A DNA stretch of 64,000 bases, from NCBI GenBank assembly GCA_964036045.1, contig OZ038379.1, positions 26,474,001 through 26,538,000 of the forward strand, given 5' to 3'. The first letter of the stretch is position 1. Every line of letters starts with the position of its first letter. Both the position numbers and the translations under genes were made by a program. The notes under the pieces are model-generated. The model did no database searches. It was not told the DNA's origin and saw nothing but the letters and a program-made list of their open reading frames with translations. Shown piece by piece: positions 1 through 64,000 of this stretch. Origin of the DNA: Eutreptiella sp. 'Long Island Sound 2002'. Lineage: Eukaryota; Protista; Euglenida.

Positions 1-419
1 AAAACAAACCATGTGACGCAACCTCTGTTTGCCTACAACAAACACTCAAAAATCAATCGGACATCAGGCTGTAAATGGTATTTACTTCATGTCAGTGGAG
101 CAGAGGCACACCATGGTCTAGTGGTCTACGCCCTACTCTCATGATTGATAATAATAGTAGGGTCAAATCCTGCAAGGCATACTTTCATTATACCACCAAT
201 CAGTGACCCCACCCCACAAAAAATGTCTCAACCCTGCTAAACACAACACAAACCAGCAACACAAAGCAAGCTGCAAAAGGCGCATAAATTCATTCATCCG
301 AATCTTGTGTGAGGGCTCAGTTGCCCGTTTGCACAGTGCTTCCCCATGTTTGCAACACCATGCAAATGTCCAAACGTCCAAAAGTGTTCAACCGGAACAG
401 CAACAATTTGTTCGGTGTG

Positions 420-1964
420 AACCACTAATCCAGGTAGCAGCATCTAGGACGCCATCTCCCGCAAATAGGGCACACTAGCATGCTTCGCAGCCAAGCAACT
501 TGCTCAAAATCGCGCACCTGCATGGCCATCTCTGTGGCCCCCGGCCATGGTTGTAGGCTGAGAACCTCCGCCTCTTCATCCTCCTCGTGCAATTCCTCAA
601 GCACATCAAAGGGGCTATTGTACCATCGTGTTTGTCCATGGTGCCTTTGCAACCAAGCATGCTGCACCGTAGGCAAATCCCCTTCGCACAGCACGTGCCA
701 CCACAATGTTCATCAGCTCATATCATGGATGCATTGCACTCGGATCTCAGAGCAACCAACGTGCCTTGCATGGGTGAACACAAGGCGTCAACAACAATCC
801 TTGGTTTCATTAAAAATATGGTGCATGGCACCACCACGGGCCTCATCTGCCCTCAAGAGCGTCAAAGTTGCATCCCTCTCCTTTTTTATGATGGTGGGCC
901 GGTAATAATCTTCAACCCAATTGGACCCACACACGCGACCGCCCACCGGTGTGTATGCCCTAAAAATTGGACGGTTTCGTCCACAATGGTGCGAGAGCAA
1001 CTGTTCTCCATCAAAGCAAAAATCAAATCCTTTGGGAGGTCTTGCGGATCTTTTAACTAAAAAGTGTCCGCCAAGATGCTTGGGTTCCCAATTCCGCAAG
1101 GAGAGAAACAGGGCCTTGCCTCACAGAAGATATGCCGTTTGCTCCGCTGCAACTCAATCATCTCTTTCTTGTATTTCTTCTCCCTCTCCTTATACCATTT
1201 TTCAAGAATGTACTCTTGTTTCCTCTTCTTCTCATTATGCTCCTTCTTTTGCTTTTCCTGTGCCTTGCGGCGCCTCCCTCTCCTCAGACCCGCCAGTTGG
1301 CACCAGTTTTGCTCCGGCACATATATGTTTCACTCTTTCACTGTTTGAATGTCATGAGTGCCCAAAATCACATATCTTGTGATTGCGTCCTCCCATGTGT
1401 AGTCCACTTTCTTATTGCATAGCCGATAGTACAGGGAGCCATTGTACACATGCGGCCAGTGTTTCCTGGCCAGTGTTTCCTGTATTTGTCAACGTGGGCT
1501 CGCAAACGGACACGTTTTAGCACACGGGGTTTTTTACCTTTCTTCTGAGTTTTTGGGTGATAGGGCTTCACTGCTTTCCCTGAGCCTCTGCTGGCACCCC
1601 ACTTGACTGTGTAACAAAGAGGTGGCACCAGAAGAAGACTGTGCAGCAGGAGCGATGACTGCTGCAACCAAGAATCCACTGGCTGTGCGGCTGATGATGT
1701 GGCGGTAGACTGCATGGCGGGCTCAGCAAAAAAAGCACTAGGGTGTGGAGAGCAAACACACAAGTCGCAAGCTGCACCCTCACCAGCATCAGGGTGCTTG
1801 TCCCGCTGAAAACTCTGATCACCAGGAAGCAACGAATCCCAGGGGACCACAGAGGAACCTTTTGTGGGCAGAAATAACGCTTCATGATGTCCATCTGGAC
1901 AAAGAACATAACAAAGCATGAATTCTCCGACAACCCACATTAAATGGTGCGCATGACAGACCAC
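420..1964 (-). mobile_element. Degenerate coding relic of a dispersed repeat family; the CxxC...CxxC segment is shared with 21290-21600
   Basis: 1831-1908 aligns by eye with 21484-21561 (acgaatcccaggggacca...ccttttgtgg). Translations match: VPWDSLLPGDQSFQRDKHPDAGEGAACDLC vs VPWDSLSSADQALLRDKYPDAGEGAVCEFC. Frames are broken and no catalytic motif was recognised. Confidence 0.4.
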
Positions 1965-4776
1965 TGTGTTCCCAATGGGTCTGTACCTACACTGTACGCA
2001 ACGACAAAATTACGTCCCCTACAATGGACCCCAGCTGCCCCAGGACTTCTCACCCACACCCCACACACACCCACCAGCAATGCCAGCCCCTTTTTATGCC
2101 TACCCCTGGTAAAAAAATTAGCGTATTTTGGTTCATTTCACCGGGAAACCCTCCGTATCGGCGGAATGTATCGGCGAAAATTAGACACTGCATGTTTCGG
2201 CAGACAGCTTCAGCAGTGTTGGCGAGAGGTGGCCGCCGAAATGGGGGCTTGGTTGGCTGAGTGAGAAAATGCAGACAGGCGATTGCATATGCCCCCTGCG
2301 GTCCAAGTGTAGCCCAGAGCCCAGCCAGGTTTGACCCAGGACATTGTGCACTGTGCTTGCACCGTACATCTTTGAAAAAAAATGCCCATGTCCACTGGGC
2401 AACAGGGGCCTGAGTGCCTGCTAACTGGGGTGAATGCAGAACAGGTATGCACAGCGGGCACATCACTACCAGGACACCAGAGCACAGTGCAACACCACTC
2501 GATGGCCTCCTGCACATCTGCTCCTTCACATCCATATTCTTCATCAAAAATCCTTGTCCCTCGATACCCTATCACCCCGTCACATGCGCCTTGCGTCTGA
2601 TGCTTTCTTTGCTTGTCTGCACCCTTGCTGACAATGCTGTCTATCCTGACTGCCTGCCCAAATGCAGCTTCAATGGCTGGTTCTCATGGGATGCTGTCTG
2701 TCCATTTCCACTGCAAAGACGCACGCACTGGCACTATCCTTCCTCTCTTGTGCACCCATATTGACAGGCCCTCTCTGCCCTCCCATCTGCCATGCACACA
2801 TGATGTGGAATACCAACATTCTATCACCATCTAGCACCATGTGATGGACATGCATGCATTATTGATAGACAAAAATTTCCTTCTCCCACCTCCAGCGCTG
2901 CTTGTCATGTCAAACCCAAGACTGGCCAAGCCTGGTGACTTTCGGCAGGTAACTGTGGCCAAAATCCAAGGAGAAAAGGGGGGTGGGGTCACCTACTCAG
3001 ACCCAGGAGGCCACCCCCCTTGTCCACAGTCCAAAATCACCTTGCCACCAGAAGCACGGGAACACCAGCACTAGCACACCAACGCCCACATGCAAAATCC
3101 ATGAGTCTGTGTGCCTGGTGCGTCCAGGTCCCTTGTTTTGTGTGTCAGATGTACAGTCCACGTATATGTGTGCACATTGTTGGGGAGACAAAGCCACACT
3201 TGTGGTCCATCGCACACAGGACACAACCCACGAACATTTTCAGGGCCAAAATCACCACGAGAGTGCCACATAGACCAAAGCAAATCGTTAAAATTCGCCC
3301 TGAAATCACGGACGACATAACACTCTCCTGTCCAGCAAGACCCAACTGCGTTGGGTGCAACTCAGTAAGACTCAGCTCACACCCAACTTCGTCTGCCCGC
3401 CGGCGACCGGTGTGCCCTGGGCTGCAACTAATGCAGCAGAGGCAGGCCTCCTGCTCAGGTAGCCCACCTCTTTGTTGGTCAGCATCCTTTTGTCTGACGG
3501 ATTCCCTGATTAGAGACCGTTTGATACCCCAGGCCCTTGCATGGGGGCTCTATGCAGACGGCATGTCCTGGTACAAAAACCTTGTCTCTCCCACTGGCCC
3601 TCGCCCACAACTTATTGACTCATTGGAACTGATTGATGCCATATATAAGACAGTGCCTTTCTGCTTTGAAAGCCCAAGTTTCGCACCCTTCAGACACAAC
3701 TCCTCATGCATCCAAAATGAGCATTGGACAGGCACATGCGCACGCCCACGATGGTGCACATCACCATCACCATCCACAAGCACATGCACAGCCACATGCC
3801 CATTCCCCATGAGTCCCACCTGTTATAACGGAGTATCACGCGCACCGCGCGCTCGCACAAACTCGACAAACACGGGTGCTTTGCCCTTGGCGGTACGGCT
3901 CAGCAGTGGCCATTGCATCTTCGGAGGGTGGGTCCAGCTCTGCATTGGAGTACACACTATGAACTTTGGTTTCAGCAACCTGCGCCCATACTGGCCCAAA
4001 GCGGGGGATAGAAGAGTCCACGGCGCGGTAGTAGCTCCGCTTCCGGGCGCCCTAGAAGCTGATCCCTTGTCCCACGGGTGCGGCACCTCCCCTCCGTTTG
4101 AACCACCCGTTCTTCCCCTCAAATGCCTCAGCGGCATCGCACGCTGCCTTCAATTCTGTGCTACAAAGCATTAATTTCTGGACCGTGGGGGCAATGCGCG
4201 CGCAACACGTCTGATAGTCCTCCCACAGCTGACCCACTTCTACCTTTGACGCCAAACCCACAGATCTCATGCTGCCCAACTGTTAAGGAGGTCCAGGGAG
4301 GAGACCCTGCTTGGGTCGCCAGTGGATAGTGCCGCGCCCGACGACACCCTTTAGCCACGCTGCTGGCCATTGCCAATGTAACAGCCCCTTGGCATGAGGT
4401 GGTGGTGGCCTTCAGATGACGTCGTTCCACCTGTCAGCAAAAAGGCAGGCGCATCAGGGGAACGTGGCCTGCATCCACCCTCGTTGAGGAAGGTGTAGAA
4501 AGGCATCATGGGTCACCGCCCATCCAGACTTTGCATAAGTGGGTGTGCCTGCACCGTGCGCTCACCACATTGTGAGGCCGCCAGAAACAGCATCAAACGG
4601 CGGGTTAAGCCTTCCCAACAGATTCGGAGGCACCTGAAATAGCCACATGCTCATCTCCGTCGGGTGATGGTTCTCCTTTTAGCAGTGGTTTTGTCTTTCA
4701 CAGAAGCTTCACGTCAAATTGCACAGGTATGCAACCGTCAATCGCTGGGTGTTGGGCATTGTTTGACCGAGACCGC

Positions 4777-5751
4777 GCGCCTCGTTTAACGAGGCGCACG
4801 GGGGGGGGGGGGGGGGTTGGCGCTAACGAGGCGCACGGGGGAGGGGGGGTTGCGAACGAGGCGTGCGGGGGGGTTTTGGCGCTAACGAGGCGCGCGGGGG
4901 GGGGTTTGGCGCTAACGAGGCGCGCGGGGGGGGGGGGGAATTGGCGCGCTAACGAGGCGCACGGGGGGGGGGGGGTAGTCCACGTACAAGTCCGAGCATA
5001 CACAAGGCGGTGCACATACAAGCCGGTGCATACACAAGGCGGTGCACACACAAGGCGGTGCACACAAAAGGCGGTCTGTAGCCACCGCAGGAGTCTTGTT
5101 ATTTAAGGGGCCACAAGCACGGCGGTACACATAGAAGGCGGTGCACACAAAAGGCGGTACACACACAAGGCGGTGCACACAAAAGGCGGTCTGTAGCCAC
5201 CGCAGGAGTCTTGTTATTTAAGGGGCCACAGGCAAGGCGGTACACACACAAGGCGGTGCACACAAAAGGCGGTCTGTAGCCACCGCAGGAGTCTTGTTAT
5301 TTAAGGGGCCACAGGCAAGGTGGTACACACACAAGGCGATACACACAAAAGGCGGTCTGTAGCCACCGCAGGAGTTTTGTTATTTAAGGGGCCACAGGCA
5401 AGGCGGTACACACAAAAGGCGGTGCACACACAAGGCGGTGCACACAAAAGGCGGTCTGTAACCACCGCAGGAGTCTTGTTATTTAAGGGGCCACAGGCAA
5501 GGCGGTGCACGGGGGGGGGGGGGTTTGGTGCGCTAGCGAGGCGCACAGGGGGGGGGCGGTTTGGCGCTAACGAGGCGCACAGGGGGGGGGGGGTTTGGCG
5601 CTAACGAGGCGCACGGGGGGGGAGTTTGGCGCTAACGAGGCGCACGGGGGGGGGGGGGAGTTTGACGCTAACGAGGCGCACGGGGGGGGGGGGGGTGGCG
5701 CTAACGAGGCGCGCGCCGAGCCCGATTTGCGCCTTGTATAACGAGGCGCGC
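4777..5751. repeat. Composite minisatellite: ctaacgaggcgc+G-run units flanking five ~85-115 bp gtagccaccgcaggagt...ttatttaaggggccac units
   Basis: Tandem units are directly visible. The array is bounded by near-identical palindromes gcgcctcgtt-t-aacgaggcgc (4777-4797) and gcgccttgta-t-aacgaggcgc (5729-5749). Confidence 0.9.
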
Positions 5752-6210
5752 AGTTTCAGCCAAACACTCGTGTTGGGTGCACTAATCTGGGGTCACATCA
5801 TGTTGTAACTACGCTTACCGCTTAACCGCTTTGTTGTGGGCTCGTAGAGACCCAAGCATCATGATGCGTCGCATAGCACCGGTGCGCAAGCTTCTGTTTG
5901 CAACTGCATCTCACCGCATTGATGGCACACTCGAAGGCCCACTGACAGCGGTTGAGAACGACCATCAGTGTTGGCATGACAGCCACCGCGGGTGGATAAT
6001 AGGTGGAGGTTGCGAGTGAGGCGTGTGTTGGGGGTGAAGTGACTGAGACCACCTGACGGCAGCTGTGGGCCAAGCAGCGGTGCAGTAGCCAAAGCGTCAA
6101 GAATGCGAACCCTGGGCTGTGTGTGCAAAGGAATAAGCAAAGCCTGAGCCTGACAGCACGGCGCCAACACAATCAGACCTGGCCCACAGTCTCTTTCGGG
6201 CACCCGGGTT

Positions 6211-6352
6211 CTAGTATGAGTATTTCACTTTGCCCTTCATGATCTTTGCCTGACAGGCCAAGCGCTTGGTGGTCATGTCCCCAAGGAGGTTCTGCTCTGC
6301 TGCAGTGTACTCTGACAGATTTTCCATGCCCTCCTTGATATCAATCAAGCAG
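6211..6352 (-). CDS. fdx: [2Fe-2S] ferredoxin, last exon: (S)CLIDIKEGMENLSEYTAAEQNLLGDMTTKRLACQAKIMKGKVKYSY*
   Basis: Acceptor ctgcacAG at 6354-6353. Phase 2 matches the donor at 16239 and restores SCIEGTCKSC (Cx4Cx2C). RLACQ supplies the fourth Cys ligand. TAG at 6213-6211. Confidence 0.9.
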
Positions 6353-6722
6353 CTGTGCAGCGCGTGGGACGGGGCTGTGCCCAGGGTGTGGGGCTGCAAG
6401 CCTAGGTTGTGGGGTTGCAGACACAGGGCAACGCGGGCAAGGGACACAGGTGCCCGAGAACAGGGCTGCACTGCAAATTCCGTTTCCAGGCTTTGATTCT
6501 GCTGATGCTCTCTCCTGCCACCGTTGTTTTGTGCTTTCACTGTTTGCACATGCCGCCCCTACCCCTATCCCCTCCCCATTCCGACCGCGCCTCATCCCGT
6601 CCTGTCTTGCCCCCCAACTACGTCCCTTCCCCCCACAACCTACTCGCACCACACACACCCTGCAAGCCGCACTAGTCCGACACATGTACGTGCACAGGCA
6701 GCGACAGGCTGTGGAGGCCTTG

Positions 6723-6738
6723 TGTGGCCATCACAACG
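6723..6738 (+). repeat. 5' target-site duplication of the LINE (tgtggccatcacaacg)
   Basis: Exact 16-bp direct repeat with 15571-15586. Confidence 0.92.
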
Positions 6739-6795
6739 GGTGATTTGTTGCCGAACCTGCCCGAGGTTTCACTGCCATTTGTCTGATACCGCAAC
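6739..6795 (+). ncRNA. Candidate HDV-like self-cleaving ribozyme at the first base of the LINE
   Basis: P1 GGUGA/UCACU (G1.U pair); P2 GUUGC-c-G/C-c-GCAAC; P3 AACC/GGUU; L3 UGCCCGA (U20 and G25 equivalents); P1.1 GC/GC; candidate catalytic C at 6783. Folded by hand only. Confidence 0.6.
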
Positions 6796-6882
6796 CCCTG
6801 CTGCTGCGCCGTCGCCCCTCGCAAGCGGCGCCGCGCACACAACTCCGCCGCCAGCACCCCCGCGGACGTCGCCGCTGGCTGG

Positions 6883-9017
6883 GTGGACCTCATGGACGAT
6901 GCTGCTGTCAGTCGCGCCGTCGACGCTGCCATGGAGAGGCAGCTGGAACGCATTGTGAACACCGTCCTCGACAAGGTGGCTGCGCGCCTCCTTGGCCAGC
7001 CGCAACCCCCGGATCCTGGTCCAGAAGCTCCTGGGCCACCAGCCCCAATCCGGGGACGCCGCGACCGCTCACGGGCGCCGCCTCCCCCCCCCCCCCCCCG
7101 ACGGAAGTGGAGCGGCAGCGCGACGGTCTTCAACGCCAGGTGCAGGAGCTGGAGAGGGCGAACACGAAGCTGGCGGAGGAGCTGCGGGTACTACGCGCGG
7201 CCGTCGCGGGCTAGCCGGCGCCCGCCATGGCAGGTCTTCCCCTGGCCCACAACCCCTCTCAGGCTGTGTGTGCTACTGCGGCCGGCGAGCCAGCACCCCT
7301 GCGAGCGGCAGTGACAGCCGCAGGCGGCCAGCAGACGAGGCACCTCTGGGGGATAGCAGGCCGGCCTGGGCGCGCAAGCAGGCATGGACGTCAGCAGGTA
7401 TGCTCCTGGAGAGCTGTCGGCGAAGGCGCGGGGAAGCACTACAAACTGGACCATGGGCCGCAGTGCCGCTGCCGACCCGTCGCCGGGGGGCTGCCCCCCC
7501 ACCCGGAGGCGGAACCCCCACTGGGGTATCCGGGACCAAGCGGCCCGAGAGGTGCAGCGGGCGCAGGCGCAGCTGGCTGCCTGGCCAGTGCCGCAGGCGG
7601 CCAAGCCGGGCACATACGCAGGTGCGGCTGCCCGCCAACCTGGTATCCCCGCCCAGCCGCGTGCCCCCCCGCTGCAGCCCACGACGGACGCCCTGGTGCG
7701 GCTGTCCCCGTCGTCTACCGCAGTGTGGCCACGCCGGCCGTACAAGGGGGACGCACAGGACCTCCTGACGCCCCGCGGGGTCCAATAGATTGGGCCGGTC
7801 CGGCCCGTTTGCGACTGGAAAGTGCAGGGCAACGAGGAGGCCTTCCGACGGGTGGCCATAGTGGGACTGGGAATCCGGGCGGCACACGAGGCCGCCGACA
7901 CTGCCTTCGCTGCGTACGACCACGTCAAGCTGGGCGCTCGGCATCCAACGGGCCCGCCACTTGGCCGCTCGCACGGAGAACAGCTCGTGCACGTTCCACA
8001 GGGAGCTCGAAGGGGACCTCCACCCTCCGTCCGCGGCTGCCCACGTCCATGGGGGGGGGGGGCGTGATGTGGGGCGTCACAAGCGGGCGCAGGCGCGCCC
8101 ACGTCTCCCACCGCCCCCAGCGCGAGCAGTTGAGGCGCTGCTTGGACCCGGAGCATCGGGGATCAAGACGAAGGGGTCTAGCACCGCCATGACGCGGACC
8201 TCCAAGACTGTAGCGTCCGGAAGCAGCGCACGGTTGATGTCCTGCAGGTCCTCTTCCATGTCGTTGTCCTCCGCTTCTTTCTTTCGCGTCCACTGGATGA
8301 TCAAGAGGTGGCCGCGGGGCGAAGGGTCCTCGATCCCCTCCTCCGTGGTCTCCCAGGTGACCCTCTAGACGTCCGCCTTGAGGTGGAGGGCCATCCCCTG
8401 AACGGCCGGCGCCGATCTGTCGCATCCCAACGCGCGGAGAAGGCCCTCGCAGCTAACCTCGGATGCGCGGGCAAATGTCACCAGGAGCAGTGCCCGGATC
8501 TCGTGGAGAGACTGTGGATGAGGACAGGCTCCGGATGGGCCACACCGCCGAGAGCATCGTCCTGAGGCTGTTGGACACTGTGCTGGGCGCCACGGAGCTG
8601 GCAGCGGGAGCATTCGCCGGGGACAGACACGGGACGACCACGCCGGGCTGGCCTCGAACCGGGCGGCGAAGCGCGTTGGCCCGCTGGCTGGCGAGCGCAC
8701 CCGTGGAGCACGACGTGCGGGATGCGGCGGGGGGCTACCTAAGCGCCACGTGGCTGCGCCCCGACGTGAAGGCGTGCAAGGAGCAGCTCGGCGAGCCCCG
8801 GCTGGACGCGGGCGACGACATGCCCCGGGTGGGCGACGCTGCAGACTGCAGTGTCCTACGGCTAGAGGACCTCGAGCAGGACGCCACGGAGCTTGCAGCG
8901 GGGGCAGTCACAAGGGACACCGATACTGGGCCAGCCGGGGCGCTATCCGGGCCCAGCTCAATGACCTGGGGCGGTCACCAGATAGCCAGCCCTTACCCCT
9001 ACTCGCCACAGTGCTAA
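6883..9017 (+). pseudogene. LINE ORF1 region (coiled-coil, Pro/Ala-rich), frameshifted
   Basis: Successive + strand ORF pieces (MDDAAVSRAVDAAMERQLERIVNTVLDKV..., QVQELERANTKLAEELRVL...) lie between the 5' end and the APE. No recognisable domain. Confidence 0.55.
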
Positions 9018-9189
9018 CCTTGACACGGCCGGGCATTTGCACAATGCCACTACCGCCGCCCGCGCCATTGTGCCCACCCCTGCGAGGGCCTGCTGGACAC
9101 TGTCGCTAGGTCACTCCGACGACGGTTCACCCGTAACAGTCAGCCCACTGGTGTTCCTCAACACAGGTGGCCTGTTGCTGTTCTCGGTG

Positions 9190-9243
9190 GGCTTTCCGCC
9201 TTCTCTGTTAGTGTGTGGGGACATCGAGCCTAACCCGGGACGT
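9190..9243 (+). other. 2A-like motif 1 (SLLVCGDIEPNPG/R)
   Basis: Matches D(V/I)ExNPG; the final Pro is Arg (cgt) in this copy. Confidence 0.7.
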
Positions 9244-9379
9244 CGAGCCATCCACTGTGTTTTGGGGGACCTTGTCCCTGCTGATGCTTTTGCTCCTGAC
9301 GCCCCCCCCTCCCCCCCCCCTACCCCAGCCCCCCCCCCCCCCTTGGCGCCACAGCAGCCCGGGGAGCGAGCTAGCCCTA

Positions 9380-9430
9380 AACCCGGCTGCGTTGCTACAG
9401 TGTGGGGACGTCCACCCGCACCCGGGACCC
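9380..9430 (+). other. 2A-like motif 2 (AALLQCGDVHPHPG/P), directly N-terminal to the APE domain
   Basis: Variant of DxExNPGP, followed in frame by RRFIVSNATSL...ILAET (APE start). Confidence 0.65.
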
Positions 9431-10200
9431 AGGCGTTTTATCGTGTCCAATGCGACATCCTTGCGGGCGCTCTGGGCTGAGGTCTCAGACTGGGATGCAA
9501 TTGTCGTCATCCTGGCGGAGACCAGACGAACCCCACAAGGTCAGGGAATCATGTCGGGGCTAGCCCGGGAAGCGGGGTGGTAGGCGTTCTTGGGTGCCCC
9601 ACTGCCTTCCACAGGGGGGGGATCTGGGACGCCCCCCAGGGGGGGGGGGGGCTTGTTGGCACGCCAGGGCATACCGGTGCGCGCCGTGGACCTGCCGTGG
9701 AAGAAAGGGGACGACCCGCTACACACGGAAGTGTGGGAGTCATGCCGATGGATGCACGTGCTCATCGGCACCAGCACGGGAGACACCGCGGTGCACGTGC
9801 AGCCCCTGTATGGACACTCGGGACGCCCGGAAGAGAACACGGTGTTCTTTGGTCGCGTGTTGGAATACGTGGCCCGGCAAGGAAACGCCCCGCAGATACT
9901 GGGGGGCAATGTCGACGCCCCCCTAGACGACCTGCACCGCCTGCCGCCGGCGCTATCCATGACCCTACTAACGCGCAGGCTGGTGGACGCCGACGCGGAG
10001 ATGGCAGCGGCCATGGGACACCCGTGTGTGTGCCGCTATGAGGGCGGCGCCGGCATGAGCTCAACATGCATTGACGGCATCCTGGTTAGCACGGCCCTAG
10101 CCCCGGCCCTTCGATCCGCAGCCGCGCTAGAGGACACGGCAATCCCGGGCCATGTACCGGCGGCCTTTGACATTGACCTGGAGGCGGTGGCGCAACGCGT
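9431..10200 (+). pseudogene. APE-type endonuclease domain of LINE ORF2
   Basis: Motifs SNATSL, ILAET, QPLYG, ILGGNVDAP (GDxN-like), STCIDGILVS and IPGH; contains an in-frame stop. Confidence 0.85.
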
Positions 10201-10899
10201 CATCCGGTTTGTGAAACCGCCGCGGCTGGATATACTGTGGCGAGGACGTGAGGAGATGGAGACCCTGGCAGAGTGCCTACTCGGACCGCTGACGAGCGAA
10301 TGGGAAGGTGTGTTGGCACGAGGGGATGTGGACGAGGCCTTGGGGTACTGGACGTGAACAACAGAGGAGGTACTGCTCGCCCTCGCCGGGCCACAGCCGG
10401 ACCCCGCCAAAATTGACGGCCAAGCGCCCCTCCCGGCGGCACCAGCGGGAATGCGGCAGGGCCCGGGCACGAAGGCCCTCGTACGAGAGATTCGCCTCTG
10501 CCCGCAACAGCAGAAGCAGGGGGGGTGCCCGAGACGCTACCCCTGGTGCGCATCCACGGAGCGCAGGGAGCGCTGCGCACAGTGTTACGGTGGCTGCAGG
10601 ACCGGCAGAGGCGGCCGGGAGCGCCCCAACAGGGAGGTGCTGAGCGCCTGGGAGGCGGCCAAGAAGCGCCTCCGGAAAGTCCGGGAGCTGGGCCCGGAGT
10701 TCGAAAAAGTCCCAGTACTGGGGGAGGGAGACCCCCTGCGGCGAGAGGAGCCCCTCTTGGAGGCCATGGACGTCCTCCGGCGGGCGGCCAGGGCCCAACG
10801 AGCCCGAGAAGACCGCGGCCGCGTGCGAGCGTGGTGAGCGTGGCTCGAGCAGGCATGGTCGTCAAGTTGGGGCGCAATCTACCGCGGGCTGGGCGGTGA

Positions 10900-12100
10900 G
10901 GGCTTTGCCCGCCGGTGGTCTTCCCGACCCGCAAGGACGGCACCCCCACCGCCGACGTGGCAGAGATGGATGCATTGGTCCGGCGGGCGTGGGCGCCCAT
11001 CAATCAGAAGTATGGGCAGGAGCCGGAACCATGCCCGGAGGAATTCCTCAGGGCATACGGCCGCCACATACGGCGCGTACCCATGCTGCCCCAGCCGCTG
11101 ACGGGAGAACGCCTGCGCCGCACGGCCCGACGGATGAAGCCATCAGCGCTGGGGCTAGATGGCTGAAGCCTAGGGGACCTCAGAGCCCCCCCCCCCCCCC
11201 CCCGGCTACTAGACTGGCTGGCAGCGCTGCTCCGGCTAGTGGAGTCAAGGGGGCGCTGGCCAGCGAGGCTGGCGGAGGGGTACACGGCGCTGATACGCCG
11301 AAGGATGGCCCCCTTGGGCGCTAAACACCCGCCCGCTGATGGTACTGTCTGCAGTGTACCGTCTGTGGGCAGGGCTGCGCCTAGAGGAGGTCATCCTCTG
11401 GCAAGAGTCCTTGGCCCACCCCCTGGCCTTCGGCTTCCGCCCCAACCGGGGCTTGCTGGACGGGGCGGCGGTCACACAGCTCCTGCTAGAGCTCTGCCGC
11501 CTCCGCGGGTGGGTGGTAGTGGGGATGAGCATCAACTACAAAAAGTGTTTCGATCTCACCCCCCACGCCATCGTGCTAAGGGTGGCGGCGGAGCTCGGCC
11601 TAGCGCCGGACATCTGCAGGGCGATAGGGGCCATGTACCGGCAGCTCCGCCGGTCTTTTAAGATCGCGGGCTGCCTAGGGCTCTGGTGGCAAGCCACCAA
11701 TGGGATATTGCGGGCATGTCCCCTATGAGTGATCCTCGTTAATGTCCTAATGGGGATCTGGAAGGAGGAAATAGACTCCCTCCGACAGCAGGTCTACACC
11801 TGGACACGGGCACTGCCGCCGGCACGGTGGTTGCTGCCCACAGCCAACCCGGAGGAGCCCCCGGAAGTGGTCCTTTGGGACGCCGGCGGAGGGTATGCCG
11901 CGGTGGGGGCCTAGGGCTATGCCGATGACACCGAAGCCGTGACACCGGGAATGGGCCCGCTGCAGCAGACAATCCCGGCGACGGAGGGGAGCTCCGGCTA
12001 ATGGGGCAATGTGTGAGCGTGGCCAAGTCCACGTCGTTCTTGGAGGGATCGGACCACCCCGCCCCGCTGCTCCTGCTGGGGACCCCCATCCCCTGGTCAT
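10900..12100 (+). pseudogene. Reverse transcriptase domain of LINE ORF2
   Basis: Motifs ALGLDG, VLSAVYRLWAGLRL, AFGFRPNR, INYKKCFD, NGILRACPL and GYADD (11918-11929); stops and frameshifts present. Confidence 0.9.
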
Positions 12101-12584
12101 CGGAGTTCAAGCCACTGGGGGTGGGCATACGGATTGGACGCCGGCGGGGGCCGGGCCAACGCTGGAGGGCCGCATGGACTCCATCGGAGAGGTTCTGCTC
12201 CGGACGCCACACCTCCACACGTTCCAACGCTGGGCCACAGCCACGGCCGTAAAAGCGCTGCCCATGGCACTACACGGCGTGGCCCTGGCGGATGTCGAGC
12301 CCAGCCGGCTGTTGCGCCTGGAGTCCCGGGTCCTATGGGCAATCTGGGGCCCCACGCGCACGGCACTGGCAAAGGAGGTGATCTTCTGCCTCTTGACGCC
12401 GGGGCACCGCACGTCGCCCGTCATGTGCACACGATATGAGCGATTGGTGTGGCTGGCGCGCACGGCGCGGGAGGCGGGGGCAGCACAATGCCTGCTCCAG
12501 GCCATCTAGGAGGCTAGGCAAGCGCCCCCGCGCACAGGGCTAGCCGGACGCACGCTATGGACGGCGCGGGAGCAGGGATGGCGG

Positions 12585-13033
12585 CAAGCATGTGCGGTCT
12601 CTAGGCAAATTTTCTTGTGCGGCAGCATGTTGTGGCATGCTGCGGCATGCTTCTACCTGCACATGTGGGTACCTACGCTTTTGTGGAAAATTGAGCTCAC
12701 ATGCAAGAGACAACATGCACAACACTGTTGGGCCAAATTAATCACTTTCATCATCCGGATCGTCTGTGGTGGGTTTGTTGACATACATCATAGCCAAATG
12801 GCACAAAGTGTTGTTCCCCATATGCAAACGGTCCTTTGTCTGGATGTGGCCCATCAAACTGAACGTTCGCTCAATATGGCAAGCAGAGCGAGGTCTTTGA
12901 ACAAAGAAAACAGCACATGAACTCAAAAAAATGGGTGCTGCGGCATGCTGCGGCATGCTTCAAAACCCCCATGTGCAGCTCCAAAAAACGGGTGTTGCGG
13001 CATGTTGCGGCATGTTGCGGCTGCACATGCTTG
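12585..13033 (-). mobile_element. Non-autonomous hAT derivative (449 bp) inserted in the LINE
   Basis: Perfect 11-bp TIR caagcatgtgc/gcacatgcttg. 8-bp TSD gatggcgg/gatggcag. Internal SACHIERTFSLMGHIQTKDRLHM is a hAT dimerisation motif. Subterminal catg(c/t)tgcggcatg repeats. Removing it restores the LINE frame EQGWRPVEGWWRW. Confidence 0.92.
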
Positions 13034-13199
13034 GATGGCAGCCGGTGGAGGGTTGGTGGCGGTGGAGCGTGCCGGGACAGGCGTCCCCACTGTGCCTGCA
13101 GCCGGTATGGACGGAAGTCAGGCACCCACCGGGAGTGTCTCCGGCACCACTCGCTCTGGGGGCTCGAGACCCGACGGCCGCGGATGTTCGGAGGCCTGA

Positions 13200-14260
13200 G
13201 AGGCGGGCTGGACTGTGAGGCCTACCGCCAAGGGCTGGCGGTGGCGCGCACGGAGCTAGAGGCGGCCCTACTGCGGGCGCTGGTGGCGGGCGCAACGTGG
13301 ACAGCGGAGAGAGTAGCCCGGCACCGGCTGCGGAACGGCACGGGATGCCCCCACGACGGCGCCTTGGAGGAGCACGAGGACGATGCGTTCTGGTCTTGCC
13401 CCGAGCGGCGTCTGGCCAAGGAGCCCTGGATTCAGTGGGTGGAACTCTCGGCCCACGCCCTCCGAGACTGGGGGCCCCAGCGACATGGCCGCGCTGCGTG
13501 CGGCGAGCAGGGCTCTTGCCTACAATCTTGACGAAGGATGCCGCAAGAGAGGGTGTGTTCGAGTTCGCCCGGCGACTGTATGGTATGTTCCTGGCAGTGC
13601 TGGCGGCGCGCGGAGGATGACGGGGAACGGCTCTTCCCCAGCAGAGAAGGTGTCCCGGCCATGCCAGACTAGCGCTACCGCGGGCACGCGATGTCGCTTC
13701 ATGACCGCGCGCATGTGCTGCGCCGGGCAGTGGACGTGCTACAGCCGCACCTACTGGCAGGGTCCCTACTACGGGGGGCGCCACTGGAGAGGTGTGCTTC
13801 CCTGGTACCCCTGGGAGGGCGACCGTGCATTGGGCTGAAAGCAAGGCCGTACTTTGCAGCCGAAGGGGCCATGAGGCACCAGCTGGAGCGACTCTCGCTG
13901 CATTGTATGGCGAAATGGCATGGGCGGTTGCGAGCACCAACGCGCTAGCGCAAGCCGACAACAATGTTCTTGCAGGATCACTTCCCAGTCCCAACGGATG
14001 GCCGCGAGCCGTTGAGGCTGGGGCAACCCCAGGCCACTGGGGCGAGGCAGAAGCTACCCCAGCTGATGGGCCCCCTGCCGCCGCCACCGAACCAACCCGC
14101 AGCCCGCATGCTCCCGGGAGTCCCGGACGGGTGGCGCTAGCCGCAGCAATTCCGGCACAGCCTGCTCTACTAGGCGGCGCGCCTGCAGTGGCGAGACGAC
14201 GCGGGCCAGGTGTCGTATGCGGAGCTCGCCCTGGACTACGAGGAGTTCGTGGGACCGGTG
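13200..14260 (+). pseudogene. LINE ORF2 C-terminus: degenerate CCHC knuckle plus two partial copies of a SYAELALD domain
   Basis: CPHDGALEEHEDDAFWSC, LYGMFLAVLAA, MSLHDRAHVL and LQWRDDAGQVSYAELALDYEEFVG; homologous to 42430-44526. Confidence 0.7.
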
Positions 14261-15570
14261 GGAGGCCTAACCCCCCCCCCCCTCCGCGGCCACCACGACC
14301 CGAGCTCCAGCCAGGGCCAGACTCCGACTCCGACTCGCAGCCCGCGTCACAGCCGGGTGGGCCTCGCCCAACACCATAGCACGATGCGCGGGCCGATTTA
14401 CCGGGGGCAAGATATGACCGCTGCACGGGGCGCCGGCGTGCAACTAGTGTCGGGTATGGAACCGGGGAGTCCACTTGTGCTGTGCCCGGGGCCATACGGG
14501 ACACGTGGTGGCCAGGGCACCAGCAGCCTGCCGGCCGGTGAGCGGAGGACGGCCGGTGTCGCACCCGGGGACGCGCAAACTCGCCCCCGTGGAGAGGCGG
14601 GCGGCAGCGGACTCTGTGCGCCGCTGGCTGGCGGCGGGCAGCGCAAACGGGGCGGCGGGACAGGCGCCGCGGACGGAGACGGGGGCGCTGGCGCAGCGGC
14701 CGAGGCCGGCACCAGAGACGGGAGAGGAGCCGCCGCAACGCCGGCCCTGCCAACGGCGGCCGGGGGTGACGGGGCGCTGGTCACGGGCGCAAGTGGCGGG
14801 GAGCGACGATGACGCCGAGGACGACAACGACTTCGACGGGAACGACAACGTGGACCGCGGCGCAGCCGGGGTCGCAACACGCCCGAGGCCCTGCAAGAGG
14901 GCCCGGGGGGAGGGGGAAGCCACAGCCCCCACCACAGCGCAAGCCACCCCCCCCCCCCCCGGGGTGCCAGGGAGGGCAGGGGGGAGAGGGGCCACGCCAC
15001 CCAGCAACGACAGGGCGGCCCAGCCCCCGGGCCGGCGCGACGCCGGCCCCGAGAGGACCGCGCAGGGCAGGGGGCGCCGGGGAGCCAGCCGTACCCCCAA
15101 ACCAGGGTACCCCAGCCTCCAGGGGGGACACAGACGAGGAACCAGGGGCTTCCCCCAGCCCGCAGCCCGGAGATCCCCCCCACTCCCCTCGGGGAGGGCG
15201 CCGCAGGGAGAGACAGGGGGACGACCGTACCCCCCCTACAGGGCACCCCACCCCCGGGAGGGGGCACAGCCGAGGAGCCGGGCGACCCCCCAAGCCCACA
15301 GCCCAGCCCCCCCCTGCGGGAAGGTGCAGCGGGCCACCAGCGGCGCAGGGCGACCGGTGGCGCCGCCAGCGAGAGATGGGGATGCAAGGGGGCCGGGGAG
15401 ACAGGTACCCCAGCCCCGAGGGAGGTCGCCGCCACTGCCGTGCGGGGGCATGTGCCACGGGAGGGCGTCAGAGGAGCTAACCTGAGCGCAGACGCAGGTC
15501 CGTCCTTCGCGCAGTGTACATAGTGGCTAACCCTCGACACGACAGCCAACCGGACAAATAAAGGATGATA

Positions 15571-15586
15571 TGTGGCCATCACAACG
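15571..15586 (+). repeat. 3' target-site duplication of the LINE
   Basis: Identical to 6723-6738. Confidence 0.92.
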
Positions 15587-16239
15587 TCCGGAACAAAGAA
15601 AAGACCAAATGAAGCAAACATGGACGACAAACACCACATCTGTTTGAGGCTCAACCTTTTCAAAACGAGTGGTGGGGGGGGGGGGTGCCATAAAGGCTTC
15701 AAAGAGTATGCCGGTTGGTACTTTCAGGTGCATGTACGTGTGCACCTTTTGAGGAGGGTATCCTCCACTTGTGGACATGTGGGTTGGTTGTCCCCCCAAT
15801 GGGGGTGGGGTGAGGATGGCGGGTTTAAAAAAAAAAAGCGAAAGGTGGGCAGCCTGTTGGGCTACCTAACAATGGGGGGGGGGGGGGTTGCTGAAGCCAG
15901 TTCAGGCTTGCTACTAAGACCTGGGAGCCCCGGTCTGCCCGGATAGACCCTGTCACTCTGCCCTGGTTTGCCTGGACACAGGTCCTGTGCTGCCCCCACC
16001 ACATGATTTTCATGAAGCAGAGACAGGGGCAGGGGGGGGGGGGGGGCTCTCCATACCTCCTTCACAGCGTCTAGGCAGACCCTGACACTCTGCTGGAGTA
16101 TGCCTGGAAACACCGCACGCCCCTACCCAGGTCTGCCCAATTCTGCCCGGATCGCGAACAAGCCTGAACCGGTTCACTCACGGATTTGTGGCCGACAAGG
16201 CAAAGGGGGGAATCAGGTTTGTAGTTGTGCGTTGCTTAC

Positions 16240-16487
16240 CTCTTGCACGTCCCCTCGATGCACGAGAACGGTACCCCGGCGGCCTCACAGGGCTTGTGCA
16301 GTGGCTGTCCGGGCTCCATTTCCGTGGCCTCATCATCTTCTTCATAGATGAGTTCACATTTGCCTGCCGCCGCCTGCGGCATCGGTGGTCCAGAAAACAG
16401 GCTGTACAGTGACCGTGCAGCCCCCAGCACTGCCTGGGCGGCGCTGAGCTCAGCGGAGGAGGTTGTGGTTAGAGACATTGTTGGGCC
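16240..16487 (-). CDS. fdx: [2Fe-2S] ferredoxin exon: N-terminal extension plus ...KCELIYEEDDEATEMEPGQPLHKPCEAAGVPFSCIEGTCK
   Basis: Pyrimidine-rich acceptor tttgtttcAG at 16489-16488 and strong donor GTAAGC at 16239. GVPFSCxEGxC is a ferredoxin signature. It is unresolved whether the ATG near the exon start is the initiator or upstream exons exist. Confidence 0.88.
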
Positions 16488-16999
16488 CTGAAACAAACCA
16501 AAGGAAGAGCATTCGAAGGGGTGCTGGTGGTTGGGAACCGAGATGATTCAGGTGATTCCCCAATCTCCAACCCCCAAAAGGAGAAGAATGGGCGAAGGTT
16601 GGCTGGCAGGACAGCAATCGGTATCCCCAAGATACCCCCCCCCAATCACACAAAGACCTTGATCTTCATGGATAACCACAAAGAACTGCCGAATTCAATG
16701 GTTCCAAAAATTGCGGAAACAACACATATTGTTGTTCTGACAAGGGCATTGTTCTCGCAAGGGTGGGGCTGTGGGGGTACGGCAGCAAACCATGAACCGC
16801 TGTCGGTTGACAGCCAGACCTCATCGTTTGACCATCGCCCAGCACCTGCACCACCTGGCGAATGCAGTCATCAGGAAGCAGAAACAAGACAACAATTGCC
16901 AGGTGTGGTGGACTCATCCCGCAGACACGAAAACAACACGCCACCCTCGGCAATCTGTCATCCCATGCACAAGCATCACACCCAGGCCTTTGCTTAGTG

Positions 17000-17475
17000 A
17001 TACTGGGGGGGGGGGGGGGGGTTCTTTGGCCCTCCCGGGATTTTGGCTGACCCACCCACCCACTCTCAGACCCACCCACACACCTGCTGGATACCCTGAG
17101 GGGGGGGGGGGGGTCACAGAGCAATTTCAGGTTGACCACTCCATAGCAGGAGCTAAGATTGCGCGCAGGAGGGTTTGAACTCACAACGTTGATTGGTGAG
17201 ACCTGTGCTATAACCACTGGGTCACTAACAGCCCCTGACGTTTCCTTCTTTGAGGACCATGTAGAAACTGAAGTGAAAGTGGTGACCATTACAAAAGTGT
17301 CACAATGTGCCTCGGCCCATGAACAATGTTGGCAGTCTACCAAGCTCAGCAACACCCACCCACCCGACAAAGCGGACACCCCCCCCTGGGGGGTACCTGC
17401 ATTTTTCCCAAAATTGGGGAAAACCCAGATTAACCCACCCACCCATCCTCAGACCCCCCCCCCCCCCCCGGGTAT
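17000..17475. mobile_element. Possible MITE with atac(t/c)+G-run inverted ends and an internal acccacccaccca..ctcagaccc duplication
   Basis: Short inverted termini; no clear TSD. Confidence 0.35.
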
Positions 17476-19288
17476 AGTAGCAACCAGCCACTAAGCAAAG
17501 GCCTGATCACACCCGTGGGTAGGAGGGACGGACATGAATTAATCCCCCCAAACACACACTGGATGTGCGGACCTGGGACCACTTGGTCATCAGCAGTGGC
17601 CCGAGAGCCGAACAAAACACTGTTGCCTTGGACGTACATGATGTTTGCAGCCCAGCAAAAAGACACATTGACCAGATGACTCGAGTGCATGAGATCAGAA
17701 CTTGCTGCCTGCATTCACTTTACTTCCAATAACACATGCACCTATGGCCATCAGTTGCAACAAAACATAATGGCACACCAAAATGCCCAGCAACGGGTCC
17801 CGCCCTCACTGCAAGCGGATTAGATAAATTACAAACGGGAGGGGGAGGGGGGTTGGGTTGGATTGGGACATGGCCTCTATTGGTAATCAAGGTCCCCATC
17901 CCTGCCAGACACGACTGACCTCAATGTCCGGTCTGAAGGCCTGCTGGACTGATGACAGTCCCCATGGGGTGTTTTCGCACAGCGCCTATCATTATGCTAA
18001 TTTTCCCATGTCCACCCTGAAAGCCAGCCACCTCTAGAACCATGCCCAGATTTCTGGTTTGACCATGGCTCCAGGGTCCATGTTTGAGCGTAATCGGCCT
18101 CTATGCACCCAGGGACGGATCTTTGGGGTCTCTCTCCCAACCTGCGGCCTTGGGAAGCAAGGCCAGCACCATGGGAAGCTCTGTGGACACTCTTGACCTC
18201 TGGGGCCACCTCGTCCATTGACAAGGGCCTACTTTTTGCACAGCGCGCGCATTAGTGCACGGTGCCCTCCCCCCCCCCGCCCTCGCCCAGTGCAAGCGAG
18301 CGGGAGATACTGCTGTGCCTGTGTGTGTCCTGGGAAGGGTGGACCATCCAGGGGACACTGGTCAGCTAGCCCACAGGCTCCAGCTGCTGATGTGTTGTGC
18401 TGCCTCCCTGCTGATCCTCTAAGGGCCATGGGCTGGCTGCCAGGAAGGGCAAGCTGGCCAAGGGCACTCCTTGATTGGCCCTTGAGGGTCACAGGTTGTG
18501 GCCCTCTAGGCTTGACTTCTACACTCCCAGGCATGCAGCACTGTTAGGGGTCCTTGGGACGTGCTTGGCACTGCCCTGTCCCAAGGACACACTGGAAGCC
18601 GTGGCTATTTCTGGTGGGGCACCCTGAGGGTAGACTCCCTGGGAGGGGGAGGGGGGAGGAAAGGGTCCAATGCTTTCTTGGCCTTCAAATGCATGCTCTG
18701 CTTCCATAGCCATAGGTATGGAAGCATAGACCTGGGTGCGTATGTCATTCGACCAGGACCAGGAGCATGCTCAAAAAATGCTGGTTGGGTACTGTGTAGT
18801 ACAACCAGCGTCCAGTGCCATGCCTTTGTATGATCCATTTCCTGCAATCCTCTGCTTCGTGCCTCACTTGTGCTGTTGCTGCAGTACTTAGGCGGCCCAA
18901 CCTGCCCCGTAAAATTTTGTGAAATGCGACATTGCAACTCGTATTTTATAATTTCCAGAAACGGTGCTTTACAGTCACAAACGTGGTGACTTGCCATTCG
19001 ATTAATGCATGAATGACAATTTGTGGTACTTAATCGCCAAAATTGAAAAAGACATCTTTTGGTCGAAATTTCGACTATTTTTGATTGCAGGCGATGTAAT
19101 CGGTTTGGGTCGTAGAGGCTAGCCACGGCCTGTACACTTTTATATGTTGCTGCCGGTGATGTGCATGCATGTTCATCATGCCTTTTCAACTTGCCATTAG
19201 GCGAAATTTCGACTATTGTCAGTATAAGTGTGGTTGTTGCCTACCACATCTTGCCACCAACAATCTCAATCCACGAATATTTGTTGTA

Positions 19289-20043
19289 CCCCCCCCCCCC
19301 CCCATTATATAAGCTACGCCAAAGTCCCAAATTAATACGGTCCCTACGCCTACTGTAGCTTGGACACGGGCGTAGCTTGTGCGCGACACATGCAACCACC
19401 GACACACATGAAAGTGAGAGCATAGTATGAGTACACCTCAACCTCCACCCATGTTCCCCAAGGCATGCAAACACACGAAAGTGTTTGAAACATGGAAATT
19501 CAGGTTCACACCCATGTTCTCACAAGCAATGAAGCATGAGAAGCCTACAAATGTTCGGCTTGGAAACCCTTCTTGCGATCGTACACCATGCGGAACAAAT
19601 GCACATGCTCACCACTTGAAGATGCCTTCGAAGATGCCTTTGCTAAGGTTTAGCGGATGGTTTGGGCTAAGGCAACTTCAAGTTCTTGGGAATGACATTG
19701 CCTTGCATGTGGTCTCTTGTAAAATACAATTCCCATGAAAGACATGGGCCGTTCCCCACACACCTCGGGCAGCCTTAGCCCAAACAAATTCAGTGGGAGC
19801 ATCATCGGAGTCACTGGAATCATCACTTGAAGAAGAGGACTCAGAAATGGGGTGGGTTCAAGTGGGCAAACACTCACAACAAATGTGTCCATGACTCTAT
19901 GTGACTGGCAAATTCGTCGGACCCATGTCTGATGTGGCTGCACTATGTTTGGTACCGAATTAAAATTAGGTACCAAATCAATACGGTCCCTACGCCTACT
20001 GTAACTTGGACAAGGGCGTAGCTTATACAAGGGGGGGGGGGGG
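19289..20043. mobile_element. MITE-like element with inverted ends C-run-tataagctacgcc / ggcgtagcttata-G-run
   Basis: Inverted termini. A ~45-bp direct repeat aatacggtccctacgcctactgtarcttggacamgggcgtagctt occurs at ~19333 and ~19980. Confidence 0.55.
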
Positions 20044-20504
20044 TGTTAAGCTTCATCACAATCACTTCTGATGTACATAACAACCAATCATATGTTGCAT
20101 GTGAATATGGGACTATGCTGCTAGAATCTAGCTTTATTTTGCGATTTCAATGTCATCGTTATGTGTCATGCTACGGACCATCAGACACAAAAGGGTTGAT
20201 TAGGCAAAATTTCGCCCATTGGCTAATCATGGAGGTAGAACATTTAGTTACTTGATTACGCGAAACTTTGCCCATGGGCTAACCATGGTATTAGAACAGG
20301 TGGCCACTTCAGCTAGTTGGCACCCCAACCTCAGAGGAGCTTGTACCACCAAATTACTGGTGTTTGTCGAAAATTCACCTTTTTTGTGTGAAATGTTTTC
20401 CTCCAAATATGCACAAGTCACATGTATCATTGCCCTTAAAACGTTTGATGGTCTTGACACCTGAAGAGAAAAGGTAGAATGTTGACTTGTTAATGTCAAT
20501 GTTA

Positions 20505-21788
20505 GTGCCAATGCAACCACCCCCCCAATTCGGCGAAGAAATCCCAACAATTCGGCAGGACAATTCGGCGGGCTTATTTTGCGGCGAAATGCTTCCCAGT
20601 CACCAGGATTATGGCCCTGGCCCCCCAAACACACTGTCCCTTTGGTTGCTGTGTTGTCAGAGACATGTGGAAACCCTTGTAAGCTGAAAAAATTTTTGCA
20701 TCGTGTTGTTTGTATAAGACGAAAAATGGCATTTGCAGAGCGAAAATGAGTGGTTGACTGGTTAGAGTGTTGGGCTATAAATCACCAAAACTTCAGGTAC
20801 CTGGGTTCAAACCCTGTTGAGGGTAATTTTGTGACCTGGACCCAGAGTCAAAGACAGGTTTTTGGAAGTGTCCGGGGGGTAACTTGGGGTAACTGGGTCC
20901 CACCGTTTCAGTTTGTGGCGCTTTTTTTTTCATGTGCACGGGAAGGCTGTGCACTTTCTGAATATCCAAAAAGCGCCGATTGCTTCAACGACATTTTGGA
21001 AAAACGACACCGTTTTTGGGCGGGGTCACCCAGAAAAATGGCAAACCCACCGTTTCAGTTTGTGGCGCTTTTTTTTTTCATGTGCACGGGAAGATTGTGC
21101 ACTTTCTGAATATCCAAAAAGCGCCGATTGCTTCAACAAGGTGTCTGGACGCGAAGGCTTAGCAGGCTTTTTCTGGGCACCTGACTCCTTTGCAGAAGTG
21201 GAAGACTCAGCAACCTCGCATTCCCCAGGCTTTTTCTGGGCACCTGACTCCTTTGCAGAAGTGGAAGACTCAGCAACCTCGCATTCCCCAGACACAGCTA
21301 CAGAATCCACTGCAGGCACCAGTAGCCCGGAATCCACTGATTGGGGGCCTGTTGATGAGCTGCCCGAAGAACGGCGGCTGAAGAACGCACTGGGCCGTGC
21401 AGAGCGAACACAAAATTCGCAAACTGCCCCCTCACCGGCATCAGGATACTTGTCCCGAAGCAAAGCTTGATCGGCGGAGGACAACGAATCCCAGGGGACC
21501 AAAGACACGTCCTTTTGTGGACAGTAAAAACACTGCATGGTGCCAATCTGAACAACCAATGTACAAAGAAAAGGTATTATGCAGTGTCCCAAAGTAAGGG
21601 ATGCCTCCAACTCAGGTGACCCAGAACCCATAAACCCCAACAGGTCGGCAAAACGAGGCGGCAAAGTCCCAGAAACCTAGTGATTCGGCAAAACAAATCG
21701 GCGAAATTCAGAAACCGAACAATTCGGCAGACCAATTCGGCAAATTCGGCCAAATTCGGCCGCCGAATTGGGGGGGGGGGGGGGTTGG
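20505..21788 (-). mobile_element. Putative non-autonomous DNA element with aattcggc subterminal repeats and a CxxC...CxxC coding relic
   Basis: Inverted ccccccaattcggcg / cgccgaattgggggg ends; caatgtta(g) direct repeat at 20497 and 21789; internal 63-bp and ~90-bp duplications; homology to 1430-1964. Confidence 0.5.
20749..20816 (+). promoter_or_regulatory. tRNA-derived (SINE-like) head with Pol III A-box and B-box-like motifs
   Basis: tggttgactggttagag (A-box-like) and ggttcaaaccc (B-box-like) at tRNA-like spacing; no complete cloverleaf. Confidence 0.35.
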
Positions 21789-24700
21789 CAATGTTAGATC
21801 TGTAAAATGACGTCATGTGTACTTCGTCATAGTGGTCCTCTCCTTGCCCAAGAGATTGCCCATGATCCTCAAACCAGACATTGTTATATCTCCATCTCAA
21901 CACAAGGGCTGGTAACCATGAGGCTTGTCAGGTAGGGTCGCCACAATCAAATAGTCTTTTTGCTATTCAAATTTCTTCACAATAAATAAATTTTGAGGAA
22001 ACAAATGGATATGCAGATTTGTTTAACAAAAGCTCACGGATATTTGCTGACATTTCTCAGGCCGAATTGCGAATTCCCCAGCTGCTTCATCACTGTGTGA
22101 ACGCAAGTAAAAAGCAACAATCAACTTTTGTTTACTACAGCATACGAATTTGGGGCAACACCGTTGCTAGTGGTTTCTCTGGGGATCAGACGCTGCAAAG
22201 CCTCCCCCCCCCACCCCTGAAAACACATGCCTGGCTGTGGGGCACACTGCATCCACAGGCAGCACTGCAGGCAAAATGCCTGGAACTGCAGTGCACCACC
22301 GATGGGTGGTGCTCAGTGATCCAGAACCTCCGGGCCTTGTGTGACTATGCCCCACGTTAGCGGTGGAGAACACACTCCAAACTTCACAGTCCGGGAATGA
22401 CTGAATGCAAAGCCTGTCTGTCAGCGCTGGGAGGGGGGTCGGACATTCCACCATCACCAGTATACCTGCCATCCCCTTCCCCATCCCCCGTTCCCCGCCC
22501 CGTTTCTCGTCACTTCCCTTTACAAATGACCCCAACCAACAAGCAGGTCTCAGTGTGCCTTTCACTGAAGCAGAGGAACAGTCCCTGGGATGATCAAATG
22601 GGTGAGTGCGAATGTTTGAGGCCTGGGGCCCGATGAGGCTAGTAATGCAACAGCAGGCGCATCACTCAGTCGGGCCTGCACGTGGACGCTGCAGTCGTGT
22701 GTACAGTCAGCTCACTCTGAATACCATTGCTCAAGTCCCGCGCACGCCCAAATACACACACTTTGTGGACGTGGATGACCAGCCGAAGTGCGACGGCACC
22801 CACCGATGGCACATACCTGGGGCACCCCAACAGGGGGTTGTCACAGCGGTTAGAGCTGAGGGTCAAGGTCAGCCCCGGGGCAAGGGCTCACAGCGCATGA
22901 GCGATGAGGCTTGGGATCGCACCGCTCCCTCCCCCAGAGGACTGCTGAGGGGCAGGGGGGTCTTCATGAGCGACTGCAAAGGTGGTTACTGATGGTTGGA
23001 AAGGCGCTTGACACACAATTCACAATGGTCCCGAGACAGTGCAACACACAACGCAAATGGGGGCCATTGTGCCAGGCGTAGCGATTCCAAAGGATTGAGA
23101 TGTTTGTACGGCGCGCTCGCCTTCGGCCGGAACGACCCACGGAGATGAGGGCTCCTCGATTCCAGAAGTGAAGAAAGCCACAGTTCAAGAAAGCGCAGCC
23201 CCTCGGGGCACCTGGGCTTGGACAAGCCTGTGGTTGCGCGGGGGAAAAGGGGTCGAGGAGGGTGATCATTGTGTGCGTGTGTGCAGAGCCCAGAGAAAAG
23301 AGAGCTCCAGGCCCTGGGTCAGGGATCAGCAACAACCACTTGAGCCCCGGGGCTGCACCGTTGTGTCAGGCTGAGGATGGGGTAAGCGGAGGTGTGCACA
23401 TGGGGCTGGCCGTCAACGTACCCCAATTCTCACACTTGTACAACGGGAGATTCTGGGTATAGAATGAGGCGGTTTTGGTCCTGTGGGACTAGCGGTGACC
23501 ACTCCCGTGAAAGCCCCCCCCCCCCCGTTGCGTGATTCTGTGTCTCGGCTTTGGTACACGGCAGCCCTGACAGACATCTACCTTTCTGCCAGGGCCCTGC
23601 CTGTCAGTTCAGCCTCTGCTGTGTCCTCTTTGCTCCACTTCCTCCGCCTGCATGTCCTCGGCTGCTGCCTCCACTCCCACTACAAGGGCCGTGCTCACCG
23701 TTTGAGTGATAACTTGCAGTGGCCACCGCCAGCTCGGGACACTACGACAATGGATCTGTGCATATGAGCGAAATGCTGGGAGCACACACCATCTGTCAAC
23801 TCAGGCCCTGCTCATGTAATCAAAGCCACACATGTTCGCCCAGACCGCGTACCGCCCTGCTCAAGGGGCTGGAGACAACGCACAGATACCACCTGACCAT
23901 TACACTTCCATGCGGAGTGCACATGACGAAGTCAAACTATTGAATAAAGGACCACTCACCCTCATTACCACTGAGCCCCATGACATGGCAGCCAATATCT
24001 GGGACAAAGACCCATGATTGCTCGTGCCACCCTCCCATAATGCCCTCGGGCGACAGCGCGTCACACAGTGCTCATACAACAGCTCTGCCACAGCTCCAAC
24101 GAAGCGGAGCTGAAGACCAATTGGCGAGGGGCACTTGCGGACTCCAACGCAATTGCACACGGACCGGCAGTGTCTGGTCGCTCGACCAGACTGTGAAGGC
24201 AAGAGCACCTCCCGCGGCTGTCCTGCGGGCGCTCGGTGGGCGGCAGCCTGGCCATGAGCGAACCAAAACTCATGACTGGCACCATGCGGCACCAGAAACT
24301 GCACCCCGCACCCCCCCCCCCCCCGGTCTACGCATTCTGCGGCCTTCTGCACTCACTTCGCCCAGACGCACAATTACAGGTCCAACCCCGCGGCCCCTCC
24401 GCCCCGTCTCCTGTCCACAGGCTTTGCGCAAGGGCACTCTCCGCTTCGCCGCCAGATGCACACAACCCTCACGAAGTCCTTCACAGCGCTCAGTCATGTG
24501 CTCCTGGGGACAGAAGGAGTCTGCTCCGAATGATCTGGTCGCTCAGAATTGAATGGGGAGATCAATTTGCCGGCAAAACCGACCCCTCCCCCCGTGTCTC
24601 ACGCCGCAGGCGTCTGTCCAGAACTACACTGAAAGGCCCCCCATGCCGTGTCCTCCTGTTGGTTTGTGAGACGGGGGGTCGCCCCTTTCGATGCACGATA

Positions 24701-25785
24701 ACCCTCATCTGGACCTTAGGGTTTTCGAAAAATTTGCAAAAAGCCCTGAAAATTTTCGCAGAGATCACAGCTTCCCCCTTGGGGGGCAGGTGTGGAGGTC
24801 TGAAGCGGGGGATGTTGAGGCCCCCCGTGAGGCAGAACAGCGGCGGGTCCCGACGCAGCACAAATGGCACTGGTATCCGTACCCTCAGCCAACGCTCCTT
24901 TGGACTGCCGAGGGAAAGGAAAATGCTCGTGCATCTGATGTTCTGGAGACAATGCAGACGGGGGGGCTCAGCAGCCGCAACGAAGTGCCCCAGATACGGC
25001 AGCGGGACACCGTGCCGCCAGTGGCTGTGCATCAGAGGCCAGTGGGGGGGGGCACAGGGGTCATTCTGAGAGGGATTTTGTTGTCGTGCGCGTCATTTGG
25101 ACTGTCCTTACTCATCTCGAGGTTTGTGCAGAGGCAACGCATGGACTGCCCCACTCTGATAAAAAATTCCACGGTTTACGCTACTGCCAACCAGTGCAGC
25201 ATCAGACAGCCACGTCAGCATCTATGGATTAGCTGAAGGTCCCGTCAGTTACCCTCCAAAGGAGAGTTATGCATGGACCCAATGATCGATCCCATGCCCC
25301 GAAATACCGCCCAAGCGAAGTCGGAGACTTTCTAACCGCTGTCGGGAATTCTCCAACCGCCGTCGATTGCCTCTGCCCACCACCGGTTACCCTCCAGCCA
25401 CTGTTGGCTGTTGTCCAACCTCCGAAGAGACACCGATCGGTCGACAGGCGAGAACACATGGCTCCTGCACCCCTGGTCCAAGGTTCGAATCCCGAAATCC
25501 GAATGTTCCCTTCGACCGGCGCCGGGAGTGAAGGCACAACCTCCGAACACTCCTAAAGATCTCATGGTCGAGAGTTTGCACCCAATGGTCTGACACCGAT
25601 GGTGGGAAACACGCCTGGTCGTGCGGTAGCATGTCGGCGAGTGGTCCTCAGAATCATGCCCAGAAATGCCTTCCAAACTCCGTGGGACCTCAGGGGCGTC
25701 CGAAACAACACCGCAATTGAATTGGTGCCTTAGGGAAGATCCGGGCCACGGTTCACCAGTGGGCGCAGGACCCTCCACCGAGGCC

Positions 25786-26297
25786 TCACTGCCGGAACAC
25801 CTGCAGCCGCACCAGCAGCAGCATCGTGAAGGAGGCGGCACAGGAGCCTGCCTGAATGGCGTAGCCCCCACACTTGTAGACGGCCGCGTGCTGCCGGGGG
25901 CTGTGTGTGGCCTTGAAGGTGAAGAAGAGGTAGGTCTTGAAGTAGCCGATCAGGGCCTGCGCCACCACCAGCACTGCCATTATCACCATCCCCCCGTAAT
26001 CAGCGTGCCCGAACTGCAGCGACTGCCGGTCGCAGTATGCGGCCCACACAACATACGAGGACAGTGCCAGGATTGCACTGAGCAGTGTTCGGGGGTAGGG
26101 CAGCTGCACGAGCCCAACCAGCGCCGGTGGGAGGGGGGCGATGAGGAAGCTGGTGACGAGGTAGTGCGACAGCCAGTCATTGCCCGCGGGGTACTTGAGG
26201 AAGGCAAACGTGAGCAGCGAGGGGTAGACGCCGTTTTGCAGGGCGCTGACGACGGCCAGGGCCGTGAGGGACCACCACAAATCGGTGGCCCACTTTC
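25786..26297 (-). CDS. SLC52A: SLC52-family riboflavin transporter, last exon
   Basis: SALQNGVYPSLLTFAFLKYP resembles [37 protein letters not shown] resembles AIQVGSLLGAVAMFP; multiple TM segments. Acceptor could be 26297 or 26333 (both phase 1). Confidence 0.85.
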
Positions 26298-27661
26298 CTG
26301 TGGTTTTGGATCGTCGATGCACAGAAAAGGCACCTGGGAGGGTTGGGTAGTGGGGCCCACCAAGGGATAGGGAGGGCTAACAATAGGGTATGCCTTCCCT
26401 GCTGATGGAATCTGTGCAATGTCGCGCACACGGGGGCATGGTGCATGGGGGCACACGCACTCGACAATCACGCAGGTGTGACATGCACAAACGCAGGTAC
26501 GCATGCGTATGCACATCCAGCCTGCGCATGCATATCACGTACAGCCTGATCTCGGCAGGCCCAGCCGTGACCACAATACCGCAGGGTCACCGTCACTGTC
26601 CTCCTCATTCAGATGCAGGCGGCATGCGGAGGCCGCCTGCGTTTCATGCTCCGCAGTCCTCTTGAATTCCAAAAATGCTGGGGTCACCTCACATCCGTCC
26701 CCTCTGCTGGCGAGGCGTTCGGAGTGCGGGGGCTAGTCTAGGCCATGACTCCGTCGTGTACTCAGGTCCTTTCGCAGAAGCGACTTGCGACTTTACTAGA
26801 CTATAAAGTTAGCCTGTAATGCTGTACCAGGTCCCCGCAAACCACGATTCGCCTTGGAAGGGTTCTTGAACAATCATTTAATCGCAGTGGTTATCTCGTT
26901 GACCCCGGTGCAATCGGTGACCATCTTGCCCATCCTTGGCCCTGCTGTGTTTCGCCTCCCTTTCATGGACAATGCCAATCTGCTGTATGGTTCGATAATC
27001 CCAACAGCATCTGATCCAACGGTTAGCTCTACTAGTTCCTTAGAGAAAGATGAACAATAAGAAAAACAAACGGGTTGACCACACCATCTTCAGACGAGGC
27101 TGGGCAACATCAAAGAATAGGACCCAATCCCAATTTTGAACCCATCAAACCTTGCTGGGCGTTATCAATCAATTGTCTATCTCCTTGGATAAGATTCAAT
27201 TTCAACGGCTCACAATCAACCAATCCGACAACGCGTGCCCACCACCACCGAAGAAAGCCTAACACGCTTTAAGTGGGTTGCTACACGAAGTAGTAAAATC
27301 CACAACATTCATACCACAAAAGATCGACAAAGCAAACACAAACAGCCCCAACACAAAACAAGATAAAAGATTGTTCACACAAATAGATTCCCCGGACTAG
27401 TTGCTGGGCTCCAGGGAGCCCGCTGCACCTTGAGTAATCCTTTGTTTTTCCTTTGTTTTTCTTTTTCTTTTTTTTCCCTTTTGTCTTTTTTCTTTCTTTT
27501 TTCCTTTTCTCTTCTTTTCTATCTCTTATGAACTTTGCTGTTGTTTGGCCCTAATGCATTTCACTCCATGTGCATGTTGACTTCAAATGATAAAAGTTTT
27601 CATGTTTTTCAAACATTATTCCACGTAAGAAGTTTTTTGCAGGCCAATTCTCGAGCTTAGC

Positions 27662-29050
27662 ATGACGCTTGTGCGTTTGAGTGGAGCCAAGAGTTTGCGG
27701 GACTCTTTGGTCTCCCAACTCCTTGGTGAGTGGGTGGCTTCATCTCCCTTGGACCGGGCCCGATGGTCCGAGGCCACGGACGTTGGCTACCCCTCCCTTA
27801 TTCGTACTAAGCAAGTGGAGGCGGTGAAACAATACGCCTCCTACCTTTTTCCCGTGCCGGATTTTATTGGGCTCCTCATGGACCTCAATGTCACAAAGAC
27901 GGGGTTCCGCCACCTCTCCGAGTTCATGACCCGGCGAGGAATTGACTATACGGCCGCTACGGGCCACACTTTCCCGCGACCCATCCCAACACGGCAAGCC
28001 TTCTTGGACACGTGGAAGGATATGGCTAAGCCGCTAGAGTTCCGGCCCCCCGTGAACGTGGACGACCCACCCGCTAGTGGCCGCAGTTGGCCCGTGCACT
28101 CATGGGCCCGCTACATTCAATCGCGTCCACCACTAGTGGACACCATTGATTGGGACCGGCCTCTCACGTTTATTGTGCGCGGGGATGCGTGCCCGTGTGC
28201 CGGTGAGAGTTGGACCCAATTGTCTATTGGGCTCCTCAACCACGGCAAACAGGGCCGCACACCCGCCTACTTGTGGGTCATTGGGATGACCGTGTCGTGG
28301 TTGACTGGTGTTGGGTTTTCCTATGCATCCTCCATTGTTGCATGGCCATTGGGCGGCTGCAGGTCGCTTTTGTTGAGGCGCGCCTGGAGTCACTCCCGAA
28401 GGAAAATGCGGAGGCCGTGCAACGATTGTTGTACCGGGCACACACGGGGGTGAAGCTGGGTGCCACCACCGCACCCGATGGGGAGGAGGCCAGGGCCCTC
28501 TTCCTTGCATGTGAGGAGATGGGCCCACTATTGGCCTACGCGCCGGAGGACCCCGAATGGCAAGCCGTTGTTGCCATGAGGGATCTACGTCGGGACTTGT
28601 ACTGCGACACGCCCCCTCTCAATGACCTGGGGGCATCTGCTGTTGCGCAGCAGTACTGTGCACATTGCTACAAAGCCGCCTGCCAGTCCAACTACCTCTC
28701 TACTTGGAGGAGGATGTGACCACGGCGGTGGCTAATGCGGCACGTTTGTGGGTGGGGTTGGGGGCGGTGTGTGCGGATGTGGTAGAAAGCCTAAATGCCA
28801 TTTTAAAACGGGCCTACAACAATCACACAGCCCGGGGGGGGGGGGGAGGGATGCCGGGGGCCACATCCCTAGAAAGGGAGGCGGAGGTAGTTTTGCAAGT
28901 ATGGCAATGGTGGTTTCTGAAATCTGATCTACCCCTTAGGACCCTAGGAACCCCCCATGTGGCCCCATGTACAATGGCCACGCTCATGTCTAACCATAGC
29001 CCCCCACCCATGTCCCTTTCCCTTGCACCCCCAGCTCTTGTAAGCCCTAT
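27662..29050 (+). pseudogene. DDE transposase relic (region of the second Asp deleted, frameshifted)
   Basis: LTFIVRGDACP, FLCILHCCMAIGRL, SNYL..LEEDV and CADVVESLNAILKRAYNNHTARGGG match the motifs of the 47677-49763 protein. Confidence 0.85.
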
Positions 29051-29052
29051 CC

Positions 29053-31731
29053 ATGGACCCAGCCGCAATGGAGGCGTTGATGAACAAAATGTTCGAAAAG
29101 ATGACCGACAAAGTGGTATGTGCTTGTGTGTGCGTGTGTTTGCTTGCCCATGAACCGCATTTGTAGTCAGTAGTTTTCGTTTAAAATTTAACGGGGGCGT
29201 CGCTTTTCTTGGTTTAATTTTAACACCGGCGGTCGTTTAACATTTAAAATCTAAGCTAAAAATGAAGTGTTAAAAATTAAACGAAAAAATTTTAAACCCA
29301 GGTTAATTTTTCCATCTGCTTTCCCTTGCTGATGGAACAAGTGGAGGACCGCCTGCAGTAGGGTGGAGCACCCCCTGAGGGAGCAGTTCGAGCTCCTCCA
29401 GTAGCTGTAGCAGCTCCACCAGCTGCAAGCGGGCGTTCCCCCACCCCCGGAGGGGGAGGGGGAGGGGGGGGCGCGCCGTCCGCCGCCGCCTCCTTTGACG
29501 AGTGGCTCTGGATGAAGGAGGAGCGGTGGCGAGAGAAGGAGGAGAGAAGACGAGAGGAGGAGGAGAGGAGGAGGGCAAAGGAGGAGAGGAGGGCCAGCCA
29601 GTGACAGGGGGGTGGGGGGGTCGAGGTTAAGGCAGAGCAGGGGGAGGTGGTGGTGCCAGAGGATGGGGACGGGAAGGGGGAGGGGGATGAGGATGGGGAG
29701 GGCGATGAGGTCCGGGTGCAGCCCCCCCCCCACACACACACCCTGTTTTACCTCTTCCCGAGTTGCTGCAAAAGGCCCTCGGGAAAGCCTCAGCGGTCTG
29801 CCACAAGGCAGCCGCTGCCCCGTGGTTTGCCCAAGTCCTTGACCAGGGCTGTGGGCCAGACCAACCAATTTTTTCTGACCCCGGCAAGGCTCACTACACC
29901 CTGCGCTAGGTCATGCGCCGACTTTTCCGGTGCCTAATTAGGAAAAATGGGGAGGGCAAGGGGGAGTGGCGGAGGGATGCCGCCAAAGGGGGCGCCTGGC
30001 ACTAGCAGCCAGTGCCGGGCGGTCCCATGTCCCCTACCCGACAGGTAGCTTGGGGTCCCTAGGGGCCCTAAACCTGCTGGCTGACCCCCGGGGGGTCAGG
30101 TTTGGCACCGGCCACGACCTTGTGTGCCTGCAGCACTGGGTAGCCCTTGGCTGGTGCCAACAGTCGCGGCATGGCAAGTCGGTGCAGTTTGCATCCGTGT
30201 GGTTTGCCCTGCTGTCCCTACCCACCCCCCCCCCTAATCCCGCGGCGCAGCACACCTACGAAGGGCTGATGCCTGGGTTGCGGACAACCCGCGGCTTGGT
30301 TGCCGTCACTCAGACGGCACCTCCGGCGGCCACCACCGCCAACAACGCCAACGCGGCCGATCCCGTAGAGGCCCCCAGCCCTGCCTCGAGCTTCAAGCAG
30401 GCGATGGGGCTGCTGCATGCTCTTGGGTGCCCAGAACTTCAGAAGGTATGTGTGTGTATGCGTGTGTTTGTGTGTGTTCAATTTTCCGGACACTTCATTT
30501 AAAACTTTTGGTTTAATATTCAAAATTTCGATCGGCGCTTGAAAAATTAAAAATTAACGTTAAAAATTAAACGAAAAAATGTAGCAAAAGTCATCCGAAA
30601 AATTTAGTTTGTCCCGCGGACAACGGCCACCGCCTGTTTTGTTGCAGGTCAAGGACGTGGCGGTCTGCGGGGACGATGTGCGCCCCGTCCGTGTCGTTTG
30701 GAGCGACAAGGACGGGGAGCGGAGCGTGGGGTTGGGGGGGCTCCACGAGCTTCTCACCCAAGACCCCGCGCTTGGGCTGGCCGTGCTGTGCGGCTTGAAG
30801 GAGTGCGAGCACGGCCGCCAGTGCTCGGAGCTGTGGGGCCCCTCAAGGCCCTACAAGCCCACTTCGTGGGCACACTTGGGGGAGGTAGGGTGGTTGGGGT
30901 GTGAGGATGCGGGGCTTTGGTGGGGGATGGGAGGTGGGGAGGCAAGGCAGGTGAAGGAAGAAAGGGAGGGGGCAAGCACCACCACCACCTCCAACCCCCC
31001 CCTCCAAGCCTAAGCCCCCCCCCCCCCCCCCCAAGAAAGGCAAGGGGGGCAAAGCCCCCCCCCCCCCCCCCGCCCCCCGCAAAGAAGCGGAAGCGGTTCG
31101 AGTCGGACTCGGACGACGAGTCCGACAGCCCCGCCTCTTCCTCTTCGTTGTCCTCCGGCGAAGACACCCCCCCCCGGAATAAGAAACCCCCCCCCAAAGT
31201 CAAAGGCCGTCCCTGCCCCAAAAGAGAAGGGGCGGGAGAAGAAGGCGGAGGGGGGTGGGAAGGAAGCGGGGGGGGGGGAGGTGAAGAAGGAGGAAAGGGG
31301 GGTGGATTCCCGATCCCCTCGTGGGAACCCCCGCCCACGTCCCGTACGGGTGCGGGGTAGAGGTGGGCACCGTCACCGGTGTCCACACCCGCAAGAGCGG
31401 GGTTGTTTGGGTGAGATACCCAAACAACCCCAAGCTCTATGAAGTGGAGCGCCACCTCATCTTCGGCACGGCCGAAGCTGCGGAGGCGCACCTCCAAAAG
31501 GTGCGCAAGGGCAAGACACCCACCACCAACCCCCCCCCCCCCCAACGAAGCCGGCTAACCCCCCGACTAACCCCCAAGAAAACCCTCAACCCAACCCAAA
31601 TACCCCCACTAACCCACCTAATCCCCCAAGCGAAACCCAAGCTACCCCGGCATGATGGGACCCGGAAACGGGCTCCCGGGAGGTTTAACACGGCAACAAT
31701 GGCCGGAATGGCCAAGCACATCGAAGGCTAA
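29053..31731 (+). pseudogene. Spliced accessory gene of the transposon (acidic helix, Pro-rich linkers, small beta domains)
   Basis: Exon 29053-29115 (MDPAAMEALMNKMFEKMTDKV, GT donor; acceptor near 29331 appears mutated). Intron 30446-30647 is GT-AG, phase 0. VAVCGDDVRPVRVVWSD and LIFGTAEAAEAHL match the minus-strand copy at 45005-47795. Confidence 0.7.
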
Positions 31732-32357
31732 GGGGGATGTTCTATGTGTTTTTGTGCTTGTGTAGGGAGGTTTCATTTTTGGAAAGTTTGTTTAAATTTT
31801 GTTGGTTTAAATTTTAATCCCGGCGCCGCATAACATTTAAAATTTACAAATTTTAAACCAAAAATTAATCTCAAATTTTAAAGCCGAGAGCCATTTTAAT
31901 ATTTTTATACATCAAGACGGGTGACCCCCCCCCCCAAACCAAGGCGTAAAATGGTTGACAAACACACAAAGCACCCCATAGGGGTGAAAATTTTCCCAAG
32001 CGACACCCCTAAACCCCCGCAAAAAGTGCATACTTTGGTTTAATCAATTAATTTTTGGCCAAAAATATATTGGATTTAATTTGGGTCTCTAGGGATAGGC
32101 AATCCGTTTGTCTACAACATGTAACTGTTTGAATGTGCTGTCCTCCTGCTGTTTTCAGGCTAGACCGCAGGGCATTCACCGCAGTACTAACCGCCTTAAA
32201 ACAGGGGGTCTGACACCCGGTTCTGTTAGTTTCAAGTGCTCAAACATGAACTCGTTGAGCTTGAGCAGATATCTGACTACGTATGTGGTAAATCCTTGGC
32301 ACGGCAGTCCACCCCTCCTGTTCGGACAGACCGAACCAAACGCCTCCCATACACGAC

Positions 32358-32652
32358 CTGCCAACGCAGTGCGCGGACTATCATCAGAATACTCGGACTC
32401 TCGGCTGTACTCAGACTCCATGCGGGAGTCGGCGTGCAATCGAGTCTGCGACTCCCCGGGATCAGAGGGTGTGTAGCACTTGTGGATGGCCGTGAACGCC
32501 GCCAGCGACGCCACCGTCAGCACGGCCATGCTCGTGAAGAACACCTCCACGGAGAAGCGCGGTGGGTCCAGGGACGGACCCTGCCACAGGCCCAGCAGCC
32601 CGACGCAGGTGCTACTGAACGCCTCCCCCGCCCCTAGCGCTGCGGTGTAGAC
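32358..32652 (-). CDS. SLC52A: SLC52-family riboflavin transporter, internal exon
   Basis: VYTAALGAGEAFSSTCVGLLGLWQG...PRFSVEVFFTSMAVL resembles YLTTFFVGEGLSG...PRFSVSVFF. AG acceptor at 32654-32653, phase 0. Donor is 32357 or 32352 (uncertain). Confidence 0.85.
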
Positions 32653-33333
32653 CTATGATACACGTATCATGTGTTGGCATCGGCGATGAATTGGACGAGA
32701 AGAGCGCAGATAGCAGGGGCCAGGTTGGACGGTCACACAATGGCATCAACTACCGGTCAGGATATTGTCATTGAAAATATTCTCACAAAGTGAAAGTGCT
32801 GGACATGCAACATGGCACGCCCACGCTCATTTAGCACCGAGACCGTAAAACAACCAAAAAGAAGAAGCGGGATAGGGGATAGCAGCACCCTGTGGAGGTT
32901 TACTGTCCTGCCAGTTTGGTATATGTTACCGTGCCCTTGTCCCCCCCCCCCTGCGGTGGTGTCGCGGATGGAATGGGCACCCCATCATTGACCATAAGCG
33001 CTAGTGGTCCGGCTGTCCATCTCGCCTGCAAGCAAACCTGACCTGTACGCTCCCCGTCCGCTCCAACCTGTTGCACCTTCCGCGTGTCAAAACCAACATC
33101 ACGTTTGGACCTGCAGCTCATGCCAACAGACAAGTTGCGTTCGTTCTGTTGGTGTCACGGTGTGTGTGGTCTAGTGGCTGGTTTGGCACCCCCTCTCTGT
33201 TTCCCATGCCTGGCAGCTGATGAATTGGGCATTCACTGCCCGCACATTGCACTCATTATTGGGGCAAGGTGTAAGTGACCCGGAGAAGCGGGCACTAGGG
33301 CGCCAGCCCCATCTCAAAGGCACAAGTGCACAC

Positions 33334-33585
33334 CTCCGGATACCCTGCGACCAGTGGCCAGTACACGACGGAAGTAGTGCAATCCACGGCGCCGCCCAAG
33401 AGCGTGCCCAACAGCAGCATGACGGAGCGCTCGCCGCCAAGCACAGGGGCGGTGATGTGCCAGGTAGCGGCAAGCAGCAATGGGGCACCCACGCCAAGGA
33501 CCAGGAGGGTGTAGACAGCGGGAATGAGGGGCACATGGGAATTGCGTGCAGCCCAGGCCTCCAGCAACACGAAGATGTTGGCGAC
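33334..33585 (-). CDS. SLC52A: SLC52-family riboflavin transporter, internal exon
   Basis: VANIFVLL...GAVDCTTSVVYWPLVAGYPE resembles LANIGPLL...ALVDCTSSVTFLPF. Boundaries ctttAG and GTgtgc, 252 nt, phase 0/0. The upstream exon (W..N....ELP region) was not located. Confidence 0.88.
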
Positions 33586-34532
33586 CTAAAGGGCCATGAG
33601 ACAGTCACAATAAGTCTGCGTGATGCTTTTTTCGTGTTTCTCTTGCTCATTTTGGCATCACAATTTGTCATCAGCACCCGTGTGCGCATCTGCTGCCATA
33701 CTGCTTCCGTTTTCACAAGCTGGGTGTGTTCAGCATGCGGCTTAGGCAGAATGTGGCATTCAATAGGACTGAGCCCTATGGAGAAACCTTGCACTGCATG
33801 CGCATGGCGTGCACCTTTGTTGCTGATACCAACATTGTGTTCCAATGAAAAACATGACCTCAAAAAGCACAGAAAAAACTCACTGGAACATAATTTACGG
33901 GAAGACCCAAATCGACGTACCTGTACATGAGAAATTATAGCACCAAATGTCTTTTCATGTTTACAAAATGGAAACCGGAGGACAACGAGAGTTTGCACGC
34001 AGTATGCCTGAATGAGGCCATTCCGAACGTGACTAATGAAGTTTTGGAGAAGAAGAATCAGTTCTATAGCATATTCTGAGCGGAATGGAAGAGAAGAATG
34101 AAGGAAGCAGCTCCAGAAGTTGCGGAACAGCAGTGCTAGCATGTGCAAAGTGTACCAAAACCACCTCCAAAGCAAATGAGGAAGATTCGAGCCAAGCCAA
34201 GGTCAAAATAAGATGCTCGTGCGGTCCGTGAATTAGAGGTTCTAGAAGCCCCACCCGCAGCCATTCTTAACAAGGAGGGTGGTAATGGAAGCGCCCCAGC
34301 TTCGTCTACCTCTGAAGAAGTGCGTTCACCAAGGCACCGATGGAGAGCGCGTCCTTTGAGTCAGCATGAGAGGCTACCGCATCCAGGGAGGTGAACCCCG
34401 AGGAGCTCACCTCGGGAAGCTATGCTACTAGAGCGGAAAGAGACTGTGGGAATCTGACGATCCGGAGGCCATTAAGGAGGAGTTGAATTTGCACCACTCA
34501 AACATTGATGAATTTAATGCTACAGACGTGTT

Positions 34533-36000
34533 GGATGTATATGGGTGTTGGAGGGGGGTGGGGGTCTATTCGTTACACTAGCAAGAATTTTCTGGTGCGG
34601 GCTGAATTTCGGAAAAATGTCGTCCCGTGGGTGGGGGTATGTGAGACATTTTGAAATCTCCAAGAAAAGGGCTTTTCGGGGATGTAGGGCTTCAAATGGT
34701 GAGGTTGCATTGTCCGCATTAGACTCTGGCTGTGCCTACCCCACAGCGGTCATCGCCTTCTGTCCATCACGTCAGTGTTCGGCGCTTCTCCAAGCGCCAG
34801 TGGATTGTGCATCCTTGCCCTGGCTTCACGCTGTTCTCTAGCCCTCTACTCTACTCTACGGGGTTATGCGCACATCCAGGTCAGAGGTCACTCCCTCCCA
34901 GTGGTGCTTCTGCTGGCCCCGTCCGGCCCCTCTTGGTTGGGCTATATCTTGGGCCTTAGGTTGAAAAACCAGTGGGTTCAGGTCAGGTTAAGGTCAATAG
35001 CTCAGTTCACATACAACATACAGTGGTGGATGTAGGGTAAGAGGGGGGGGGGATCATATTTTTGCGCAATTTGGAGCAAGTTGGACACTTCTAGCTGTTT
35101 GGGCAGTCTTCCCGTGCAGCCTGTAGAGGTCGCTAGGTAGGTTTTCGAAGTAAATGGGGTAGCGCTAACATATCGTTACTTCACAACACAACCAAATAGG
35201 CTAGATTGGTGCATTATGATGTGCCGAATCCAAAAAAATCCAAGAGTTAGGCCTCAAGAACACAACATGATGGAGCTATGAGGTCCATACACAAAAGGGC
35301 TGTCTACCCGGGGGTTGTAACCTTGGTTGTGGGGGGGGGGGGGAGGAGGGAGAGTGTGGGTGGAACACCCAGAGGAAAAGGAGATATTTCGGGTTGAGAG
35401 GCATATGCCTCTCATGCTTGAGCACCGACCCATTGGGAGCAGCAGAAGGCTGCAGCTGCAGCTGGGAAGGCCGCCAAGGCCAAAAAGAAGCCTAACCCCA
35501 AACCGGACGTTGACCCGCCGTAGACAATCACAAACTTCTATGGACACGTCCTTGAATGTCCGTTGTAGTACTCGCCCTATTTTGTGCATTGCTTGATCAT
35601 GTTGTTGAGCTGAAGGAGACTTGCATTTTTGAAATATCCACATCAAACTGCATCAATTAACCCCCGATCATTTTTTTGGTGACAAAGCGATATGTTAGAG
35701 AAATTAAGGGAACAAGATAGTTAACTGAAAAACAGCCAACCGCCAGCCTGTGAGATTTCCATATTTCGAGCAAAATAGTCTCACTTATGGCAGCCGTAAA
35801 GCCCCACCAGCGTTTCAACCGGGTGTGGGACTTGATTTTTTTTTGGATTCGGCACGTCCAAAATAGGGGGGCATGTACCCACCACCCAATTTGGTGCCAA
35901 GCATGGGGCGGCCAAACCGAGTTTCCCAAAACTTCCCTGCTAGTGTAACAAATCGGGGGGGGGGGGGGAACCCCCCCCCCTCCAACACCCATATATATCC
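34533..36000. mobile_element. TIR-bounded non-autonomous element (~1.47 kb)
   Basis: ggatgtatatgggtgttggagggggg...gttacactagca at 34533 is inverted relative to tgctagtgtaac...cctccaacacccatatatatcc ending at 36000; no clear TSD. Confidence 0.6.
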
Positions 36001-36479
36001 TATGATTCAACTAAGGCCAAATCCGGTGTGGGCTAACCGACGCCAATTCCGGAGTTAGATCGTCCATGCTTGACCTTAATCCGCATGTGCATACAAGCCC
36101 AAATAAAAACGACTGTGCTCGGTGGGACACGATTAGATGCTACGGTATGGAGCATCCACTATCCCCCTCGGCTCATCCAAGAATGCACTGCAATATTCTA
36201 GTGATGGTGTACCAATGTGATAATCTCAGGATGCTTCTACTGAGGTACCGGTCAGCGAGACGGGTGCAAGGGATGGGTTTTTTTATTTGTGGCAGGAAAT
36301 CATTGGAATCATTGGAAATCATCAACGTTCAAAAACTAGGCGGGGACCCAGGCATCCTAGGTGGGAACCAAAACCGGTACCATAATTCTAGCAAGCGGTG
36401 GTCAATACCACTGAACTAGAGTACTCCCCTTGGCAAATTCTATGGCCTTCGGCAAGGCACCTCGAAGAGGGAAGAGGGA

Positions 36480-38290
36480 CGACCATTCTTGAGCTGCCGA
36501 GGCTAGAAAACTGCATAAGCAGGTTGTGCCCTAGCCTCCTTGGGAGCCCCCCCCCCCCCCCCCCACACAAACACACCCAAATAGGGTGAAAAACACATCA
36601 AGAGGGGCTAAAACATGCTTTGCATAGGATATTTGATCATTTTGGATTGTCAGAGTATCAAAAAAATCAGTTTCGGAAATTTCCATTTTTGAGTTGCCGA
36701 GGTTGGAAAACTGCATAAGAAGCTTGTGCCCCAGCCCCCTTGGGAGCCCCCCCACCCACCCAAGTAGGGTGAAAAACACGTAAGGAGGGTATTGCGCTTT
36801 TACTGTCCATGAGCCTATGTACAGAGGTCGAGGGGCTGGGGGGAAGGGCCGATCTCGGAGTTCTGTGCCCTCCCCCCGGGCTGACTGCCCCCCGCCTGTG
36901 GTGCACGGCGGAACAGAGGCAAAGCATGTTTTAGCCCCTCCTTATGTGAAAAACACATAAGGAGGGGCTAAAACATGCTTTGCATAGGATATTGATCATT
37001 TTGGATTGTCAAAGTATCAAAAAAATCAGTTTGGGACATTTCCATTTTTGAGTTGCCGAGGCTGGAAAACTGCGTTAGCAGGTGCCCTAGAGCCCTTGGG
37101 AGCCCCACCCCCCAACACCCAAATAGGGTGAAAAACACACAAAGAGGGTATTGCGCTTTTACTGTCCATGAGCCTATGTACAGAGGTCGAGGGGCTGGGG
37201 GAAAGGGCCGATCTCAGAGTTCTGCGCCCTCCCCCGGGCTGAATGCCCCCCGCCTGTGGTGCACGGCGGAACAGAGGGACGAGGCGGTCATGACTAAGTC
37301 ACTTCCGAGCTCGCCCTCCCGTGCAGCCGCCGTCGCGGCGCCCTTGCCCTCCGGGCTGGGTTACCCTGCGCCCTGGAGGACGCGCCCGTCAATGGGGGGC
37401 TGCTGCTGGCCGCCCCCCGCCGCTTCTCTCCTCCTCCCCGGGCCGGCCACAGGCCGAGGCCCTGCAGCGCGCCCTTGTACCCTGCCCGGGGTGGGTCGGC
37501 CACCCCGTGTTCCCCCATCACTCCATGCCCCTCCGGGGCCGGCCGCAGGCCGAGGCCCTGCGCCACCTCCTCCGACCTCTTTTGGAGTAGGGGGGCACTA
37601 CGCGCACTCGCCTTGGGGAGGGGGTGATTGTGGTCCCCCATCGCCCCTTGTCTCTCTGGGGGCGCCCCTCCGTCGGGGCACCGTGCTGCAGGCAGGGGGA
37701 GGTCTTGACCTTCCCCTACCGTCAATTTCGGGGGGGGGGGAAGGGTCAGGGCACCCAAGCCCTCCCCCCTCCCAGCACTCTGCCCTTCCCTGCCCCTGGG
37801 TCAGGTTAGGGGAGGGGCAAGGAGGCTGTCCTGAGGGCCTCTTCAGCACAAGGCCCCCGTCCTCTGGCAGCGCTCCGCCATTGAGCGCTGCACTGGTTGG
37901 GCGGGCAGCAAGGTCCGCACGCAGCGCACCGGCCACGACTTGCACATAAGGAGGGGCTAAAACATGCTTTGCATAGGATATTGATCATTTTGGATTGTCA
38001 AAGTATCAAAAAAATCAGTTTGGGACATTTCCATTTTTGAGTTGCCGAGGCTGGAAAACTGCGTTAGCAGGTGCCCTAGAGCCCTTGGGAGCCCCACCCC
38101 CCAACACCCAAATAGGGTGAAAAACACACAAAGAGGGGCTAAAACATGCTTTACATAGCATATTTCATCATTGTAAGTGGTCACAATATCGGAAAAATGT
38201 TTTGCAAAATTTTCCATTTTTGAGCTGCAGAGGGTGGAAAAATTCAGATCGTGCACACACCAAATGCCATTGAACCACCTACAAACAGCA
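36480..38290. repeat. Dispersed/tandem copies of the ~190-bp aaaacatgct...tttttgag...gaaaactgc repeat, plus a duplicated ~130-bp block (36790 and 37145)
   Basis: Direct sequence identity among 36490-36790, 36960-37140 and 37950-38150. Confidence 0.8.
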
Positions 38291-38294
38291 ATTT

Positions 38295-38830
38295 TGAAGC
38301 TTTTGGGGGGCCCATGGCTCGGGCTACATGGGCCCAGTGGCCACTACGTGGGTCCCCCTTGGTGCTCAAGTACCCGTGTTGTCACTAAATTGTCACCCAA
38401 ACCCAACCCAAGGGCGACAGACGGGTTTCGGAAAAAGGCGAATTTTGGAAGTGTTGCAGGTGTCACTAAACAGCCTACACAACGGCAATTTCGGGGCTTT
38501 GGGGGGGGGCATGGCTCAGGCTACATGGGCTTGGCGGCGTCTACGTGGGTACCCAAGGGTGCTCAAGTACCCGTATTGTCACTAAATCATCACCCAAACC
38601 CATCCCGGGGCGACAGAAGGGTTTCCGAAAAAGTCAAATTTTGAAATCTTGCAGGTGTCACTAAACAGCCTACACAACGGCAATCTCGGGGCTTTTGGGG
38701 GGGGCATTGCTCGGGCTATATGGGCCCAGTGGCCACTACATGGGTACCCCGGGGGCTCAAGTACGTGTGTTGTCACTAAATCATCACCCAAACCCATCCC
38801 AGGGGCGACAGAAGGGTTTCCGAAAAAGTC
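38295..38830. repeat. Three tandem ~190-bp units (ggctcgggcta...gtcactaaa...cacccaaaccc...gggcgacaga)
   Basis: Units start near 38300, 38495 and 38690; related copies occur at ~52290-52500 and ~53070-53260. Confidence 0.8.
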
Positions 38831-41050
38831 ACATTCTATTGCCTTCGGCAAGTCGGCAAGTCACCTCGCAGAGAATCTACCCCAAGCAACGCACACCCAA
38901 AATAGCGTAAAAACGAAATAAATACGGCTAAAACATGCTTCACATACCCCTGGATGGTCATTTTGAGTGATCACGGTAGCAGGAAAATAAGTTTCAAAAA
39001 TTCGATTTTTGAGCTGCCCTGGGTGAAAAACTGCATAAGCAGGTTGTGTACCAATCCTTAATAGACCCCCCCCCCCCGGACCTAATACCCAAATAGGGTG
39101 AAAAACACGTAAATACGGCCTAAAACATGCTTACATACCTTGGATGGTCATTGTAGGTGATGACAATATCATAAAAGCAAGTTTCAAAAACTTCGATTTT
39201 TGAGCTGCCCAGAGTGAAAATTTGCAGTAGCAGGTTGTGAACCCATCCCTTGGGAGCACCCCCCCCCCCCCACTTTACACCCAAATAGGGTGAAAAACAG
39301 GCAAATATGGCCTAAAACATGCTTTACATACCTTGGATGGTCATTTTAATGGATCACAATATCAAAAAATAAGTTTCCAAAACTTCCATTTTTGAGCTTT
39401 CCAGAGTGAAAAACTGCATGAGCAGGTTGTGCAGCGAAATTCCTTGGGACACAACCCCCCCCCCCCCCCCCCGAGCTAATACCCAAATGGGGTGAAAAAC
39501 ACGTAAACACGGCCTAAAACATGCTTTACATACCTTGGATGGTCATTTTAGGTGATCACAATATCAAAAAATAAGTTCCAAAACTTCCATTTTTGAGCTG
39601 TCTAGAGTGAAAAACTGCATGAGCAGGTTGTGCAACGAAATTCCTTGGGAGACACACCCCCCCCCCCCCGAGCTAATCCCCAAATGGGGTGAAAAACACG
39701 TAAACACGGCCTAAAACATGCTTTACATACCTTGGATGGTCATTTTAGGTGATCACAATATCAAAAAAATAACCTTCGAAAATTCTATTGCCTTCGGCAA
39801 GTCCACCTCACAGAGAATCTACCCAAGCAACTCACACCCAAAATAGCAAAAAAATGACATGAATACGGCCTAAAACATGCTGTAAATAGCTTGGATGGTC
39901 ATTTTAAGGGATCACGGTATCAGAAAAATAAGTTTCGAAAACTTCGATGTTTGAGCTGCTCAGGGTGAAAATCAAGCAGGTTGTGTACCCATCCCTCAAT
40001 AGACCCCCCCCCTCTGGAGCTATTACCCAAATAGGGTGAAAAAAACACGTAAATACGGCCTAAAACATGCTTTACATACCTTGGATGGTCATTTTGGGTG
40101 ATGACAATATCGTAAAAGCAAGTTTCGAAAACTTTGATTTTTGAGCTGCCCAGGGTGAAAAACTGCAGTAGCAGGTTGTGAACCCATCCCTTGGGAGCAC
40201 CCCCCCCCCCCACTTTACACCCAAATAGGGTGAAAAACAGGCAAATATGGCCTAAAACATGCTTTACATACCTTGGATGGTCATTTTAATGGATCACAAT
40301 ATCAAAAAAAAAAAGTTTCCCAAACTTTCATTTTTGAGCTTTCCAGAGTGAAAAACTGCATGAGCAGGTGTGCAGCGAAATTCCTTGGGACACAACCCCC
40401 CGCCCCCCCCCCCCCGAGCTAATACCCAAATGGGGTGAAAAACACGTAAACACGGCCTAAAACATGCTTTACATACCTTGGATGGTCATTTTAAGGGATC
40501 ACAATATCAAAAAAAAATAAGTTTCGAAAACTTCGATTTTTCAGATGTCCAAGGTGAAAAGCTGCATGATTTTTCAAATGTCCAAGTCGATTTTTCAGAT
40601 GTCCAAGGTGAAAAGCTGCATGATTTTTCAAATGTCCAAGGTGAAAAACTGCATAAGCAGGTTGTGTACCCATCCCTTAAGCCCCCCCCCCCCCCCCAAC
40701 CTCGGACCAAATACCCAAATGGGGTGAAAAACACGTAAATACGGCCTAAAACATGCTTTACATACCTTGGATGGTCATTTTAATGGATCACAATATCCCA
40801 AAAAATAGGCTTCGAAAACTTCGATTTTTGAGCTGCCCTGGGTGAAAAACTGCATAAGCAGGTTGTGTACCAATCCCTTGGGAGACGCCCCCCCCCCCCG
40901 ACCAAATACCCAAATAGGGTGAAAAACATGTAAATACGGGCTAAAACATGCTTTACATACCTTGGATGGTCATTTTAAGTGATCACAATATCAAAAAAGT
41001 AAGTTTCAAATGCGTCGATTTTTGAGCTGTCCAGGGTGAAAAACTGCATT
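38830..41050. repeat. ~190-bp satellite (about 11 monomers) with a ~950-bp higher-order duplication
   Basis: Monomer core aaatacggcctaaaacatgctttacataccttggatggtcatt. Diagnostic variants recur about 945 bp apart (e.g. aaaaacaggcaaatatggcc at ~39294 and ~40233; attctattgccttcggcaagtc at ~38833 and ~39782). Confidence 0.9.
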
Positions 41051-42429
41051 AGTAGCTTGTGTGCCCATTCACTAGGCCATTATTGGTGGAAACAGTCATT
41101 TCGTGTCTTGGGCACGGGTTGTGACCGGCCCTCGGCAAAACTACAGACTGCAAAAAACATCCTTTCGTATCCTAGTAGGCATACACCCCTCATAGTGGGT
41201 ACCACGGGGTCACCAAGGTCGCCAAAACTGCCAACATAGCAAAAATGGCTGGAAAGTGCATAAACAGCATGAGCGCTCGTCCCACTGCGCCCCATACAAA
41301 CCCAATGGAGTCGGGACCCGGAAACACTTTTTCGGCTCAAAATCGAAAAAAACCAACAGATTCATGATTTTCGACCCAAAAGGGGGGGGTCATTTTTTCG
41401 ACATTTTGACCCCCCCACCTCCCTCAAAACCTGAAAAAAGTGGGTTTCAAGTGGGGGGGGTCTGGGGGGGTCCGGACCAAAAACTCATTGGGGGATGCGT
41501 TTATTGGACAAACTAATGATTTTACAAGGGGTTAAACTAACAATTCAACCCCTAGGGGTAGGGTACGCGAATAGGCCCAAAAAGGCCAAAATGGGGGGTA
41601 TGTGGCGTTTTCCCCTTTGTACGCCTACCTGGCTTTGATCTAACAACCCCTGCGAGGTGACTTTGATTTTTGAGCTGTCCAGGGTGAAAAATTGCATCAG
41701 CAGGTTGTGTACCCTTGGGAGACCCCCCCCCCCCCCCCGACAAGAGCATGCACTGCACCCATGCCAACACAGGTAGAATGTGCCACACCCGTGTGGTTGT
41801 CCGGTTTTTTCCGCAGACTACGGACTCGTGAAAACACCACTCCCGTAGCCCTTATATGCCTGCGGCGGGCTGTGGCGGACCAAGCTGCAAACTCCGGTGG
41901 TCTATCTAATTGGCGAGCTGGATGTGTGCAGAACCCTACCCCCACCCCACCACTAACAATAGAGAACCACATAACTTTACATGCGGGACCCACACACATG
42001 CCCTAACATTGATGGTTATTGTATGCACATGAGCATACCACTGGCAGACTCCATGCCTCTTGAAGAACCTATTGTACCATTTGTACCACTCTCTTGTACT
42101 CCATGGGTGTGGTGCATCCATGGTCAGCTGCACATTCAGCCGCTATTCTCCACCACCCCTACCAGATTACAAATTGCTCCGGCGCCACCACAGCTGCCCC
42201 AACCTCTAGAAAAGGTGTCGATTATAGTGCGATCCACCTGCTTCGCAAGAAAATTGCCCCGCATCGGGATACACTGTAACCACACAACACCTGCCCCATA
42301 GGCTAGCTTCGGTTCTTACTAGTTGTGCCCATGTGCAGCCCTTGACACCCCCTAAAATTTCGGCCCCCTAAAAGGGGTGCAAGGGGGGGTGGGGGGTGGG
42401 GGCGCCGGGGGGGGGAGGGGGGGGGGGGG

Positions 42430-44526
42430 CAGCGGCAATTGCGGTGCTATCTTGTGGCGAGCCGGCTGCGCTGACAGCCCCGCGCACAGCTGCCGCCCCC
42501 AAGGGGAGAAGGGACCAGCGGTAGTGGAGCAAGCACTGTACTTGTGCTCGCTCCCCAACGGGGAGCCGCATCCCTGACAGCTGGTGGTGGGGGGTTGCCA
42601 GCAATGTCCCCACAACGGCCTCAAGGCCGAGGGCCAACTCCGCCCACGACAATTCTCTCGGGCCTACTCCCAACGCCATTGCACAGACCCAGCAATTACG
42701 GCTTGCGCAAACTTGTGCACCAATCTCCAACCAGGCGGCACCCATAGTCAGAGGTTGCATCAGTGCCGGCTGCACACTGCCTCCGGCGGCAATCGGGGGC
42801 ATGCCCCGAGCACACGCAGGTAATGCCTGCACCCTATCCTGGCCGACCATTGCGGGGGTGGCACTGACTCCACGGCCGGGCGGGATTGCCCCAACCACAT
42901 GGACATGGCCGCTGCATCTGGCCAGGGCTTCTGCAGAAGGAATTTCCGGCCCGGCAACGGCGGCGAAGCGAGAGGAAGGAGCGGCGGCGACCCAACGCCT
43001 CCCCGTGGAGCAGCTAACCTGCCGCCAGGTGCTTGTCCACTAGGACGGCCGCCTTACGTAGGACCTGCACCCGTTCCCCCAACGGAACGGAGTTGGTGGT
43101 CCAGGGACACTATGAGCACCCGCCCCACAAAGGCTTCATAGTTGCAGGCAAGTTCCACCCACAAAACCTCACTTGGGCTGGGCGACCACGCCGAAGCACT
43201 GGCGCAACACACCAAGCCCAATACAAACTCCTGGGCCCATCGGCACCACGGGGGGCGCTCAGGCGCATGTAGGGCTGCACCCACTGCACATCCAGGGCGG
43301 GAAGAAAATTGCTTTGCCGGGGGGGGGGGGGGGGTGGCACGGAAGCCCGTTTGCCGAACCCCCCCCCCCTCCTTGGTCGCCATGCCGGGAGGGTGGTTTG
43401 GGCTGGCGCTGCCCTACCTGCCGTGCGGGGGGGGGGGGGGTCCGAAAGTGGCGCCTCGACGCAACATGCGAAGGGAAGAACGGGTGACCGTCCAAGGCCC
43501 CGTAAAGGAGCAACAACCACACGGATTTCCACCAAGGGGGGGGGGGGGCGACCCGAACATACATGGCTCAAAAGATCCTCACGTCGCGCTGATCATTTTG
43601 ACTTCACTTATGTGGGGGGCAATATTTTCATGAAAAAAAGTTTTCCGGGCCAAAATTTGTGTTCCGGCGCCTTTGGTGGCAACATCTGTCCTTACACAAA
43701 ACAAAGGGCCCGGCACGGAAGCCCATTTCTAGAACCTCCCCCCCCTCCTTCGCCGGGCGCCCATGACATCCCCCCCCCGCAAAGCAATTTTCCTGCCGCC
43801 CAAGGGCAGGGACCCACACAATTCCTGCCACGGATACATGGACTGGCAGGGGCGGCGGTCATGTGGGGAGAGTGCATCTCCCGCGCCCGTTGGGTTCAGT
43901 TGGCCTGCCGCTGTGTGCGCAGCGAGTACCGCTAGGTACATGCCATGCCGGTACAAGAAATCGTCCAAGCAAGCCCGCTCCATGCCCGCTAATGGGTGGA
44001 CGGGCATGAGGCCCGTGCAGCACATGCAAGCCAGTCATTGCTCTGGCGGGCCTAGCTGCGGCAGCTCATCCGGCGCATCACGCATCCACGGTAGGCACGC
44101 GGCCCACACAGCCTCCCACTCCAAGCAGTCCCATAGGATGTGCACCTCATCTTCGTGCGCCCTCCCCCAACAATAAGGGCATGAGGAGTGGTCCTACAGC
44201 TGGCGGCTGTGGACACGCACCGCAGTCAAGATCGCCCTAGCTAGTAGGCCGCACACGTTGGAAGCGTACAGCTCAGTAGAGGCAACTTGGAGCGTTGTGT
44301 GGCACGCCTCACTATCAACACCGTCGCCGTCCCGGGCCTCCCAGACGTCATGGGCGGCGCGCCTCTCGTTGTCGCACAACTTGGTAGCGCAAGCCATCAC
44401 ACAACCTGTGCTAGATGCGCTTGAGCGGCATTGTCCATAGGATTTGTTTGCCCAAGGGCAACCCAGACCCGAAGGCCTTCGTGCGTCATGAACCCAACAA
44501 GAACACAGCATGGAGTGCGCGCCGCA
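42430..44526 (-). mobile_element. 3' part of a second LINE of the 6739-15570 family (CCHC plus duplicated WAELAL domain)
   Basis: CPYCWGRAHEDEVHILWDC, HGMYLAVLAA, EVLWVELACNYEAFVG and ELSWAELALGLEAVVG. Confidence 0.8.
43295..43801. mobile_element. MITE (~507 bp) inserted in the second LINE
   Basis: TIR gggcgg(g/c)a(a/g)gaaaattgctttgc. Removing it joins the LINE reading GSLPL-DVQWVQPY. Confidence 0.75.
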
Positions 44527-45004
44527 CCCTTGGTACACGCTAGAATACCCAATCTCGTTCTAGCCTAGAACAGGCTAGAGAGGCTAGAACGAAAAAAAGA
44601 GGGGGATACCCCCCCCCGCAGGGGGGGGGGGGATGAGGTGTCCAACCTGGACCCCCCTATCCATACTCGGGGGCCCATACTTTTTTTTTCACAATTTCTT
44701 TGTTTTCACCTGATTTTGGAGTCCAAAAATTTTTCGTTCTAGCGGCGTTCTAGCGACGTTCTAGCGAGCGTTCTAGAACGCCGCTAGAACGCCGCTAGAA
44801 CGGTTTGCTAGAACGCCGCTAGAACGATATATATGAATGCTCTGCCACTCCTCAAAGAGAAGCTGCCCCGGCTACCATGGCTAGCCGTGGCCAATCACAG
44901 GGTCCCGATGCTGGACCCGACTCACGGAGCGCCAGGTTCCCCCCCCCCACCCCCCCGGTTAGCCCGGTTAGCCCCCCACCGCACCCCATAGGTCACTTGG
45001 AAGG

Positions 45005-45834
45005 TCACTTGGCGGGCCGGCGCCGGGTCACGTGGTGGTGGGTTAGCCCGATTAGCCCGGTTAGCCCGATTAGCCCCCCTGCCCCCCCAAGCCCCCATTC
45101 GCGAGTCGCGACACGCAGGTTACCCCTCCTGCGTGGTGGGGGGTTGCCGGGGCTCATCCTTGCTCCCGGCACCCCCCTTCTCACCCCCACCCCCGTGTCC
45201 CCTTCCTTCTCACCCCCCTTGTCACCCCCCGCCTCAACCCCCTTGTCACCCCCCTCCCCCTTGTCACCACCCTCGTCCCCCTCGTCGTCCCCGTCATCCC
45301 CGTCGTCCCCGTCGTCCCCGGCCTCCAAGGCTTCCCGGAGGTGGGCCTCCGCCTCCTCCCGGGTGAGGAAGAGGAGGTCCCCCGCCACCCGGAAGGTGCC
45401 CCCCTCTTTCTCCTGCTTCCTCTTCTTCCCCTTCTTCCCCTTCTTCCCCCCCTCCCCCTCCCCATTGGACCCCTGCGACACCACCCACCACTCCCCCGGG
45501 TCCAACTCCTCATCCCAATCCCCCAACACCGTCACTTGGCTGACGGTCCCCCCATTGCCCCCCTCCGCCCAAGGGACATACCGGGTGTCCCCCACGCCCG
45601 GCACATTCCCATATGGGTCCCGGCCCCTTTCTTGCATAGGGGGGGGCTGGGGTTTGGGGGGGGGGGTGGCTTTGCCCTTGCGCTTGGTCTGCGGCTTGGG
45701 CTTGGGCTTGGGCTTGGTGGGGGGGGTGCCTCTTCTTCGTCGCTACTCTCGAAGTGGCGGGGATTTTTCTTGGGGGCCTTGGGGGGGGGGTTTGGGGGCC
45801 TTGGGGGGGGGGTGTCTTCCCCCCCCGCTGCTGG

Positions 45835-45867
<33 letters not shown>

Positions 45868-47795
45868 CATCCCCCCCCGGTCCTGCAACCTGGCCCAGCC
45901 CTTGCGCTGCGGGTCCATGCCCCCCGCACTCCTGCCCGCTTCCCACCTACCCAAACCCTCCAGCACCGAGAGGGCCAAATTGGGGTTCGTCCCCAACATC
46001 CGGCTCAACTCGGTGACCCCCACGAGGCGCGTCCGCCCTCCACCATCGCGCCACTCCACGCGCACCCCGCGGGGGTCGCCTCCACACGTCTGCACGCTGA
46101 CAACCTAAAGAGACAAACAAAATGCAGGTGCGTTCTAGCGGCGTTCTAGGCATGTGTTCTAGCGGCGTTCTAGCGACGTTCTAGCGGCGGCGGTAAGGCG
46201 GTGGCTAGATCAGCGCTAGAACGGTTCGCTAGATCAACGCTAGAACGCAATTGACATACCGTGCCTTGGCGGCCCAGGGCGGGGAAGATGGCCCCCAGTG
46301 CCTTGGCGAAGGCGTCCGCGGGGTTGGGGGGGTGCGGCTGCGGGGGGCCGCCACCGGGGGCTGCGGCGGGCTTGGGCTTGAGCTTGGGCCGGGTGGCGAT
46401 GCCGTGCACCAAGCCGGCATACACCCCCTGGTTCGCCGCCTCGGGGCTGAAACCCCCGAAGTCCAGCGGCGCCGACCAGGTCGGCGTCCACACCCAGGCC
46501 TTCCCCACCCACTCCACCCCCCCCAAGCCCAGCCCCTGCCAGCAGTGGGCGACGAATCGCTAGTGGGTGCCCCCCCCCCCTTTTTCCGCTTGGGGGTGAA
46601 GATGTTGGTTTGCGCCAACTCAGACATCTTCACCCCCCTTTCGGGGGGGGGGGGCCACCTCCCCCCACCGCTTGTTCCCCTGCCCCGGCAACTCACGTTG
46701 CCACCCCCATGACCCCTCGACCACCCCCAGGCGCAGGGGCTTGTCCAGGTGGACAACCCCCCCCCCCCCCCCCCCGTCCACCCATACCCACCGCCCCGCC
46801 CCCAACAGCCGGTGGTGCACCCGCACCAACAAAAACCGGAGAGTCCATACCGGACGCTCCGGGGCGACGAGGAGGGGGTGTCCATGTTTGGGGGGTGGGG
46901 GCCAGCCAGGACTGCGGGGTCCCATGGCAAGTCCTGGAGGGCCCACGCAGCCCTCGACCCCATCAACCCCCTGAGCCAGTCGCCCCCCCCCCCCCCCCCC
47001 CCCCCCCCCCCGCCGGCGCCGCCTCCACCACCTTGGTCTCCTCCTCCTCATCCTTCACGCTCGCCTCCTCCTCCATCTCGCCATGCACGTCCACCTCCAC
47101 CACCTCATCCATCTCCTCGTCCTTCACCCTCGCCACCACCGCCGCCAACTGCCTCTCGCACTGCTCACCGCCCGGTCGAACCCCTCCACCGCTGCCGCCT
47201 TCTCGGCCACCTTCGCCTTCGCCTTGCGAAGGTTGGCCTCCGCCCACTCCACCCCTTCCTCCTCCGCTCCATCCTCCATGAGGCTCCGCAATTTTACCTC
47301 CCAGGCCGAGACTTTCGTCTCCGCCCGGGTCTTGGCCGCCCTGGAGGCGGCGCGGGATTCCAAGAACCCTTTGAGCTCTCCCCACGCCGCCTCCACCTCT
47401 GCCGGTTCCTCCAACGCCGCCGCCCCCTTCCGGGCTACCAATGGGGGAGGGGGTGGCGACGGTGGACGATGGGCTTGGGGTTGGGGCTTGGGCTTGGGCT
47501 TGGGCTTGGCGAGGGGGGCTTTGGGGTGCGGGGCCTGCTCGGCCTTCGGCTCCTCCGCCGCACGCCTGTCCGCCTCTAGGATTTGCGCAATCAGCGCCTG
47601 GGTCGCTGCGTTCTGTAGCACAAGAGCGTTCTAGCGGCGTTCTAGGCATCTATTCTAGCGGCGTTCTAGCGACAGTCTAGCGGCCGATCGTGCTGCCTAG
47701 ATCAAGACTAGAACGATTCCCTAGATCACCGCTAGAACGCACAGCACGAAATATACCTGCCTCACCAGCTCGTCCAACTGCTCCCGCGTAGCCAT
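45005..47795 (-). pseudogene. Spliced accessory gene of the transposon (frameshifts, several at homopolymer runs)
   Basis: Exons 47795-47757 (MATREQLDELVRQ), 47612-46260 and 46104-45005. Both introns are GT-AG, phase 0, at positions matching the 29053-31731 homolog. Confidence 0.72.
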
Positions 47796-49763
47796 CTTGG
47801 ATTGCAAAAGTCTGGTTACGGGAAGCCTGCATGTGACCCTGGCCCCTCCTTACCTCCATGGCATCCCTGCCCGAGCATGGCACTGGCAACCGTGGCCCCC
47901 CATGCACAACCCACGACACGTCAAAGTACGCAAACAACCATGTCATGCACTGTGCTTGCACATTGGCCTCCCTGTGGATGGCCGACAATTGACGACCCAA
48001 CACCTCGTCCACCCCCTCCACCCAACAGCCCCCCCCCCCCCCCCCCCCCCGGTTGCTGTGCTCGTTGTGACCATTTTTCAGAAAGCGGTCAATGCTTTCC
48101 GAAATGTCACCGGAGAACATAGCCAGGCCAAAAGGCTTAATGTTCTGCAACATGGTATCTACATCCTGCTCAAGGCTTAGTAGATACCATGATGCTGTTC
48201 CAGCAGCGCAGTGTCGCCGGAAATCGCGCGCAACAGCAGCACAATTCAAAGGGTTAGGGCCCTGATATGTACAATAGAGGGCCTGCAACGGGTCCCACAT
48301 GTTCGCGATGGCCTTGTACTTGGCCGTGCTTGGCCTAATGCCGAGGCACTTAGCAATATCCGGCCATGCGTCAAAAAAATTGGCCGTCTCCTCCCCATTC
48401 GGGGATGCTGACCCATAAACGCTCCAACCTGCACGCCTCTCCGACAGGAGAACTTGCAGGTCTCGACGGAGCGCAGGGGTGACCAACCTAGCCTCCCGAT
48501 CGAGAAACTCCCCCAACAAGCGGCCCATGGCCATTGTCAGGTGCAAAATGCACAAGACGAGCCAGGGACGTGGCAATTTCAAAATGGGCTGCGTACTGCA
48601 GCCGGCGGCTTGCAAGGATGGCGTCCCAAGGAGGAAGGCCGTGTAGTTGGCCTCATCACCCTCCATGGTCCGGGGGTTAGCACTACCCTCCCAAGTCTTC
48701 GTTGGGGCATTCCATATGCCCTCATTGAACATGGAGCCCACTTGGGGGCATGTGGACACCCCGATCACCCGTCGCGTCCACGGTTCATCCCCCCCGAGGA
48801 TCACCTTTGCCTCCTCCTTGGAGGCCCCCCATTGGACCAGCCCCGTGTCGATGATCTCTTGAACCACCTAAACACGAAACATGGGGGGTGGTTAATTTCG
48901 TTCTAGTCTAGTCCAATCTAGCGTCTAGCGAGCGGTGTTTGAGGCCCACTAGATCAAAACTAGAACGAGTGAAAGGCACTAGGTGAGAGGACTACCTCCC
49001 AATTGCTCTTCCACAACGTCCCAAGGGTCTCCATGGCCTTGTCATCGCAATTGGCCATGCTCAACATCCAAAGGCCCGCTGGGGAGCGGGCTAAGCGCTC
49101 GAAGTTGGCCAAGGAGATGGTGAGTTGGGTCCAATTGCCCCCGGCCACGGGGTAGGCATCTCCCCGGACGATGAACGTCAACGGGAAGGTGCGGTTGATT
49201 GACCGCACCAAGCCCGGCCGGGAGAGGATGTATGTGACCCATGAGGCGAAGGGCCATGAGATCCCGGTCGCCTTGGGCAACACCGTGGCAACGGGGTTGT
49301 CCAATTGCACCGGGGCGACCAACTCCTTCCAACGGGCTTGGAAAGCCCGCTCGGTACAAATTGGCCGGGAGTAGGGGCCACTAGGGACGGTGCGGTGATA
49401 CCCCAACTTACGGAGCGTGTAGAGCTCCAAGAGGGTCCTCCACGACGACTTGGGGGCCCTCATGTTGAGCACTAGTTCACACATGGCGGTGGGGGGAAGT
49501 AGGGAGGCGGCGTCTGCCTCAACGGCGGCCTTGCACGCCTCACCCGTGGTTTGGGTAGAAGTGGCGGAGTTCACATGTTGGACGGCGTTGTTGAAGTGCC
49601 GCCGTGCTAGGGGGCATGATAGCGCCCACGTGGCCAAGTAATGGCCCACCCGCTCATCCTTGAGGGTTGAGGCCCCACTCAACTCCCGTAGTGCCTTGGA
49701 CAAGAGGGAAGTATCCTTCCCGGGTGAGGAGGGAGCAAGGGGGGTAGTGGCGGGGCGTTTCAT
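47677..49763 (-). CDS. Apparently intact ~652-aa DDE transposase, two exons (49763-48996, 48867-47677)
   Basis: GT-AG phase-0 intron 48995-48868. Motifs FIVRGDAYP (D), LSMANCDDKAMETL, ILGGDEPWTRRVIG (D), LCILHLTMAMG (C2H/LH) and FGLAMFSGDISESIDRFLK (E). The start codon is my best guess. Confidence 0.85.
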
Positions 49764-49989
49764 TGCAAAGAAATGTGCAATATCTAAGCGGGAAAGAAGG
49801 AAGCATGGAACAATGCACGACGGATGATAGCAAGCAAGCATGCACGCACGCACGCACGGAACAATGAAGAAATTGGGATACGTTGGTAGACATTATATCG
49901 TTCTAGTATTGATCTAATCTAGGCTAGAACGTTCTAGCTAGAGCGTTCTAGGCTAGAATGAGATTGGGTTCTCTAGCGTGTACCAAGGG

Positions 49990-52230
49990 CACCACCCCTG
50001 TCTGTGACACCCTGTTCCCAAACCAGAGGCGCCCAGCTACCAAGCTACCCACGCTAGCCATAGCACCTGCTTCCAGCGCATGCGTATGACCGAGGAGATG
50101 TGTTGCCCCTTGGCCAAGACCGTGAAGCCGATCTCGTTGGCCCGAGAGAGGCATGTGGCCCCCTAGAGTGCCTGCGGCACCGCCGTCTCCAAGCCTCCAG
50201 TATTAGAGTCCCATCACCGGGGCCACTACCACCCTATGGAGCGCCAAGGGCGCGACTAGCATGTTGACCCCTAGCACGTGGTAGTCGAAGGTGGCAAGAT
50301 GTGGGAGGCAGTGAAGTGCAATGTAGCGGTGTCTAGGCGCTTGCCCAGCATCAGCCGCGTCACTTGGGATCTCTCTGTTGCAACATCGATACCCAATTGG
50401 CGAAAGCTATCCGCCACCGTTACGGGGTGGCCCCCGAAGGAGGACCGTTGGCGCGCCATCCTCAACCTGCACCCAGGAGCAGGCATTGCCCAGACGGATA
50501 TCCATTCCCCAACCGCGGCCACTCCTCCGTGGGAGGCCTGGTGTGCTACACCGCGGCGACCTCAAACACCAGAGCCTAGGTGTCGTCTACATACCCAGAG
50601 CACCCCAGTGCTGCATACCAAGCTCCTTGGTCGTCCGGCGGGTAGAGGTCTCCCTCCTCAAGCTCCTCGGGGTCCTCGTCGGCTGGGAATGGGGACAGGC
50701 CGGACGTCACGGCGCACATGTGTTGTCTTAGAGAATCGATGTCTCATTACTAGACAACGGTGAGGACTTGCACCAAGATGATGGACAAGAGGCAGCCACG
50801 GAGAATCCCATTGGTGACAAACTACCAGGACCCCAGGGCGCCGGCCACCTCGAACCCCCAGCAGAGCTACTCGCACATAGCTCAAAGCGCACGGCACGTG
50901 CCTGGGTGGGTGCCTAGCTCCAACGCCAGGGCAAGGACCACCTGCCGGGTGATGAAGATTGAAACACTTGACGCAATCAACGCTCATCCCTGCCACGGCC
51001 CCGCACTTCAGGCGGCAGAACTCCACCAGCACATGTGTCAACACCGCAACATCCATGGCGCTCTGCGCTTGCCGGAAGCCAAACGAATTGGGGTGCAGCC
51101 ACGCCTCCTACCACCAGATGGTGTTGAAAAGGCAATCCCGGCCACAGCCCGTACACCATGGACAGTACGGTGAGGGGGCGGGTATTGAGGGAGCTTGGCG
51201 GCCCCTCCTTGGGGATCACAGCCAAGTAGCCCTCCGCAAGGTGGGCCAGCCACTTCCAAAAACGCTCGAAGTCCCGGAGCAAGTCCGCCAACCAAGCTAG
51301 CGGCACATCTGATAGAGAGCGGAGGTCCAACGGGCTCCAACCATCCCACCCGAGTGCGGATAAGTGCTGGCGCGCCAGCTAGGGCCACAAACGGGAGCGC
51401 GTGCGCTGGGACACTAGCATGGGCACACACTGCACATGGTGTCCGTAGCTGCTTAGGAAAATTCCTATGCCCGGCTCTGCCACCTCCGCATAGATGCGGA
51501 TGATGTGGGGCTAGGCGTCCTCTAGGAGGCAATCTCGCGCAGGTTAGACGTGTCGGTGCTATCCAGCGGGATCCTGAAGGTAACCAGGGGCGCAAAAGCT
51601 TCATCCTTGAGCCACCGGTACATTGCTCCCTGGTCCGAGGACCACACCTCATCCAACCGGCCGTGCCAAGCCTTCAAGCACGCACCATATCTTGCCGTTA
51701 TCGCAATGTATCGCCAGGGCGGTGCACAGCTGCCAAAGGGAGTCCAAGGTGGCAACCCAATCAGGAGCCTCCCACCTGTGGGTGGGAGTAGTCGGGCCGG
51801 AGTGCTTGTAAGCGCGCATGCGGGTAAGCAGCATCTTCCATGCCTCTTGCACGCGCCATAGCGTCACTGCTGGCCTGGGCGCTGGGTGCTCGACCCTCCG
51901 AAGGACTTCGCGGAGGGACCCCTTGGCTGCCTAGATGCGTACCAAGGGGCACGTCACGCGGTCCCTAGTCATTCGCTTCTCCCGCGGGCAGAGGCGGACC
52001 TCACAACGTAGGCCGTCCATGCCATGCCCGCCTGGAGGGTGCAGCAGAGCCGCCAAGAGGGGCTCGCCAGCACACACGGAGCGGGGGTCGAGATCCGAGC
52101 ATGACAGCGCGAGCAAGGTCTCCTGTGCCACCAAGATCCGGAGGCCCCACATGGGATCCACGTCCTTGTTTGCCAACACCTCTTGCTAGCTGGGTGAGGG
52201 GCCTTGTTGCTTGGGCAATGAAGGGAGTAG
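49990..52230 (-). mobile_element. RT-containing 5' part of the second LINE (APE and ORF1 missing)
   Basis: WLAHLAEGYLAVIPKEG...RPLTVLSMVYGLW, AFGFR and VDCVKCFNL; collinear with 10300-12580. Confidence 0.85.
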
Positions 52231-52279
52231 GTCGAAATTTGGAAAAAATTTAAAGAGCCACCCAAGAGCCTAAACAACG

Positions 52280-53300
52280 ACACTCTCGGGGCTTTCGGGA
52301 CGGGCCATGGACCGGGCTACATGGGCCAAACGGCAATTACGTGCATCCCCATGGCCATGGGTGCCGAAGCACCCATATTTTCACCAAAGGATCACCCAAA
52401 CCCACCCTAGGGGGCAACAAAAGGGTTTTGAAAAAAGCGGAATTTTCGAAAACTTTCAAGTGCCACAAAACAGCCTAAACAACGGCCATTTTGGGTACAA
52501 CTCCTTTGATTGTCTGTACCCCTATGTACAAAGGTAGAGGGGCGGAGAGAGGGGGCCCATCACGGTTGGGGTGCCCCCTCCTCTCGTACATGCTCTCCGA
52601 CAATGGAGTGCGGCGGCTAAGAGGGACAGCTGGTTGGGACTAGGTCTCTTCCGCGCGCGCCCTCCCATTGGCTGCCCTCCACTTTGTGTTGCCTTGGCCC
52701 CGACGAGGAGGACCAAGTGAGCCCCAAGGCCAGCAAACCTGCCTACCACAACGCATTGAGGAACACGAGTTGGGTTAGCTGCCACGGTGCTACTGGCACC
52801 ACCGTCGAAGATGAGGATGAAGGGGCAGAAGAGGAAGAGGAAGAGGAAGAACTTGCCCCCTTTGCGTTGGGGGGAGGGGGCGGCTGGCTGCGGACCTCAA
52901 ACAGCGGTGGGGGCGCCCGCGAGTGACCGGCGGCCGGCACCCGCAATGTGCTCGAAAAAAAACATCTAGCGACGGGGCTATTGCCCTACGAGCCCCGAGT
53001 CGGGGGGCTAATGGCCGGCCAGGTGCAGAGTCCAGCGGCGAGAAGATACCTGCTGCAAGAGCAAGGGGGGGGGGGGGGGCATTGTGGTCACTGTGTGGGT
53101 CCCCTGGGTCCCCGTGTATGCTAGAGTACCTGTATTGTCACCAAATGATCATCCCAACCGATCCCAGGGAGGAACAAAAGGGTTTTGAAAAAGGTCCAAA
53201 TTTCCGAAACCTTCGTAGTGCAACTAAACAGCATGGACAACGGCCATTTCGGGTATGACTCGTCTTCACGCCCATAAGCCTATGTACACAGGTTGAGCGG
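52280..53300. repeat. Two dispersed copies of the 38295-38830 repeat family flanking a GC-rich spacer
   Basis: cacccaaaccc...aaaagggttttgaaaaa...aaacag...acaacggccattt at ~52380 and ~53150. Confidence 0.6.
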
Positions 53301-54525
53301 CGGAGAGAGGGTGGGCACCCACTCCCCGCATACAAGCTCCCCATCAAGGGGGGCGGCCTGTTCAAATTCTAGACCCCAATCGTGTGCGAAAACTGGTGGT
53401 CTTGAGGGGGAGGAGGGGTAGGTGGGTCGGCTGGTTAGCCGCCGGGGTCGCTAGACGGGGGTCAGTGGGTACCCCAACATACATACCTCAAAATCATCCC
53501 TATGACGCGCTCATGATTTTGAACATACACAAACGAAGTGAAAAAATTTTCAGAAAATTTGCCCATTAGCTCAGGCTCCCATCAGCTAAGGTCAGACCCG
53601 AAGGGCAAGTCAAGGGTCATAAAAATTTCTGTGATTTTCCAACAGTTGTGAATTCTCCACAAAATTTTAAGTATTTAGAGTATAGACACATAGGGTGAAA
53701 AATAAATAATAACCCCCTCAAGAACGGCCAAAGAAATTTTCGGCGCCTTTGGCGCCGACCCTTTCCCCAAAATCTCCAATTGGAGAAAGAAGGGTTCGAA
53801 AACTTTGGGGGATCTGGAGGGTGGGGGGGGAGGGGGGGATGGAATTCGAACAGGCCGCCCCCCTTGCTCCTCACCTATGCTGCATAGCATCTGAGAGGGA
53901 CGAGCCGGTGGGGAATACGTCTCTTCCATGCTCACCTTTCAATGGAGCCGCGCCGGCTGCTCTCCAATTTGCGTCGCCCTCCCCGATCGGGAGGACGGGG
54001 TGAGCCCCTAGGCCAGCAAGCTGGCTTGCCGCCTCCCATTGACAAAAACGGTTTGGCTTAGCTGCCGTGGTGCAGCTAGCAAAACCGCCAAGGAAGAGGA
54101 GGAAGAGGTGGTGGAGGAAAGGAGGAAGCGTAAGCCCCAAATGGGGGCAAGCTACCCATGAGCAAAGGGCGGCTAAAGCCCCCCATATGCACAAAAAGAC
54201 AGCAGGCAAGGAGGCCGCTTTCCTACCTGCCTGGGTGCGGGGGGGGGGGGGGGGCATTGCTCGCTTGGGTGAGTGTGGCAACGAGGGGATGCCCGCCGTA
54301 AGCGAAAGCGAGAATCGCGGCCGGCAAGCATCCATCAGTCGGGGGGGGGGGGGGGTTGGATCTCCTTGCGGGGAATCCCCCCACGTGGTGCTGGGACGCA
54401 CAGCATAGAAGGTAAAAAATGGCAGGAAAATGCTGAGCATATTGCTCAGGATATTTGGGGATGCTCAGCATTCATGCTCAGCAAATGGGACTCATATTGC
54501 AGGGTTGATTTTGGAAGTCCCAGCC

Positions 54526-54668
54526 AAAATTTCTTCCGAGCTCCCCCGGCACGGTCGGCTGGGAAGCCCATGGAACATTCCTACCGATATCGGTTGCGTT
54601 TTGGGGGGCCGATCTGGCTGCCAAAACTTCCGAGCATCTTTCCGAGGGATTTCAAAAACTTCCAGGCG
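54526..54668 (+). repeat. ~143-bp direct repeat, copy 1
   Basis: aaaatttcttccgagctcccccggcacggtcggctgggaagcccatgg... is nearly identical to 58279-58422. Confidence 0.9.
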
Positions 54669-54825
54669 TTTTTCCATCGGTTTTTTGTACGATGAACTAC
54701 ACCGTTCTTGGTTCCCAAATCCCACACCTCAGCAAAGAAACACACAAAAAGGCAAGCATGACGGTTCACTTAACACCTCTACTGCTACCGGAATCCACTG
54801 AGATTAGACACCCTGCCCCATTGTT

Positions 54826-55725
54826 AGAGGGTGGGGGAGGGTGGGGGAGGGTTGGGAGAGGGTTGGGAGAGAGTGGGAGAGGGTTGGGAGAGGGTGGGAG
54901 AGGGTTGGGAGACGGTTGAGAGAGGGTTGGGAGAGGGTGGGAGACGGTTGGGAGAGGGTTGGGAGAGGGTGGGAGAGGGTTGGGAGAGGGTGGGAGAGGG
55001 TTGGGAGAGGCCGGGAGAGGGTTGGGAGAGGGTGGGAGAGGATTGGGAGAGGGTGGGAGAGGGTTGGGAGAGGGTGGGAGAGGGTTGGGAGAGGCTGGGA
55101 GAGAGTGGGGGAGGGTTGGGAGAGGGTTGGGAGAGAGTGGGAGAGGGTTGGGAGAGGGTGGGAGAGGGTTGGGAGACGGTTGAGAGAGGGTTGGGAGAGG
55201 GTGGGAGAGGGTTGGGAGAGGGTTGGGAGAGGGTGGGAGAGGGTTGGGAGAGGGTGGGAGAGGGTTGGGAGAGGGTGGGAGAGGGTTGGGAGAGGGTGGG
55301 AGAGGATTGGGAGAGGGTGGGAGAGGGTTGGGAGAGGGTGGGAGAGGGTTGGGAGAGGGTGGGAGAGAGTGGGGGAGGGTTGGGAGAGGGTTGGGAGAGA
55401 GTGGGAGAGGGTTGGGAGAGGGTGGGAGAGGGTTGGGAGACGGTTGAGAGAGGGTTGGAAGAGGGTGGGAGAGGGTTGCGAGAGGGTTGGGAGAGGCTGG
55501 GAGAGGGTTGGGAGAGGGTGGGAGAGGGTTGGGAGAGGGTGGGAGAGGGTTGGGAGAGGGCGGGAGAGAGTGGGAGAGGGTTGGGAGGGGGTGGGAGAGG
55601 GTTGGGAGACGGTTGAGAGAGGGTTGGAAGAGGGCGGGAGAGGGTTGAGACAGGGTTGGGAGAGGCTGGGAGAGGGTTGGGAGAGGGTGGGAGAGGGTTG
55701 GCAGAGGGTGGGGGAGAGTTGGGAG
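54826..55725. repeat. G-rich microsatellite (GGGAGAGGGT/GGGAGAGGGTT)n with 264-bp higher-order periodicity
   Basis: Variant gacggtt at 54911, 55175 and 55439; variant gatt at 55041 and 55305. Confidence 0.95.
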
Positions 55726-57245
55726 AAACAAAGTTGTGGTGAAAGCTGCTGATTGGGGCTTTACATAGAGCCCCTAGTTGTGAAAATCTGAAACAGTGGG
55801 CCCCTGTAGGGGGGGGCGGATAGTCGAGCTCAGTTTGGACCCTTCTAATTCTGTGATGGTGTGGTAAAGTTCCACAAAACAAAGTTGTGGTGAAAGCTGG
55901 TGGTTGGGGCTTTACATAGAGCCCCTAGTTGTAAAAATCTGAAACAGTGGGCCCCTGTAGGGGGGCGGATAGTCGAGCTCACTTTGGAGCCTTCTAATTC
56001 TGTGATGGTGTGGTAAAATTCCACAAAACAAAGTTGTGGTGAAAGCTGGTGGTTGGGGCTTTACATAGAGCCCCTAGTTGTAAAAATCTGAAACAGTGGG
56101 CCCCTGTAGGGGGGGGCGGATAGTCGAGCTCACTTTGGACCCTTCTAATTCTGTGATGGTGTGGTAAAATTCCACAAAACAAAGTTGTGGTGAAAGCTGC
56201 TGATTGGGGCTTTACATAGAGCCCCTAGTTGTAAAAATCTGAAACAGTGGGCCCCTGTAGGGGGGCGGATAGTCGAGCTCACTTTGGAGCCTTCTAAATC
56301 TGTGAGGGTGTGGTAAAGTTCCACAAAACAAAGTTGTGGTGAAAGCTGCTGATTGGGGCTTTACATAGAGCCCCTAGTTGTGAAAATCTGAAACAGTGGG
56401 CCCCTATAGGGGGGCGGATAGTCGAGCTCACTTTGGAGCCTTCTAAATCTGTGATGGTGTGGTAAAATTCCACAAAACAAAGTTGCGGTGAAAGCTGGTG
56501 GTTGGGGCTTTACATAGAGCCCCTAGTTGTGAAAAATCTGAAACAGTGGGCCCCTGTAGGGGGGCGGATAGTCGAGCTCACTTTGGAGCCTTCTAATTCT
56601 GTGATGGTGTGGTAAAATTCCACAAAACAAAGTTGTGGTGAAAGCTGCTGATTGGGGCTTTACATAGAGCCCCTAGTTGTAAAAATCTGAAACAGTGGGC
56701 CCCTGTAGGGGGGCGGATAGTCGAGCTCACTTTGGAGCCTTCTAATTCTGTGATGGTGTGGTAAAATTCCACAAAACAAAGTTGTGGTGAAAGCTGCTGA
56801 TTGGGGCTTTACATAGAGCCCCTAGTTGTGAAAATCTGAAACAGTGGGCCCCTGTAGGGGGGCGGATAGTCGAGCTCACTTTGGAGCCTCCTAAATCTGT
56901 GATGGTGTGGTAAAATTCCACAAAACAAAGTTGTGGTGAAAGCTGGTGGTTGGGGCTTTACATAGAGCCCCTAGTTGTAAAAATCTGAAACAGTGGGCCC
57001 CTGTAGGGGGGCGGATAGTCGAGCTCACTTTGGAGCCTTCTAATTCTGTGATGGTGTGGTAAAATTCCACAAAACAAAGTTGTGGTGAAAGCTGGTGGTT
57101 GGGGCTTTACATAGAGCCCCTAGTTGTAAAAATCTGAAACAGTGGGCCCCTGTAGGGGGGGGCGGATAGTCGAGCTCACTTTGGACCCTTCTAATTCTGT
57201 GATGGTGTGGTAAAATTCCACAAAACAAAGTTGTGGTGAAAGATG
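55726..57245. repeat. ~150-bp tandem satellite, 10 full copies plus a partial copy
   Basis: acaaagttg(t/c)ggtgaaag recurs every 149-151 bp from ~55728 to ~57225. Confidence 0.95.
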
Positions 57246-57439
57246 GTGGTTGGGGCCGGAGGCGTACATTATACAATACTGTGGTTCTTTCAGTAACGTA
57301 CGTACATTACTTGATACATAAACATCTGGGGCCTGAGGGGGATGGCGCCCCCCCTTGGTTCCAAACAAATTCGTCTCCGGGGGGCCTCCCCTTGACTCAC
57401 TATCGTCTCGGGACCGTTCCGAGGTCGCCCTGCATGGCA

Positions 57440-57710
57440 GAGGCAGGGACGGGGGGGCCACCCCTTATTTCAGAACTGTATCGGTGCATCAATGTCTTTC
57501 CACCCTGCCTGGGCGGAAGACCAGGGACCGGGGGGCCACCCCTTATTTCAAAACTGCATCGGCATATCAAGGTCGTTCCACCCTGCATGGGCGGAGGACC
57601 CGGGACCGGGGGGCCGCCCCTTATTTCATTCCCGCTCTGGCAGATCAAAATTCCTCCGCCCCTTGTAGGCAGAGGTCCAGGGATCGGGGGGCCTCCCCTT
57701 ATTTCAGTAC
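57440..57710. repeat. Four ~78-bp units ending ggga(c/t)cggggggcc...cccttatttc
   Basis: Motif at ~57447, 57524, 57603 and 57682. Confidence 0.7.
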
Positions 57711-58278
57711 AGCCATTCAGGTACGGGTCAAGGAAGCAAGGTGCAGAATTGGGCAAGAGAAAAGGGGGGTGGGGCAAGTCTGATATGGGGGGCACAGCGC
57801 ATGTCTGATATTTTTGGGGGGGGGGCAAAGGCCTATCATGGGGGGCTTGGGGGGTTGGGGGTTGGGGGTGATGGTCCATAAAAGTCTGAAGTCTGAAGTC
57901 TGATAGCCTATTGGGTTACTATACCCATAGCTGACACACACGCAAAAAGAAAACCACAAAAGCAGGCACAAAGCTTCACAAGACACAAAGGGCAAACAGT
58001 CATAAGCTTGAGTACAGTGTTCTCCATGCAAGTTTGTAGGCAAAGCAGGCACCAAGGATCAAACTGCAATTGCACATGTCAAAACCAAAAGTGCAAATTC
58101 ACAAAGGAGCTCAAAGGGGAAGCAGTCATAAGCTTGAGCACAGTGTTCTCCATGCAATTTTGTAGGCAAAGCAAACAAAGGGTAGACAAACATTAGCTTC
58201 AACGTACTGTTCTCCATGGCATCTTGCAGGCAAGGTAGGCACCAAGCATGCAACCAAAGTTCCACTACGTTCAGGCTA

Positions 58279-58422
58279 AAAAATTTCTTCCGAGCTCCCC
58301 CGGCACGGTCGGCTGGGAAGCCCATGGAACATTCCTACCGATATCGGTTGCGTTTTGGGGGGCCAATCTGGCTGCCAAAACTTCCGAGCATCTTTCCAAG
58401 GGTTTTCGAAAACTTCCAAGCG
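58279..58422 (+). repeat. ~143-bp direct repeat, copy 2
   Basis: Matches 54526-54668. Confidence 0.9.
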
Positions 58423-59199
58423 ACGGACAGAAGCATATCGCATGCACGTCGGTACAGATTTCCTAAAATTGCCACCGGTAACCGGACAATATTGGTCTCT
58501 CTTTCAATGTTCTGTGCTGGGCACCGGTGGTACATGTGCCCCCGCCGTGGTTGTGGCGTGTTGTGCGCGTGCATGTTGCTCACATTCGCGCGCACACTGG
58601 CCATCGGGGCAGCGGGTCGGCATGCACCGGCAGCTCCAGGGACCGCTCTCCTAGCTCCGTGGCACCCGAGTGCACCGTTTTGTTGCGGGCCGAGTGGGGA
58701 GGCACACGTAGGTCAACAAAGCGCTCCACACATGCACGTCCTGGTGTGCATATGCAGCAAATGTTCAGCGGTTCCAAAGCTTCCAGCATGGATCATGGCA
58801 TCAGTCATGTAAGCTATGTACAAGCTGTCAAACTTCACTTTCCTGTCTGCCTCTTGGCTGTGTTTTGTCGGGCAAAACTTCTAGGCTACATACTACAATG
58901 CAACAGGTCTCTATCCATTGACGTTCGCAGCAAGCTTGCAAGATGCTGGCACCCTGATGGCCAACTTGCTGCTCTGTCTAAGTCTCATGGGGGGGGGGGT
59001 GGATCGGGCAGGTTACACGGAGACTGTTTTGTCCACCGAAGTGATGAACTCGTCGTCCTCCATAAAATGTAGCTCACACGTCGCTCACTGTTCGTCACAG
59101 GACGAGGCTTCATCCGCTGGCGACTCTAATGGTTGCAGACCTAGTGACCTTAGGGCCCCAGCGGCCCCAATGGGGGTGTAGAATTCAAGCAAAGAATCA

Positions 59200-62100
59200 A
59201 AACCGAGCTACTTGGCTCGGGAGGGGAGAACCCCTCCCTGAGCCGCCGGTGTGACTTGGGAGAATGCCAAGTCAGCGTCACATGTGACCGGCGTCATTTC
59301 CACACTATACTTCGGCACAAAGCCCGTGTCCATATGGGGGGACCTCGGCAATGCTCGCATAGGCGATGTCGCTACGGCTGTGAGCAAAAGCTGGGGGCGC
59401 CAATTAGTTTTGCCAAGGCATCGGCCCGTTCGTTTCCCTCTAACTGCACATGACCTGGTACCTTTATCCACTTGTATGTTGCTTGTGCAACATCTAGCCT
59501 CTCAAGGAGCTCGATCCACAGGTGCACGCTTAAGACTAGGCCTTTGGTGGTGACACATTGTTGAGCTCCCCACTTGATGGCCGAGGAGGAATCTGTGGCC
59601 ATCGCGAGAGTGGCATCTCAAGTGAATGTCCTTTTCACAACTGCAAGCACTGCCATTCATTTCGCACGGTCAATGCTCCGTTTCTTTGGTGGTGGGAGGT
59701 GATCAGCCTCCTCCTGCAACCCTAGTTCGTGACAGCCGTACCCAGCAGTCCAGCCCACGCCACGAACGATTTCAGCGGAGCCGTAAGTGTAGACAACCGA
59801 CAACCCTCTCAATCGTGCCTGCTTTATTAGCTCGGGAGCAATGATTGCTAACTCCTGCTTGCGATCGTCTTTCCAACGTCACTTGTGGCCTCAGTTTTCT
59901 GATTTTTCACTAGGCTCAACATATGTTATGCATGGTCCAGTGGCCACACCCTACTTCTTAAAGCAGAGCGGCTTGTCATGAAAGATCTAAAAGGCCTGGG
60001 ACAAATGTGAGAGCGGCTCCCAAGCAACCAGGAGTGCCGTGAATTTTACCCATATACTAAGTAAGGCATCTAGGGTGGCACCGCGCCCTTTGATGTATGT
60101 GTTGCACAGAGTCCAATGCGATGCGGGCGCCGACCACTGGGCTACACCGTGCGGACTGTTGAACGTGTGTAGTATGGGGATGGTATACCTTGTCTTGGAC
60201 ATGCAACGGTTCCCATATCCTCTTGAGCGTCGCAAAAAGAACTTTGTGCAACACGCAGTCCCCTAGCGCATGGTCCAGCTTTTCCACTGACCCACATATG
60301 GGGCACGAGGAGTTTCCTCCATAGTGCATGATAAACAAAATCATGTAGTGACGGGAACATGTTTGCCCTCCCGAATAGCACCCATACACTCAGGAGATGA
60401 CGGGTTTTTGTGTGGAGATTCGCTGAGAATCTCGCCAGGGAATCTGACTTACCCCAAGCAGCAAGCCAAACTGAAGGCCTTGACCAATCCGTGGGCTATA
60501 CCTGGAGAAACGCTTCAAGCCCATTCTGGTATACCCGGTGCCATGTGGGCTCCGCCTTGCTCAGCGAGTCGCCCCTGGGGGACCCGTTGACAAACATGTG
60601 CTTACCTTGTGTGATACCTTGTCTAGTCAAAGTTGCGTAGTAATATGTCAGTTGTTTGTCAGTATAAAAAACGCATGAGGGGGAGGTCCCCCAAGGCCGC
60701 CTGATCACCCAATCCATCATTGACATAACGTCTGGAACTGGAGAAGGACTTAAACTCTACTGCATAAATCCGAAAGTCTAGCATGGGAAGGGGCCCAGGT
60801 GCAGATAAGGGAGCCCCCACGCATTAGGGCAAACTCCATGGGTGCTACACCACCTTCGAAGCCCTCTCACAATCTGTTGGGAAAAGATCTCACGGGCGTT
60901 GAGAGACTTGTGGATTGGGAGACCAAACTGGGCATGCAGCCGTATTTTAGGCATAGGGAGCATTTACCCCCCTAGTTCCTTGGGTTGAGCCAGGTTATCC
61001 ATAGTGACACCCCTGTTGTCTACCCCTAGGGCTGTGTGATAGACATGGCGCAGGGCTCAAACAGAAATGTCTCATGGATAATATGCCCTTGCTATAAGTA
61101 GGACACACGGAAGGATCCATGTTTTGAGGAGCAAAATTCTGTCTTTTATGGACATGCGATAAAATGTGATGTGATTGGCCCTCCGTTGAGCCTCCCCCTA
61201 GGGGAATGCGAAGGCCACATCCGAGGACACATTTCCCATGCACATTCCGAAATATTCTATCGAGGTGACAATGGGAATACCCAGCACAAGTTGCCTATCA
61301 GAAACAATTTTAATTTTATTCTTCTCCACAGAAGCGAGGCTTCCTTTGACAACGACACCACCTTTAATCAAGTTAAGGATCTGCCCTGAAAACTATGCAA
61401 AGACGTTCATAGCTTCCTGGACTGTGGCAAAGGTGTAAGCTAGGTTCGCGCCTCCGATGATGGAGCATAAATGATCGGTGTACATAAATGACGTTAACCC
61501 TAGGATACCAGATAGCAAATGTAGCACAAATGAGACACAGAAAGAGAAGAGGAGTGTTGAGAATGGATCTCCCTGTCCTATGCCTACCTTCTGCAAGTAT
61601 CTAACGCCCCTTACCACTCCCATGCCCACACAAAACAGGTATTGGGAGCGTAATGTGGCCAACACGGAGAGCACATATCCTACCAACCAATAGCTCAATA
61701 AGCTGGAGCACTGCCGACACAAAAGAGTGCCTCATGGTGGGAACTGCGCTCGCAAGTTCAAAACTCACCGTAAGACATCGCTCATACAACTCGTAGGTGC
61801 TCCGCACCGCAATATGTGATGAATCATTTGTCTTCCTTTTTTACAACCCACTTGGCGGCTGTGCGTTGGCTATTGGAAGATCTGTTTCAGTTGAATGCAT
61901 AAAATGGTCACCGGCAACTTTTTCTTTACCTCCTGTCCAACAATTGGTTTGAGCTTTGGATCACGTACGTGCCTGCGACTTTGGGGATGCGGTTGATGAT
62001 TCTAATCCCCAGTCTTCAAAGAAAGTACCACAGGTAAAACAGTGCTCAGCAATTTCAAGCATTGCTGGCGAGAAAATAGCAGCGAATTTCTTGTATATTT

Positions 62101-64000
62101 TGGCCCCTACTCCGTCGCCCCTTGGCGAGTCATCATTATGCAGCTTATCTAATTTCTCATCCACCAAACGTTGTGTCAATGGCCTGAACAATGCTCGCGC
62201 CATTGTTTTAAAATTCGCCGCGAGAGGCAGTGATTGCTGTAAAAATGGAGGGTCCCTAAACAGACATAAAAACCTTCCTTTGACACCCCCTCGGAGTGCT
62301 CCTTCAATGCCGTGGCTATCTTAAGCGGTTGGCTGAGTTGTGCGCCCCTTTTGTCCCTAACCGCTCCAAGCCGCCGTCGGCAATGTAGCTCCGACATGCG
62401 TTTGGTTATCCGTTCCTGCCTGTCTGGCCTTGACCGCGAGTTCAAATCCTCTCCTCCTAAAATTCCTTTTAGCTTGCCTAACAAAATGGTGCACCTCTTG
62501 TCATTGCGGTCCTTTTCCGGCAGGGCCACAAGCAGTGAATACACGGCAGATTCCAAATGCGGATTGTACCCTTTGGTTTTGACGTACGCCCACGCTTGTG
62601 GGCACACCCCGTGCTTGGTAGACGTTAGGACCAAGCCCAGGATATGGAGGCCCTGGGGCGGGGGAGGGGGGGGGGGGGGCACTTCCCGATGATACTTGAT
62701 TGCTTCATTACAATTGATATGGACAGCGATGTCCCACCAATCTTTTGGTGCGGCCTCAATGGAGGAAATCACACTCATCACGCGGGCCACACACTCATTA
62801 TCATTCAAAAATTCTTCATAACGCCTGAACCTGGGCAATAAGTCATCCAACACATGTGGGTTGTAGGCAACATGTAGCGCTTTATGGTCGGCCCTTGCCA
62901 CGAAGGCCGTATATGCAGAGGACAGGCAGTCTCGGAGGCCGGTGTGACATGTATGCGATATATTCTATACAGGTTCATGGGAGCAATGGGCCGCTCATAA
63001 TCCTCATCCTCCGTTTCGGACAGGTCCTCATCCCTCACCCCAAATCCGAAGGTATAGCCCTCTTGGGGGTCCTGCATGTCAGGGCAGTCTGAATGCACGT
63101 GTATGTATGCATCGTCCAATTGTAGTTTCTGCATAATTTGTGTCTCGGCCTCTCTAGCATCCAAGATTGTCCTGTTTGTATTCTCAAATATTGGGCAAGA
63201 GCCCCTCGATGGGACTATAAGCGAATTATGATCCGCCATCAGGATCTTATGCTCGCGGAAGACATATGTAAGGAGGTTCGGAAGTTTCCTCCATTGAACC
63301 CCTCTTTTTCAAGGCCTATGTGAGAAGTCCGCAGACGTCACACAAAGACCCTCAGGGTTCAGCATCACGCCTACCAAGACGAGTGGACCTGAGGACCACG
63401 CTCGTTGCAACTACAAGCTATTTTTTCCCCCATAGCAGCGACCCTTCCTCTCCCTTCCCCTGGGAAATTCAACATCAGTTCATAGCCAATATTAGAGAAG
63501 AAGATGTTCACCTCATAGTATTGACCCTGTTTGTTGGGGTGGGCATTGAAGTTAGGCTCCAAAATAACCGCGAAATTAACATTCTTGGCGACAAGATGTC
63601 GCCCCAATTCTCGATACTTCAGGACCATTTTGTTTCCCTTTTTTACCTTTCTTAGCGGCCCATTGATGTCAAGGGACATCAATGAGAGTGCACCGAACAG
63701 TGGCGGTGCTTCAAGCACAACACTTATTGTTGACATTGTTCTGGGAATCGCCTCCCTTTACTACATTGACATAGGTGGACTTCCACCTTTTCCCGGTGCC
63801 CAATTGCGGGGAGTTCAGGTTCCTCTTGCCACACCACTTGGTGTGTTGTCCTGTTCTCACCGTATGATATTGTTGTAGAGACATAATAAATATCGGAGAC
63901 TTGCGTTTGGGATCCCGCACTAGTGCTCCATTCAGATCTTTCAGGTCAGGTCCGGTCAGTTTCCAGGCAGACAAACTGATATCTCGTGGGGTCCAGGAGA
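59200..64000 (-). mobile_element. Decayed L1-like non-LTR retrotransposon (APE-RT-CCHC-RNase H), running off the window end
   Basis: APE: SLDINGPL, ILEPNF. RT: SPRGDG, GIGQGDPFS, FMYTDHL. Knuckle: CPICGSVEKLDHALGDC. RNase H: TDSS, WIKVPGHVQLEGNERADALAK. The 3' boundary is approximate. Confidence 0.88.

Follow-up and report, generated by a model that had tools for sequence, protein, structure and literature searches.

A dead copy of a two-gene DNA transposon with a conserved second gene in an Euglena-type genome

Anatomy of the element and its decay

Within the window, by which we mean the whole 64,000-nucleotide stretch of Eutreptiella sp. 'Long Island Sound 2002' DNA analysed here, positions 27647-32094 of the plus strand are a dead copy of a two-gene cut-and-paste DNA transposon of an Euglena-type genome, belonging to what we term family A. 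It shares 94.8% identity with the majority sequence of family A and is both 5'-truncated and internally deleted, with sequence present upstream in other copies being absent from the window. Family copies were aligned region by region, and whole elements were found to carry nested insertions. At full length, family A elements measure ~5.1-5.2 kb, begin with CCCTAGAGACC, end with GGTCTCTAGGG, and are flanked by a 2-bp target duplication. Terminal inverted repeats with a short duplication of fixed length, as in CMC/Transib-type elements, were observed in 7 of the 8 family A copies examined, and the comparator family, B, possesses an inverted repeat of 52 nt with CA as its flanking dinucleotide. 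Families A and B alike have CCC...GGG termini and duplicate 2 bp of the target. The right terminal inverted repeat of the window copy occupies 32075-32094 (+), such that the 3' limit of the original prediction, 32094, coincides with the true terminus of the element. Its 5' start at 27662 did not hold, as family homology begins at 27647 and the left terminus does not lie in the window. Preceding the right repeat is a 3' subterminal region (31732-32094, +) rich in the TTTAAA/AAATT-type motif of the family; such family-specific motifs are located in subterminal regions and also in all introns. The lineage has a high copy number and readily yields internal-deletion derivatives.

A second element in the window (44527-49989, -) represents family B, with accessory exon 1 at 47795-47757, exon 2 at 47612-46260 and exon 3 beginning at 46104. 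As had been proposed, the two elements are members of two highly diverged families of one lineage and share a single gene order, in which the transposase is followed, in the same orientation, by a gene of three exons (hereafter the accessory gene), with all protein matches between them colinear and on the expected strand. The accompanying claim that DNA similarity is not evident stands insofar as nothing extended was recovered, but short patches (25-90 nt, 72-92% identical) do align between A and B. A third family, C, was also identified, and the three are almost unalignable as DNA; family C includes young copies that differ little from each other (96-100% identity).

Overlooked previously was the extent of decay of the family A copy, which comprises the truncation at 27647, the loss of ~500 bp, a lost splice acceptor, four stop codons and frameshifts. 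The window copy is unable to make either the transposase or the accessory protein.

The transposase gene

The transposase consists of two exons. Of the first, a remnant extends from the ATG to the deletion point (27662-28295, +), carries a FIVRGDA motif, and across 217 aa is 40% identical to the first exon of the family B element (E 1e-40). At 28295 approximately 500 bp are missing relative to other family copies, and what remains of exon 2 (28296-29153, +) contains CILH and ESLN motifs and ends with a stop codon at 29151-29153. Two further matching segments, of 129 and 105 aa, link the transposases of A and B at 32% and 30% identity, respectively, and identity among families A, B and C is about 31-53% across HSPs. 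Searches with the transposase returned no Pfam or PDB sequence match, and a metagenome scan with a transposase profile gave 80 pattern matches with 0 confirmed. For the family B equivalent of exon 2, RAG1 fragments were the nearest named language-model clusters (scores 0.90-0.93), a lead which suggests that the transposase may be RAG1-like.

Exon structure of the accessory gene

Accessory exon 1 (29053-29115, +) comprises 21 codons, its ATG lying within CCATGG and preceded by a pyrimidine tract and an AG, and it is followed by a GTATGT donor. The original prediction of a short Met-initiated exon ahead of the first intron is borne out in both families, the family B counterpart (47795-47757) encoding 13 aa and preceding GTATAT. 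Among copies recovered by blastn, the ATG and open frame of exon 1 are retained in 6/6 A, 13/13 B and 7/7 C copies, and the GT donor in 5/6, 13/13 and 6/7, respectively. The predicted first intron (29116-29331, +; phase 0) is packed with the TTTAAA/AAATT-type motif, and its acceptor in the window copy has changed from the CAG of the family to CTG at 29329-29331. Exon 2 (29332-30445, +) is broken by TAG at 29359, TGA at 29602, TAG at 29907 and frameshifts; it encodes in order a Pro-rich stretch, a coiled-coil-like Arg/Glu stretch and an acidic stretch, and then a conserved region of ~230 aa with the blocks EW..ALG, YTLRW, W..LG..GK.V.F..W and F.QA.G.

The second predicted intron (30446-30647, +; GT..CAG, phase 0) falls at the same codon in families A, B and C. 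Its junctions were placed as anticipated at CAGAAG/GT (30445/30446) and CAG/GTC (30647/30648) in A, and at ACG/GT (46260/46259) and TAG/GTT (46105/46104) in B; in both of these families, both introns are GT-AG and in phase 0. The position also appears to be kept in about seven further lineages, among which Q directly precedes the domain start in 12/12 correctly registered ORFs, as is expected where a CAG acceptor is read through. Exon 3 (30648-31731, +) contains a TAA at 31011 and changes of frame in C/G runs, and is unbroken in intact relatives; an intact natural version encodes 353 aa in a single exon (L025:875-1933:-). An additional intron within family A exon 3 was considered and rejected, as L025 reads straight through. 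Reading frames over long G/C runs are uncertain, where frame differences between 11 and 12 G might be errors of assembly, and all searches and fold predictions were run exon by exon as opposed to on a joined protein.

The overlap of accessory exon 1 with the tail of the transposase ORF, in a different frame, raises the question of whether the downstream exons are C-terminal exons of the transposase itself, attached through an extra small intron or alternative splicing so as to give one long protein or both forms. A 57-nt stretch in family B (GAG/GTAAGG ... CCAAG/ATGG) could indeed splice the two frames together, and in one family C ORF (P0066) the short exon is in frame with the transposase. 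P0066 is, however, a single-member cluster with a 1-nt shift, while the common family C sequence (P0068, 46 members; L044) holds the two frames apart. Furthermore, neither A nor C conserves a comparable donor and acceptor in matching phase, the segment that such splicing would remove is maintained between A and C as protein in the transposase frame, and the shared donor, if spliced from the transposase frame, enters an unconserved frame in B. Given also that the accessory ATG is kept in all 26 of the 26 copies, we consider such a fusion improbable and treat the downstream exons as a separate gene.

Accessory gene relatives across families and lineages

Between families A and B, the block following the second intron (VKDVAVCGDD.. 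versus VVSVQTCGGD..) aligns at 39.5% identity over 86 aa (E 2e-8). The conservation described earlier for the C-terminal block likewise aligns as reported; it is marginal by pairwise tblastn (E 0.02) and significant by profile-profile comparison (P = 0.0012 over 60 columns), which shows the block to be genuinely related in the two families. Family C, which has this exon 1 and these blocks and keeps the second intron in place, bridges A and B in the C-terminal block, and exon-3 domain identity among the three families ranges from 27 to 43%.

A profile search of the whole library identified 183 relatives from many lineages (75 at E <= 1e-10), many of them 25-60% identical to A, B or C. Ten relative clusters sampled for their source traced to ENA records, one also being present in Logan, and for 2 of them presence in this genome was demonstrated. 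By word search and whole-library search, relatives of the accessory protein were confined to one set of contigs. Pfam returned no match at E <= 1 to 10 for any exon piece of A, B and C or for 24 diverged relatives, searches of the PDB by sequence and by profile yielded no meaningful match for any accessory part, and the language-model atlas gave nothing for the exon-2 region (best score 0.76). The genome also contains a two-copy accessory relative of ordinary composition. In the two-copy pair P0285/P0338, the domains are 92-95% identical, compared with ~75% in the linker and upstream stretch.

The DNA in question is GC-rich and stop-poor, with several frames open simultaneously, and its Pro/Gly/Glu-rich stretches gave many spurious matches when filters were off; the accessory ORFs might accordingly be chance open frames whose similarity stems from low-complexity sequence. 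With filters on, however, the sole remaining matches are colinear and in the correct frame. The number of relatives recovered at stringent E-values, the domain-specific conservation of the two-copy pair, and the folding by AlphaFold of two domains at pLDDT 72-92 render this explanation extremely improbable.

Predicted domains of the last exon

In structural models, the last exon of the accessory gene opens with a chromodomain-like module, which a linker, first basic and then acidic, separates from an SH3/Tudor/chromo-barrel-like domain bearing a helix. The N-terminal module (30648-30836, +; AlphaFold pLDDT 72-91) is modelled as three strands and two helices and is conserved in at least eight lineages. 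Comparison with the chromodomains of SUV39H1 and Rhino gave Z scores of 4.3 and 4.2, respectively (rmsd 2.7-2.8; 53-54 residues aligned). Among cage residues, it retains only the W/Y of VRV.W; two of the three classical aromatic-cage positions are presumably absent, judging by manual alignment with HP1. The linker (31080-31125, +) consists of a basic KKRKR run followed by FESDSDDE, and looks like a nuclear localisation signal preceding an acidic Ser patch. Linkers of this type recur in families A, B and C as well as in P0285, P0236 and P0276.

The original prediction that the small C-terminal domain could be an SH3/Tudor-like barrel agrees with the model at the level of fold. The domain (31357-31503, +) is predicted as five strands and a helix, with the barrel strands spanning residues 222-260 and the helix 268-279 (AlphaFold pLDDT 79-92), and the modelled strands form a bent antiparallel barrel of the five-stranded type (~50-60 residues). 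Its best structural matches (Z 4.7-5.5) are retroviral integrase C-terminal domains, represented by that of MMTV (Z 5.5, rmsd 2.2, 51 residues), the myosin SH3-like domain, the MOF chromo barrel (Z 5.3, rmsd 3.0, 65 aligned), and the Tudor domains of TDRD3 and SMN (Z 4.7-5.0). Across both modules these matches are weak (Z 4.2-5.5), and at that level chromo, Tudor, integrase C-terminal and myosin SH3-like barrels are indistinguishable. Foldseek against the PDB gave no match at E <= 0.001 (best E 0.12), and neither the Pfam Chromo, Tudor, Tudor-knot, PWWP and similar profiles nor PDB sequences were matched. As regards an aromatic cage for methyl-lysine or methyl-arginine, the sequence alignment shows a single barrel Trp unchanged across nine lineages and two further positions at which aromatic residues are frequent. 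The conserved exon-2 region gave no usable model (mean pLDDT 40).

Age and selection of the accessory gene

That the accessory gene is old, as originally suggested, is supported by the recurrence of one exon plan behind the transposase in three families despite their limited exon-3 identity, and by the breadth of its relatives. That it is selected also gains support from a dN/dS-type comparison, in which pN/pS was 0.35-0.38 among family A copies, and the contrast in P0285/P0338 between the domains and the remaining sequence points the same way. Among family B copies, pN/pS was ~1, which would be the outcome of neutral decay in young copies. In comparisons between families, synonymous changes approach saturation and protein signal is still present.

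Alternatively, the second gene might stem from a single capture of a host gene and travel as a passenger that has no role in transposition. The accessory protein has no detectable homology to known transposon accessory proteins, barrels of the chromo and Tudor type are characteristic of chromatin proteins of the host, and the two-copy relative noted above could be viewed in the same light. Yet the gene maintains its position, strand, exon plan and intron position behind transposases that have themselves diverged to 31-53% identity, and it co-diverges with the transposase. A useless gene would moreover be lost from a lineage that so readily makes internal-deletion derivatives, and the A copies bear a pN/pS below 1. 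A passenger origin consequently appears quite unlikely to us.

Proposed role and expression

Taken together, we regard it as probable that the locus is a dead family A copy of a two-gene transposon lineage in which the conserved second gene provides an auxiliary factor for a RAG1-like transposase. The accessory product would be a nuclear, self-associating factor that binds DNA or chromatin, and might assist the transposase in finding or pairing element ends or in choosing targets, a role equivalent to that of TnpA for En/Spm and of RAG2 for RAG1. Its mRNA could derive from the primary transcript of the element by way of the AG acceptor which, together with a pyrimidine tract, lies just upstream of the accessory ATG, the accessory gene being on the transposase strand. 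Spliced-leader trans-splicing or En/Spm-style alternative cis-splicing would be candidate routes. The host uses spliced leaders: a spliced-leader sequence returned ~5,500 genome matches with up to two mismatches allowed, those listed all being exact, and a reversed control gave 0.

A more far-reaching scenario, which we put forward as speculative and rather doubtful, is that a euglenid RAG1-like transposase lineage long ago independently gained a chromatin- or DNA-reading partner, combining chromodomain-like and Tudor/SH3-like modules, that is trans-spliced from a bicistronic transcript, with at least one descendant, the P0285/P0338 pair, having been domesticated by the host. If true, this would constitute a functional parallel to the RAG1-RAG2 pair.

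Few DNA transposons are known to carry two genes (En/Spm, PIF/Harbinger and ProtoRAG), and each is informative on how a nuclease is aimed and licensed. In the present lineage, a partner without sequence relatives outside this contig set has kept two predicted reader-like folds, a linker resembling a nuclear signal and an exact intron position despite deep divergence. Should the partner prove necessary, the lineage would offer an independent, experimentally tractable enzyme of the RAG1 type whose activity requires a reader-type cofactor, and would bear on how the RAG1-RAG2 partnership could arise. It would also provide a first look at two-gene transposon expression in a host with spliced-leader trans-splicing. 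For annotation, the thousands of element copies account for a sizeable share of unnamed ORFs in this 2.3-Gb genome.

Comparison with known systems

The original comparison of the accessory protein with TnpA and RAG2 stands for position, which is analogous, and falls short in that no Pfam profile was matched and the orientation differs from that of RAG1/RAG2. Given that no Pfam profile matched any exon, none was matched for TnpA (Transposase_24), RAG2, RAG2_PHD, Kelch or Myb/SANT. PIF/Harbinger elements are two-gene DNA transposons that require their second protein for import into the nucleus and for binding of the ends. In contrast to their Myb/SANT-like ORF2, the accessory protein shows no Myb/SANT match, and the element differs in its unrelated transposase superfamily, its termini and its duplication. 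Chromovirus integrase chromodomains and the SH3-like C-terminal domain of retroviral integrases likewise place small barrels on the integration machinery of mobile elements, whereas the predicted barrels described here reside on a separate DNA-transposon protein and not on the enzyme, and share no sequence similarity with them; a common fold is all that the Z scores allow.

Like En/Spm (CACTA), the lineage is a cut-and-paste system with short subterminal repeats whose second protein is encoded in the same direction as the transposase, and its accessory product may similarly derive from a shared transcript, using an acceptor that skips the transposase ORF. Its terminal motifs and short (2-3 bp) duplication are what we take to be of the CMC type. 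Unlike TnpA, the exons of which flank the transposase around an intron, the accessory gene lies wholly downstream of the transposase, and its product is predicted to carry chromo- and SH3-like barrels and has no Transposase_24 match.

RAG2 and ProtoRAG differ in that RAG1 and RAG2 are convergent, whereas the genes described here are in tandem on one strand with the transposase first, and the duplication is 2 bp. The exon-3 model contains two small domains and no propeller, and neither Kelch nor PHD Pfam profiles were matched. As in RAG2/ProtoRAG, however, a partner travels with a transposase that may be RAG1-like and appears to possess a module with a chromatin-reader fold, that of RAG2 being a PHD finger. 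Since the accessory protein has no homology to RAG2, the resemblance would represent at most an independent solution.

Two diverged elements with a common gene order

The window holds one element of family A (27647-32094, plus strand) and one of family B (44527-49989, minus strand), for which the original prediction proposed a shared order of a transposase gene followed by a spliced accessory gene. All matches between translated frames of A and B were colinear and on the same strand, in agreement with that order. The transposases align at 40% identity over 217 aa (E 1e-40), 32% over 129 aa and 30% over 105 aa, and an accessory block at 39.5% over 86 aa (E 2e-8); with the low-complexity filter on, two more accessory blocks emerged, colinear but weaker, one of them within exon 2 (E 0.025), the other being the C-terminal block (E 0.021). 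The remark that DNA similarity is not evident was a fair one, because at the nucleotide level only patches of 25-90 nt align, at 72-92% identity. The same accessory gene with the same blocks is carried by a third family, C, whose transposase shares 43-44% identity with that of B. The two genes lie on one strand. The transposase returned no sequence match in Pfam or the PDB; among named language-model clusters, those closest to it are RAG1 fragments (scores 0.90-0.93), a lead pointing to a possible RAG1-like nature.

The last 355 bp at the 3' end of A are found many times in the 2.28-Gb genome at 89-94% identity (929 first-look candidates), and all 40 scored matches stop within 6 bases of window position 32094, 36 of them exactly there. 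Ten A copies were retrieved for comparison, of which eight possess both termini (CCCTAGAGACC... and its inverse), and a 2-bp direct duplication flanks seven of these eight (GT, TA, CA, TA, AG, AT and GC). The full-length element measures 5.1-5.2 kb. Many copies retain intact ends but have lost internal sequence; in one of 1.2 kb (L030 7702-8883) the first ~445 bp run directly into the last ~740 bp, and internal deletions were also observed in the copies L023, L024, L027, L028 and L031. Two copies, L023 and L026, each hold ~2.1 kb of extra sequence within exon 3 that has no counterpart in the window copy. Family B possesses a 52-nt terminal inverted repeat starting CCCTTGG, with CA on both flanks. 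First-look candidates in the genome numbered 7,457 for the B transposase exon and 26,917 for family C.

The window copy of A, 94.8% identical to a majority sequence of the family computed by script, is dead. It is missing ~330 bp upstream of 27647 common to all other A copies, its left terminus was not found anywhere in the window, and a deletion of ~500 bp at 28295 has taken out the transposase intron together with the adjoining parts of exons 1 and 2. Furthermore, its intron-1 acceptor reads CTG in place of CAG, and its coding sequence is interrupted by stop codons (29359, 29602, 29907 and 31011) and by frame changes in C/G runs. The originally predicted gene model is that of the family, as read from a wrecked copy. 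Abutting the truncated 5' edge, window 27400-27646 consists of a CT-rich low-complexity stretch and then unrelated AT-rich DNA.

Predicted structure of the accessory gene

The accessory gene, as modelled, begins with a short Met exon (A, 21 codons; B, 13; C, 24), bearing out the lengths first read for A and B. A pyrimidine tract with AG stands before this exon and GT after it, and the exon's ATG lies in the context CCATGG in A and C, and AAGATGG in B. Among distinct copies, the ATG and open frame are retained in 6/6 of A, 13/13 of B and 7/7 of C, and the GT donor in 5/6, 13/13 and 6/7, respectively. In all three families the 3' end of the transposase ORF extends over exon 1, the two being read in different frames; the sole database ORF reading exon 1 in the transposase frame, P0066, is a single-member cluster with a 1-nt shift relative to the common sequence. 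The acceptor of intron 1 is CAG in A (majority sequence), B and C. The long exon 2 encodes, in order, Pro-rich, Arg/Glu-rich coiled-coil-like and acidic stretches, and then a region of ~230 aa with blocks common to the three families. Intron 2 is in phase 0 and falls at the predicted position in A (..ELQK|VKDV..) and B (..RQGT|VVSV..), and at the same residue in C (..VDTR|MEDI..).

The remainder is a single exon 3, intact in the copy L025 (353 aa from acceptor to stop), and in several database ORFs of B and C the linker and the C-terminal block that follows form one unbroken frame. Reading frames cannot be relied on where they cross long G/C runs. Frame changes at such runs were observed in L049-L056, at a G run just before the barrel, and in the window at ~29440-29470, 29720, 31010-31075 and 45640-45670. 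In family C most copies carry 11 G at the run before the barrel, so that linker and barrel are in different frames, while the 12 G of L050 keep them in one; one database ORF, P0078, reads through the run with linker and barrel in frame. These changes could be systematic homopolymer assembly errors, a mutation hot spot or slippage.

Conservation and predicted folds of exon 3

Alignment of family-A and family-B profiles recovered the pairing of C-terminal blocks originally proposed (P = 0.0012, 60 columns, 32% identity). Family C and a C-like subfamily bridge A and B in this block, in which one Trp is invariant across nine lineages. All searches and models used single exons. Given the intact exon 3 and an alignment of 18 rows, AlphaFold yielded two confident domains with disorder between them: an N-terminal domain of three strands and two helices (residues 1-63, pLDDT 72-91) and a C-terminal barrel of five strands and one helix (residues 222-279, pLDDT 79-92). 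Foldseek returned no match at E < 0.1 for these domains, its weak top rows being chromo-barrel, Tudor, PWWP and myosin SH3-like domains. With an exhaustive structural aligner, the barrel matched the MMTV integrase C-terminal domain (Z 5.5, rmsd 2.2, 51 aligned), the myosin VI SH3-like domain (Z 5.5, rmsd 1.7), the MOF chromo barrel (Z 5.3, rmsd 3.0, 65 aligned including the helix) and the Tudor domains of RBBP1, TDRD3 and SMN (Z 4.7-5.0). The predicted SH3/Tudor-like barrel is consistent with this model, the Z values supporting fold class and neither function nor a specific family. For the N-terminal module, the SUV39H1 and Rhino chromodomains (Z 4.3 and 4.2; rmsd 2.7-2.8; 53-54 aligned) suggest a chromodomain-like fold, the weaker of the two assignments. 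For the exon-2 region shared by the families, AlphaFold produced no interpretable model (mean pLDDT 40).

Relatives and selection

An alignment of exon 3 (A6), searched as a profile against 1.84 billion representatives, identified 183 proteins at E <= 0.001, 75 of which reached E <= 1e-10; many of the 183 share only 25-60% identity with A, B or C. All ten clusters sampled for source, P0285 and P0064 among them, were ORFs from ENA contigs, one being found in Logan as well. The transposase P0064/P0337 (contigs of 3,245 bp in ENA and 3,947 bp in Logan) is 44-50% identical to those of families B and C; because it is absent from this genome, where its best match reaches 51%, the transposon lineage is present in at least one other organism. 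Where ORFs of relatives read upstream past the domain start, the preceding residue was Q in 12/12 correctly registered cases, after Leu, Ser, Phe or Pro codons, as would be expected if a pyrimidine tract and a CAG acceptor, placed just as in A, B and C, had been translated.

The second gene is conserved and constrained. The proposal that it is an old, selected part of the system is upheld by its occurrence in A, B and C, by its 183 relatives and by pN/pS among A copies (0.38 in the C-terminal block, 0.35 in the exon-3 N-terminal domain), whereas among the younger B copies pN/pS is ~1. Between families pS is 0.58-0.68, near saturation, and identity is 0.30-0.42 at third positions versus 0.43-0.54 at positions 1 and 2.

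One relative, P0285, is present in this genome, with two strong matches only (100% and 81% identity) and six weak ones at 26-29%. This exon-3 relative and P0338 lie at C3:146849011-146850225 and C6:16315586-16316743, both on the minus strand, with ordinary base composition and both frames open. By hand count, identity between the two proteins reaches 95% for the N-terminal domain and 92% for the barrel, against ~75% for the linker and the stretch upstream. The pair is either a lineage of low copy number kept by selection or a partner-derived host gene.

Family-specific motifs and proposed expression

Each family has its own short motif (A, TTTAAA/AAATT-type; B, CTAGAACG, also given as CGTTCTAG; C, GGAACGTCGCC), which fills every intron, including that of the transposase (shown for C), and in A and B the subterminal regions too. 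Motif-packed stretches lie in the window at 29174-29311, 30490-30577 and 31780-32080 for A and at 44729-44832, 46128-46253 and 47621-47742 for B, and for C at positions 1372-1396, 3190-3289 and 4862-4959 of L044+L049. The intron motifs look like additional predicted binding sites, placed without disturbing coding. Since the motif occurs in subterminal regions and introns, some element protein would have to read it, the candidates being the partner and the transposase N-terminus. With two small barrel-type domains and a linker bearing a basic run and then an acidic Ser patch, the partner may be a nuclear auxiliary protein, self-associating via its coiled-coil-like stretch, which would bind DNA or chromatin and help the transposase to recognize or synapse the element's ends or to choose targets.

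A sequence taken to be the Euglena gracilis spliced leader was used as a query. It gave ~5,500 genome matches with at most 2 mismatches (all matches listed were exact) and none for the reversed control, and the host therefore appears to be a Euglena-type genome with spliced-leader trans-splicing, provided that the leader sequence used is correct. Many leader matches form regularly spaced arrays near one chromosome end, e.g. C2:22678-1731223. The simplest account of how the second gene is expressed would have the AG just before its ATG serve as acceptor, either through spliced-leader addition onto a bicistronic precursor or through a cis-splice skipping the transposase, as in En/Spm.

Comparison with known two-gene transposons

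Among the literature results listed, none connected Euglena with CACTA, EnSpm, Transib or Chapaev elements. The partner belongs to none of En/Spm TnpA, Harbinger ORF2 or RAG2, because it gave no profile match to these families, neither a propeller nor a PHD was found in exon-by-exon searches or the exon-3 model, and the two genes are arranged in tandem rather than convergently. Its proposed role, that of an element-encoded, non-catalytic partner, would be like theirs.

Follow-up and report, generated by a model that had tools for sequence, protein, structure and literature searches.

The 64,000-nt window examined here (the whole stretch of DNA analysed, from contig OZ038379.1 of assembly GCA_964036045.1, the photosynthetic protist Eutreptiella sp. 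'Long Island Sound 2002', to which all coordinates refer) carries at positions 44527-49989 a cut-and-paste DNA transposon from a large family outside every current Pfam model, which probably belongs to the CMCT clade. This clade comprises EnSpm/CACTA, Mirage, Chapaev, Transib, Plavaka, ESTA, Lanisha and RAG1 (Kojima 2025, PMC12730594), and we consider it most likely that the element represents an unnamed lineage inside the known EnSpm/Mirage/Chapaev/Transib group rather than something altogether new. What is unusual about it is its missing zinc motifs, its CCC ends and the size of its unannotated family.

The element is bounded by 52-nt inverted repeats that are 88% complementary, pair without gaps and begin CCCTTGG, bearing out the CCC-initial terminal inverted repeats (TIRs) of the original prediction, which had given them as 45 bp. 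CCC is also the consensus terminus across copies, and the terminal 19-mer occurs at only two sites in the window, both at the TIRs, with 0.01 chance matches expected. The flanking CA, rightly predicted to be a target-site duplication (TSD), was rejected as part of the TIR, as it is a direct and not an inverted repeat and varies between copies: four further TIR-bounded copies in the same assembly carry AA (L004), TC (L006), TG (L013) and TT (L015) at both ends, the last being a 1.5-kb internally deleted derivative. The duplication is 2 bp long in all five bounded copies (chance approximately 1e-6), and in none does a third base match. The predicted insertion into a LINE is supported: the two flanks run collinear with a decayed LINE, and when they were rejoined and compared by tblastx with the LINE at window positions 5500-17500, a collinear chain appeared on either side of the junction. 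The flanking ORFs had no Pfam match. Clustering at 90% identity yields 195 clusters of copies for exon 1 and 134 for exon 2, and the wider family, unannotated, forms 664 clusters at 50% identity (E<=1e-3). The hundreds of copies carrying TIRs and TSDs speak against an ORF that arose by chance and against domestication of a single-copy gene, and both readings were rejected.

Table 1. Features of the Eutreptiella element, in window coordinates (exon-intron structure predicted from sequence)
Feature	Position	Strand	Details
Left TSD copy (CA)	44525-44526		Dinucleotide varies among other copies
Left TIR	44527-44578	+	Begins CCCTTGGTACACGCTAGAA
Left subterminal CTAGAACG clusters	44556-44826		44556-44591 and 44735-44826
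Gene 2 remainder	45005-47612	-	Frameshifted in this copy near 47164/47165
Possible winged-helix piece of gene 2	45532-46095	-	
Further motif-filled gene 2 intron	about 46128-46250	-	
Gene 2 poly-G tract	46985-47012	-	
Gene 2 intron 1	47613-47756	-	144 nt, densely filled with CTAGAACG in inverted arrangement
Gene 2 first exon	47757-47795	-	MATREQLDELVRQ, then GTATAT donor
Transposase exon 2	47677-48867	-	396 aa up to stop
Conserved RGGGG run	48028-48051		Exon 2; poly-C tract encodes RGGGG
E513 in ISESIDRFLK	codon 48099-48097	-	Exon 2
C(2)H motif CILH	48552-48541	-	Exon 2
D283 in GGD	codon 48789-48787	-	Exon 2
Transposase intron	48868-48995	-	128 nt, GT..AG (GTAGTC...TTTAG), two CTAGAACG motifs in inverted orientation
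Transposase exon 1	48996-49763	-	256 aa
First catalytic Asp D202 in RGD	codon 49160-49158	-	Exon 1
Right subterminal CTAGAACG cluster	49899-49951		
Right TIR	49938-49989	-	88% complementary to left arm; within 52 nt, without 12/23-type length asymmetry
Right TSD copy (CA)	49990-49991		

The uninterrupted two-exon transposase frame of about 652 aa that had been proposed earlier was recovered intact: its 256 and 396 aa are predicted, from sequence only, to be joined across a 128-nt GT..AG intron into a 652-aa protein, and the homologue P0257 is contiguous across the intron position. Within the family, D2 is conserved in 57 of 68 sequences, E in 63 of 79 and C(2)H in 86 of 96-98. Exon 1 shares 50% identity over 106 aa with a sister element at 27662-32094, for which no TIR pair was found, its 3' end alone being visible. 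The exon 2 tail past about 47860 is not conserved, and the true C-terminus of the transposase is uncertain because of an overlap, in a different reading frame, between its final ~60 codons and the gene 2 first exon. A word-indexed homology search with P0257 returned only itself and one fragment, and a 631-aa candidate for a full-length intronless protein (P0395) was rejected, as its C-terminus reads on into non-coding sequence.

The original prediction described a complete two-gene element, which was not borne out for the second gene: relative to three sibling copies, gene 2 here carries two frame-shifting changes, a 1-nt deletion at about 47164/47165 and a poly-G tract expanded to 28 nt from about 11 nt in the siblings, so the element is not fully intact. 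Its remainder includes a coiled-coil/KP-rich/acidic exon, and its C-terminal piece is conserved with the sister element. Gene 2 had no Pfam match, whether to the kelch repeats of RAG2 or to any other family, and a language-model search with one of its pieces scored only 0.66, giving a winged-helix lead at most.

Exact copies of CTAGAACG number 28 in the 64-kb window, all inside the element, against 0.67 expected. Present at both ends, the motif probably serves to bind a protein that the element encodes, through the N-terminus of the transposase or as the product of gene 2, by analogy with TnpA in En/Spm. En/Spm carries many subterminal repeats in both orientations together with a second gene on the same strand, and the Eutreptiella element resembles both En/Spm (CACTA) and Mirage in its short motif clustered subterminally in both orientations, its short TSD (2-3 bp), its pairing of a transposase with a second same-strand gene and its equally good match to predicted Transposase_21 structures. 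Unlike in En/Spm and Mirage, however, motif clusters also fill the element's own introns, and it departs from En/Spm in having ends of CCC instead of CACTA and no Transposase_21 or DUF4218 sequence match.

Pfam searches with each ORF piece and with 42 family members at E<=10 returned nothing consistent: the RAG1 domain, Transposase_21, DUF4218, hAT and MULE models matched none of the 42, and the Plavaka Pfam model gave no sequence match to the family. Among PDB sequences, no match was found with single pieces (phmmer/hmmsearch), a 5-sequence profile or a 150-sequence profile, and a 42-sequence family profile (A3) recovered only amphioxus BbRAG1L, weakly (E = 0.0046), with the E motif aligned. 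Five motif pairs shared with RAG1 had been proposed, three of which are aligned in this match (CILH, YLL.LE.D and D..ES.N..K). In language-model features, the nearest neighbours were RAG1 clusters (0.94, with 180 of 256 features in common) and arthropod RAG1_RNase_H clusters rather than Transposase_21. The family lacks both of the zinc motifs, C(2)C and H(3-4)H, that are reported as common to all CMCT lineages (PMC12730594), with no CxxC or Hx3-4H in the equivalent stretch of the window protein; the corresponding positions instead read S..N (72/81 and 52/82) and L..LE.D.

Fold comparisons were made with an AF2 model of P0257, a 434-aa homologue that shares about 35% identity with the window protein, and not with the latter itself; an AF2 model of exon 2 alone (5 sequences) was discarded as unusable at pLDDT 50. 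The P0257 model (pLDDT 82, pTM 0.85) has the predicted RNase H-like core, with topology beta1-beta2-beta3-alpha1-beta4, and its best PDB match is RAG1, both by Foldseek (E 1e-9, followed by BbRAGL at 5e-6, HzTransib at 1e-4 and Hermes at 5e-3) and by VIA Z (18.8 over 377 residues, followed by HzTransib at 16.6 and BbRAGL at 16.2, with lower matches to the P element at 13.5, ISCth4 at 8.2 and Hermes at 7.4). Among Swiss-Prot models, P0257 residues 12-416 align with mouse RAG1 562-1019, and hAT-derived proteins match at E 1e-4 to 1e-2. Together with the weak RAG1L profile match, this modelled fold supports the idea of a RAG1/Transib-like transposase. The predicted likeness to Transib, RAG1 and RAG1L (HzTransib 6pqn, mouse RAG1 6xnx, BbRAGL 6b40) runs over the whole length of the fold (Z 16-19) and takes in the placement of the DDE residues, the D/C(2)H motif and an E in an E(S/A)GNK-like helix.

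Predicted structures of EnSpm type fit as well. A Transposase_21 cluster matches P0257 with TM 0.69 over 396 residues, as good as the RAG1 match, and a DUF4218 protein is found in AlphaFold DB at E 1e-7 with a score about equal to that of RAG1, the nearest AlphaFold DB clusters being unnamed proteins not annotated as EnSpm; the Plavaka fold match is weaker (TM 0.55). Since the fold fits EnSpm-type models as well as RAG1, it points to the CMCT clade as a whole without choosing between Transib and CMC, and the ranking among solved structures is biased, CMC transposases being unrepresented there.

On this model, the transposase is built like RAG1 and Transib. D202 lies on strand 1 of an RNase H-like core and D283 follows strand 4, the C(2)H motif is part of a helical insertion domain, and E513, within an ES.N..LK motif, sits on a helix. 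If it acts like RAG1, Transib and their relatives in fold, the enzyme probably binds the 52-nt TIRs and nicks at the CCC boundary; the element may then be released via hairpins on the flanking DNA and its 3' ends joined to the target with a 2-nt stagger, which we propose as the source of the 2-bp duplication.

Placement in the CMCT clade agrees with the RAG1-like fold of the DDE transposase, the TIR-bounded cut-and-paste organization and a TSD within the 2-5 bp range of the clade (PMC12730594), although the family lacks C(2)C and H(3-4)H, ends in CCC...GGG where CA...TG is common, and is recognized by no family model. The fungal CMCT groups PlavakaA and ESTA, with 2-bp or TA TSDs, likewise combine a 2-bp duplication with a RAG1-like transposase, RAG1 being the reported best solved-structure match for ESTA (PMC12730594); they differ in their hosts and in keeping the zinc motifs, and PlavakaA also in its TGT..ACA termini. 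The original prediction read a mixed signature as the possible mark of an undescribed lineage. Its components, the 2-bp TSD and the CCC ends, are real, but the case for setting the element outside known groupings is weaker, and the signature is less strange than first thought because the CMCT clade already spans 2-5 bp duplications.

Two narrower placements within the clade were weighed against this broader one. The family could belong to the Transib superfamily itself or form its sister branch, with a stagger shortened to 2 bp and a zinc site lost, a reading we regard as rather doubtful: amphioxus RAG1L is the sole sequence-level match, RAG1, HzTransib and BbRAGL give the top structural Z and the language-model neighbours point the same way, but the Pfam RAG1 domain models miss the family, the structural ranking carries the bias described above, and the Transposase_21 and DUF4218 models do about as well. 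The TSD of 2 bp where Transib and RAG1 have 5 bp, the ends without CAC, heptamer/nonamer-likeness or 12/23 asymmetry and the absence of zinc ligands also separate the family from these, even with Transib relatives bearing 3-bp and TA TSDs now reported (2026 preprint, 10.64898/2026.08.26.747230), and the two-gene layout with subterminal repeats is more CACTA-like. That layout, as in En/Spm, instead favours a divergent member of CMC proper, of EnSpm/Mirage type, in which the likeness to RAG1 would reflect a clade-wide fold only. The 2-bp TSD fits the 2-4 bp criterion of CMC (EnSpm/CACTA, Mirage, Chapaev), and the Transposase_21 and DUF4218 structural matches agree; we nonetheless hold this placement to be equally doubtful, as the corresponding Pfam models miss all 42 members, the nearest AlphaFold DB clusters are not annotated as EnSpm, and C(2)C, H(3-4)H and a CAC(TA) end are lacking. 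Membership in another insertion-domain superfamily (P, Kolobok, hAT, MULE or Academ), the RAG1 match then being general fold similarity, is very improbable: the C(2)H motif is common to all of these and the P element, Hermes and hAT-derived proteins do match, but RAG1 has a clearly higher Z, an alignment longer (377 residues) than those of P (292) and Hermes (about 260) and a TM of 0.52-0.57 against 0.26 for Hermes, and a 2-bp TSD fits neither hAT (8 bp), P (7-8 bp), Kolobok (4 bp) and MULE (8-10 bp) nor Academ (3-4 bp).

A bolder reading seems to us improbable, namely that the family, living in photosynthetic protists and marine/estuarine plankton, is a deeply branching sister of Transib plus RAG1 that has no zinc site. 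If true, traceable RAG1-core ancestry would reach well beyond animals and fungi, and the zinc-braced insertion domain would be dispensable or replaced by another Cys/His site, for which C190, C208, H211, C311 and H321 are conserved candidates. The end-binding motif CTAGAACG would in that case also build every spliceosomal intron of the element, linking transposase-bound DNA to intron creation.

As an unnamed lineage within the CMCT clade, the preferred reading, the family does not overturn the current picture, in which RAG1-like transposases with short TSDs are already documented. It would add a large unannotated branch (664 clusters at 50% identity, with no Pfam model) to the clade ancestral to the V(D)J recombinase, and improve repeat annotation in algal genomes and plankton metagenomes. 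It would also offer a natural test of how stagger (2 vs. 5 bp) and end sequence (CCC vs. CAC) change on one catalytic scaffold, and of the need for a zinc site thought universal in the CMCT clade.

The ends of the element are sharply defined. Its terminal inverted repeats (TIRs) start with CCC as the original prediction held (first bases CCCTTGGTACACGCTAGAA), span 52 nt with 88% complementarity, and have a terminal 19-mer found in the window only at the two element ends (0.01 chance matches expected). The bases directly outside are CA/CA, the predicted target-site duplication (TSD). Via exon 1 products we reached nine further loci in the same ENA assembly, of which four have both ends—L004, L006, L013 and L015—with flanks of AA/AA, TC/TC, TG/TG and TT/TT, respectively. 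The third flanking base matches in none of the bounded copies, and because a duplication in 5/5 copies has a chance probability of ~1e-6, a 2-bp TSD is established for this family; no target preference is visible among the five. The flanking dinucleotide does not belong to the TIR, since it is repeated in direct orientation and changes from copy to copy. Pfam searches of ORFs flanking the element gave no match, and the rejoined flanks form, in tblastx against the LINE elsewhere in the window, a collinear chain on either side of the junction, which places the element inside a decayed LINE, as proposed. We also observed a 1.5-kb internally deleted copy at L015 with near-perfect TIRs, which demonstrates that non-autonomous family members have moved, and the copy at L013 is interrupted by a nested insertion (~3.6 kb) of another DNA transposon, whose product has a weak piggyBac-type (DDE_Tnp_1_7) Pfam match.

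The two transposase exons add up to the expected 652 aa. The proposal of a complete two-gene element holds in part: the element is real and its transposase ORF whole, but gene 2 of this copy is not intact, with two frame-shifting changes relative to sibling copies, which are possible assembly errors or long-read homopolymer errors. In the siblings it is the transposase exons that are broken; the window copy thus combines the best transposase with a damaged gene 2. In exon 2, a glycine run (RGGGG) a few residues past the catalytic Glu motif comes from the poly-C tract, and since this run is conserved across the whole family (family alignment A4), the tract is coding and under constraint.

Features of the element and related copies (window positions unless a locus is named)
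Feature	Position	Strand	Details
Element	44527-49989		transposase and gene 2
Transposase exon 1	49763-48996	minus	256 aa
Transposase intron (predicted)	48995-48868	minus	128 nt, GTAGTC...TTTAG
Transposase exon 2	48867-47677	minus	396 aa
Poly-C tract, exon 2	48028-48051		
Gene 2 start	47795	minus	MATREQLDELVRQ; then predicted 144-nt intron
Gene 2 after intron 1	to about 45005	minus	coiled-coil, KP-rich, acidic exon, then more exons
Gene 2 deletion	about 47164/47165		1 nt, relative to three sibling copies
Gene 2 poly-G tract	46985-47012		28 nt vs about 11 nt in siblings
Gene 2 piece, putative winged helix	45532-46095	minus	
CTAGAACG clusters, subterminal regions	44556-44591, 44735-44826, 49899-49951		
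CTAGAACG clusters, predicted introns	46131-46247, 47627-47739, 48899-48967		
Sister element	27662-32094		
Sister element 3' end	near 32070-32094		...TTTGGGTCTCTAGGG
LINE for comparison	5500-17500		
Internally deleted copy	L015, 6788-8294		
Nested insertion	L013, 8535-12111		
Motif clusters, P0257 contig	L007, 1-130 and 1576-1700		GTAGAACG/CGTTCTAC

The element contains all 28 exact copies of CTAGAACG found across the 64-kb window (0.67 expected); they cluster in both subterminal regions and fill each predicted intron in a palindromic, minus-then-plus arrangement. We read CTAGAACG as the putative binding site of an element-encoded protein, with the gene 2 product as a candidate by analogy with En/Spm TnpA; with these clusters, the introns resemble miniature copies of the putative end-binding region. 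For one gene 2 piece, all language-model neighbours of the first 75 residues are winged-helix DNA-binding families, at low scores (0.59-0.66), a lead only. This piece is among the conserved parts of gene 2 shared by the sister element, whose 3' end matches the window TIR in its terminal CCC and in a TAGAGA(A)CCCAA box; its own repeated motif is AT-rich (TTAAAATT), and it is probably 5'-truncated, since no matching 5' TIR was found. A related motif also clusters on either side of the intronless ORF of P0257, a 434-aa homologue about 35% identical to the window transposase, on a contig found in five SRA runs; there the clusters adjoin plausible splice sites, and the ORF lacks the intron by which the RNase H core is interrupted in the window element.

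Searches with the two exon products return, at 90% identity, 195 clusters for exon 1 and 134 for exon 2, nearly all of them from a single assembly, and a family profile run against 1.84 billion representatives recovers 664 clusters at E<=1e-3 (377 at E<=1e-10), with no name on any of the ten looked up; metagenome and Logan contigs contain members as well. Motifs conserved in the family are (I/V)V(R/K)GD..P..G..W, GGD.PW.RR..G(V/I)S, C(I/V)LH..MA.G(R/K)L, PDGEE, YL..L..D, FGLAMF..D..ES.N..LK and RGGG. Pfam gave no consistent match to ORF pieces or 42 members even at E<=10, the RAG1 domain models, Transposase_21 and DUF4218 (the latter two EnSpm-type) recognising none. Single sequences and two of three profiles likewise matched no PDB sequence, and the 42-sequence profile found amphioxus RAG1L (6b40_A, E 0.0046) as its single relevant chain, pairing CILH..G with DATH..G, YLL.LE.D with YLHKVIEHV, and D..ES.N..LK with GNEAGNKLFR, the catalytic-Glu helix.

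Because the exon boundary of the window transposase cuts the RNase H core, we folded P0257, contiguous across that junction, as a stand-in, using a 150-sequence alignment. The model (pLDDT 82, pTM 0.85) has a beta1-beta2-beta3-alpha1-beta4 topology with D47 on strand 1, D128 just past strand 4 and E359 on a late helix. In Foldseek against the PDB, a ranking that favours RAG1 since no CMC (EnSpm/CACTA, Mirage, Chapaev) transposase structure has been solved, the first 43 matches are RAG1 (best E 1e-9, TM 0.46-0.57), with amphioxus BbRAGL at E 5e-6, HzTransib at E 1e-4 and Hermes at E 5e-3 (TM 0.26). VIA-align gives RAG1 (Z 18.8, 377 aa at 4.1 A), HzTransib (16.6), BbRAGL (16.2), P element (13.5), ISCth4 (8.2) and Hermes (7.4). 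Among Swiss-Prot models mouse RAG1 562-1019 aligns to residues 12-416, and RAG1 clusters are nearest in language-model features (0.94, 180/256 in common). The predicted RAG1/Transib-like fold is thus real, as modelled on this homologue, but does not distinguish Transib from CMC: a Transposase_21 cluster of the ESM Atlas matches as closely as RAG1 (TM 0.69 over 396 residues; Plavaka cluster, TM 0.55), and among AlphaFold DB clusters a DUF4218 protein and RAG1 share an E-value, both below unnamed clusters.

For the family, the analysis documents TIRs flanked by 2-bp TSDs, one internally deleted derivative whose ends are intact, conservation of the DDE residues and, on the homologue model, a RAG1-type fold. 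By analogy with RAG, Transib and hAT, excision would proceed by nicking and flank-hairpin formation, and integration would follow with a 2-nt stagger.

Lineages of the CMCT clade (CMC, Transib, Plavaka, ESTA, Lanisha and RAG1) have 2-5 bp TSDs and mostly CA..TG termini, HHpred on ESTA transposases (TA TSDs) gives RAG1, and fungal Plavaka and ESTA elements carry TET/JBP (PMC12730594); in a 2026 preprint that describes 3-bp as well as TA TSDs for Transib relatives, TSD length and TIR sequence are argued to be labile (10.64898/2026.08.26.747230). Unlike that clade, the family has S..N in place of C(2)C, L..LE.D in place of H(3-4)H, and ends in CCC rather than CA/CAC; neither pair occurs between the putative catalytic D283 and E513 of the window protein. 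Cysteines and histidines conserved in the stretch from the second Asp to the Glu (C190, C208, H211, C311 and H321 in P0257 numbering, alignment A4) might form a different metal site. Given the reported TSDs, a RAG1-like transposase with a 2-bp TSD falls within known clade variation. The element most likely represents a lineage of this known clade that is new and unannotated, not a new kind of transposon.
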